Positions 1 to 64,000 are shown, numbered from the stretch's first letter. The stretch is 64,000 nucleotides of DNA from Dipteris shenzhenensis (GCA_047967505.1 CM106538.1), one strand, 5' to 3'. Made by a program: numbers and translations. The notes: generated by a model from the sequence alone, not told the origin.

Positions 1-504
1 CTAATCTAGATGGAGTGACACAGATAACAACTGTGTGCCAGCATTGAAGCCTGGCTTCCACAGCTTAAATGAATCGTTCTAACTTTCATTTAGTTGTGAT
101 GGTGCCAGGTGAGTTGGCATACCTCTCCATCCAGTTTGCATTAGAAAATCTAAGACATGAAGACACGATGTTGGCAACTTTGAGGAGCATTCTACAATGG
201 ATTTTCTCCAAGTACTGGAAAATAAGATTGAACTCTCTATTGGAGACTAGTCATTAGTATCATTGTACTTTCTGCAATGTACTAATATAAATGTGAGTAT
301 AATAATTGACTTCCACTTTGACACCTTGTTAAGAGGAATGATATGATATGGATTATTCTCACTTATGCGGTATTGAGAGGTTGGTTATTAATGGACTACT
401 CTCACTAGGTGTTTGAAAAGGGCAATAGTAGATGTTTGCAATTGGTTTACTTTGACATTGAAAATTGGTCCAGTTGTATAGTAGGATAGATGTTTGATAA
501 GACA

Positions 505-546
505 AACACACACATACACACACACACATACACACACACACACACA
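505..546. repeat. (CA)n microsatellite
   Basis: Imperfect acacac/acatac run read directly. Confidence 0.9.
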
Positions 547-1313
547 GTGGGCTAAAACTATAGTTCTAGAATCATAGTTGTGGGTTGATATTGCAGTTTT
601 GGAATTACAATTGAGTTGAAATTATAGTTTTAGAATTAAAATTCTAAATGTAAATTCTTACAGACTCTAGATTTCTTTGATGGCCCTTTAAACCTTGAGA
701 CAAATATATATAGTATTTTGGGACAATATTTGACAACAACATAAGATGGCTTCCTGCTATTAAAGTTATGAAATTGACTAGAATTTCTAGAGTATCTTGG
801 AATGTCAATGGGTTTTTAATAGGCAATTTGTTCCAAAATTCTAAAATGACCAAAGTGCATATATTTGATCTATACTAATGTATGGATATCTATTGGGAAG
901 TAATAGGTGGCTTTGATAACATTTTTGTAGCATTAATTACATGATGATTTGGAACGATGGTATTATATGGATTTATATGGCATAAGTTTATGATTTTGAG
1001 CTACAATTTTTTGATAAGGGTTTTCCTATGATGCTCACTAGGTTGGATGCAGTTTCCTTATGCAATTATTATGCATCCTTGCAGCTCTGTCCTATACATG
1101 ATGGTGACTAGGGCAGAGTGAACCTATTACCATATGGTTATTATCATATATACAATAGTGAGATATGATTCCATCCCATTAAATCCTCATCATCTGATAC
1201 CTCAATAATTATGCTAAGTTTTATATTTTTTAGGAGTATAGGTGCATAATTATGATTTGAATAGACATGTCTAGCTATGCTATTAGTCTAGTTACCAATA
1301 CTGGCAAAGTTAA

Positions 1314-2692
1314 TGTCAATAAGTCTCATTTATGGTTTTTTATGTTTTGATGATACGGATGAAAATTGCAAGTGCATGGCTTTCACAACTATGTTGGAAA
1401 AGACTCGAAAGATTGCAAATTGGGAAAAGGAATAGAGAGTATTCTGCTAGTGCTTGGTGTCCTTGAAATCGATATTACCAAGAAATGGAGGGTCTTGTTT
1501 TACTTATTTTTAAGGTTGGTGAGCCTAGAAATGTGGTTACAGTCCATGCCCATCCAAATGATGCCCGTTGGGATGATACTTTGCACAAGCCTCATGATCA
1601 TATATTTTGAGGCATGTGCAAAGTACCATGCCCATCGGGGATGATTTGGATGGATACAACCATTCTAACCCATGTTTTAGTATGCACATGCGGGAAATGC
1701 ATGGACCATGTGTGTGCAATGAGTGGCCGAATAGAAAGAACTTTTAAGGCTTTAAAAGAAAGAAAAGGGAAGAGAGACTCAAGAGAGGGAATACGAAGTG
1801 ATCTTAATTGTCAATAGAGTGAGGCTCCACTCCAATGCAACTCAAAATACTACAAACACAAGCGAGAAAAAGAGGTTTCATACCTACAAGAGGGAGCGAA
1901 AGCTCCAAGACTACTCATAGAGAGAGAATGAACTAGAGAGAGATGGACTCAAGAGTCTACATAAGAGAATATCTATAAGAGGGAGAGAAGGCTCATGGAA
2001 GAGGCTTGAGGAGACTAGAGCTATAGCAACATGAAGCCTAATGGTGGAGAGATGATGAACAAGGGAGAGGAGGGCTTCTTTTATAGAGGTTTTGTCACCC
2101 TCCTTCACCCATTTATAATTGCTACCTGTAGATTCCTTTCCCCATCAATAACATAAGCCCATATGTCACCATCCATGTCCTTTTTGGCTACTCTTGCCAT
2201 GTGTCCCATCACAAGATGCTCAAAACTTTTAAAATATTGAGAAAGTCAAGAGTCTCCCTACATGGAGCCCATAGGGACCCTCTCTTTTCCATATGTCCAC
2301 ATCCTCCTTATTCCACATAGGAATTTTAGAAGGATTCATCTTGACTCCACACTCCTCCACATGCCTTCCACATGCTTGGCATGTGGCCTCTCTTATATTA
2401 TTAGAACACATGGACATGAGCCCACCTCTTTATATGACTCACTCTTCCTATTTTCTAAAAATCCCATAATATCTCATACACAAATAACTCTCACCCCATA
2501 CCAAGGTATTTATCATTCATACACATGGTATTTACAATGATCCATTCCACTCATCCTCTCAATCCCATACAATATCTTAGAAAATAGAAATAAGTGAGAG
2601 CTGCTAGGCTATCACTTGATACTCAAACTCTTATCAAACATAGGGAAAAACAATACCAATCCCAAATAAAAGGTATCAATCTTTGGTGTCAC
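1314..2692. mobile_element. Possible solo LTR or LTR fragment
   Basis: Begins tgtcaat and ends ggtgtcaca (TG..CA), non-coding with GA-rich blocks. No TSD found, so boundaries are uncertain. Confidence 0.25.
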
Positions 2693-2899
2693 AGTACTGC
2701 ACGCAATGCCAGACTAGAGAAGCAAAACCTTTCCACCTTTAGCCCACATGTTGGTCAATCAAACTTGACCACTTGCAAGTAGCCATTGAAGCACTCAAGG
2801 GAGGTATTGACATGTAAAAATTGCACTTGACCACCTTAAGTAGCAAGGTATGCACTCACATCTGACCACCTTACAATGGATCATGGTACCAAGGGGAGA

Positions 2900-3293
2900 T
2901 GTTGAGGAATATGGTGCCATGAGCACATAATTAGAGGCTAAGGTATGGTGTAGGAATGTATTAAAGTAGCCACCCTAGGATGTGGACTACATGATGTGAA
3001 GATATAGATCAAGGTCATCCACAAGGAGGTATGTGGATCAGAGGACCCCACAAGTGTTAACTATTCAAAAGGCTCGTATCTTTGGACTTGCATATCCAAA
3101 TGGGGTCATGTCATAAATCAAATCAAACGGCAAGATCCACTTTATATAAGAAGCCTATCTCTTGTATTGTAAAAAGCACATTGGAATAGATTGAATGTCT
3201 CTCTCCTCATGGTTTTTTGTATGTGCTTTGATCCTCCATGATCTTTATGCTCATTGAGTAGTAGATTAGGCTACTACAATCCGCACTTTAACA
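2900..3293 (+). mobile_element. Ty1/copia 3' LTR
   Basis: TGTTGAG...TTTAACA preceded by polypurine tract aaggggaga (2891-2899). It is the reverse-complement homolog of 4440-4766. Confidence 0.85.
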
Positions 3294-4090
3294 AAGTCTA
3301 TCAATTGAGTTTCTTTGGCAGTCAAGTTTGCTTGTCCTCCTCCAATTGGAATGAATTCTATCTTATAATATCCATCTGAAATCACTCAGTATCTCCATGT
3401 ATCATTTCTCCAACAATATGAATGTGCTACCCTATTCCGATCACATTTTAATGTAGAGAAAGTAATGAACTAGACCAAGATTGGTCCTATTAAACTCTAC
3501 CTTCAACAAAGTCTTCTTGTCTTCAGTATTCATGTTCACCCATTATGATTGGATTACAAAATCAACATCAATTTTCTATCCTCGTTTGAATGGAGATATA
3601 GTTTTGCATATGATAAGTTTTGATTCTTCCAAAGTAGTTATCAGTATTGCAGTACCATGGTTGTGGGGTCTATATTAGCCCATACAAAGCCTAATGAAGT
3701 TTACACACTTCGTCATTCTGGATACAAAAATTGGGTGGCTACTCCAAGTAGACTTCCTCTTTGAGATCCCATTTACAAATGCTAAATCTATGCTAATTTG
3801 GAAGATGGACCACTAGAATTAGCTACCAATGCAATCACCATTTAGATTGTCTACATTTATGCTATTGGAGAAAATTTCTCTTCAATGTTCAGTCATCTAG
3901 CCACTAGCCATATCTTACACTTGTTAAGTGTCTTGTTAGACTTGTACTTAACCTTGTACATCCACTTGGTCCCTGTTACCTTTTGCTTGGTTGGTCTCAA
4001 AATTAGATTCCCTCTTGATGGATTCCATCATAGTTTCCATTGCAAATGTCAAATCATGTTTCACCTTTGCCTCTTCAAAGGATCTTCACT
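3294..4090 (-). pseudogene. Degenerate Ty1/copia reverse transcriptase, N-terminal half
   Basis: Minus-strand translation with stops and frameshifts gives KVTGTKWMYKVKYKSNKTLNKCKIWLVAR, AFVNG-DLKEEVYLE and VCKLH*ALYGL..PQPWY, matching copia RT (RVT_2) motifs. Confidence 0.85.
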
Positions 4091-4439
4091 TTTTTATTAA
4101 CTTGACCTAAGCAATTAGACCATAGTTCATGATTCGTAGATGTTGAAGTTTTGTTGGCCTCAATGAGATACCACCATAGAAGTTGTTGCACTCTACAGCT
4201 CTTTCTTAGAGCTGCTCTTGCACAAATCTTCCTTCACATTTTTTGTAGTCATATTGCCTTGGAGCTTTTGAACTTTGCTATGCAGCTACTTCAAGATGAC
4301 TATCTCAAAATGAAGAGCCTCTACATGAAAGAACCTCACTTAGCAATGCATAATGAGATTAAAAACTCCACTGAGCAAAATACTCTTGAAGAAGCTCACA
4401 CCTTTCAAAGGAAATGAACTATCCATGGCTTTGATACCA

Positions 4440-4766
4440 TGTCAAAGTGTGGATCATACTAGCCTAATCTACTACTCAATGAGCATGATCAAGTACAAAA
4501 AACCATGAGGAGAGAGATAGAAAGTATGAAACACTCAATCTATTCCAATGTGCTTTTTACAATACAAGAGATAGGCTTCTTATATAGAGAGAGCCATTTG
4601 AATAGTCAACACTTGTGGGATCCTTTGATCCACATCTCTCCTTGTGGATGTCCTTAATCCATAGCTTCGCATCATGTAGTCCACATCCTAGAGTGGCTAC
4701 TTTAATACTTTCCTACACCATACCTTAGCCTCTAATTATGTGCTCATGGCACCATATTTCTCAACA
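4440..4766 (-). mobile_element. Ty1/copia 5' LTR with tRNA-iMet PBS
   Basis: Minus strand reads TGTTGAGA...CTTTGACA, immediately followed by TGGTATCAAAGCC (4439-4427). Confidence 0.88.
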
Positions 4767-5290
4767 AACTTAGCCCATTATCAACAACTAGTTGGCAGTC
4801 TGGTGTATCTAGAAAAATTTGAAGGGTACCACCAAACCAAATATGGAATGAGCATTAACTTCATGAATATTGTGATTCAGATTGGGCCAAATATGTGGCC
4901 CTTACTTCCAAAAAGCAACCTAGTGTGGCTTTGTCTTTGAAAAAAGCAGAGTCTAATCAACATCATAGCATCATGTGTCTTGTTGGCTCAACTAGATCTT
5001 GGAAGAAAGTCATGTAGGTCTTCCAAAGTAATGAAGCTATGGAGATCATTAGAGTTCCATAGTGATTGCAAAGAACCTAGTGCTCCATAGTAAGACGAAA
5101 CACTCAACGTTCATTAGATTTTATAAAGGGGCCAATTGAGGAGGGCTAGTAGATGGGGGATCTAATACGTAACAAAGGATAATTCCACTAACATCTTTCT
5201 TTGCCAAGGATTTGTCTAGAAAACAAATGGAGCAACTTATGTGACCCTTTAAAATGGGGCCACATTGATTTATTGAGAGGGGTGTTAGAG
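4767..5290 (+). pseudogene. Degenerate Ty1/copia RT C-terminal half and RNase H
   Basis: LAHYQQLVGSLVYL at 4770-4811, a KTKH-like RNase H motif near 5092, and ttgagaggggtgtt typical of the copia pol end/PPT near 5272-5285. Confidence 0.75.
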
Positions 5291-6449
5291 ATCACTACCT
5301 CGGAGGGGATCCCCATATGAGAAGGACAATGAAGCAAATGATAGATCCCATTTAGTTTTCTTAAAGTCAAAAGATGAAGAGAGAGTATGAATATTATATT
5401 TAGTCTTCTCACCAAAGTCAAAGAATAAATAGATATTAGGTCTTATGAGTGAAGATAAATGATGGACATATTTAGCCTTCTTACTAAAGGCAAAGTATGC
5501 ACACTACTTGAAGACCAAGCATCTCTTATTGGATTTGAATGATAGCTAAACCTATGAACTATCTACATTGAATCTAAATGACAAATAAACCTATACGCTA
5601 CCCACATTGCAAATGAATGATAGGTAAAGCTACATAATACACACATTGAATTTGAATGACACGTAAAAATATAGACTTTTCAAATTGGGTTTTGAAAGAG
5701 AAAGATTCATGGGTTGATTCGGGATAGTAGGTGACCTAGAAGAGTAAGAGTAAGGTCTTAGGTTGAGGTTAAATGGTAGTAAGCTTGCAACAAATAGCTC
5801 GCAAATAGCATTGATTCAAGGGCTACATCACTAGCTAGAAATCAAGGGTAATCCCTTTGTGATTATCATGAGAGATTTGAGGAACATTAGTCACATGGAC
5901 GAACACCAACACTTTTGTAGGATGGCAATCATGAAGGAATCTTGACTCAATAAAGGAAGCACAATTGGATGATAGTAGTAGCTATTAGGGCATAACTATC
6001 CAATAAGCTTTTTTGGAATGATTGTTAGTGATGCTCAAAGATTAGTGGGATCTAAGAAATCCCAAGTCTATTTTTTGACAAATAATGAAGCTTAACAACA
6101 TCATATAGTTGCAAGCCTAGGCCCAAAGCCAAGACAAATCTTAGCAACACAACATAGTCATTAATTGAAGGTCCACAGGCAAGGTACTAAGCCAAGCTTA
6201 GGACATGGAGTTGAAGCATCTCAATGAGTTATAGAGTTGAGAAAGTACAAAATATCCCATTGAATCCTTTCAAGGAGGCATGTAGGATACACCAACCCTT
6301 CATGGCTATAGTCAAAGTATTGTTTGTGCACTTCAATAGATGAAAAGGTTAAAGATCCTTGATATGTGTGTGTAATCAAGGAACAAATTATTGTGAATTT
6401 TAGTTAAATATTTTGTTATTATTCCTTAGGTGGACCAAAGAGAGGATTT

Positions 6450-7350
6450 TGAGATCAAACTCTTGAGTAAAGGGTTTTTTGCTATGCAATCAAAGAACGT
6501 ATTTAACAAACTTGCTAACATGATATCCAAGCATGCCATGGTATCAAACATCAAGACGACATCCTTTTGGAGAGATCTTGGAGAATATTGATTGTGTTAA
6601 GAGTTATTTGGTTGGATGATTTTAACATGGTAGAGTTTACTAGGATAAGGTTGGAGGGAATACTAAGGTACTTCATAGTTAGTATTTACTAGAGCGGACA
6701 AATATTATGAACGAACCTTATAGAGTGTAGAGACCTTGAGAGCTACATGAAATTATCGAATAAACAAAAGGCTGCATAGAATGGTGGCTCAATCAGACTA
6801 TTACATTATGTCTTGGAAAGGTAATATCCACATAGTAAGCACCATTAATATTCACATGGAAACCATACTAAAGACTTGCCTTTGTGACCACTCTCCCCAA
6901 TATGATTCCCTTAAAAGAATCACAATAGGATAGTTTCCTTGGAAGTAAAAATGCCTACTTTAATAATAGTGCCCCTTTGTTGCTCTGCTGAAAGATGGTA
7001 AAGGTACATGAACAATCAAAGTAGCACTTTCAAGTCAAATTGTTAGTTAAAAAAAGGATCTCTATTTAGTGAATAGGATCATTGGGAAAGTGAGGAGACC
7101 ACAACTAAGAGATGAAGGCCTCAAAAGAGCCAAGGAGAGAAAGGCCCATGAAAGGGACATCCACCTTAATTGAGAAAGAGCAAGGTGGTGGAACTCATTT
7201 CTAAGCCTTTTGACATTGATATTCATAAGATAAAAGAAGATTAAAGGGGGAAATTTTAGATCGGCATTATAGTGGATTAAATAATGAGACAATTGATCCA
7301 ACTTTACATACTTGAGCTTTAAGGAAAAGCATGTATTACTTTTTAACCAA
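6450..7350 (+). mobile_element. Highly degenerate LINE (L1-like) ORF2 APE-endonuclease remnant
   Basis: DFNMVE motif (about 6618-6635) and (S/C)DHSP motif (about 6883-6897) at the expected spacing, with many stops. Confidence 0.5.
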
Positions 7351-8049
7351 ATCAAAAGCAGGTACAAAATAGTGATGGAAGATTATAAAGAGACTGCAAA
7401 GGTTCTTCTATCAATACTTCTATAATTTTGAAGGGAGAAACCCCAAAAGGAGAGAAATGATGTAAGTTTATATAAATATCAGCCAATGTAGCATTCAGAT
7501 ACATGAAAATGCTACTCTCTCTAGATCTATAACCATGAAGAGCTAAAGGATAGGATGAATATTGTGTGCATGCACTCGCATGTGCACATGTGTGTGTGTG
7601 TGTATGTGTGGACTTAACAAAACCCCATTTCATAGTTAAATGAAAACAATTTTGGTAATAGAAACAAAAGAGAAAATTGCTAAGAGAGATTACAAAAAAC
7701 TGAGAGGAGCACAATTTGCAAAAGACTTATAGAAAGCATGACTGTACATGCAAGTTCTACTTTGATAGGTCATCACAAGCATCACTTTAATTGAAGAGGG
7801 GAGTCTGCATACCTACCATCATCCAACAAGAAAAATGATAAGAACCATAATTTAACTTAGTTGGGAAGAGAGGTGTCATAAACACCCCTCCCTTGTTATC
7901 AGGATCACAATAAAAATAGTTGCTCATGTTATAGACTTATAAAGCTAATTTTTTATATTATGATTTAAGTGTAAAAATAATTGGGGTGAGTTTAAGGAAA
8001 AGATAATAAATGGTTATGTAAGGCACAAAAACTGTGTACTTGGGTGTGT

Positions 8050-8665
8050 GAACATAGAGGAGGAGGAGGGAAGAAATTAAGGATTAGAGCAATAAATGTA
8101 ATTTAAAGGTTTAGAGCATAAGGGTGAGGAGAATTTATAAGAAAGAGCAGCTTAAAGGAATTTCAAAGGTATTTAAAGAAAGAATTTTAAGAATTAAAAA
8201 GAAAGAGAATTAAAGAAGGAATTTCAAAGAAGGAAATTTTATAAAAATTGGGAAGAATTAGGGAAAATAGAAAGGATTTGAAGCAATTAGGAAAAATACA
8301 AAGCAATATGGAGAAATAGAGAACAATTATGGGGAAATAAGAAATTAGGATAATAATTAAAGAAAAAAGGGGGGAAATTGGGAAAATAGCAAAAAAAAAG
8401 AAAAAATATAGAAAAATTAAAGAAAAAAAGAAAGAAATAGGGAGCAATTAGGGAAAAATAGAAATTTAGGATAATATAAAAGAAATTAGTATAAAGGAGG
8501 GGAAAAGAGGAAAAGCAAAACTTAGGAAAAAATAGAGAGAGAGAGAGAGGAAAAATAGGGAGTGAAGAAGTTTGAGAGAGTTGACCTTAGGGAATTTAGG
8601 AACAAGTGAGAGGAGTGATTAGTGATAGGAGAAAATAGGGAAATTGGAAGAACTAAGGGGAAGTT

Positions 8666-8703
<38 letters not shown>

Positions 8704-8945
8704 GAAACATAGAGAAATGTTAAAAAAAGGAAATTAGACAAAATAGGAAGAAAAAATAATAAGGGAAATTTAGGAGATTTTAGAAAAATAGGAAAAACTT
8801 AGGAAGATTTTAGAAAAAAGTAGAAAAATAAGAAAATATTAGGAGAAAAAATATTTTTATTTAAAAATGGGTTTTAGATTAGGAAAAAAAGGGGGGGGGG
8901 AGGAAGTTGAGAAAGTGTGAGGGAAATTAGAAGAAAGAGAGGTTT
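8050..8945. repeat. Purine-rich (A/G) low-complexity tract with (GA)n
   Basis: Strong A+G strand bias seen directly; (GA)n run at about 8670-8698. Confidence 0.85.
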
Positions 8946-9025
8946 TCTCTTTATACACAAGAGTGAAAAGTGCAAGCAACTTTCCAGGGCATAAAATTTC
9001 AAATGTAACTTTTAGTCATACATTA

Positions 9026-9389
9026 TTACTTTGGCCAGCACTAGGATGTTTTTTCAAATTCTGAAATCCTGTGCTTCCACATGGCACAATATACACCCTT
9101 AGATTTTTCCAAATTCTGAAATCCTGTGCTTCCACATGGCACAATATACACCCTTAGATTTTTTAAATTCTGAAAGCCCAAAAGCTTTTCTAAAAGCCCA
9201 AAAGCTTTGAAAGCTTTTGAAAAGCTGCCTAAAAAGCCAACTGCGTAAAAAGCCAAGGCAAAACCTTTAAATACCCTTTGCCTGCTTCCTGAAGTCGTAA
9301 TCCCCAATGTGGATGTAGAAGTATCCCTGAATGTTTGTGTAAGCCCCCTGCAACGCTCTTGATCGCTTCCGTTCAAACTTGTTACTTCA
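9026..9389 (+). repeat. Direct repeat copy 1 (includes an extra ~58-bp tandem unit)
   Basis: Near-identical to 10611-10918. The unit aaattctgaaatcctgtgcttccacatggcacaatatacacccttagattttt occurs twice here and once in copy 2. Confidence 0.9.
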
Positions 9390-10610
9390 CTTGGTTATGA
9401 AGAATTCTCCTTCTTTTTTGCTGAATCTGACGATGTCTTCTCACTGCTAGTTTTTACTTTATCTGTGGTTTTTTAACCGACTTGAGGGAAATTCATCAAG
9501 AGGACGAAAGCCTTGGTTAACTAAACATCATCCTCTTGACTATGGTGCTCTTCTTCCTCCTCGCTCTCGAGCCTTGGCTATGGCTTCTTCCCTCCCATTG
9601 ACAGCCCTTGCCTGCTTTTGCTCCAGCATTACCTGATCGCATTCGTCCTCCCCCGACGTACCTTGCTTCTCCAGCAGCCAATTCTCGCAGGCGCGATCGC
9701 CGAGGCGCTTCAGTGGTCCTTATCGGAAGGCTGAAAAAAGAAGCACAGCAGGCCGGTGCTTGGGAATTTCTTCTCCCTTCTTTCCTCGGGAGCAGGCAGG
9801 GGCAGAGCCAAGCTTTGGAACTGGGCCTCAGCAAACGGAACAGGGAGAGAGAGAGAGAAAAGCAGCAGTCCGGAAGCTGGGAGCGGTCTCTTTTTTGTGT
9901 TTTTTCTGTGCGGGAAACTCGCCTCGGGAGTGCTTTCATCTGGAGATTTTTCTGTTAGTGCTTTCATTTGGAGCTTTTTCTGTTGTGTGATCGTGGTTTC
10001 GGGCCGGTGCTTGCTTCTCAGTAGATCCCGGAGGAGGAGGAGGAGCATCAAATCGACGGCAACATACAGATACACATCAAAGTGCAAGAAAGTCGGCTTG
10101 AATCTCGTTCTTTTCTGCACAAGAACCGCGCCTGGCGAGCAAGTGACGAAAGCCAGCGAGCGAGTTTTTGGCGTTTCTTTTTCTCTTGCGTGATCGTCAT
10201 TTCAATCCACCTGCAACACTCCACAAAAACCACGGGAAGCGCTTGCCTTTTTTTGTCACCTGCGTGTGAGCTTTCCCTGCTGGATTCAGCTGCAACACTC
10301 AATCGATTCACCACGAGGAGCAACAAGCTTCCTGTCTGTGTGTGCGCGCTGTTGTTTTCTGCCTGCACAGGAGGTTTGGATGAAAGACTGTCCTTGTGAG
10401 ACGCATCTACACGCAATATTTAGTGCGGTTTGCACCTCCATCTGCGATCAAAACAGTGGTCATGTTGCTTGGTGAGCAATCGAGGATGGAATTCGTCAAC
10501 GATTGCGCAATGGTTTCTGTGTTGTTTACCACGACGCTTTAGCTGCCCTGTTGCAAAATTGTTAGGGAGCTCCCATCGTGTTCGTCACAGTCAGAAACTC
10601 TAGCTGCTTG

Positions 10611-10918
10611 TTACTTGGCCAGCACTAGGACGTTTTTTGAAATTCTGAAACCCTGTGCTTCCATATGGCACAATATACACCCTTAGATTTTTTAAATTCT
10701 GAAAGCCCAAAAGCTTTTCTGAAAGCCCAAAAGCTTTGAAAGCTTTTGAAAAGCTGCCTAAAAATCCAACTGCGTAAAAAGCCAAGGCAAAACCTTTAAA
10801 TACCCTTTGCCTGCTTCCTGAAGTTGAAATCCCCAACGTGGATGCAGAATTATCCCTGAATGTTTGTGTAAGCCCCCTGCAACGCTCTTGATTGCTTCCG
10901 TTCAAACTTGTTACTTCA
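10611..10918 (+). repeat. Direct repeat copy 2
   Basis: Aligns to 9026-9389. Bounded by cttgttactt at 10607-10616 and 10907-10916. Confidence 0.9.
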
Positions 10919-11871
10919 ATGATAACTATTGCCAACTCATAAGATCATGGACATAGTGAATAATTTTAGATATAATAAGATGTTATTTATACGCACTTTT
11001 ATATTTCCATAGTCGTAATTTTTTGGAATCTTGCAAAGGCAAAAATTGTAACTACAACTGCTCCAAGATGTGTGAAGATGATTACCTTGATGGTTTGAAC
11101 ATCTTTGATCGTTGGATTGTGTACAGCTTTTCTGCTTGAATTTTTCATCTTTAGGAAATTGCACATATGCTAACCAACATATCTAAACATGCAGAACATG
11201 AGGAATGCATATTGACTAATCATGATTGTTTTTCAGATTCCAACATTCCAGCAAAGAAATAGGCGGCTTCTCGTCGAGCTGTGGATGTCACAAAGGATAC
11301 TCCACGTAAGTAGAATGTACGGTCATTTCAATTCTGAAATGTTTCTGCATCGTCTGTTGCTCTGGTCTGCATTAATGCGCTACACTTCCAACACTGGAGG
11401 TGACTATTCGAAACGGGGGGATGGCACGTTCCCCTATGATATATAATTTTTGGAGAGACATGTGCCGGCTCTCCACTATACATTATGTATGGTTTTTTTT
11501 TTTTTACACCTCATCTTGAGCACGCACACTTCTTCGCACATTCTGTTCCCGCAAGGGAACATTACATTTGCTTGGTTCGACCAACATACTAATCATGTCT
11601 GCAACACTTGTGTTTTTGAGATGTTTGCAGCCTCCAAACGAGTGTCTTCTCCTAAAGGTACGCACAACAAAATGTATTTGATTGATTCAAGTTATTTTAT
11701 CAATTCTTTCACCTTCTAAAGATCGAGGTTCAGTCCATTTTGTTTTTCCTGTTGCGATTAGACAAGACCACGTGAGTGAAATTGTAGCAAAGTTTCGGAT
11801 GGTTTTTATTATTAATCCCTGTAGGTGTTTAAACCCGAACATAAGACATCGATTCATGTTACGATGTAGAA

Positions 11872-12300
11872 ATGACCACCGGAAAATCCTTCGAACATGA
11901 CCATTCATCAACGCTCAGAGCAGCCAGAGGTCGAGCTATTCAGCTTGATATAACATCAAGAAAGATGTCCTTGAGGCCAGCTACGTCATCGTGGTTGACC
12001 ATCGCAGATAGATACAAGCAATGGTTTAGTAATTGCGCGGCTATTTTCTCTAGCCTTCAAATCTGCAGTGTCTGTGGCATAACCACGCTACTGTCTGCAA
12101 ACCAAAGGATCGTTTCTTCGCAAGGCATAGGCATCTCGAGCCACAGCGCTGCACTCAGAAACATGATACTTTTGGATGCCTGCGAGAATATGGGCATGCA
12201 AGTGACTTACTGGAAATGCCAAAGCTGTACACGAGATGCCCAGCGGAGCAGATACATTGTGCGGTTGATGCCACAGTACTCTCGGCAGTTGCTTAAATGA
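11872..12300 (+). pseudogene. Helitron RepHel N-terminal Cys-rich region, truncated by internal deletion
   Basis: RPATSSWLTIADRYKQW...LQICSVCG...WKCQSC aligns by eye with QPSFSSWLFIDKFLKEW...MQYCVFYG at 54521-54802 in element 2. Confidence 0.7.
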
Positions 12301-12400
12301 CCGTCAGCGAATTGCAAATGAGATTGCGGCTTACGTCCCCAGGGACGAGGCCCTGGATCCGCGAAACACAAGGCTGTGAGAACTAGTTCTCAGGAAGCAG

Positions 12401-14752
12401 TTGCACATATGCAAGAAAGCGTGCTACGTCGGACCGTTACACCACAGTTGCAAGCACGGCTTCCCTTTCGCAACACAGCCAGAATATGAACCCATCCTCG
12501 ACCCTCTGATGCAACGTTGGTTGTATTACCGGCCGGGACATGAGCACCGAAACGTCGTCCCTTACCACCCTTCGGTGTTACTGTTGTGGGGTGCACACAT
12601 GAACATACAACGGGTGACAAACTCTTCAATCTCTCACTACCTCCTCAAGTACGCGATGAAATCTGAACCAATGGGCAAACTGAACATCCGTTCAGAAGAC
12701 GCCTCGCGTTTGGGGTTGCAACATCTCAACGAAGTAAAGCTGAAACTCATCGCCGCGAGCCTCCTATCAAAACCAACCTCTCCAACAGAGGCCGTGCTAA
12801 ACTGCATGCAGATACCAACAATCACAAGGAGCGAGACCGTTCACTATGTCGACTCCTCGCCACCATCTCTAAGACAACGCATCGTCTCGCGAAACAACAA
12901 CGTCACCCTGCACCCGGTTGACATATACTGCGGGAGACCAAGCGTCATCGAGGATAGCACGTTCTACGATTACCATAGGCAATATGTGATCCGAAAGCCC
13001 AAGGAAACGCAACATGGAACGGTCGGTCTTGACCTCTTAGGCAACAGGATCGCAAAATGTGAGCGAGTAGTCAGATTCACTGACTACCACCCTGGACATC
13101 AACCAGAGGGGTACTTCTACAACGTGCTCTTGCGAAAACTCAGCTTCAGGAATGAAACGGAGCTCATATCACCTGCCAACATAGCTGGATCCTACTTTGT
13201 CGAATGCCAAATGCGCGGCCTCATATTGAGCAACGAGGACCTCGAGATGTATGTGACCGAATACATGCAAAGGAACTTGCTAGCGACTGACCACACGGAC
13301 CAGTTGATCAATATGATATTGCAAAAGGTTGCGATCATCCGAGACTGCCCGATGGAAGCGCCTAACATCGACCAGCAAACCGTAGAAGGGCCAACACGTG
13401 CGAGGATCTTGGAAAAAATGGCCGAGTTTCGCACCGTCGCCAATGCCGCATTGACAGTAGAACAACAAAGAGTCTTCGAAAGCCTAGCTTCAACAAGCTC
13501 GGGGCTGCACGTTGTCTGTGGAACACCAGGTAGCGGCAAAAGCTTCTTGATACGGTACTATGTTTCGCATCTGGTAGTGCAAAACAAAACGGCAATACTC
13601 TGTGCATCAACAGGGGCGGCTGCGACGCGGTTGAGTGGGATTGCAACCACTGTACACTACCAATTCAAGATCCCTGTGCGCAGCAATCAGTACCCACTGA
13701 ACATCCATGAGACGGATGAGCGACACCTCGCAATCAAGGAAGCCAACGCGATCATCATTGACGAGATGTCCATGCTAACAAGGATGACTTTCGATCTCGT
13801 GGTAAGACAAATCGTCAATGTGACTAATGGCACATTGCATGAGCCATCCAGACACAAAATGCTCATAATTTTTGGTGACCTGGCGCAATTACTGCCAGTC
13901 TGCAAACACCGCGAGGATCTCTGCGAGCCGTGCCACATCACGTCCTCCGCGCACTGGGCTCAAGCGAAAATGTACCACATGCAATTCTCGGTGCGACATG
14001 CACGAGACATGCCGTTCCTGGCATTCTTGCATACCATAAGACTCAGGACACCCACAATTGACGAGATTTTCGACTGTTTGGGGCAGTGCATTGTCGACAA
14101 GGAAGGTGCATGCCACTTCATCGATGCCGAAACAACCATCATTTGCACGCACAGAGTCGATGTCGCTACCTTCAACGATGAGCTTCTGGAGAAATTCAAC
14201 ACTCCCGAGATGATTGTGCATGTTCAAATACACAGTAACGCCGTGAGCGAACCAGCTCTCAAAGAATGGTTGGAGGACAAAAGCTTCAACGAGATAGGAA
14301 AAATTTGCGTGGGGGCGAAGGCAATGATAACGGAAAACATCAACCTTGCAATAGGTGCCGCAAATGGAGCAATGTGCAAAATCAAGAGCATCAATGCAAC
14401 TAGCAGGGGAGAAATCAACGGTATCACTGTCGTCATGGACACAACAGCGGCCGTGCTCACATTACGACGCTCGAAGCATCAGCGAAAGGCAATAAATGGA
14501 AAATGGTTCCACAAGTCCACATTTCCACTAACCCTAGCATATGCTATCACGGGACACAAATCCCAAGGCGCAACCATATCCAACAAAGCGCTGCTCATAT
14601 TTCGAGGAGTGTTTGCCCCTGGCCTAGCATACGTGATGTTGTCCAGAGTGACTGAGAGAATGAGGCTGCGCATACTACATTGCCCACATCCAGACATATT
14701 CAGACCAATTCCACGAGAGTTCTCACAGCCGACAACACAACCACGCGCATAA
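12401..14752 (+). CDS. Helitron RepHel C-terminal part: Rep catalytic Tyr motif plus Pif1 (SF1B) helicase, 783 aa open
   Basis: VVPYHP..LLLWGAHMNIQ and HYLLKYAMK (Rep motif 3); GTPGSGKS (Walker A), IIIDEMSM (Walker B), GDLAQLLPV, FPLTLAYAITGHKSQGATI and YVMLSRV (Pif1 motifs). Confidence 0.95.
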   Translation: MHICKKACYVGPLHHSCKHGFPFATQPEYEPILDPLMQRWLYYRPGHEHRNVVPYHPSVLLLWGAHMNIQRVTNSSISHYLLKYAMKSEPMGKLNIRSEDASRLGLQHLNEVKLKLIAASLLSKPTSPTEAVLNCMQIPTITRSETVHYVDSSPPSLRQRIVSRNNNVTLHPVDIYCGRPSVIEDSTFYDYHRQYVIRKPKETQHGTVGLDLLGNRIAKCERVVRFTDYHPGHQPEGYFYNVLLRKLSFRNETELISPANIAGSYFVECQMRGLILSNEDLEMYVTEYMQRNLLATDHTDQLINMILQKVAIIRDCPMEAPNIDQQTVEGPTRARILEKMAEFRTVANAALTVEQQRVFESLASTSSGLHVVCGTPGSGKSFLIRYYVSHLVVQNKTAILCASTGAAATRLSGIATTVHYQFKIPVRSNQYPLNIHETDERHLAIKEANAIIIDEMSMLTRMTFDLVVRQIVNVTNGTLHEPSRHKMLIIFGDLAQLLPVCKHREDLCEPCHITSSAHWAQAKMYHMQFSVRHARDMPFLAFLHTIRLRTPTIDEIFDCLGQCIVDKEGACHFIDAETTIICTHRVDVATFNDELLEKFNTPEMIVHVQIHSNAVSEPALKEWLEDKSFNEIGKICVGAKAMITENINLAIGAANGAMCKIKSINATSRGEINGITVVMDTTAAVLTLRRSKHQRKAINGKWFHKSTFPLTLAYAITGHKSQGATISNKALLIFRGVFAPGLAYVMLSRVTERMRLRILHCPHPDIFRPIPREFSQPTTQPRA

Positions 14753-14903
14753 AGGTATTCACTACCAGAGATTGAACAAGCCAGAGACAAGTCATGAATA
14801 TGTTATGTCAAACATGCATGCAAGGAAAATGGTTTTAATATCTTGTCTGTTGTCGAGAACAGGTGCAGAGAATCAGAAAGCTCGAGACATTGCAGCATAA
14901 GAC

Positions 14904-15240
14904 ATGGACGCAGACAAGGTAAATTCCACCAGCATGAAAGAATCTTTTTTTCTTGAAGATTTAAAAAGACGGCTCATTTGAAAAGACGGTGTAATAAGTC
15001 GTGCCTGCAAGCAGCTATTTGAGCTATACAAAAGCAATGCGAAGGCAACAAAACCTCCACCAGCAAAGAGGAGGTTCTTCCTAACCACAAAGCAATTCCG
15101 GCTAGCAAACAATGCAGGAGAATGTCCAGGAGCTTACATCAACGGCTTCAGCACGTATGCGGAACTACGCGACTTCATTGACAACTGCAATAGGCGTTTG
15201 CCAGCTAAAAGAGAGCCGGGAGGCTTGAGATTCGCAAATG
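14904..15240 (+). CDS. Predicted exons 1-2 of Helitron accessory gene (unknown conserved domain)
   Basis: ATG 14904 MDADK|gtaaat, acceptor cag 15012-15014, exon 15015-15240 LFELYKSNAK...FFLTTKQFRLANNAGECPGAYINGFSTYAELRDFIDN...RFANG|gtgcgt. Homologous to 58603-58952. Confidence 0.7.
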
Positions 15241-15322
15241 GTGCGTAATGCTTCCAAAAATTAAAAAAAATCACAACAATTGAGAAAAAGAATTAACGAG
15301 TTGCAAGAACAACAAACTCATC

Positions 15323-16171
15323 ATGGATTGCACTTCTCCTGCAAGACTCCTCAAAGAGATCCTTGTCGAGCTTGACATTGAGTTCGATGAGACTGATAGG
15401 ATGATGGAAAGTTTGGAGGGGCAAAAGCTACTAGACACGAAGATGAAAGGGATCACAGCGTATGCGTGCGAGCTGCTGCATTATGGGTACAACGTATCCT
15501 TGGAGTTGCTGAGGGACACGACGCGCGATCAAGCAACGGCTATACTCGAACAATTCATGGAACAATTTGGAGGGACGCACGACGCGACGCACCCAGTGAT
15601 GACAATGGAGAAGCTTACGTATATTTTCAACAGGGACTTATACGGAGAGCGCTTCGGTACTGGAAACGATCCTTTCACGCCAACAGAGAAAAACCAGGGC
15701 AAGTAAATAAATGCATTCTATTATGGACCTCAAACGAAAAAAAAAAAGACCGAAAACATCGATGACTAATGTAATTGTCATCGTTTATGCAGGTACGACA
15801 TTGAAAGACGCGAGCCTCGAGATGAAGGAGGAGCCTCCACTGAAGCGCCCGTGCAAGGGAATCGTGCGAGCCTCGTCGTCTACTGCATCACGTGCAAGCC
15901 CAACAATAGAAAATACATAGGGAGCACGACGGACCTGTCGCGGAGGATCAAACAGCACAATAAAAAACCACCAGCGAAAATGAAAGAGGACTTGCAGCGT
16001 TACAAGCCCTTCAAAGAAAATTTCGAAATCAAAGTTTTGGAAACAACAGACACTGTAGACAAAGCACGAACTTTAGAGCAGTACTACATAAGGAGCCACA
16101 ACACAGTAGGTCCATTAGGTTACAACACGCTCGAGGGCCATCCGGTAGAGTGCGGAAGTACTATTTCCTAA
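15323..16171 (+). CDS. Predicted spliced ORF: ~127-aa helical domain plus GIY-YIG endonuclease
   Basis: VVYCITCKPNNRKYIGST..RRIKQH...LEQYYI...GYN carries the GIY-YIG, Arg, Glu and Asn motifs. A GT-AG intron at 15703-15792 (phase 2) joins ORF 15323 to it in frame. Confidence 0.85.
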
Positions 16172-17399
16172 AGCGTTTGACCCAAAATATAAACATTTCT
16201 GCCTTCGGAAAAAGGGATCCAATGAAGTTGCAAATGGTGCTCCAACTTTTGTCGTACATGCAATGTAGCTTTGGGTTTGGATTATTCTTGTCACAGTTGC
16301 ATGCTTCTATCTCAATTTGGTTTTTATTTATTATTTATACATTTTTGAAATACATCTCCCCGTCGTTCGCTCAAAGTGGAATGACAATAGATTTGCTTAC
16401 AGTGCAAACAATAGAAATTTGTCTTCCTCCGAAAAAAAGAAAAACTACGTTTTACTGTCGACATGAACAACATCAAATGCAAGCAGGACTGGATGATAAC
16501 AAAATCTCTACAAAAGATTGCATGCAATCGAACATCAATCTTCCGCATCATTTTTGACAACGTGACTCATGTGAACCTCAAAGATAGCAAAAGAGAGAAG
16601 TATTCATCAAAACCCCAGCTGGCCAAGCACTCTAGTTCTTTGTACTTAAAGACAAAAAACTCCCTGGAGCAAAGGGATTTTCCAATGTAATCTTCCTACT
16701 TTATTCCAAAGGAATCCCTAAAGTAATAAAAAAAGAATTCTCTCAATGCCATCTTTATTCATACACTATTCTTTCCATCCAAAGGCAAGCAACTTCCTAG
16801 AATTCCAAACCCTAAATGTAGGCTATGCATAGAAATTTAAGTAGCAATAATAATGAAATAGCATGTTCCAAAGAGATCAACAACCTAGACAATAAAAAAT
16901 ATCTCCTCTTATTTTAGGAAATCATACTATGACTGAAAGTAAAACTTTCCTCCCAGTATATAATGTCCATATCTAAATGTCCAATCCATATCAAGGCATA
17001 ATATCTCATCTTGGGGGATCGTTCCATTATAATTTACTAATTCCCTATAAGAGGGCTAAGCAAAAGGACTCCCCAACAATACCAAGTCAAAAAGGTTAGC
17101 CTAGTCATCCATATACACAAGATAGCAAAGAAATTCTCTAGTAACCATTATCAAATGAAATTTCCCATCAAATGTGTTCAATATCAAAATCACAAGTCCT
17201 TTTAGCATATATATCATATGTTTTCTATCATCGAAGGGAGGCAATGGTTCAAGGCATTTCTATCTCTGTAATGCCCAAAGAGTCAAATTTCTCAATTAGC
17301 CAACTCAGGTTAACCGGTCTTCCAAGGTTTAGTTTATCTTCATCTATATGCCCAACAAAAAATTTGATAGATGCTTAGACGTACTCAACCTATACGTCA

Positions 17400-19300
17400 T
17401 TGCAGTCTACAAACTTTTGGTGTCCTAAACAGAATCAGATAATCTAGATAGTAGAAATAATCTATCTCAAAATTCCCCAACCATCCATTTATCCCAATCC
17501 CTCATCTCGACATATGGAGATATTAGCAGAGCAAGAGACCCATGTTACTCCAAAAACTTGCCTCAAGGGGATTTCTCAATTTTTCCAAAAAGACCTCCGT
17601 AAGTGTGGTATAGTCATACAAAATTGTGTCATTAACTAATAATCCTGGTGATAATCAAAGGTAAGATGTAGAAGAACATTCCTTGCTATAGGATATACAA
17701 AATAGTTTTCCCAACTCGTCAAAAGTGATAGCTAATCCAAAAGTGATTACTGCTCCATTATTATATTCAAACATATTCATCAGCAAATCTGGTAGAGAAG
17801 CATGCCAACCTGCATCCACCCAGTTTGCCATATTTAACTTGATAACAGTCATATCTCTAGAAATGTTAATTATAAAGAGGAATCCAATACTATTGACTCA
17901 TACTACAAATACAGCAAAAGGGGCAACTCTAGAACATTCTTAGGTTCCCCCAAGTTGCCATTCCTACATAGTGGTCAATCTCTCTATTCCATAATTCAAA
18001 ACTATATGCTAATTACAGAATCATTAGCAGAATACCAGTGATTTATAACATATGATCGAGTCTTCCAATGTCCTAGATCACATAAAGTGATGCATGGTGA
18101 AATTATATAAAATTGCAAAATGCTTTAATAAGTGAAACGGACTTTTCATAGTATAAACTATGACATACGAGACCATCACGGCCCAAAACTTAGTTGTTAT
18201 GCTTCGCATGTCTAGCAGACATTTCGTGAAATCGTGTACACCTATGCTTTCCCCAGTATTCACCTTGTCTTTAACAGACGTCAATATTTTATGTTGTCAT
18301 TAGCCTATGTAAACCAGCAAATCATTTGCATCTACCCAACCACCAATAGATTGGTTGGGCGGACGTCGCGGCTTCTATATCAGCCCGTTCCCTTTTGGAC
18401 TGGCCAATCTCCTCATTTAAAGGAGGATACTATGGCATCTCCAAGAGATAGATTATACGGATACATACACTGGCTACGAACAAAAAACAGGACCAAAGGA
18501 ACCAATTGCCCTGGTCTCAGGACCGTGTTTCAATTCTCGCTCTAGCTTCATCTCGTGCAAAGTTCTAGCTCCTGAAGTCGATCTATATTCCGTGACAAGC
18601 ACTACGTGTAAGGAGACCTTTGTCCTCTTCGATACTCGTCTGAGGTCCCCTAGACCTCATATGCCACTAAGTTCTTACATCCAACAGTATAAACATAAGT
18701 GCAGACACCAGTCTCTCAATCAAACAACTCGTCAGACGTTTTCACGTAAAAGTGTACTTCGAGTATATAGCACGGACTTCTCTCCCGTTGTAACCAACTT
18801 ACCATCCTTCAATCCGTCTTCTTGCGTGGAGGAGAAATGGCCTGGCATCTTTTTTCATGGATGGAAATGGGGAGTCCACCAACAATCAATACATTTCCTT
18901 AAACTTCCGTAAAAGACCATAGAATGGTCAAACGGAATGTCGCATCCGCACAGAGTAATCGTGAACCGTAGACATTATATAGCTTTTCAGCGGCAATCAT
19001 CTATTAGTTTCTCTAATTTACGTAAACCCTCTGAGCGGTTGTGCTCCCTTCTAATCGACCTGGTCCTTGCGATCTCTCCAGCTAAGGTCATTAGTTCGAC
19101 CTACTGGAGTAGACAGCTTATAGCCAGGAAGGGGTTGGCGATCCCTTCATCTACCTGTTTGATTGGAGTGGGTTCGCGCCCACTTGGAAAGGCTTGTCGT
19201 ATAATGCTCTGAGTGCTTCGTTAGTTTTACTATTTCCTTCCGTGGAGGAAATACTGCTCGGCGTCCCTTCCATCGAGCCGGAGTCAGAGGCTCCATGAAT
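17400..19300 (-). mobile_element. Possible very degenerate LINE (ORF1 and endonuclease remnants)
   Basis: Weak minus-strand motifs only: CWWTPHF near 18870 (ORF1-like), RSFWK near 17590 and WMVGEF near 17480 (APE-like). Confidence 0.25.
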
Positions 19301-20700
19301 AGAGAGACTATAATAGCATCTTCTAACACTATGAGGGAAGGGAAGTGAGCTCGGAAGCTATCATTCTCTCCCTCCTGTCAATACAACACTCCTTCCTCTC
19401 CTTCTCCGAGTGAATACGTGAGTGGAGGTGCTATCCTCACAAAAGCAATCGTGAGCTATGGAGCTGCGTATTTATCTTAATCATGCATGGACTCCTCGTT
19501 TTGCGAATCGACTTTCGTAAGCTTTGAATGACTTCCCATGTCCCGTCTGGACTTAGCCGAACGTTTGGAATCATACCTGAGCTACCTCCATTGCGTCTCG
19601 GTATGGGAAGTAAAATCAAGTTGTGTGAGCTCTGCGTTTGGGAGTCACGCTAGTAATCCATCCAGTCCTTCCTTCAGTGTTCGAAAGGCAGTAGCTCCAG
19701 TCTAGGATGGCGGGATGGGCTTGTAAAGCTTTGGATGCTTTTTCCAAGTGGTAGAGGAAGGAGGCAGATTCTCTCGAGCCTTGGGGAATGGTACGACTAA
19801 CCTCCCTTAAAAAAATCGGCGTCCCCTCTGATCCGAATCTACTCTAAATCTCCTTTTTGCCTTATACGCCGAATGATGATTTACTATCTTCCATATCTAT
19901 TTCATATCCCCTGTCCCGAATTACAAACTAGAGGATAATGTTAGTGGGACTTTTTATTACCCATTGCTTTTTCATCTATATCATCATGTTTCATATGAAT
20001 AACCCCAGGTCTATTGGTGTAATCAGGGTATAGTCTGTGGGATTAATGATTGATTCTTAAGGTCACTCCGCCTCTCCTTATATTACGGATTGGAATTATA
20101 ATTCCATGGGCTACTATTTCCTTATATTATGGTCTCCCAAGTCAATCTATGTATATACCAGTCCATATGTAGTGGTTTAGTGGTCATAATGGTGGTATTA
20201 CCTCATGCTATATTCCAAAATATTGACGTAATCATTTGTCTTTTCTCCAATGAATCATCCTTCAGTGGTATACACTCTAAAATTTTAGAAATTTAGTCTA
20301 CTTGATCGAGAATTGTGACTTAGCTTAATTACATCACTGCATTACATGTATGTTATATACTTCCGTGCCAAATCTATGGCCAATATTCAAATGTATCGCA
20401 TAATCAAAGAAAAATCTATCCCATATTGTCTTTAATAGGGAAAACACCTTTTTCTCTTGAGTTCTCCATGTTCCAAACCGAATGGAAGGGTATGTGTGCA
20501 AACACCAATTCCATGGAATTGCAATAGAGGTCATGGCACTTTGGTCTCAAATAGAAGAGAAAGAGGTTGAAGAAGTGCACATGAACCAAGCTCTCCAAGC
20601 ACAGGAGAAGGCAATGCAGGATATGATTTCCAACCTCCACCAGAGCTAGAAATAGCTGATAGCAACACTTAATGCTACAGAAATGATACAAACCTCCTAT

Positions 20701-21650
20701 GACCACTTGACCTTAGCACATGCCCAACAAATGGAGGAACTTGTACAAGCTTGGCTTACTCTAATCCAAAAAGAAGAAGAACTCTAGGATTGCCAAGAAA
20801 ATCTTATAAAGATGCAACAATCTTTTGCGACACATAGTTTTATCATTGAGGAGTTTACAAGGGAACGCCAACTATTAAAAGACCAACTTGCCACCAGTAT
20901 AGAGGCAAGCAGTGCACAAGTTCAAGTCTTGGACCAATGGTCAAATACCAATGAAGCCATTCCTCAACAAGCATAGGTCACCTTGCAGATGAAAAATCGT
21001 AAGGATGCATATACATCCATCTACCATAAATATAAGGAAAAGTCCGAGGAGCTGCACTCCCACAAGATAGCCATCTCAAAGCTTGAACTCCAATTTCTAG
21101 TGCAAAACAATGAGGCAATGGATGACACCACAAATGAAGTCCGACTACAGTGCATGACGGTGGTGTGCCAAGAGCTTGTGGTGGCTGCTCTACAGGTAGA
21201 GCATGAGCACTTATCCAATGGAAACAACTCCAACTCAAGATAATATGTGTTCATCAAAACATAAAATGGGAATGTTCTCAAAAGGAAAACTTCTACCTGT
21301 CCACACATGCTGGGTTTATTGCACTCAAGACGGATGCTTTCATAGCATATGTATGCCTCAAGGGTAGTCCGCCCCTCAGGGTCATTGATGATTTGTTGCC
21401 ATTGCTACAAAAGCCTTCTCAAACAAGCAAGAAAGAGGTGGTTCGAAAAGAAGGTCACAATATTGAGAGAGATCTATAAATCTCTGAAAGCCATGGGATG
21501 TTTTATTCCTAAAGCGCCTTTCCAGAGGTTAGTGAAGGAAGTTTGCGAGACGACTGGAGCCTTCTCTAAACATGGCAGAGAATAGCAATATGGCCACTCC
21601 AAGAGGCTACATAAGATTTTTGAATAAAGTTCTTCCAAGATACAACTAGC
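20701..21650 (+). pseudogene. Decayed gene: coiled coil, Cys/His finger-like motif, histone H3/CENH3-like fold
   Basis: TILREIYKSLKAMGCFIPKAPFQRLVKEVCE, then after a frameshift WQRIAIWPLQEAT*DF*IKFFQDT, aligning to H3 [31 protein letters not shown]...[24 protein letters not shown]. Confidence 0.75.
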
Positions 21651-22314
21651 TTAGAAAGTAGTAGTAAAATTGTTTATAACTACTTGTATAAGTAATGCTA
21701 GCTACTGCGATTGTGTGTGTAAAAATAACAACATCTGTCCATAGAGCGTGATGTTGCGGATGATCATAGTACAGAAAAATGCTTACTCGAGAGAGAGAAG
21801 AATGTTGGAAAAGGAGATTTGCCATCCCATGCCTATTTAAACAGGTAGATTACCATGTTCACAATCATGCAATTACATCGGGAGGGGCAAGACAATTGGA
21901 TGATTTCTGTCTCTCGAGGTCTAGCAAGCTTGCATGGAGTATATTAAGTTAGTGTCCCAAATAGACACATTGATTTGAAAAATCAAAAGAAGGCCACCTA
22001 TTGAAAATGATCTAATAAAAAACTAGTGCATTTGTGAACTCAAAGAAACAAGTTCAAAAAGTAGAGTGCTCAGGTCTATACCTTGGTCCTTGATAGCTAG
22101 GTCAACCCAACATTTCATATAAGGATGTACAATTGTGATTTCCTATTGCCACTAGAAAATACAAAAAGACAATCAAATTAAGCACTTAAACATCTAAAAT
22201 CTTGAAGAACAATAATGGATAAAATGGAGAAATACAAGCAGGGGAATAGTTTAGGAAGGAATGCACATTTCAAAAAGCATGACTCAACATGCCAATAGAT
22301 GCAAGAGCAAGCAA

Positions 22315-22317
<3 letters not shown>

Positions 22318-22362
<45 letters not shown>
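22318..22362. repeat. (GA)n microsatellite
   Basis: Pure ga run read directly. Confidence 0.95.
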
Positions 22363-22367
<5 letters not shown>

Positions 22368-23309
22368 CATCTCAGTCCATGATCATTTTTGAATAAGACA
22401 TTTTTAGATTTAGAATCTTGTCAGTATCTCAATAAGATTTTTTAATGTGTTACTGACAGTTGTTTATGCATAAAATATTATTTCTCATTTTGATATACCC
22501 AAATTCTTTCCCTTTTTTCTATTTTCCTCAACGTTATGTCAGCCCTCTGGCCATTGGTTGAGAGTTATTTTTCATTTTAGCCAAAAGGTCCCAAAATGAG
22601 CTCCCTTTTTTCCTAATTACATGCCCACATGTGCAAGCACGTGCACATGCACATGTCCACCCACACACATGTGCATGCACACCTGCGCATAAACATAGAT
22701 GCACATCGTGCACGTTGCACCCATGCATGCACACATGTGCACACACATGTATGCCTTGAGCCTCGTTGAATAAGATAGGGCTAGGGTGTTGGGGTTATTA
22801 TAGTAATCCATATAAAAAAGAAGTGGTTGGAATATTATGATAGATTTAAGTAACACAAGGGAGAAAATGGAGCATTAAGCTCCCTCACCAAAAAACATTG
22901 TGTGGAAAGGTTTAAAGAAAGCACTTGAATATTATAGATTTTTTAAGAGCCCATTGAAATGGAAATTGACTTTGTTTAAAGTTAAGCGCTAGCTAACTGA
23001 AATGCACTTGCATTTGTGGAATCTTATACATGCCATGGTAATCTATTAGATTTGGAGGTTTGGGAATGAGATAGTATTCTATCCTATACACTTGCCCTAG
23101 GATGCCTGACAATGTATTCAGGTCAAAATATTGATTGTTTTGAGGCTTTATGCTACCCGATCCCTTGACATTCAGTTACTACTAGAGCTCTCAAAGCTGC
23201 TCTAGCTTAGGCTATGTCAATCCTTGTATTTTTATTTTCTTAATTAAAATTTCCATTTTTTGCATGCAAAAAAGAGAGGAGATAATTGGGTGTTATTCTT
23301 GAATGTAAC

Positions 23310-24620
23310 TCACTTATGCTTATGTTAAATGTGGTTAAATGCTTATGCTTATACTTTTAAAATATTCAGGTACACATGCGTAGTAGTTCAAAAGTTTATA
23401 TGTTTATGCATATGTCCTTATAGTTATGTTCAATAGTGTATGTTCTTATAGTTTATGCTTATGCATAGCATTTCAAAAGATTACATGCTTATGTGCTTAT
23501 GTATATATGTATATGCATATGTTCTTATGGTAATACATGATAGTACTTGTAAAATGTGTAAATGTGATGTGTTTAGGTTCATGAAGTTATATGAACATAT
23601 CTTGATTATGCTTATGTTGAATGTGGTTCAATGCTAATGCATATGTTCTTACAATTATGAGAAGGAGTTTGCAATTTTTACTACTTGTTTGTAAGAGTTC
23701 AAAGGCTTAAATGCTTGTGTGCATGTTCTTGTATGATCCATATGTCCAATTGATGTATGCGCATAATTATATGCTTGTGTTTAGCTTATGTTCATATGTT
23801 CATATGTTTATAGTGCTCATATACTCTTCTAAGTACTTATATATGTATATGTTTATGTTTATGCCTCATAGGTTTAGGTTTGAGTTTATATGTTTATATA
23901 CATAAAGGTCCTTATGTTTATACGTATGTGCTCTTGCACAATTATGTGCCCATAAACTACAAACACAAGCTTTTTATGATTCAATAGATAAACATGTGCT
24001 TATATGTTCCTATGAATATGCATACATAGCAACATATAAACATATAAAAGAAATTGAATTCTATATATGTTCATGTGTTGCTATGTATATGAACTTTATA
24101 GAATTCAACTTTCGAGAAATTAGTTGCTTTTGTTCATATGAACATATTGAACATATAAATATGAACACATAAATATGTTGTTTCAATGCATAGCTACATA
24201 TGAACATATAAATGTGCACAAAAGCAATTGAATAATAACATAAAGCACACATACATACATACATATGCACATGTATGTATGTATGCATATGAACACATAA
24301 ACATGGATGTATTCCACAAGCACAAATTGTATTGTGCTTCAATACAAAAGCATGTGCTTATATGCTCATGTGCTTAAGTATATAAGCACTTAAGTATATA
24401 AGTATATAAGCAAATAAGTATATAAGTATATAAGCTTGTACATAAATCTTTAAGTATTTAATATAAGTATAAACATAGAAACATATAAGTATGAACATAA
24501 GAACATAAGATAAATTTTAACTTACGAGCATTCAAGAAACCTTTTATTTGAATATGTATGTATGAGCATGTGCACACATGAACATATGTACACACATCTT
24601 ATGTATATTTTATTGCATAT
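23310..24620. repeat. AT-rich short-motif array (TATGCT/TATGTT left, AGCATA/AACATA right); copy at about 32080-33400
   Basis: Motif orientation switches near 23950-24000. Confidence 0.55.
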
Positions 24621-26188
24621 GTTATCATCTTTACGCCTTTTGGACCAAGGAAAAAAGAAGATATTGGGCATTTCTCTCAAGGGCCCAAAATGAGCTTCCC
24701 TTTTTTCTAATGGTGTGTGTGTGTGCATGTGTGCACGCATGCACATATGCATGCATGTGTGTGCATATTTGTTGAAAAAGGCCCAATTTGTTAGGTCCCA
24801 TATGAGGAGTGCAACCTAGCTTGATAGTGGCAATAATGTAGGTAAGCATTGTGACACCATAAAGAGGGAGTGGGAGAGATTTCCATGCAGGCAACATACA
24901 TGCCTCCTTGTGGGAATTCTTCTTGAATTGGGTTTAAAGGGTAGCCAATGAGGCCACCCTAGTCAGCAGATATGGCTAGCAGTAAGCCATAGTTTGGACT
25001 AATTATGTGGCTTTATATAGCCTAGCCAAGTGTCCATGTTAGTGCTACTAGGCTAGGGAAGGATGGCATAATAAGTGCTACTGGGTTACGGAATCAAACA
25101 ACAATTCTAGTGTGTTTGGGTCGATTACTTGGCTAGAAAGAATTTCCTCTCCCCCTAACTTTCCAATCTCTAGCTTGGGAAACTTCAGGTTTGGGCCCCT
25201 CGAATTATCTTATCCTCCTCACCGCCTTCGAGCATGGGTGATATCAAGACCAAGGAATTGGCTAGGCAAAACACTCTATGCTCAAGTTCAAGAGTTACTT
25301 GCTTGGGCACCCACTGGCAACCCATAAGCAAAAACTTTCTCAAAGGTCAAAATTGAGTATTAGAAGGGTTAGTAGAAGGCAATCCACGTGTTGCGAAAAC
25401 AAAAAGTGAAAAAGCAGGGAGCGGTTTCCCTAGGGGGAGGAGGATTAATGTTGCCTTGAAAAGAAAAATAGTACTAATAATTAGTTTCTAAAGCTTTTGT
25501 TCTAAAAGATGGTGGTGACTTTTTTTTTTGCCTCTTTGGCATCAGCAAGGCTAGGGAGAGGATGCCTTCGATCAGGCCTATGCCAATTTGGTAGCCAATA
25601 AAGCATAATTAGGCGAACATTCCATACATTATGCCATTCTTTCTACTGATGCAAATTCATGATTAAGCCATTTCTCACGCTGATGGAAAGGAATGATTAG
25701 GGATTATGTTGTTCAAAGTGCTACTAGTGAGGGAGTTTGGGAGTGCACTAATACCATGTAGATATGGGTTTCAAGAGCATATACCCCAACTACTTTTTAA
25801 TATGGATTAGAGCATAACCTGCTCAATAGATTAATGATCCTTGCATTGCGAGTGCTGTAAATAACGTATATAGTTGAGGCCTTTTAAATAGGCCTTTCTT
25901 TAGGCAACAACCTACTTCCATAGGCCTATATGTAGTAAGAGAGTTAGTTGAGTGCCAATTAGCAATACTACAATTACATTGGTAGTTAGAGAAGGATTTG
26001 CCTACTTTACTCACTACCTTCAATGAGAGAAACTATAAGACCTCTAAGCTCCAATGTTAATATAATTAATACAATAGGAAGCCAAAAGGAGTTATATTTA
26101 TTTTAACTTAGCTAAAGGCATAAAAATGAATGCAAACATATTAATATTTCTTTACATACATGCGTGCACATGCACACATGTGCATGTG

Positions 26189-26189
<1 letters not shown>

Positions 26190-26263
<74 letters not shown>
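26190..26263. repeat. (TG)n microsatellite; shorter copy at about 34978-35015
   Basis: Read directly. Confidence 0.95.
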
Positions 26264-26265
<2 letters not shown>

Positions 26266-26379
26266 AATTACAAGACAAACATTATCCATCTTAGACTTAT
26301 CAATGAAGACAATTTGTGATAGGATATTCTACCAAGAAAGCTTACGAAAAGATCAAATAATTTTGCTCAAAAAAATACA

Positions 26380-26690
26380 GGATGATATTGAAGGAGCTCC
26401 ACTCACCTGCATCCATCCACAACAAGGACAAGTTAGAACAAGATCCCTTATTTGTGGGACAACAGGCTTCAATGCACAGCTCCACTTGTTATCGATGTCA
26501 CAATATCATAGGTTATTCTAATACAGCAAAATTGAATCGACCTTGGATGGTGGTACACCGTGTGGCACCTCAATATTTGAGTCATAGGCATCCAGATGCT
26601 CCATGTTTACGGTGTGAGCTCTTCACACTTTCTGAAACATATTTTTACAAATTACCCCAGGACAGAGGACAGAAGAAACTTTAGTCTAGT
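26380..26690 (+). pseudogene. LINE ORF2 C-terminal zf-RVT-like remnant; copy at about 35130-35440
   Basis: WMVVHR..P...H....PCLRCE....ET resembles the L1 C-terminal zinc-binding motif. Confidence 0.45.
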
Positions 26691-26783
26691 CTGATATGGA
26701 GAAAGTTTTATCTCCATTGAAGCTATAAACAAGCTTCCTATAGAGACCAAGGATTTAATCATATAGATTACCATTTGCTGAGA

Positions 26784-27817
26784 TTTAGAAATAGACATCT
26801 AGTGGTCTTGAATCATGTTTATAGGAATATGACAATAATATGCTTAGTGAAAAAATCATCATACCTTTAGAATAAGAGTAACTATGTAGATGTATGGAGT
26901 ATCTTTGTGCATCCACCTTTCACGTAGAAGACTCCATTGGCCAATACGTGAAGTATCTGTGTAGCTATCAAGATTGAGCGATCATACACAGCTTAACAAG
27001 TTAGACTGCCACTATGAATACTTGTTCGTGGTATGGCTTTATTTGGGTGTCAATCAATGTATACCTGGTTTGATTCCGTTGCAAAAACTTTCTGTCAATA
27101 GTGAGTGGTCTTCAGGCCTTTAGCTATGCCGCGAGATCCTTCCTTGCCTTTGGCGTAAAATTCAATCGTTCAGCCACTTTGTTATCCTATCTCCATGCAA
27201 AGGAGAATAGCACGATTTCTACATGCATGGTTCAAGGCAGAGTTACGCTCAAGAAGTCTATGGGCAATATAACTACTGACTGAGATCAACGAGTTTATAA
27301 GAGCCATGTCTCATCCCTGGACTGAGCAATGATCAGAGTCTTCTTATGGTTATAAGAGCTACGATGTCTTGTGGACGTCCATATCAGCAGCTTCTTTCCT
27401 TTACAGGGAGTCCACACAGCTTGCCTCTCTCGCTATCAATCTTGCAAAGGGATGGACAAGAGTATTGGCGGTAGTATAGTTCAGAAGCTATCGTATGAGC
27501 AAGAAAAAGAAAGAGAGATGACCAAGCACAATGCATTAACCTTGAAGCTGCGTTTTGAATCACAATGGTTTGAGTGGGAGGCTTTATATAGCCATCAACA
27601 TATTCAGGCCGACCTTGTCGGTCTATATTTATGCAACGCTTCACCTTATATGTGCATTTCCATGCAATGTCCCATGGCTAAATTAGAAAACAATATCCCT
27701 TAATAGCAATTCCTCATGGATTAGCAGATGTTTGAACACAAAAGGTCATGGTCTAGCTTTTATGGTAAGTCCAGGATTTACTACTTCTAAAAAGGTACAC
27801 ACACATGTGTGTGTGTG
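26784..27817 (+). repeat. ~1-kb direct repeat X flanking the Penelope-like element; other copies 30025-31070, 35535-36563, 38771-39827
   Basis: Each copy starts tttagaaatagacatc and ends in aaaaggtacacac...tgtgtg. Confidence 0.93.
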
Positions 27818-30024
27818 CCCAACCGTCTGCCCACACAATCACAAACCCACACCCTATGAGAGTCACCATGTCCCCTCGTAGGGAGGGGATCATGGTGCCC
27901 ACCTTTAGAACTGAAAGACATCCGAAGAAGCCTAGTTTAGATCATGAGTGTTTGATCAATGTTTCAGGAACACCAATTTATGAGAAAGTCAATTATAATC
28001 CCTAATCAAATTTTGATTTGAAAAAGTAGAATATATACAAATTTTATTAGATCCTCGGTCGTGATCAAAATGCCATGGAAATCTCCCTTGAAAAAGTTAC
28101 AAACGAGGGTCGCCGTGTTCCTCGTAGAGAGGGGTCATGGTGTCCACCTTTTGAAGAGAAAGAACTTAGACAAATAATAGTTTAAAAGCATTGTTTTGAG
28201 TGATATCAAATAATTTTTATTAGATCACGAGAATTGATTGAAGTCCCAGGAAAATCACTGTTAAGGAAGTTAGAAACAACCCTCCTGAGTCTCAAGCTAT
28301 TACAACCATTTTTCGAAAAGTATCTGAAAAGCTTACGAATAAAATAAGCCGCCTGTTTTTCATTGTTGCAAATGTAAATGATAGGCATAATCTGAGAGCA
28401 TATAGCCATATAGCAAAGTTTAGATGGTCTATTGCTATCCACCTTGATGAATCTTGAAATCTTAAAAGGGAGGGAATCCCTTTTGTCATATTTTAAGATG
28501 ACGAAGGTCCCATCATGTACTAATGTGATAATGACCTCTGTGCTAAGAAACTTAGCACTAGTTCCAATTATACAACCATTCTCCAATCGGCAAAAACTTG
28601 TGGTATCAGCAATAGACTCCACGTACTTAAGAGGACAAATACAATTATCCCCAATGGAATAGAATATCATAGGGTTAGGTATATTGACCAGGCAAATGTC
28701 ATCAATGTATCTAAAGGGATATTGAAACCATTTCAAAATATTCCATCTGCCTTGTCTGGCCGAATTGATGTAGAATTTGTATTCAAAGTAAAATAGGTAA
28801 AGATTGCACCAAATGGGTGAGCAAGATAAGCCCATAGGAATTCCCTTCTTTTGCCTCTAGGTTATGTTGTGAAGTTGAACGTACATGTTGGAAATGAGCC
28901 ATGAATTAATTTTAATGACCGTCTCCATATCATAGTTTAGCTCAAATCCACCTATCAAAGTCCATATACCTTCAATTGGAGAGTGAGGCTTTTTTCAAAA
29001 AGAGATAAAGTTGAAGCTACTATCCTTGAATGTCATAATGATTACCTCCCTTATGATGTTAACTAGACCAAGTTCGCCTTCTAGAGGAATGTTTTCATAG
29101 CATTGTGCTATGTCAGCTGAAAAAATACTAAATATTTTGTCGGGAAGATTTAGAGTGTAGTCATAGAGGGATTCAATCCCCCACCAATAAGAACAATTTA
29201 CTCCACCTCTGAGAAAGAGCTCATGTTGTGTTTTAGCGCATTTACTTTTAAGTTGTGAAACGCATGTTTTTAATATGCATGTATTGATAAGTCCAATTTC
29301 ATCATAAATGCAACCAACAGCATTGGTAATCCATCTAAAGGTGTTCTTATGGGCTTTGTATATACCCATAATAAATGGTAATTTAGTGGATAGAGGTGTT
29401 ACAGAAAATGCTTGGAGTTCGGTTTCAATTTTCACTTCAATATCTAATTTATTTTCTAACTCGAAATCTCCATCATTAGGTCTTTCGAAGGCCGAGTCAT
29501 GAGCAAATTTCCGACATACCAATGCAATGTTATAAGAAGCCTTGTCAATACCATGCATGAAAAAATGGTCTTTGAGAGTTCTAAGATTTTCCCAAAAATA
29601 TTTATCACCCCATACATCTTTCATAAATTTCTTATGGTTGGGTAACTTTCTGTATTGGTTCCATAGAAATTCATAGGAGAATTTTTTAAACAATTTTAAA
29701 GTAGCCCGTAGGGAGATGCCAAGTATATGGCATAAATTTTTCCAGGCTTGTTCAAGTGCTTTATGAGCATCACGTATACAAGGCCTTTTAACCGGTATGT
29801 GGTTAAGTCCTTTTTTGAGCTCATGTCTTAACGGTTCATAATCAACTATTCTCAAATCACAAGTAACCACACGATTCCATTTTTTATCGATAAATTTACT
29901 AAATTTGTGGCATGAGCATTGTCACTCAGTATTATCGCAAAAAGTATCTTTTGGAGAATAAATGTACCCCAGTAGATTTTTGTGGAGTTTCCAAGTTAAC
30001 AAGATTTCATCAAAGATAGTATTT
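27818..30024 (-). mobile_element. 5'-truncated Penelope-like retroelement (CxC-linker, Naiad/Chlamys type), RT pseudogene
   Basis: One frame from about 30024 to 28206 with three stops: QCSCHKF..FIDKKWNRVVTCDLRI..LKKGLNHIP, IYKAHK..FRWI, ADIAQCYENIP, RQKKGIPMGLSCSP, FRYIDD, KFL, KYDKR. The 3' end abuts a CA/TG microsatellite. Confidence 0.88.
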
Positions 30025-31339
30025 TTTAGAAATAGACATCCAGTGGTCCTGATTCATGTTTATAGGAATATGACAATAATATGCTTAGTGAAAAAATCAT
30101 CATACCTTTAGAATAAGAGTAACTATGTAGATGTATGGAGTATCTTTGCGCATTTACCTTTCACGTAGAAGACTCTGTTGGCCAATACGTGAAGTATCTG
30201 TGTAGCTATCAAGATTGAGCAATCATACAGAGCTTAACAAGTTAGACCGCCACTATGAATACTTGTTCATGGTATGGCTTTATTTGGGTGTCAATCAATG
30301 TATACCTGGTTTGATTCCGTTGTAGAAACTTTCCGTCAATAGTGAGTGGTCTTCAGGCCTTTAGCTATGCCGCGAGATCCTTCCTTGCCTTTGGCGTAAA
30401 ATTCAATCGTTCAGCCACTTTGTTATCCTATCTCCATGCAAAGGAGAATAGCACGATTTCTACGTGCATGGTTCAAGGCAGAGTTATGATCAAGAAGTCT
30501 ATGGGCAATATAACTACTGACTGAGATCAACAAGTGTATAGGAGCCGTGTCTCATCCCTGGACTGAGCAATGATCATAGTCTTCTTATGGTTATAAGAGC
30601 TACGATGTCTTGTGGACGTCCATATCAGCAGCTTCTTTCCTTTATAGGGAGTCCACATAGCTTGCCTCTCTCGCTATCAATCTTGCAAAGGGATGGACAA
30701 GAGTATTGGCAGTAGTATAGTTCAGAAGCTATCGTATGAGCAAGAAAAAGAAACAGAAATGACCAAGCATAATGCATTAACCTTGAAGCTGCGTTTTGAA
30801 TCGCAATGGTTTGAGTGGGAGGCTTTATATAGCCATCAACGTATTCAGGCAGACCCTGTCGGTCTATATTCATGCAACGTTTCACCTTATGTGTGCATTT
30901 CCATGCAACGTCCCATGGCTAAATTAAAAAACAATATCCCTTAATAGCAATTCCTCACGGATTAGCAGATGTTTGAACACAAAAGGTCATGGTCTAGCTT
31001 TTATGGTAAGTCCAGGATTTACTACTTCTAAAAAGGTACACACACACACATGTGTGTGTGTGTGTGTGTGTAGATCTCTCATGGGAGGTATGAGCAAGAC
31101 AGAGGGCTTTTTTGGATAAAGCTTGTTCGTCAAAAGAGTTTTTAAAAAGCCTCCATTACAAGAGGTAGTCTGCAAGTATTTGCCAAGTCCTTATGCCTTG
31201 TGGTTATTGGACTTCCTCTCGATCATAACTTGTTATAGTTGTGTCACTCATTTTGCTTTATATAGTTTGGGCATGCAAATCTACCTTCACCAGAAGTGCT
31301 ATTTGACGCACGATGACAGCTTTTGCAGCATGTCTTTCC

Positions 31340-31480
31340 CATTGTTTCTTTTGCACAGGCTTTGGAGTTTGAGGACACCTTCACTGAAAGGGAATTATCT
31401 AATGCAATCAAATCTTGTGGTAGATGGAAGTTTCCAAGATGGGATGGTCTCACTATTGAATTTTTTTCTTGCATATTGGA
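31340..31480 (+). pseudogene. LINE RT N-terminal fragment; copy at about 40100-40235
   Basis: FTERELSNAIKS...KFPRWDGLTIEFF resembles the KSPGPDG..EFF motif. Confidence 0.7.
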
Positions 31481-31619
31481 ATATCCTCAAGATTCACAAA
31501 GACCAGTAGCCTAGCTTGCTACATCTGAATTTTCTAGCCGATGGAAGAAACGATGGAGAGGCCAAAGACTATGCACAAATGCAGGACTCAGAAACCGCCG
31601 CCCCACCACCCCAACATGA

Positions 31620-34600
31620 AAAATGGAGCATTAAGCTCCCTCACCAAAAAACATTGTGTGGAAAGGTTTAAAGAAATTATAGATTTTTTAAGAGCCCATT
31701 TAAATGGAAATTGACTTTGTTTAAAGTTAAGCGCTAGCTAACTGAAATGCACTTGCATTTGTGGAATCTTATACATGCCATGGTAATCTATTAGATTTGG
31801 AGGTTTGGGAATGAGATAGTATTCTATCCTATACACTTGCCCTAGGTATTCTATCCTATACACTTGCCCTAGGATGCCTGACAATGTATTCAGGTCAAAA
31901 TATTGATTGTTTTGAGGCTTTATGCTACCCGATCCCTTGACATTCAGTTACTACTAGAGCTCTCAAAGCTGCTCTAGCTTAGGCTATGTCAATCCTTGTA
32001 TTTTTATTTTCTTAATTAAAATTTCCATTTTTTGCATGCAAAAAAGAGAGGAGATAATTGGGTGTTATTCTTGAATGTAACTCACTTATGCTTATGTTAA
32101 ATGTGGTTAAATGCTTATGCTTATACTTTTAAAATATTTAGGTACACAAGCGTAGTAGTTCAAAAGTTTATATGTTTATGCATATGTCCTTATAGTTATG
32201 TTCAACAGTGTATGTTCTTATAGTTTATGCTTATGCATAGCATTTCAAAAGATTACATGCTTATGCGCTTATGTATATATGTATATGCATATGTTCTTAT
32301 GGTAATACATGATAGTACTTGTAAAATGTGTAAATGTGATGTGTTTAGGTTCATGAAGTTATATGAACATATCTTGATTATGCTTATGTTGAATGTGGTT
32401 CAATGCTAATGCATATGTTCTTACAATTATGAGAAGGAGTTTGCAATTTTTACTACTTGTTTGTAAGAGTTCAAAGGCTTAAATGCTTGTGTGCATGTTC
32501 TTGTATGATCCATATGTCCAATTGATGTATGCGCATAATTATATGCTTGTGTTTAGCTTATGTTCATATGTTCATATGTTTATAGTGCTCATATACTCTT
32601 CTAAGTACTTATATATGTATATGTTTATGTTTATGCCTCATAGGTTTAGGTTTGAGTTTATATGTTTATATACATAAAGATCCTTATGTTTATACGTATG
32701 TGCTCTTGCACAATTATGTGCCCATAAACTACAAACACAAGCTTTTTATGATTCAATAGATAAACATGTGCTTATATGCTCACGTGCTTATATGTTCCTA
32801 TGAATATGCATACATAGCAACATATAAACATATAAAAGAAATTGAATTCTATATATGTTCATGTGTTGCTATGTATATGAACTTTATAGAATTCAACTTT
32901 CGAGAAATTAGTTGCTTTTGTTCATATGAACATATTGAACATATAAATATGAACACATAAATATGTTGTTTCAATGCATAGCTACATATGAACATATAAA
33001 TGTGCACAAAAGCAATTGAATAATAACATACAGCACACATACATACATACATATGTACATGTATGTATGTATGCATATGAACACATAAACATGGATGTAT
33101 TCCACAAGCACAAATTGTATTGTGCTTCAATACAAAAGCATGTGCTTATATGCTCATGTGCTTAAGTATATAAGCACTTAAGTATATAAGTATATAAGCA
33201 CATAAGTATATAAGTATATAAGCTTGTACATAAATCTTTAAGTATTTAATATAAGTATAAACATAGAAACATATAAGTATGAACATAAGAACATAAGATA
33301 AATTTGAACATACGAGCATTCAAGAAACCTTTTATTTGAATATGTATGTATGAGCATGTGCACACATGAACATATGTACACACATCTTATGTATATTTTA
33401 TTGCATATGTTATCATCTTTACGCCTTTTGGACCAAGGAAAAAAGAAGATATTGGGAATTTCTCTCAAGGGCCCAAAATGAGCTTCCTTTTTTCCTAATG
33501 GTGTGTGTGTGTGCATGTGTTCACGCATGCACATATGCATGCATGTGTGTGCATATTTGTTGAAAAAGGCCCAATTTGTTAGGTCCCATATGAGGAGTGC
33601 AACCTAGCTTGATAGTGGCAATAATGTAGGTAAGCATTGTGACACCATAAAGAGGGAGTGGGAGAGATTTCCATGCAGGCAACATACATGCCTCCTTGTG
33701 GGAATTCTTCTTGAATTGGGTCTAAAGGGTAGCCAATGAGGCCACCCTAGTCAACAGCTATGGCTAGCAGTAAGCCATAGTTTGGGCTAATTATGTGGCT
33801 TTATATAGCCTAGCCAAGTGTCCATGTTAGTGCTACTAGGCTAGGGAAGGATGGCATAATAAGTGCTACTGGGTTACGGAATCAAACAACAATTCTAGTG
33901 TGTTTGGGTCGATTACTTGGCTAGAAATAATTTCCTCTCCCCCTAACTTTCCAATCTCTAGCTTGGGGAACTTCAGGTTTGGGCCCCTCGAATTATCTTA
34001 TCCTCCTCACCACCTTCGAGCATGGGTGATATCAAGACCAAGGAATTGGCTAGGCAAAACACTCTATGCTCGAGTTTAAGAGTTACTTGCTTGGGCACCC
34101 ACTGGCAACCCATAAGCAAAAACTTTCTCCAAGGTCAAAATTGAGTATTAGAAGGGTTAGTAGAAGGCAATCCACGTGTTGCGAAAACAAAAAGTGAAAA
34201 AGTGGGGAGCGGTTTCCCTAGGGGGAGGAGGATTAATGTTGCCTTGAAAAGAAAAATAGTACTAATAATTAGTTTCTAAAGCTTTTGTTCTAAAAGATGG
34301 TGGTGACTTCTTTTTTACCTCTTTGGCATCAGCAAGGCTAGGGAGAGGATGCCTTCGATCAGGCCTATGCCAATTTGGTAGCCAATAAAGCATAATTAGG
34401 CAAACATTCCATACATTATGCCATTCTTTCTACTGATGCAAATTCATGATTAAGCCATTTCTCACGCTGATGGAAAGGAATGATTAGGGATTATGTTGTT
34501 CAAAGTGCTACTAGTGAGGGAGTTTGGGAGTGCACTAATACCATGTAGATATGGGTTTCAAGAGCATATACCCCAACTACTTTTTAATATGGATTAGAGC

Positions 34601-34975
34601 ATAACCTGCTCAATAGATTGGTGATCCTTGCATTGTGAGTGCTGTAAATAACGTATATAGTTGAGGCCTTTTAAATAGGCCTTTCTTTAGGCAACAACCT
34701 ACTTCCATAGGCCTATATGTAGTAAGAGAGTTAGTTGAGTGCCAATTAGCAATACTACAATTACATTGGTAGTTAGAGAAGGATTTGCCTACTTTACTCA
34801 CTACCTTCAATGAGAGAAACTATAAGACCTCTAAGCTCCAATGTTAATATAATTAATACAATAGGAAGCCAAAAGGAGTTATATTTATTTTAACTTAGCA
34901 AAAGGCCAAAAAATGAATGCAAACATATTAATATTTCTTTACATACATGCGTGCACACACACACATGTGCATGTG

Positions 34976-35016
<41 letters not shown>

Positions 35017-38000
35017 AATTACAAGACAAACATTATCCATCTTAGACTTATCAATCAAGACAATTTGTGATAGGATATTCTACCAAGAAAGCTTACAAAA
35101 AGATCAAATAATTTTGCTCAAAAAAATACAGGATGATATTGAAGGAGCTCCACTCACCTGCATCCATCCACAACAAGGACAAGTTAGAACAAGATCCCTT
35201 ATTTGTGGGACTACAGGCTTCAATGCACAGCTCCACTTGTTATCGATGTCACAATATCATAGGTTATTCTAATACAGCAAAATTGAATCGACCTTGGATG
35301 GTGGTACACCGTGTGGCACCTCAATATTTGAGTCATAGGCATCCAAATGCTCCATGTTTACGGTGTGAGCTCTTCACACTTTCTGAAACATATTTTTACA
35401 AATTACCCCAGGACAGAGGACAGAAGAAACTTTAGTCTAGTCTGATATGGAGAAAGTTTTATCTCCATTGAAGCTATAAACAAGCTTCCTATAGAGACCA
35501 AGGATTTAATCATATAGATTACCATTTGCTGAAATTTAGAAATAGACATCTAGTGGTCTTGATTCATGTTTATAGGAATATGACAATAATATGCTTAGTG
35601 AAAAAATCATCATACCTTTAGAATAAGAGTAACTATGTAGATGTATGGAGTATCTTTGCACATCCACCTTTCACGTAGAAGACTCCGTTGGCCAATACGT
35701 GAAGTATCTGTGTAGCTATCAAGATTAAGCGATCATACACAGCTTAACAAGTTAGACGGCCACTATGAATACTTGTTCGTGGTATGGCTTTATTTGGGTG
35801 TCAATCAATGTATACTTGGTTTGATTCCGTTGCAAAAACTTTCCGTCAATAGTGAGTGGTCTTCAGGTCTTTAGCTATGCCGCGAGATCCTTCCTTGCCT
35901 TTGGCGTAAAATTCAATCGTTCAACCACTTTGTTATCCTATCTCCATGCAAAGGAGAATAGCACGATTTCTACATGCATGGTTCAAGGCAGAGTTACGCT
36001 CAAGAAGTCTATGGGCAATATAACTACTGACTGAGATCAACGAGTTTATAAGAGCCATGTCTCGTCCCTGAGCAATGATCAGAGTCTTCTTATGGTTATA
36101 AGAGCTACGATGTCTTGTGGACGTCCATATCAGCAGCTTCTTTCCTTTACAGGGAGTCCACATAGCTTGCCTCTCTCGCTATCAATCTTGCAAAGGGATG
36201 GACAAGAGTATTGGCGGTAGTATAGTTCAGAAGCTATCGTATGAGCAAGAAAAAGAAAGAGAGATGACCAAGCACAATGCATTAACCTTGAAGCTGCGTT
36301 TTGAATCACAATGGTTTGAGTGGGAGGCTTTATATAGCCATCAACATATTCAGGCCGACCTTGTCGGTCTATATTTATGCAACGCTTCACCTTATATGTG
36401 CATTTCCATGCAATGTCCCATGGCTAAATTAAAAAACAATATCCCTTAATAGCAATTCCTCATGGATTAGCAGATGTTTGAACACAAAAGGTCATGGTCT
36501 AGCTTTTATGGTAAGTCTAGGATTTACTACTTCTAAAAAGGTACACACACATTTGTGTGTGTGCCCAACCGTCTGCCCACACAATCACAAACCCACACCC
36601 TATGAGAGTCACCATGTCCCCTCGTAGGGAGGGGATCATGGTGCCCACCTTTAGAACTGAAAGACATCCGAAGAAGCCTAGTTTAGATCATGAGTGTTCG
36701 ATCAATGTTTCAGGAACAACAATTTATGAGAAAGTCAATTATAATCCCTAATCAAATTTTGATTTGAAAAAGTAGAATATATACAAATTTTATTAGATCC
36801 TCGGTCGTGATCAAAATGCCATGGAAATCTCCCTTGAAAAAGTTACAAACGAGGGTCGCCATGTTCCTCGTAGAGAGGGGTCATGGTGTCCACCTTTTGA
36901 AGAGAAAGAACTTAGACAAATAATAGTTTAAAAGCATTGTTTTGAGTGATATCAAATAATTTTTATTAGATCACGAGAATTGATTGAAGTCCCAGGAAAA
37001 TCACTGTTAAGGAAGTTAGAAACAACCCTCCTGAGTCTCAAGCTATTACAACCATTTTTCGAAAAGTATCTGAAAAGCTTACGAATAAAATAAGCCACCT
37101 GTTTTTCATTGTTGCAAATGTAAATGATAGGCATAATCTGAGAGCATATAGCCATATAGCAAAGTTTAGATGGTCTATTGCTATCCACCTTGATGAATCT
37201 TGAAATCTTAAAAGGGAGGGAATCCCTTTTGTCATATTTTAAGATGACGAAGGTCCCATCATGTACTGATGTGATAATGACCTCTGTGCTAAGAAACTTA
37301 GCACTAGTTCCAATTATACAACCATTCTCCAATCGGCAAAAACTTGTGGTATCAGCAATAATCTCCACGAACTTAAGAGGATAAATACAATTATCCCCAA
37401 TGGAATAGAATATCATAGGGTTAGGTATATTGACCAGGCAAATGTCATCAATGTATCTAAAGGGATATTGAAACCATTTCAAAATATTCCATCTGCCTTG
37501 TCTGGCCGAATTGATGTAGAATTTGTATTCAAAGTAAAATAGGTAAAGATTGCACCAAATGGGTGAGCAAGATAAGCCCATAGGAATTCCCTTCTTTTGC
37601 CTCTAGGTTATGTTGTTAAGTTGAACGTACATGTTGGAAATGAGCCATGAATTAATTTTAATGACCGTCTCCATATCATAGTTTAGCTCAAATCCACCTA
37701 TCAAAGTCCATATACCTTCAATTGGAGAGTGAGGCTTTTTTCAAAAAGAGATAAAGTTGAAGCTACTATCCTTGAATGTCATAATGATTACCTCCCTTAT
37801 GATGTTAACTAGACCAAGTTCGCCTTCTAGAGGAATGTTTTCATAGCATTGTGCTATGTCAGCTGAAAAAATACTAAATATTTTGTCGGGAAGATTTAGA
37901 GTGTAGTCATAGAGGGATTCAATCCCCCACCAATAAGAACAATTTACTCCACCTCTGAGAAAGAGCTCATGTTGTGTTTTAGCGCATTTACTTTTAAGTT

Positions 38001-39793
38001 GTGAAACGCATGTTTTTAATATGCATGTATTGATAAGTCCAATTTCATTATAAATGCAACCAACAGCATTGGTAATCCATCTAAAGGTGTTCTTATGGGC
38101 TTTGTATATACCCATAATAAATGGTAATTTAGTGGATAGAGGTGTTACAGAAAATGCTTGGAGTTCGGTTTCAATTTTCACTTCAATATTTAATTTATTT
38201 TCTAACTCGAAATCTCCATCATTAAGTCTTTCGAAGGCCGAGTCATGAGCAAATTTCCGACATACCAATGCAATGTTATAAGAAGCCTTGTCAATACCAT
38301 GCATGAAAAAATGGTCTTTGAGAGTTCTAAGATTTTCCCAAAAATATTTATCACCCCATACATCTTTCATAAATTTCTTATGGTTGGGTAACTTTCTGTA
38401 TTGGTTCCATAGACAATCATAAGAGAATTTTTTAAACAATTTTAAAGTAGCCCGTAGGGAGATGCCAAGTATGTGGCATAAATTTTTCCAGGCTTGTTCA
38501 AGTGCTTTATGAGCATCACGTATACAAGGCCTTTTAACCGGTATGTGGTTAAGTCCTTTTTTGAGCTCATGTCTTAACGGTTCGTAATCAACTATACTCA
38601 AATCACAAGTAACCACACGATTCCATTTTTTATCGATAAATTTACTAAATTTGTGGCATGAGCATTGTCACTCAGTATTATCGCAAAAAGTATCTTTTGG
38701 AGAATAAATGTACCCCAGTAGATTTTTGTGGAGTTTCCAAGTTAACAAGATTTCATCAAAGATAGTATTTTTTAGAAATAGACATCCAGTGGTCCTGATT
38801 CATGTTTATAGGAATATGACAATAATATGCTTAGTGAAAAAATCATCATACCTTTAGAATAAGAGTAACTATGTAGATGTATGGAGTATCTTTGCGCATT
38901 TACCTTTCACGTAGAAGACTCCGTTGGCCAATACGTGAAGTATCTGTGTAGCTATCAAGATTGAGCGATCATACAGAGCTTAACAAGTTAGACCGCCACT
39001 ATGAATACTTGTTCATGGTATGGCTTTATTTGGGTGTCAATCAATGTATACCTGGTTTGATTCCATTGTAGAAACTTTCCGTCAATAGTGAGTGGTCTTC
39101 AGGCCTTTAGCTATGCCGCGAGATCCTTCCTTGCCTTTGGCGTAAAATTCAATCGTTCAGCCACTTTGTTATCCTATCTCCATGCAAAGGAGAATAGCAC
39201 GATTTCTACGTGCATGGTTCAAGGTAGAGTTATGCTCAAGAAGTCTATGGGCAATATAACTACTGACTGAGATCAACGAGTGTATAGGAGCCGTGTCTCA
39301 TCCCTGGACTGAGCAATGATCATAGTCTTCTTATGGTTATAAGAGCTACGATGTCTTGTGGACGTCCATATCAGCAGCTTCTTTCCTTTACAGGGAGTCC
39401 ACACAGCTTGCCTCTCTCGCTATCAATCTTGCAAAGGGATGGACAAGAGTATTGGCAGTAGTATAGTTCAGAAGCTATCGTATGAGCAAGAAAAAGAAAC
39501 AGAAACGACCAAGCATAATGCATTAACCTTGAAGCTGCGTTTTGAATCGCAATGGTTTAAGTGGGAGGCTTTATATAGCCATCAACGTATTCAGGCCGAC
39601 CCTGTCGGTCTATATTCATGCAACGTTTCACCTTATATGTGCATTTCCATGCAACGTCCCATGGCTAAATTAAAAAACAATATCCCTTAATAGCAATTCC
39701 TCACGGATTAGCAGATGTTTGAACACAAAAGGTCATGGTCTAGCTTTTATGGTAAGTCCAGGATTTACTACTTCTAAAAAGGTACACACACAC

Positions 39794-39831
<38 letters not shown>

Positions 39832-40378
39832 CTCTCATGGGAGATACGAGCAAGACAGAGGGCTTTTTTGGATAAAGCTTGTTCGTCAAAAGAGTTTTTA
39901 AAAAGCCTCCATTACAAGAGGTAGTCTGCAAGTATTTGCCAAGTCCTTATGCCTTGTGGTTATTGGACTTCCTCTCGATCATAACTTGTTATAGTTGTGT
40001 CACTCATTTTGCTTTATATAGTTTGGGCATGCAAATCTACCTTCACCAGAAGTGCTATTTGACGCACGATGACAGCTTTTGCAGCATGTCTTTCCCATTG
40101 TTTCTTTTGCATAGGCTTTGGAGTTTGAGGACACCTTCACTGAAAGGGAATTATCTAATGCAATCAAATCTTGTGGTAGATGGAAGTTTCCAAGATGGGA
40201 TGCTCACTATTGAATTTTTTTCTTGCATATTGGAATATCCTCAAGATTCACAAAGACCAGCAGCCTAGCTTGCTACCTCTGAATTTTCTAGCCGATGGAA
40301 GAAACGATGGAGAGGCCAAAGACTATGCACAAATGCAGGACTCAGAATCCGCCGCCCCACCACCCCAACATGAAAAAT
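31620..40378 (+). repeat. Tandem segmental duplication, unit 2
   Basis: Starts aaaatggagcattaagctccc as at 22864 and ends ccccaacatgaaaaat as at 31610-31624. Confidence 0.97.
36564..38770 (-). mobile_element. Duplicate of the Penelope-like retroelement
   Basis: ORFs 36952-37581 and 37741-38616 are near-identical to 28206-28835 and 28995-29870. Confidence 0.88.
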
Positions 40379-40719
40379 CTCTACCTTGAAAATCCTTAGT
40401 GCTTTGTCAATGTCTCCAGGGAATCTATAGAGCACAGCCATAAAGAGGCTAGCTATGTACATGCCATCCAAGGTAGTGACTTGGAGATGTGGGGAAGACA
40501 TTCCACAAGAGAAAGCATTTCAAGTTATGGAAATTGAAACACAATGACCTTGTACAAGAAAGCATACAAGATTGGGATCACATTGTATCGAAGGGGGGGG
40601 GTTAGTATTGTTTGCTATGACTCTTGCCATGGTGAAAAGAGTAGTGGAGCATATAAGCAGGGGAGCATATGGGTGGATGAGAACTACATATGATCAATTG
40701 CACTTGGTAAAATTAACAA

Positions 40720-40900
40720 ATGCTGGATTCATGGAAGAAAGGGCTTGTTAAGCTTCTTCCAATGAAGCAAATATGTGAATCATTAGCTGATTGGAGACCT
40801 ATCACTCTCATGCCAGTTATTTATAAGATCATCACCAAAATGGTGGTTGATCACATAAAAGGATACATACATGATGGTCTCCATCCTCACAATATGGATT
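40720..40900 (+). pseudogene. LINE RT fragment
   Basis: WKKGLVKLLP.K......WRPITLMPVIYKIITK is a standard L1-type RT motif. Confidence 0.85.
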
Positions 40901-40989
40901 TGTTCCTCACAAGGCATATGGCAATGTTGGGGAGTGTATCTACATGTGACCCATCTCTTAATGTCTTGACCAAGTAGAAGCTCATCAAA

Positions 40990-42874
40990 TTTATAGGACA
41001 TATATTTATCCACCATTGTCCGTATGAAAGCACTCGATATAACACCCAAGATCCTTCTCTATCATTCTTTTAAATTGGCAAAACATTTGAAAGGCATCAC
41101 TTTTGGCTTTCAAGAAATAAACCCATGTCATTCGGTTGTAATCATCTATCAAAGTGATATAATATCTTGCTTCCCTAGGTGTTGCATGATCTGTGGGTCC
41201 CCAAATATTTGAGTGAACTATTTCCAAAAGGTACTTGCTCATTCTTTGGAAATGGCAATCTTGTTTGTTTGGCTAATTGACATGCATGGCATACATGGCC
41301 AAAATCTATATGGTGAAATATGGGCAACCTTCCCACCAATTCTTTGGTTTCCAGCCCTCTCACCAATTCTTTGGTTTGCATCTCCTTCAAGCATCTATAA
41401 TTAACGTGTCCAAGTCTCTTGTGCCAAAGTTCAATCTCTTGATCTTGTTTGGGGGCATTATTGGCATACATACCTTGCTGTAAATAGGGCTATCCTGTAT
41501 CAAATGTGAATAATTTTACTCTCTTTTGATCGTTGGCAACAATCTTGCCCACTTTGCCATTATGAAACTCCTCTACAAAGCATCCAAACTTATCAAAGCA
41601 CACTTGGTAGTCTTCATTAGCCATTTGGGCAATGGAAGAAAGATCTTTGGTGATTGTGGGCACATGTAAAACATCTCCTAATGTATTCTCCCTCACCATA
41701 TTTATCCCTCAAGGGAATATTGCCAATATGAGTAATCTTGTACATAGTATCATCTCCCATAGAAACAACCTCCTCACCGGGCATCTCATCCTTGTGAATG
41801 AACCACTCACCATGATGAATTCTCCACACCATATTTATCCCTCAAGGGAATATCACCAATATGAGTAATCTTGTGCATAGTATAATCTCCCATAGAAACA
41901 AACTCCCCACCGGGCATCTCATCCTTGTAAATGAACCACACACCACCATGATGAACCAACCATAACTAAAGGAATGCTCTTGCATGTTGCTCATAACATG
42001 CTCCATATTAAAGAGGTGAGTGCCATATCCATGTTCATGTGCATACTCTCTTTCACCAACATAATGATTGTAAAAATGCCCATATTTTCCACAAAAGTGG
42101 CAAGTTCCAACTTGTGGAGTATGAGTGGCCCTTCCTCTACCATAGGATGTCACTCTGCTCCTTCCTCTTGGCATGTAACCTTGTCCTCTTTGCGCAAATT
42201 TATTTCTGCCCATAGTGTTTTGAGGGGCATATGAAGCTCTTCCATGGCCTCTTGGGGGTCCACTTCATCCTACAAATTGTTTCCTGCACTCCTTGTGGAG
42301 GCTTTGAGCCCAAGCTTCACCTCTTCCATCATGCCTAATGCACCCACCTTCTCAAAATCGGCTAGAGTGCCTCACATGGAAATAGAAGTGTCCAAAGATT
42401 TGTATTGAGAGCCCACACTATTCAAAGTGATAAACAACAAATCTCATCTTTCACATTGCAATTTATGAAAGCTAAGTCTTCCATGATTTCCCTTATCTCA
42501 CCCACATAGTTCGTGATGCTTCTATTTCCTCTCCACATTCCGTGGAGTTGCTGCTTGAGCTGAATTTTCCTTGCTTCCATGCTTGTGCCATATACTTTGT
42601 GAATAATATCCCAAGCTTCTTTAGGTGTACTAGCCTTCTTGATGTGAGGGATGAGTGTATCGGAAATGCATAAAGATATCCAATGCAAAACTTTTCTGGA
42701 TTTTTCCACCCATGTTTTGTACTTCAATTTCAGCTCATTCGATGGTCCATCCCATGGCATCTCTGGGCATTCATCTTCGCTCGTAATCAATCCCCAAACA
42801 CCTTTTCCCATGAGAAAATTTTCCATTCTATAAGACCGCGCACTATAATTATCCTTAGTGAGTTTTTCACCCAC
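40990..42874 (-). mobile_element. Degenerate Ty1/copia gag-protease-integrase
   Basis: UBN2-type gag (KLTKDNY..., AWDII), knuckle CHFCGKYGH, DVLHVPTITKDLSSI, GAG-pre-integrase LWHKRLGH..CHAC, integrase LEIVHSNIWGP, YYITLIDDY, HTDNGG. A ~135-bp internal tandem duplication lies near 41690-41960. Confidence 0.92.
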
Positions 42875-44735
42875 TATTTGGGTTACTTAAGTGGTCTCAC
42901 CCATGCTTCATTGACAATACTTGCTTCCAAATGCAACTCAGCAAGTCTCCTATCAATGGTACTTTTCTCATTTTTTTGAGCACACTCACTTCAAGTGAGG
43001 TAAATGGCATCCAAATCTGAGAAATAACCCCTTTTCAAGTGCTTACAATTGCTCAAATTTTAGGAATCCAAGAGTATCAAATTTGAGCACTAAACATTCC
43101 ACTTTTGGGCATCAATTCAAGCATGTACCAATGCACTTTTTGCATTTCCCAATTCTGTAAATGGGCGTATTTTGGCATCAAATGGCCAACAAATGCCTTC
43201 CAAACTTGCTCTTGCAATGCTTTGCCAAACTGAAAATTATCCCACTCTCTTGGGCATCAAACGCATCCAATTTCGGGCATACATGCCCTCGTATGCATCT
43301 TGCAATTCAAATTTAATGGGGAAACTTTATTCCATGTGTTCTAATGCATCAACACTTCATAAACTGGGCATGTAACCTCTGGTATCAAATCTTTTCTGCC
43401 CCAAATGTGTAATTCTCTGATTTTGGCATGCAATTCTTGCAACAAATGCTATCCCAAATGGCATTTCCTTCCACCCTACTACCCACGGGTACTATGCTAA
43501 TTTTTTAAAATCAAAGAAATCACACTTTGCAGTCACACAAGAGCAATACACACTTACTTGATCTCCCAATGGAATTGCCCAACAACTTTAACAAGCAAAT
43601 TTAAATATGCTTCTATGCATCAAACATCCTTCTCTAACCCCAATTGCAAATGAGGCAATTGTCCTTTCTGCCCACTTGAAGCCTCAACACTCTTGTATGA
43701 ACCAAAACACCTTGATGTAAGGGTGAAGGAGGGGATATATGTCCAAAGGTTCAGGATCTATTTACGCCCACTTTTTTTCTTTCTTATCCAAAGTCTTTAA
43801 GGGACCCTAAGAAATTTTGCTGTAAAACATTTTCTAAAAATACACAAATTTGAGCTCGATTCAGTTTGCCTTCAACATCTCAACATGCTTGCTCCTTGTG
43901 AGGCACATCTTGGATATTGGGCTTGTATCTATACACTCATGGGTTCCAAGAATTTGGAAGCAATCGAAGTGGAGGATGGGACAAAACCCTCAAATACAGC
44001 TTGCACTCCACTGCAAGCACATTGTAGATGACCTTTGTGAAGCCTCCAGCCGTGCCTCCAACTAAGTCTTCGCTGCCAATTCTACTCTCCATTCCTATAT
44101 CCATATCGGATGTGTGTGATCTCTTATCAAGGTGTTGTCCTAGTAAAGGTGTCAGACTCCACAATGTATTATTCTATTTCAATTGAATCACTTCCTCGAA
44201 CATAGTGGGTTGTACGATCATATATTACAATTGAGAGTTTCTTCCCTGTAGGATACACAGAAAGGTTATAGAGATCTTTGGAGGTAGCCTCAAAACATGC
44301 CAGCCATGTGAATCTCTATCTTGGAGTAACATGAACTCAAAATAGATATATTCTTTGCTTGTCCATGTCTATCTTATTCACACGTCTACAAATCCATCCT
44401 TGAGGCCTTACTACACTTTTGCTATGCCTTCATACTACAATACTATTAGTTATCTCAAGCATTACCTGTGATGTCGAGAAACAACCCCGACTTTAAGGCT
44501 TCGTCCCTGTTGCAAAGATTTCAGCAACAATGAATACCCCCATGATCACATGCAACTCCAGATACAAGCAAAGTCCTCCCTACAGCTTCGGGAACCCAAG
44601 ATACTATTGCAACATCATTTTTGCATTCCTCTTATTTGTGGGACTGTAAACACCTTTCTTGAAGTGGGTAGCAGCTTCTGCCTCCAAGCTACAACAACAG
44701 TACATCTTCTTTCAAGGCTCGTTGCCCTTCAGATG

Positions 44736-45318
44736 GCTCTGATACCACATTGAAGATGGAAGGTAGAACCTAGTAAATTTCATGAACCTCTTTCATCTAT
44801 TACGGGGGGAGTTAAGAGATTACACCTCCAATACACTTTTTTATCTTCACATGCAAGAGACTCCTAAAGTCTCTTCACACTTGTACTTTAAAGAAACCAC
44901 CTCATCATCTACATATCCACATACATACATGTACTCTCATCCATACATCTATGCATCTACATCAAGAGGCATCTTTCAATAGCCACTCAATCACAGCAAA
45001 GCTACTTTGAGAAACTACTAGTTAGGCAGGTAGCATTGTGGGATGAAAAGAAATTCTCTCCTCTCGTTGAGGCATGTGTAAATTCAGAATTCAAAATTAT
45101 ATTATTAAATCTGATTTTTAGGGAATGATAAGAAGATGCTTAAGCGTCAAAATGTCTCCTCTGTGGTTCAAAATGTCTCCTGAGTCCTCTATACATGTCT
45201 TGCATTTCATCTCGCTCTAGCTAGTCTCCATCCATCTCCATCTTGATTTGGACTTCTATAGATCTTGGATTCAAACTCGTAGAGAAATCGTAGGAGTAAA
45301 GGAAATTCCCTTCCAACA
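44736..45318 (-). mobile_element. 5' LTR (44751-45318) plus tRNA-iMet PBS (44736-44747)
   Basis: Minus strand TGTTGGAA...CCATCTTCA, then ATG and TGGTATCAGAGC. Whether it belongs to the copia at 41-43 kb is unclear. Confidence 0.7.
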
Positions 45319-45894
45319 ATTACGAGTGGCTACTAAAAATCCTCCATCTGCCTAAACACTGTAATGAGAAGACCTTTATTTGTATTCTAGGTTTGACAGA
45401 GGCATCATAATCTATCACATTGTAATTTTCAGGAGACAGACATGGCATGAGAAGGCATTTATTCGTATTCTAGGTTCGACAAAGGCATGATAATATATCG
45501 CATCGTTTGTGCTTTTCTATTCATATGAATTCTTAGACAGTAATTTGATAGGAGGCTCACATCTTTGCATGGTTGTGTTCTTTTACAATGGTCTAGAATC
45601 TGTGTTCCTTGTGCAACAATTCAATATAGATGTGCTCTCTTGTTGTGATATATTTGTGCCCTCGCTCACCTCCTACCCTACTCCTGTCCTCTCTGGGTTC
45701 CCTCTCTCTAGCGTGCCACCTTTACTCTACTGCTTAGGCCTCTACTCTGCCTCAAGTTTTTATAGTTGGGACGAAGGATTCTAGACACCATTGTGAGAGG
45801 TGGTGGAAGATTTTGTCTTCCTGGTGAGAGGCAACGCAAGACAAGCCCCAACGAAAGATTCTAGTGTCTACTATGAGAGGCATTGGAAGATTAT

Positions 45895-46800
45895 GGTAGG
45901 TGCACGAGTCTGGATGATGCAAGGTCTGTTTTTACAGAGATGCTATAGCAAGATGTGGGTCCATAGAAAAGAGGCTTTGCAACCGTTGGGGAAAATGTAG
46001 GTCAAAAGCTTCTAGCTATACAAGATCATCTTCATTTGTGATGTGGATGCATCTGTGAGTGTGGTAGCCCTAGAACAGATTCCAATGATTCAAGCCTCTA
46101 TTGTTGATTCAGATATTACTATGAGAAATGCACTTATCAATGTGTATGACAAGTGTGGGAGCCTTAGACGATGTAAGGGCAGTGTTTGTAGAAATACTAC
46201 ATCAAAATGAGGTTTCTTGAAATGCTATTATTAGTGCATCCCTAGTGCATATACTCCTCTCATGCATGATGAATGAATGGACTATAGGGATATGAGCTAT
46301 AGTGTATGGCAAGTGTAATAGCCTTAGACACTGCAAGGCAGCAGGATGTGGGTCCATAGAAAAGAGGCTTTGCAACTGTTGGGGAAAATGCAGGTCAAAA
46401 GCTTCGAGCTATACAAGATCATCCTCATTTGTGATGTGGATGCATCTGTGAGTGTGGCAGCCCTAGAACAGATTCCAATGATTCAAGCCTCTATTGTTGA
46501 GTCAGATATTACTATCAAAAATGCCCTTATCAATGTGTACGACAAGTGTGGGAGCCTTAGATGATGTAAGGGCAGTGTTTGTAGAAATACTACATCAAAA
46601 TGAGGTTTCTTGAAATGCCATTATCAGTGCATCCCTAGTGCATATACTCCTCTCATGCATGACGAATGAATGAACTATAGGGATACGAGCTGTAGTGTAT
46701 GGCAAGTGTGATAGCCTTAGATGATGTAAGGGCAGTGTTTGTAGAAAAACTACATCAAAATGTGGGTTCTTGAAATGCCATTATCAGTGCATCCCTAGTG
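45895..46800 (+). pseudogene. PLS-type PPR pseudogene fragments, tandemly duplicated
   Basis: KEALQLLGKMQ and ESDITIKNALINVYDKCGSL. A ~390-bp unit is repeated at about 45950 and 46345, with another piece at 47675-47810. Confidence 0.75.
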
Positions 46801-47809
46801 TATATACTCCTCTCATGCATGATGAGTGAATGGACTATAGGGATATGAGCTTTAGTGCTAAGTTTTACATATCTTGAGTGAATGGACTATATGGATACAA
46901 TCTTTAGTGCAAGTTTTACATAACTTGAGTCCACTATCATCTAATCTAAGCACCTTATCAATGTATTGCTGCCAATGAGCACTTAACTTTTTTCGATTGG
47001 TCTGGCAACCCTTTTTACTCCCAGCGACCTATGAAATGATGCTATAGAATGGCCACTGCCCACCAGTTCTGTGCCTGTAAATAACCCATTCTAGCCACTT
47101 TGTGTGCCACATGCTGAGTCTCTCTTTGTCCATACATTGGCCCTCCTCAACTGTACTATGCTGGTAGACCACATGGGCTGATCTTCCTCACCTCCTCTCT
47201 AGATCTTCCCAACCTCCCCGTTGGATCATGTTCGTAGTGCTGCTACAAACAGCCCATGTGACTGCTCATGTGTCAACCCTTGATGCAGTACGAGGATCAT
47301 TAGTGGTTGTTTGTAAGAAGTGGTGTCTACAATACTTGTGTCATGAAAGGGACATTTGATGGACCTGTCATCTCTATAGTAGACTAGATGGGCCTATGCT
47401 CTAAAAATTTATCCTAAATTTTGCATTTGTGTATATATTTGAATGTTAGAATATCACAGTGGTATCTCCAAATGAGGATCATTAATGGAGGTCGTTTGCA
47501 AGAAGTGGCTGTTTGTAGGAAGTGGTATCTATAATACTTGTGCCATGAAAGGGACATCTGATGGACCTCTCATCTCCATAGTAAACTAGTTGGGCCTATG
47601 CTCTAAAATTTTATCCTAAATTCTACATCTGTGTATATATTTGAATGTTAGAATATCACAGTAGCATCTCCACATATGGGTCTGGACGATGCAAGGTCTG
47701 TTTTTACAAAGATGCTACAGTAGGATGTGGGTCCATAGAAAAGAGGCTTTGCAACCGTTGGGGAAAATGCAGGTCAAAAGCTTTGAGCTATACAAGATCA
47801 TCTTCATTT

Positions 47810-50410
47810 GTCCATGTATCCTGCCATGCAGACCACGAGACTTCATTTTGAACTATGATCTTGTCAAATGCTTTATGTGGTTCTACAAGCAAGCCACATT
47901 TGGCATTCATATCCACCAAGGTGCTTCCAACAACTATCTGTTTTTCCATCCCATTTCTAGAAATCTCAGTGTGTATTTCTTGGCCCTTGTCCATGGCACC
48001 TATGCTACCACATGCTTTCAAGATGCAACAAAAGGTGATTGCATCTAGAGAGAGACCCTTTGATTGCACATGTTTGAAGGTTTCCTCACTAAGCGCATGC
48101 TTGGCATATCCTACAATCAATGCATTCCATGAGACTACGTCTTGTCAAATGCTTCATGTGCTTCTCTAAGCAAGCCATATGTATACTCCCACACTTACCA
48201 TACATATTTATAAGGGCAGTCCGCACCAGCATATCTTGCCCAAATCCAACATCCATAATAGCAGCTTGGATCTTCTACCCCTCATCTAGGCCTATCATAT
48301 TGGCACATGCATCAGTAGCAGTAGAGACAGAGGTTATGTTGGCTAGCTTAAGGGTCTTACACTAGATTTCATTGAGCAGCTCAAGGTCTGCTTTGAAATG
48401 ACCATTCCAGGTCCATGATACAATGTCTGATGATGCATACTTCTAAACACCCACCCTGCATCAGACAGAGTGCCACATTTGCCATATATGTGGATAAAGG
48501 TACTCCCAACCATCCATTGAACTTATGCCCAGTATCAATCATGGCACAATGAACTTACTACCCCCTTGAAGGGCTGTTAGGCTAGTGCAAGCATCAAGGG
48601 TGCAAGAAAGGTGATATTGTTTGGCTCAACACATGTAAGCCGCATCAAGTGCAAGGTATACAGATCTTCCTGGCAATGTCTATTCTGAATAAATGTTGTA
48701 ATCAGGGCATTCCAAGATACAGTATCCCTAGAAGGCATAGTGTCAAACACAAGTTTTGCGTCACATACACTCCCTCACTTTCCATACATATTGACCAATG
48801 CAATTGCAACAACAACCTCATACTCATGGCTGCTACCAACAATGGCAGCATGAATCAATTTTCCCTTCTCAAGTGCTGACAAGCTTGCACATACATCCAG
48901 AGCACAAGCTTTGCAATACATATCCAACAATGTGTTACCATCAAGTATATCTCTTTCAAACCCCTTTCTAGCAATCTCAACATGTATTTCTCGTCCCTTG
49001 TCTATGGATGCTATGCAATAGTGGCATGGATCAGTGCCTCTACTAAGGCTACCACAGCAGCAAATGCATCCATAATGCAGATGAAGGTTATTTTGTATAT
49101 CTTAGAACCCTTGACCAAGATAATTTGTATGGATTCCTTGCCATGCCTATTCTGAGCACAGGCAATGTGATCATAGAATTCTAGGAGACCACATCCCATT
49201 GTGACATCTCTGTAAAACACTACCCTTGCATCATCTAGGCTCCTACTCTTGCCATACATATTGATGAGGGTAGACCAAATGACATCACTTTCCCATCCAT
49301 AGCTTGTAACAATAGCATGGATCATACTTCACTCTTGAATGTCTAGGCTAGTATTATGGATGTCGTGGACGTCCGTTCTCTCTTCTAGCACATTGGCATG
49401 CAGACCATTTCTTTTGGAAGGTCTTGAACAATCTGTGAAATCCCCTCTCGAGCTACACCCTTCATGCCACCTTATGTAAAGGGCCATCCTCCTCTTGCGT
49501 TGTCAAGAATGGAGTACCAATGGAGTTTAGGGGATGATGTTGAACTCAGGAGCACCCTACATTACATTCAAAGTCCTATTCTGCATGAAATAGATTTGAA
49601 ATTAGCATGAGGAAAGAAGGGACTTCCGGATTGGTCATACATTACCTACCCTACTTTATCTAACTAATGTGTTAGATAGCTTGTACATCCTTGTCCCACT
49701 AAGCTCTAGAGAGGATCTTATCTGATTCTCTTCATGCATGTCAGTCACACTTTTCCATGCACTTTTATCATCTCTTTGACCTCCATTCATTAGTTTTATC
49801 ATCACCTTCTACTTCTACTCAACTTTCACCCAAAGCTACCCTGCCATTCATCCCCTATGATTTGCTTCCATAAGATTTGAGAGTAGCTTGTCTCCACCTA
49901 CTACTCGTAAAATCATTCATTGGATACAACTCCAAAACAAAATTAGTAGTACACAAAGCCCAATCTGCATCACCATGAATTTTGCATGAGAAAGCAAACT
50001 CAATAATGTTAAAGGGGCATGTTTGGGTTAAAGCCTCAAGCATGAATTTTAATAAATAGTTACAATCCCTCCTTGCCATGCCCATGCTAGGCACATGCAG
50101 TGATAATTGCATTCCAAGATGTGCCATCTTATTGTAACTGCTATGTAAGTACTACCTTGACATTCACAACAAAGACATGGGTGACCTTATCTGATTGAAA
50201 ACCTTCAATCTCCATTTGAGCAAATAGTTGCAAGGCCTCCTTGCCATGTCCATTCTGAGCACATGCACAGATGAATCATTAGAGATCTTTTAGTGCTGCC
50301 ACACTAGCAGATGCACCCACACCACAAATGAAAGTGATCTTTTGTAGTTGGAAGCTTTTAACCTACATTTGGCCAAATAGTTGTAGGGCCTCTTTGCCAT
50401 GCCCATTTTG
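47810..50410 (-). pseudogene. PLS-type PPR pseudogene fragments, with a possible E-domain remnant near 49860-50000
   Basis: DAITFCCILKACGSIGAMDKGQEIH..IVVGSTLVDM.AKCG, IWSTLINMYGKSRSLDDARVVF, SCKIHGD. Confidence 0.85.
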
Positions 50411-50729
50411 CAGTCCTTGAGTTGGGCTTGATCCATGCTCATTTGCCCATGTGACATGCATACCTCATGCCCACAGGGCTGTCTCTCATGCTCCCAATCC
50501 TATGTAGGTACCATGGCCCAATGCTCTCCTCATATTGGGAGCTTATAGTCAAGACTATGAATCCCTCTACTCCAATAGGAATTTTGTAAAGCTAACCTCT
50601 TTGCAAATTTCCAACATAATTGTAGATATTAGAAACTACACTAGATGTTTCCTTGTATATAGAAACTAGGCTAATGCTTGCTTTCATAGCTTTTCCCTCT
50701 TCATGCAGTACGAGGATCATTAATGGAAC

Positions 50730-51183
50730 TCAACGCACCATATAGCTCAATGCGCATATACCTAAAATAACGACCACCCAAGATGTTGATATGGCATGTT
50801 AGCCATTTTCACACTAATACCTAAATGAAAATTGCTATATACTAAATGCAAAGTTCCATATCCCAAACTCAAATTGCTACATGCTATATGCAAAATACTA
50901 TGTGCAAAATACAAAATCATACATTCCTAAATGCAAAGTACCATGTGCAAAATGCAAAGTGCTATGTTCTATATCCCAAACTCACTAAGTGCAAAATGCA
51001 AAATACTAAGTGCAAGATGCAAAATGATATGAACCCAAGGAAGGGCACATTCCTTGGTCTTATAATTTTTGGAGAGGAAATGAGTCGACTCTCCCCCCAC
51101 ACGAATGTGTGGTTAAGTTTATTAATTTATGTGTTCGATAAAAAGTGCTATGTGCTAAATGCAAAAATGCTAGTTGCTCAATG
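50730..51183 (+). mobile_element. Isolated 5' fragment of the Helitron-like element 2 family
   Basis: Aligns to 53316-53850 from the shared start TCAAC(A/G)CACCATATAGCT and contains one multi-hairpin unit (51027-51112). Confidence 0.8.
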
Positions 51184-51185
51184 CT

Positions 51186-52810
51186 ACACCTTTAGCCTGC
51201 TTTTGACCAAACAATTATAGGGCTTCCTTGCTGAACCCGTTTTGAGCAGATATTGAAATTATGGTATTCCATGAGACCACATTTCACACAGGCATCACTG
51301 TAAACACAGATCTTGAATCATCTAGACTCCCACATTTGCCATACATATTGATAAGTGCTGTCCCCACAACAACATTAGATTCCAATTTATAGCCAACAAA
51401 ACTAGCATATGTAAGTGCCCCAATCTTCCAAGGCTTTTTCTTTGGTGCACACATCCAAATGCAAATGAAAATGACCTTGTTATGGTCAATGCTTTCACCC
51501 TGCATTTGACCAAATAGTTGTAAAGCCTCCTCGCTATGCACTTCCTGGAGACAAGCTGTGATCATGGTGGCATTCCATGAGATCGCATCCTGTAGCGCAA
51601 TCTTTGCAAAAAAAACTATTGAATCATGTAGACACATTGTAATCATGGCATTCTAAGAGATTGCATTCCGAAGTGGCATCTATGCAAACACAGCCCTTGA
51701 ATCATCCATGCTATTGCACTTAACATACATATTGACAAGAGCTATCACCACCACCACATCTGACTACCATCTGTTGCCAACAATAAGGGCATATATCTCT
51801 AGACCTTTCTCTAAGGCTGCTACACTAGCACATGCATCTAATACACAAGTAAAAGCTATCTTGTTTTTCTAGACTTGTATTTGAATTTCTTTAAACAATT
51901 GTATAGCTTCTTCGCCAAATTCATTTTGACCACGCTGCATTCTGACCCTCGGTTGGGGACACCTCACCCATACTCTTCCATATATTGCCAACAATAAAAG
52001 CATGGATCTCTCGACCTTTCTCTAAGGCTGCTATGCTAGCACTGAGAACATAGACAAAGGTTACCTTGTCTGGCTTCACACCTTTAGCCTTTTGACAAAA
52101 CAATTGTAGGGCTTCCTTGCTGAACCTGTTCTGAGCAGATATTGAAATTATGGTATTCCATGAGACCACATTTCACATAGGCATCACTTCAAACACAGAT
52201 CTTGAATCATCTATACTCCCACATTTGCCATACATATTGACAAGGGCTGTCCCCACAACAACATCAAATTCCAATTTATAGCCAACAAAACTAGCATGTA
52301 AGTGCCCCAATCTTCCAAGGCTTTTTCTTTGGTGCACACATCTAAAATGCAAATGAAAATGACCTTGTTATGGTCAATGCTTTCACCCTGCATTTGACCA
52401 AATAGTTGTAAATCCTCCTCACTATGCACTTCCTGGAAACAAGCTGTGATCATGGCAGCATTCCATGAGATCGCATCCTATAGTGCAATCTTTGCAAAAC
52501 AAACCGTTGAATCATGTAGACATTGTAATCATGGCATTCCAAGAGATTGCATTCCGAAGTGGCATCTATGCAAACACAGCCCTTGAATCATCCATGCTGC
52601 TACACTTAACATACATATTGACAAGAGCTGTCACCACCACCACATCTGACTATACCATCTGTTGCCAATAATAAGAGCATATATCTCTAGACTTTTCTCT
52701 AAGGCTGCTACACTAGCACATGCATCTAATACACAAGTAAAAGCTATCTTGTTTTTCTAGAATTGTATTTGAATTTCTTCAAACAATTGTAAAGCTTCTT
52801 TGCCAAATTC
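51186..52810 (-). pseudogene. PLS-type PPR pseudogene with ~0.7-kb duplicated block (about 51220-51920 and 52110-52810)
   Basis: SWNATMITACLQ...EEALQLFGQMQGE...KVIFICILDVC...VVVGTALINMYGKCGSLDDSRSVF, with frameshifts. Confidence 0.9.
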
Positions 52811-54520
52811 ATTCCGGGCTAACGTAATAATTATAATACTCCAGGAGTATTTTGATGAAAATAGCTTGTGCATACTCCAAGCTTTCACATTTTCCATACA
52901 TTTCAACAAGAAGGTTACTCAAAAATCTGTTATCCAGATATCCATGCTACTGATGCACACGCTCACTCTAAGAACTAAACAAGGATTTCCTCATTCAAGC
53001 TTTCAGGATAGCAATCATAATTCCTTGTAAAGACAATCTGATTGTGCCCATCCAATATATGTATATGACAAGGGTTTCTAGTTTGTAGCTCCTTAAGCAC
53101 CTTCTTTGCAACCTTGGACCACTCACAATTCCTCCGTACTTGCCAAAATCTGATTTCGTACCCCTCAACAAATGGATCTCATCATACAAGCTTTCAAGAA
53201 GACAGAAGCCTTCATTCCTCACAAGCCCACTCTTCTGGTGCCCGTCTAACCTAGGTGTGGGAAAGCCCCCCCTTCATTCCTAGATCCTCTTCTGCAAGCT
53301 TGAAACCATACAAAGTCAACACACCATATAGCTTGCTGCACATATACCTAGAACAAGAACCACCCAAGATGTTGATATGGCATGTCAGCCATTTTAACAC
53401 TAATACCTAAATGAAAATTACTATATACTAAATGCAAAGTTCTATATCCTAAACTCAAATTGCTACATGCTATATACAAAAAACTGTGTGCAAAATACAA
53501 AATCATACATTCCTAAATGCAAAGTACCATGTGCAAAATGCAAAGTGCTATGTTCTATATCCCAAACTCAAATTGTTCATGCTATATGCAAAATACTAAG
53601 TGCAAAATGCAAAATGATATGAACCCAAGGAAGGGCACGTTCCTTGGTCTTATAATTTTTGGAGAGGAAATGTGCCAACTCTCTCCCCACACGAATGTGT
53701 GGTATATGAACCCAAGGAAGGGCACGTTCCTTGGTCTTATGGAGAGGAAATGTGCCGATTCTCCCCCCACAAGAATGTGTGGTTAAGTTTATTTGTTTAT
53801 GTGTTGGATACAAAGCGCTATATGCTAAATGCAAAAATGCTAGTTGCTCAATGATAAGTGCTAATTCTTAATGCATAAAAATAAAAACTGATAAATGAAA
53901 ATGCTATGTCCCAAAATCAAATAGCTACCCAAAAAATGCAAAAAAATATATGTTAATGCAAAATGCAAAATGATATGAACCCAAGGAAGGGCACGTTCCT
54001 TGGTCTTATAATTTTTGGAGAGGAAATGTGCCGACTCTCCCCCCACACGAATGTGTGGTAAGTTTATTTGTTTATGTGTTGGATACAAAGTGCTATATGC
54101 TAAATGCAAAAATGCTAGTTGCTCAATGATCAAGGGCTAATTCTTAATGCAAAATTCTTTGTACGAAATTCAAAGTGCTATATCTTAAATTCAAATTACT
54201 ACCATGTATATAAAAAGTGATAAATGAAAATGCTATATTCCAAATTCAAATAGCTACCAAAAACATGCAAAAAAAAAAAAGTTAAATAGAAACTCCTATG
54301 TGCAAAAAGAAAGAGCTATTTACCATGTTTTTAATTCGAAATGCTATATGCTATATTCAAATTGGTATCAAATTGGTAAAAATATAAAGTGTTAACAACC
54401 TTGATATTTTGTTTGCAGATTATTCAAATTGCTGAATTTCAAGTCATTTTTAACGCTTTGATCTACAATGGGAAAATAAAGTAGGTGCTTCTACTTTAAC
54501 ATATAATTTACTTTTAAAAT

Positions 54521-57500
54521 ATGAAAAGGTCACTTATTGAAAGAAGAGAACGTGCCTCCTACATTAGCATAGAAAACAAGAAAAGGCGATCACAACCGAG
54601 TTTCTCTTCATGGCTATTCATCGATAAATTTCTAAAAGAATGGAACCAAATTACTTCTCAATATATTTCGAAGATGCAATATTGTGTATTTTATGGTAGA
54701 ATAGAATTCAACACAGGTTCTTTTACAAAGTTAAAATCAGTAATATCACTACTAGAATCAAGTATAACACCATATAGTGGCCTAGGACAATATCACTACT
54801 AGAAAGTGGCCTAGGACATAGATAAAAAATGGCTTGTAAAGCATGCATAGATAGTCCATTCAAACAGTTGTACTCGGTTCCCTATGATCCAGACTATTTA
54901 CAGAATGTATTAGGTGCAGACATATTTCAAATGCAAATGCTTTCTATAATTGATATATCCCTAAATGTTTCTAAAGCTATTACATCTTTAGCAACACGTA
55001 TACTATAAAGAAGATCGATGTTGGATAATCCACTAATATGTTGGAATCGCCAATAAAGATTTTGTAGTAACTCAACAAACTTTCTATCAACAACAAAACA
55101 CGTTCTAGCATTTAACTCTAGAACAAATCCCATATTTAAAAAATACTTGACAATGTATGAATGACTGCATCCAAAACTAGGAGTAAGTGTTCTTTCTTCA
55201 GAAGTTATTTTTGATATTCTTGAAAGACACTCTGCTGACTCACCATTCGATCTTATGAAAATTGCACATGAGGACAACTACTTGTCATTACTAGAACAAA
55301 TTAACATGCTACCTACAACTCATCAATTTAAAAAAAAAACATCGTAGGAAGTCGGCACAATTGTACTTCGTGATTCAACAAGAATTATTGAGCGTTAGCT
55401 CATAACATCTATGGAAGGTCTATCACAATGGGACGAATTAACACTTGAGTATGAATTATTCCCATTCCTCTATCCTTTCAGATATGGTGCTCATGATGGC
55501 AAGATGTTCTTCAACGTATATTTAAAAATGAGAATATCAACATTGTTCTCTGTGTTCACTCTTTATAAACCATACTTGTTATTGATGTACCAAATATGTC
55601 AATCTATTATAATAGCAAATTCTACTCAAACTATAGTATTACAAAGAGATATTGACCAATAAAGACGACAAGATCCAAGAATATCTGAACAAGAGATAAT
55701 TAGGCATATTCTTATGTTTCAAATACCAAGTTCTATTCCTGGATCTCCTTCATGGCACCATAGAAGCTTAAAAGATCTAATGGCAATAGTTGACACATGG
55801 GGCCTTCCCAATATATTCCTTACACTTACTACAGATGAGGTATCAACCACAAGATGGTGTGAAATTGATCAAATAGAAGCCATTGCTAAACAATTCAATA
55901 AGAACTTCACATGGAGAGATTGTCCAGTTGAATGCGCAGTGCTCTTCCATGTGAGACTGCAACAATTCTTTTAGCAAGATATATTCTGTGTGATAAAGGA
56001 GTACTAGGTAGAGTCAACCATCACATCATAAGATATGAGGTACAAAATCGAGGATCTATGCATGCACACATAATGTTATGGGTAGATGAACAAGACATAG
56101 AGATCGTATCAAACCAGATAGATAAATATATCCCTTACATGAATGATTTTAATAACTGGCCAAAGAATTCAATTCAAAGAAAGCTTAACTATATGGTAAA
56201 GGGAAAACAACTAAACCTACTTTAGATCCTCTCACACAAAGATGGATCTACTTCCGTCCATCCCTAGAACATCGTAATGTCATTCCATACCATGCAGGAA
56301 TATTACTCTTGTGGCAAGCACATATGAATATTAAAAAAATAACCAACACATGCCTATCATATTACCTTCTAAAATATGCTATGAAAACCGAACCCATGGG
56401 ACACATGAACTTGAATCCTGGTGATGCAAAACTTCTAGGACTAGATAATCTAGATCCAATTAAGTTAAAAATGATATTTACATACATTCTTTTAAAGCCA
56501 ACATCTCCAACAGAGGCAGCATTGTCATGCTTACAAATATCTACCATTTAAAGAAGTGAAGCTGTGCATTTCATTGACTCCTCTCCCCCATCTATGCACC
56601 AAAAATACCTTCGTGAACATTATGTTTCTGTAATGCATCCTATAGATATATATTGCGATCGTCCAAGTGTCATGTAGAACTTGACCTTCTATGAATTCTG
56701 GAAACAATACATTGTCAAAAGTCAAAGAAAAAAAACAAAGATAACATAACTATTGTAGATTCTTTCGGAAATTATGTATATCCATCAACACGGATTGTAC
56801 GTTTCACAGATTACCACCCTGCTCATCATTTTGAAGGATTTTTTTACAACCTTCTACTAAAGAACGTAAATTTTAGAAATGAGAATGAGCTCATTTCTGA
56901 AAACAATCATACAAAATCTTACTTCTTAGAATGCCATATCCAAGAACTCGTAAAAACAGAAGAAGACATCGAATCTCTAATCGATCAATATTGCAAAGTG
57001 CACTTGCTAATTGATCAAAATTGCCACCAACTAACAAACATGATACTCCAAAAAAGCCCATTACGTGTTATTCAAAACTCCTTTATGGCTTCAATTGACC
57101 TTCATGAAGATACCAATATACATAACATAGCATGCACAAAATTACTTCAAATGATAAACGAGTTCAAGGACTTCAAAGATGCAACTCTTTCTTCTGAACA
57201 CCAAGAAATTTACGAAAAGATTAATGGATCACCCACAGGACTTCATGTCATTTGTGGTACTCCTAATTCAGGAAAGACATTTATGATCAAGTACATTACT
57301 TATAATTATGTAAAACAAGAAAAATCCATTGTTCTAGTAGTAACAACAGGAGCAACTGTAATGAGACTAAGTCAATTAGCAACTACTATCCATCATCAGT
57401 TTGCTCTACCAAAGAGACACAATGTGTTTCGTGCCTCCTTACCAATGTCAGACGAATGATACATAGAATTGCAAAATGCAGAAATCATAATAATTGATGA

Positions 57501-58465
57501 GATCTCAATGATGACATGTCAAACATTAAATACAGTAATTAGACAATTGTGCAAAACTTGCAAGCAAACAATCTTGCAGCCTTTTGAAAATAAAAAATGC
57601 TCTTATTCGGAGATATGTCCCAATTGCCTCCAGTATGTAAATGCAAGGTGCAAGAAAATGAATTTTGTAGAAAATGCTATATTGGAAATTGGGGTTTCTG
57701 GACAACTGCAACCTTTTCATTCCTTCACACATCAATACATCACCTAGAAGATCCAACATACATAGAATTCTTAAACATAATTAGAATAAGACAACCAACG
57801 GTAGAAGAGATTCAATATTACATAGGTAATTTAATCATAAGTGATAGTGAAGCAAACAATTTCATTGACAAGGACACAATTATATTGTGCACCCATCAAA
57901 ATGACACACGATACTATAATGAGCTCATACTACATAAGAAATTCAATGAGCATCAAATTAAAAGCATCACTCTGACATCCAATGCAGATCAAATCTTAGA
58001 ATTAAACGAATGGATAATGGATCCAGATTTCCACTCCATACAACAAATAGCAATAGGAGCGAAAGTGATGATCACAGAAAATATAGATCTCACAATAGGA
58101 GCTACAAATGGCGCTATTCTAGGTGTCATATCACTAGAAATAGATAATAACACAAACAACATTTTAAAAATTCATGCCAAGATCTTATCAACAAATGAAA
58201 AATTCACACTTAGATGATCAAAACATAAACGAAAGGTATTAAACTCCATATGGTATCACAAAACAACTTTTCCAATCACACTAGCATATGCAATTATAGG
58301 ACACAAGTCACAAGGATGCACACTCAAAGGAAAGGCTCTTGTAGTAATACAAAATCATTTGCACCAAGACTAACATATGTCATGCTTTCACGAGTCACCA
58401 CTCGAAACAACTTAAGAATCTTAAATAAAATCAATCCATCTGACTTCATTCCAATGCTTACATGA
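54521..58465 (+). pseudogene. Helitron RepHel pseudogene (HUH Rep plus Pif1 helicase)
   Basis: LFPFLYP.., IPGSPSW..GLPNIFLTLT (motif 1), YEVQNRGSMHAHIMLW (HUH), YYLLKYAMK (motif 3), GTPNSGKT, IIIDEISM, GDMSQLPPV, YVMLSRV; many stops and frameshifts. Confidence 0.95.
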
Positions 58466-58602
58466 ACTTAAAAAAATTAGTAATCAATAGAAAATCCATT
58501 TATTAAATATTTATCAATATAAGAGAAAAGAAACTTTTGATATACAAACTAATATGCAGGATCTATCAAAAAACTTATTTGAAGAACAGCCAATAATAAA
58601 AT

Positions 58603-59176
58603 ATGGCAACATCAGACGAGGTATGTTTTCAATATTACGCATTGTAGTATTTCTTCACATTAGTTTATATTCTAATTTATAATAGATTACTATTTCACAA
58701 ATCTTTAATCAATTCAAAAGTAAAGCTAGATTGGCTCAACAAGATCAAGATAAATCAATAAAAAGAACAAAGGGACAAAATTATTTCTTGTATACAGCTC
58801 AAATGCGTCTCACAAACATGGCTGGAAAGGAACCAAATGAATACATTTATGGATGGAGCACACTACAAGACCTTAGGAATTTCATGGATAACAATCAACA
58901 TGAAGTACAACAATGGAAGGCAGAACATGGGGACAAAGAAATGAGAGCAAACGGTTAGTAATCCAAATTTATTTATAAAAAATGATAAAACTTTACATTT
59001 TAAAAATACAATAAATAACATATACATAATATCAAATCAAACATAATGCAGGTTTAACTAAGTACATAATTCAAAAAATCACAAAAGAGGATGATATCAT
59101 TACTCCAATGATGTTGAGAACAGAAGCACAAGCTATAATTAAGTCAAAATGGAAAATATTATTTAAAAATCTCTAG
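58603..59176 (+). CDS. Predicted 3-exon Helitron accessory gene (unknown domain)
   Basis: MATSDE|gtatgt (58603-58620); exon 58686-58952 ITISQIFNQFKSKA...YFLYTAQMRLTNMAGKEPNEYIYGWSTLQDLRNFMDN...RANG|gttagt; short exon 59052-59176 ending TAG. Confidence 0.65.
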
Positions 59177-59307
59177 GAAATAGCACTAAATTCATTTATA
59201 TATATTCTAGCTCAGTACAGCTACTTGCACAGATCTAGTTATTTTGTTAGGGTAGAGACTGTTATGCTTCTTATTAGGTAAGATGCATCTTAGTTTAAAA
59301 TCCACTT

Positions 59308-59390
59308 GCCCAACCGCCCCCCCCTTCCCCCCCTTCCCCCCCCCCCCCGTCCCCCCGGCCCCAAAGCCCCCCTCCCCCCCCCCCCCCCCC
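59308..59390. repeat. C-rich tract (G-quadruplex potential on minus strand)
   Basis: Many consecutive C-runs read directly. Confidence 0.85.
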
Positions 59391-59820
59391 ACACACAATC
59401 ACACACCCATGGCCCACTTTAAAGGGCGTATTAGCCCCACAGTAAGAGCAGCTCAACTCAGACTCAAACAATCAACATAGCGCCATTCTAACTCGGGCTC
59501 TAAACTTAAATATTCCTTAGACTCGGCCTACTGTGTGGCCTCCATTACGAGGTAGAAAGGAGGCATCCCGAGGGATTCGAACACAAGCAGTGAACTCAGG
59601 TGGGACAACACACGATCGATAGCCGTCTCGTGTCCGCAAGAAATTGCCATAGGCCCTAACAAGCTCCCATGAAGCGTGTGCACGCTGAGAAAATGTGTCC
59701 TTCAAGTTCCAGGTGGTCACGTGATCTGAGCCTCAGTTAACAAACACACATAAAAAGGAGGAGCAGGCCAACCTCTTTAATCTTTAATTCATTCATTCAT
59801 TTCTGCAATCTCCAAAATCC

Positions 59821-60031
59821 ATGGCTGATCCTCAACCCATCCCCGCTTGCCCAGCCCTCGTGCACGTGCGTTGCACCAATGGTAGCAAATTCTCTGTGGA
59901 GACCGACCTTAACTCCTCCGTCGCCTTCTTCAAGGCTTTGGTCGCTCAACAATCGGACATCGCCGCTGATCAACAGCGTCTCATTTACAAGGGCCGGGTC
60001 CTCAAGGATGACAATACGCTTGAGAGTTATG
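59821..60031 (+). CDS. DSK2: Ubiquilin/DSK2-like protein, exon 1 (ubiquitin-like domain); gene continues beyond the window
   Basis: VHVRCTNGSKFSVET...FKALVAQQSDIAADQQRLIYKGRVLKDDNTLESYG matches the plant DSK2 UBL domain. Donor g|gtaggc at 60031/60032, no stops. Confidence 0.85.
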
Positions 60032-62038
60032 GTAGGCTCTCTCCCTTGGAATGTTTCTAAATTCGATTTGTTTGTATTTGCAGTGGATGAGTAGAACCCT
60101 AGGTGCGCTTTGGGCGCTCCCCTGTACGTTATGTTTTTTCTCTGTTTTCTTGGGAATATCGTATGCTTGGAATTTTCAAGTCATTATTAATGTGTGGAAG
60201 ACTTTAAAAGACAATGGCATGTGAAGAATATTACTCTCTTTGGACTTTCGGTTTGCCTCCCACAATCCGTTTTCCAACTTGCAGGAATAAGTTCTAGGGC
60301 ACTATCTCTTTATAGAACGAGATCTAGATTATCGGTTGTAAAGTGACTATAAAAAGCCAGTTTTGAGGTTTCCAGGGAAAGGGCAAAAACTGCAGTCTCG
60401 TTAATAATTAGAGATGTTGCCCTAGTGGTCTTCCTACGAATCTTGGAGCTTTACATGAAGGTTTTTTCAGATTTGAAGCTTCTCACGACTTGCAACTTCA
60501 TTCTTCAAGACTTGGAGACCCTTTTTTATTGTTTGGAACTTTCATTTATCTTTACACTAGGTTATAGCTAGCTTATAATTCTCTCGGAGATGTTCTATGG
60601 ACTCCTAGGAGATGCCTTGTGCACTCCCTCGACTATTTGCTACTCAAATGTAGTCGTCACTTTTTTTTGTTGTACTTTGTCTCATAGGCCTGCAAGGCCT
60701 CTCGAAGACGTTCTCTCTCTCTCTTCTTGAGAGTATCACTCATCATCAAGGACCTCAGGAAAGAGGAGTCTCACATGCACTGAGGATTGCCATCGAACAG
60801 ATGCGGGTGTCGTCCCATCAATTGTGGACCGAGGTAGCTCTCAACTGTGGACCGAGGTAGGCAGAGCTGCAAGCATACCCAGAGAGTAGCGGATCTTTAG
60901 GTTATAGACAAAGGAACATTTCTTATGTGTCTGCCCAGCTTATTATGAGATCCGTGGATGATACCATTGTCTTTTTCAGGAGGGGCACGGGTTTGTCCCA
61001 CTCTCACAGTTGAAGGACCAGGTTTGCATTGGGCTCTATCTGATTGACATGGGACAACATAGTGGGACTATTGCAACAAATCAGAGAGCAGCATGAGAGG
61101 ACACGCTGCAGAAGGTTGAGGTAGATCGAGTACATTGACATGTCACTGACTTCTATGCATTTGAGTCAGCTCTAGGACATAGTGGGGTGGAGGAGGAAGA
61201 GCTAGTTGACATGAGGGTAGTGCAGATCAGTAGGGAGAGACGATGTGATGCTTCCGATCGAGGTACGCGGAGAGACCACACATGACATGAGTACACACGA
61301 TCGAGGTCTGGTCCATCTCGACTCTCCTCAGAGGAGATAGCCAGAGACGAGGCGTCACTCTTGAAATAGCCCATTGGATATAGAGGTTGAGGAGACCATG
61401 TCCTCCGCCACAACAAGAGACAACTTGATAGACGAAGATCTGGGATATTTTTGTAGCACATTGGAGAGCCACCATAACATCGGTTTTGGATTTCAAGCTT
61501 TCAATCTTTTAGTCTTTCAGTTCTTCAGTTTTGATTTTTGAGTTACCTTAGCGTAGCACTTAGCAAGGGCCCTAGCGCGCCCTTTGCTTCAGCTCATAGA
61601 GGCTTGTATAAGTTTCTTCTTTTGATGTACTTTGCCAAACATAGGCTCAGTACGTCAAGCCAACCTTGAACCTGAGATCTAGACCGCCATGAGAGCTAGC
61701 TAGCCTTAAGATCAAGATGTGCTGCCATCCCACATGCCCCTTCCTATAGTTGTTAGTCCGTGACCAACATGACATAGACATAGGAGGCTCCAACCCCTTC
61801 GACCCGAATACTGAGCCCCTAGCTCATAGTTAAAGGTCTAGCACTGGCTGTCTTTAGCAATTAGTCCCAACTTTAGGCATCATGCATAAAGTAGCTTTAC
61901 TTAAAGCCACACTTTTCCCTGATTAGCTTTGTAGCCATGTCTTTCTTAGACTAGCTCAATCCATGGGAACTAAATCTCATCCATGCCAGCTTTTTGCAGA
62001 AGGATTAACATGGTTCTTGCCTCTTAACATGCTAGCGA

Positions 62039-63185
62039 TGTAAGAAATCCTAGATTTACTATACTTAGAAATGTGCTAAGGAACAGAATGGAGACTGAAA
62101 TAGTAGAGAACAAGGAATAATTGTATTGCTTGAATGTCTGTAGGGTATCCGTTGTGTCATCCATATAATTTTGCCTCTCTTATATAGAGAGTGAAGAGTC
62201 ACACATGAAAAGGTGTGTACTCCAAAGTGTGTGTGCATGAAGAGGTGTGTACCCCTTGTGAAGGGTGTGACCCTTGATGAGAGGGTACATTACAATAGAA
62301 ATGTCTCTTCAATAGAGTGTCTCTTGTGCCTCATAGGAAGTGTCCCGTCGAAAGGGCAAGTCGAAAGGGCATACCCTTCCACAAGTGTCCATTCATCAAA
62401 CCATCCATAAGTCTAGAAATAGAGAAAGGAATACGTCACAAATCGTGACATCCCCTCCCACTCAAAATAAGACCCTAGTGGAGATAATGAAACCCTAGTG
62501 GAGATAATGAATTGATGTAGAAAATATCACTGTAAATTCTAAAAATACTGCTATAAAATGTCAGGGTACTGCTGTAAGTCTTCATCAGATTGCCAAGTAG
62601 CGTCGGAATCGTCCAGATCTTGCCAAAGAACAAGGAATTCCGTGATAAGTCGATGTCGAGTCTCTCGCTGTCGATGGTCTAGAATACGCTCAAGAATAAG
62701 GAGAACATAATCGTCTTCGATTTTTGGGACATAATCACCTGCAGGAGGAACTACTTCATCGCCTGGAATGTACGTCTTTAGCCAAGAAACATGAAATGTT
62801 GGATGGATTTGACCCCATGATGGTGGTAATTTCAATTTGTAACTTAAAGGTGAATTTTTCTTGACGATTCGGAAAGGTCCATAGTATCTTGTTCGCAACT
62901 TAGGAAACATAGACTTAACCGTCTTATAGCGATGTGGGGCTACAAATAATAGCACCATGTCACCAGTGTCAAATTCCAGGTGACGTCTATGTTTGTTGGC
63001 AGACCGTTGATACCGCTCTTGCGCTTTTCGCATATGATCCCTGACTTGGAGTAGAATGTTATGCATTTCTTGAACCAGTTGATCAGCTAGGGCCACTCGA
63101 TGTTGAAGTACAAAATTCGTTGGTACAATCGAAGTGTGTCCATAAGCTGCTTGGAATGGAGTCATGCTGATGGCACTATGGAAAG
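62039..63185 (-). mobile_element. Ty3/gypsy chromovirus element A, 3' part (integrase C-terminus, chromodomain, PPT, 3' LTR 62039-62450)
   Basis: MTPFQAAYG, KLRTRYYGPFRI, IHPTFHVSWLK, chromodomain ERILDHR..EFLVLWQDLDDSDATWQ; PPT gagtgggagggga; LTR TGTCACG...TTACA. Confidence 0.93.
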
Positions 63186-64000
63186 TGTAAGAAATCCTAG
63201 ATTTACTATATTTAGAACTGTGCTAAGGAACAGAAAAGAGACTGAGATAGCAGAGAACAAGGAATAACTGTATTGCTTGAATGTCTGTAGGGTGGATGTG
63301 ATTGTCATCCATACAATTTGGCCTCTCTTATATAGAGAGTGAAGAGTCACACATGAAAAGGTGTGTACTCCAAAGGGTATGTGCATGAAGAGGTGTGTAC
63401 CCCTTGTGAAGGGTGTGACCCTTGATGAGAGGGTACATTACAATAGGAATGTCTCTTCATTAGAATGTCTCTTGTGAAGGGTTATGCCTCATTAGGAAGT
63501 GTCCCATCGAAAGGGCAAGTGTCCCGTCGAAAGGTCATACCCTTCCACAAGTGTCCATTCATTAAACCATCCATAAGTCTAGAAAGAGAAAGGAATACGT
63601 CACAGATCGTGACATCCCCTCCCACTCAAAAGAAGACCCTGGTGGAGATAATGAACTGATGTAGAAAATATCATGGTAGATGCTGAAAATACTGCTATAA
63701 AAGATCAGGGTACTGCTGTAAGTCTTCATCGGACTGCCAAGTAGCGTCGGAGTCGTCCAGATCTCGCCAAAGAACAAGGAATTCCGTGATAAGTTGATGT
63801 CGAGTCTCTCGCTGTCGATGGTCCAGAATACGCTCAGGAATAAGGAGAACATAATCGTCTTCGATTTCAGGGACATAATCACCTGCAGGAGGAACTGCTT
63901 CATCGCCTGGAATGTACATCTTTAGCCAAGAAATATGAAATGTTGGATGGACTTTACCCCATGATGGTGGTAATTCCAATTTATAACTTAAAGGTGAATT
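63186..64000 (-). mobile_element. Ty3/gypsy chromovirus element B of the same family, 3' end (LTR 63186-63614, chromodomain 63695-63979)
   Basis: LTR and chromodomain closely similar to element A; the LTR interrupts the integrase of element A. Confidence 0.92.

Follow-up and report, generated by a model that had tools for sequence, protein, structure and literature searches.

A real, conserved and spliced accessory gene, the product of which starts with an unnamed N-terminal module, is carried by a fern-associated lineage of Helitron elements. The gene was found in two divergent elements of the window, by which we mean the whole analysed stretch of 64,000 nucleotides, and in both of them it lies directly behind the Pif1 helicase, with its ATG micro-exon placed 138-152 nt past the stop of the helicase open reading frame. 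This arrangement had been proposed by a sequence-only reading of the same DNA, together with micro-exons at 14904-14918 and 58603-58620, and these are indeed seen in the sequence of the two elements. In relatives of element 1, the accessory gene gives rise to transcripts from which three introns are removed. The same reading had regarded the gene as a conserved accessory module rather than a product of random capture, and our results speak in its favor: the module, called here domain X, lies 3' of the helicase at 3/3 loci, its pN is like that of the helicase, and spliced contigs exist. Positions of the features are collected in Table 1.

Table 1. Features of the two Helitron-like elements and of their accessory genes, in window coordinates
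Feature	Position	Strand	Description
Element 1, RepHel remnant	12380..14752	+	one 790-codon open frame: C-terminal part of Rep and complete Pif1-like helicase
Element 1, exon 1 (micro-exon MDADK)	14904..14918	+	ATG, then GT donor; X2 contig overhang, X1 contig start
Element 1, intron 1	14919..15014	+	96 nt, GT..AG, phase 0; removed in one contig of X2
Element 1, exon 2 (unnamed conserved domain, domain X)	15015..15240	+	homology to element 2 exon; AF2 model
Element 1, intron 2	15241..15344	+	phase 1, 104 nt; starts with a GT donor, last two bases AA in the window
Element 1, exon 3	15345..15698	+	predicted helical region; 117 codons and split codons
Element 1, intron 3	15699..15792	+	94 nt, GC..AG, donor GCAAGT; X1 and X2 contig joints
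Element 1, exon 4	15793..15920	+	41-codon tail with basic PLKRPCK stretch; stop 15918-15920; frame set by observed junction
Element 1, GIY-YIG open frame	15770..16171	+	133 codons; domain at ~15875-16105; homing-endonuclease type
Element 2, RepHel, decayed	55663..58465 (approx.)	+	Helitron_like_N and Pif1-like pieces in at least 7 open frames
Element 2, exon 1 (MATSDE)	58603..58620	+	ATG; predicted from sequence
Element 2, intron 1	58621..58685	+	GT..AG, predicted
Element 2, exon 2 (domain X)	58686..58953	+	BLASTP/tblastn homology to element 1 exon 2
Element 2, intron 2	58954..59051	+	98 nt, GT..AG, phase 1, predicted
Element 2, exon 3	59052..59176	+	predicted; stop 59174-59176

Neither of the RepHel copies in the window is intact. 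The single open frame of element 1 includes the Rep tyrosine motif YLLKYAMK and a helicase recognized by the Pfam PIF1 model (E 4.2e-26). On the other hand, Helitron_like_N (PF14214) gave no Pfam match either on this 790-residue product or on the open reading frames upstream, and the HUH block was not found when the Rep pieces of element 2 were compared by tblastn with positions 1-20000, nothing being aligned upstream of ~12488. Since tblastn detects Rep only from the tyrosine motif onward, the HUH part is missing from element 1, and this copy has thus decayed or undergone internal deletion. Element 2 is decayed as well, since its RepHel pieces are scattered over at least seven frames; Helitron_like_N was recognized there twice, in pieces that do not share a frame (E 7.1e-12 and 7.8e-07); PIF1 was matched at E 4.2e-4, with 36-40% identity to the helicase of element 1 in tblastn. 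Compared piecewise by tblastn, the two RepHel sequences are 36-62% identical, with one piece of 46 residues at 32.6%. No Exo_endo_phos match at E <= 1 was obtained with Pfam on the RepHel or accessory open reading frames of element 1. Helitron-like elements are assigned to HLE1 or HLE2 on the basis of 5'-TC..CTRR-3' ends with a hairpin and an AT target, or short terminal inverted repeats and a TT target, and by RepHel phylogeny. Search for termini and terminal repeats by short-word blastn, in which flanks of the two elements were compared with each other and the 5' flank of each element with its 3' flank, returned chance-level matches only. The window is land-plant DNA; a ubiquitin-like gene, PPR repeats, a gag of the copia type and an integrase tail with a chromodomain also lie in it.

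The similarity between the second exons of the two accessory genes, noticed already in the sequence-only reading, is highly significant. Translations of 15012-15242 and 58698-58955 share 27/78 residues (35%) at a BLASTP E value of 3e-15, and the core of the domain comprises ~40 residues, about 21-60 of the 77-residue translation. The window contains two copies, each of which finds the other at E 1e-11 in tblastn, and no third copy better than E 0.1 was detected there, the next match having E 0.12. A profile built from this pair, run against 1.84 billion representative proteins, reached E <= 1e-3 with 10 of them and E <= 1e-10 with four. ENA assemblies supply eight of the ten, and Logan and NCBI one each; the NCBI entry is the protein MCO5577392.1 of the fern Adiantum nelumboides, which carries a Helitron helicase before the domain. 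The helicase of this Adiantum relative (P0012) is 56% identical to that of element 1 across 443 residues and is then cut off, to be followed by domain X (39% identity, E 1e-14) and by a helical region (28%, E 3e-13). Domain X thus resides directly 3' of the helicase in all three loci with visible context (element 1, element 2 and Adiantum P0012, the one among the ten database relatives whose surroundings can be seen). Two positions of the 12-sequence alignment, P39 and I43, never vary, and L24, Q28, N33, G36, G45 and G77 are nearly invariant. Homology ends at a common A-N/D-G position, past which the short open reading frames continue into unrelated sequence, and such a pattern would be given by an ORF caller reading through a conserved intron. 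An extended protein search with the domain X alignment yielded nothing at E <= 0.01 among 7999 candidates; this is a weak negative result, because the known relative P0012 also went unrecovered. Scans of JGI metagenome contigs used two sub-alignments, one giving 593 pattern matches and the other 29, none of which was confirmed. Taken as a whole, sequence comparison supports the view that the domain X exon represents a conserved Helitron-linked protein module, and neither a chance similarity nor a one-off capture.

The domain had been described as unrecognised, and we also found no match for it in Pfam, NCBIfam, PHROGs, the PDB sequence profile search or the ESM Atlas. Its AF2 model has a mean pLDDT of 78.6, with values above 90 in the core, and no known fold was matched by Foldseek, which returned PSBD chains only at E 2.6-9.5. 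According to this model, domain X is predicted to be a small, confidently folding alpha/beta domain of ~40-60 residues without known relatives. Between elements 1 and 2, its pN is 0.36 and its pS 0.88. For comparison, pN reaches 0.41-0.43 in two helicase blocks and 0.24 in the C-terminus of Rep, and synonymous sites are saturated between the two elements (pS 0.84-0.94). Copies present in sequencing runs provide further evidence: none of the 10 listed indels falls into exons 2-3, and among the best-supported 40 of 192 rows, 17/30 exon substitutions occupy third codon positions (P 0.007). As domain X and the helicase have diverged to a similar extent, with saturation at synonymous sites, the pattern looks like that of a long-standing accessory gene of Helitrons rather than of a random capture.

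Transcript evidence for the gene structure comes from contigs of four coded runs (X1, X2, X3 and X7), among which X3 is certain to be RNA and gave unspliced contigs only, and X1, X2 and X7 are RNA by guess only. Shares of the sequencing runs were all 0.28 or lower. Spliced contigs were found for intron 2 in 3/4 runs, for intron 3 in 2/4 and for intron 1 in 1/4. Splicing as such was thereby confirmed, and intron 1 is located exactly where the sequence-only reading had put it, at 14919-15014; introns 2 and 3 had to be relocated. An X2 contig ending at 14918 has an overhang that corresponds to 15015-15042 at 26/28 letters. The same intron is retained in contigs of X1, X3 and X7, and its retention would stop the frame after 25 codons. 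A 1095-nt contig of X1 starts at 14889, 15 nt upstream of the ATG, and a contig of X7 covers the region from the helicase end (14654) through 14918, spanning into exon 1.

Intron 2 had been expected at 15241-15290, with a length of 50 nt. Contigs of X1, X2 and X7 instead join 15240 to 15345 and read ..FANG↓LLKEIL.. (the arrow marks the junction), so that 104 nt are removed. Relatives covering the acceptor of this intron read G (GGA) in 5/5 cases, as opposed to R (AGA) in the window, and the surrounding sequence is P-P-A/V-G-L-L-K in the relatives versus S-P-A-R-L-L-K in the window. Since all five encode Gly at this site, the relatives imply an AG acceptor, with G as the last base of the intron. 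The window copy has A in place of this G, and splicing to the closest canonical AG available there would cause a frame shift and a stop at 15402. Exon 3, which follows, is homologous to residues 570-673 of P0012 (BLASTP, E 3e-13) and has six close relatives, at 71-90% identity in the search table and 76-90% in a separate alignment. The AF2 model of this helical exon is of low confidence (pLDDT 53.9). In a comparison with helix-loop-helix domains of the HeH/SAP/LEM or peripheral-subunit-binding kind, the Pfam HeH model gave a sub-threshold signal at the start of this exon in 4/9 closely related members, with E 0.02 and 15 bits against a cut-off of 28.9.

For intron 3, a GT donor and the coordinates 15703-15792 had been suggested. 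Three contigs (one of X1 and two of X2) show a GC donor and the interval 15699-15792, with joints running from 15697-15699 to 15792-15795 and equal in length; the GT donor at 15703 sits 4 nt downstream of the one observed. The tail encoded by exon 4 gave no alignment with the tail of P0012, and its frame is also open in the relative P0013. The observed junctions give a frame of 240 codons, which ends at the exon 4 stop before the nuclease, and the splice that was supposed to join the helical open reading frame in frame to the GIY-YIG domain is not what the contigs contain.

The accessory gene of element 2 is predicted to have 136 codons and GT..AG introns in phases as in element 1. Both domain X exons end in a phase-1 GT donor at the identical codon (AN↓G), as had been stated before, and the statement that element 2 closes with a short exon and lacks a nuclease holds as well. 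This closing exon has no significant similarity to exon 3 of element 1 or to P0012. An LTK..II motif shared by the third exons of the two elements was seen by eye, and was rejected as no significant alignment accompanies it.

The GIY-YIG domain reported earlier for element 1 is a genuine one and, judging from profile matches, of the homing-endonuclease type. Residues 36-112 of the open reading frame match PF01541 with 58.1 bits (cut-off 22.6) at E 1.1e-15, and the PHROGs family of homing endonucleases phrog_314 was matched at E 1.4e-18. With TIGR01453, the score was 54.8 bits (E 1.2e-14), just below the curated cut-off of 56.05, and the match extended over profile positions 4-89 of 215; the domain appears to resemble the catalytic half of this family and not its full members. 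A weak alignment to 1zg2 and to the catalytic domain of I-TevI (1mk0) brings VVY..KYIG..RRIKQH into register, and the Glu of LEQ and the Asn of GYN, assigned by eye, may be the remaining motif residues. The frame of the domain differs from that of the exon 4 tail, and no ATG precedes the domain.

The joint explanation that we consider the best, and probably correct, is that a fern and related-plant group of Helitron-like elements carries a separate, intron-containing accessory gene ~140-150 nt behind the RepHel stop. The gene begins at its own ATG micro-exon and encodes domain X, which in element 1, as in the Adiantum relative, is followed by a helical region of ~110 residues; it has been retained through divergence that saturated synonymous sites. 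Its product may be a nuclear transposition cofactor that binds DNA or RepHel. Modular GIY-YIG enzymes have DNA-binding modules separate from the nuclease, and this division of tasks, in addition to the basic tail, is the reason for proposing a cofactor; as domain X has neither a fold nor a family match, binding to DNA or RepHel is put forward by analogy. The lineage of element 1 would then have gained a GIY-YIG nuclease of the homing-endonuclease type at the 3' end of the gene, which might be translated only in a minor isoform made with the GT donor (325 codons) or might be translated no longer. As the sequence-only reading suggested, the domain may be an optional nuclease that could nick target DNA.

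A separate problem is the status of the GIY-YIG frame, for which two readings arise, since lesions and out-of-frame junctions point to a relic and third-position bias with preserved identity points to a minor isoform. It is a real possibility, if somewhat short of an even chance, that in the element 1 lineage the nuclease is a slowly decaying relic and that the protein consists of domain X, the helical region and the basic tail, 240 codons in all. The GC donor is used in all three contigs crossing intron 3, which leads to the frame stopping at 15918 and leaves GIY-YIG out of the frame of the accessory protein. The crossing contigs had no reported indel from 15793 to 15933, so the relation between the frames of exon 4 and GIY-YIG is common to the copies. 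Lesions cluster in the nuclease region, which holds 5/10 of the listed indels; an expressed contig of X1 has an 8-nt deletion at 16018, and three runs have one base more than the window near 16143-16145. Two relatives are damaged there as well, P0013 by a change of frame inside the domain and P0014 by the lack of seven residues. The nuclease is also absent from element 2 and from the Adiantum model. Nevertheless, the frame in the window runs open through 133 codons and seems to keep the motif residues, third positions of this frame take 6/9 of the listed substitutions (best-supported 40 of 192 rows), and amino-acid identity among copies, 81-90%, is no lower than in exon 3. These signs of constraint need a route of translation, and with no ATG ahead of the domain such a route could be offered by the two donors lying 4 nt apart (GC at 15699 and GT at 15703), which would give rise to a short nuclease-free cofactor and a long GIY-YIG fusion, respectively. 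Both donors are present in the window, the GT form would yield an uninterrupted frame of 325 codons through the nuclease to 16169, and the string GGCAAGTAA is retained in the relative P0019, the frame of which ends with ...NQGK. We regard this arrangement as possible but rather doubtful. The GT junction was found in 0/3 crossing contigs, which is weak evidence against it because contigs drop rare variants, and a stop in P0015 and P0016, one codon ahead of the exon 3 donor, precedes both donor sites. A programmed -1 frameshift into the GIY-YIG frame was considered too, and discarded after inspection by eye of 15793-15870, where no canonical slippery heptamer was seen.

Two further explanations concern the gene as a whole. 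Helitrons capture genes often, and one could suppose that the exons are merely a captured fragment of a host gene, with no role in transposition. The moss GIY-YIG was also termed 'captured' in the HELIANO report (PMC11417382). Still, position and intron phases are common to two elements whose RepHel sequences are 36-62% identical, and recur in the Adiantum relative, domain X diverges in parallel with the helicase, and no protein of host type is found among the 10 matches from 1.84e9 representatives, which makes capture most improbable. It also appears very unlikely that domain X is a spliced C-terminal extension of RepHel, without a separate gene, as in the Adiantum gene model. The predicted protein P0012 does unite helicase and domain X, and the X7 contig runs from the helicase end at 14654 to 14918. 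Yet both elements of the window have a stop after the conserved helicase end and then the ATG micro-exon, and the first base of the X1 contig, 14889, is 15 nt ahead of that ATG; moreover, because the helicase of P0012 is truncated after ~443 aligned residues, this model seems to result from reading through a copy with an internal deletion. The separate accessory gene remains our preferred reading. A bolder version of it, in which domain X is a new small fold and an undescribed ancient accessory of fern and bryophyte Helitrons, tethering DNA or RepHel, and in which a splice switch between GC 15699 and GT 15703 decides whether GIY-YIG is included, seems unlikely to hold in full.

Helitron-like elements of non-seed plants are little studied, and accessory genes of Helitrons are catalogued mostly by their Pfam domains (RPA, OTU, APE and ~20 others). 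Cataloguing of this kind is blind to modules that have no family model. The gene described here is a candidate cofactor of rolling-circle transposition, because deep divergence has not separated it from RepHel, and because it undergoes splicing and is represented in assembled transcripts. Translation of GIY-YIG would hinge on the choice between two adjacent donors and, if the splice-switch reading were true, rolling-circle transposition would employ a second nuclease under regulation. In practice, the gain is modest: an annotation profile for such elements and a defined protein for DNA or RepHel binding tests.

Occurrence of GIY-YIG in Helitron2-type elements, mentioned in the sequence-only reading, has a published counterpart. 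The HELIANO paper (Nucleic Acids Res 2024, PMC11417382) reports the domain in HelenSM92, a Sphagnum magellanicum family of the HLE2 (Helitron2/Helentron) group, with a CDD match as the evidence and capture as the interpretation, and gives a Pfam-based list of 20 extra domains in Helitron-like elements. As that survey was Pfam-based, domain X would have been invisible to it. HelenSM92 resembles element 1 in being a Helitron-like element of a non-seed land plant with GIY-YIG beside RepHel; in this comparison by description, no unnamed N-terminal domain, introns or transcripts are mentioned for HelenSM92. Presence of GIY-YIG in a moss Helitron-like family was thus already known from that report (PMC11417382), and the novelty appears to lie in the unnamed module at the N-terminus and in the fact that the gene is spliced. 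The 'captured' moss nuclease, as it is presented there, gains a context, in that the nuclease of element 1 ends a larger conserved accessory gene. Among the papers listed by a full-text search on RepHel in ferns, none was seen to describe the accessory gene.

Another known system for comparison is the APE (Exo_endo_phos) of Helentrons, which is likewise an additional RepHel-associated nuclease, with proposed DNA nicking in rolling-circle transposition. However, APE is fused to the C-terminus of RepHel and has an unrelated fold, whereas GIY-YIG of element 1 lies at the end of a spliced gene of its own, where the transcripts seen leave it out of frame. Penelope-like retroelements are eukaryotic mobile elements with a C-terminal GIY-YIG nuclease (mentioned in PMC6431247); there the nuclease is fused to reverse transcriptase, and the class of element and the mechanism differ. 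The likeness is one of description. With homing endonucleases of the I-TevI type, encoded by group I introns and phages, element 1 shares a catalytic domain of matching type, in which the GIY..YIG..R..H motifs can be aligned, but the DNA-binding half of I-TevI is absent. The catalytic domain is N-terminal in I-TevI and C-terminal to other modules in element 1, a eukaryotic transposon that contains spliceosomal introns. The RPA-like, OTU and other accessory open reading frames of plant Helitrons have no sequence or family similarity to domain X, but they provide a parallel in organization: each is a separate open reading frame, has a fixed position relative to RepHel and is kept across families.

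The N-terminal part of RepHel may persist in element 1, the Helitron with a RepHel remnant at 12380-14752 (+), with about 1.1 kb, including the HUH block, having been lost. This suggestion comes from a weak tblastn match (E 6e-5) between an ORF upstream of the RepHel frame, at 11845-12300 (+), and 54531-54698, which lies upstream of Rep in element 2, the decayed second Helitron. A separate match of 34 nt (91%) was found between 11443-11475, upstream of element 1, and approximately 54007-54040, upstream of element 2. Together with the short repeated ORFs, which have in common the string ..NPRKGTFLGLIIFGEEM..LSPHTNVW.., it may represent a small dispersed repeat.

Further downstream in element 1, the window has one base fewer near 16143-16145 than the contigs of three sequencing runs, and this difference alters the final ~9 codons of the GIY-YIG frame (15770-16171, (+)). 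P0013, a database relative, continues there in the other frame. Moreover, an 11-nt stretch of a contig from X2, a run only guessed to be RNA, is absent from the window at 16175.

Several other features were recorded around the two Helitrons.

Features recorded around the two Helitrons
Feature	Coordinates	Strand	Basis or remark
~115-codon ORF, two copies	9041-9394, 10600-10944	(-)	ORF listing
ORF pair, 308 + 216 codons, copy A	28206-29921	(-)	ORF listing
ORF pair, 308 + 216 codons, copy B	36952-38667	(-)	ORF listing
PPR-repeat ORF fragments, several, differing frames	47788-48144, 51284-52477	(-)	ORF listing and Pfam
Short repeated ORFs with common string	50846-51220, 53517-54136		Related site 11443-11475
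Long C-rich tract	59315-59392		C runs, few interruptions
Ubiquitin-like gene	Start near 59821; ORF 59788-60060		PF00240, E 1.2e-17

The copies of the ~115-codon ORF, spaced by ~1.5 kb just upstream of element 1, contain the string ..SLNGS.QERCRGLTQTFRD.., and a Pfam search with one of them gave no match. The two ORF pairs are nearly identical to each other and belong to a repeat unit of ~8.7 kb, further repeated parts of which are 26078-27703 and 34865-36449; both reverse-transcriptase-like strings (FRYIDDICLV, GIPMGLSCSP) occur within the pairs, for which Pfam returned nothing at E <= 1e-3. The C-rich tract follows the accessory gene of element 2 at a distance of ~140 nt. As to the PPR fragments between the two Helitrons, the one scanned matched PF01535/PF13041, and together they resemble a cluster of PPR genes that is either broken or rich in introns.
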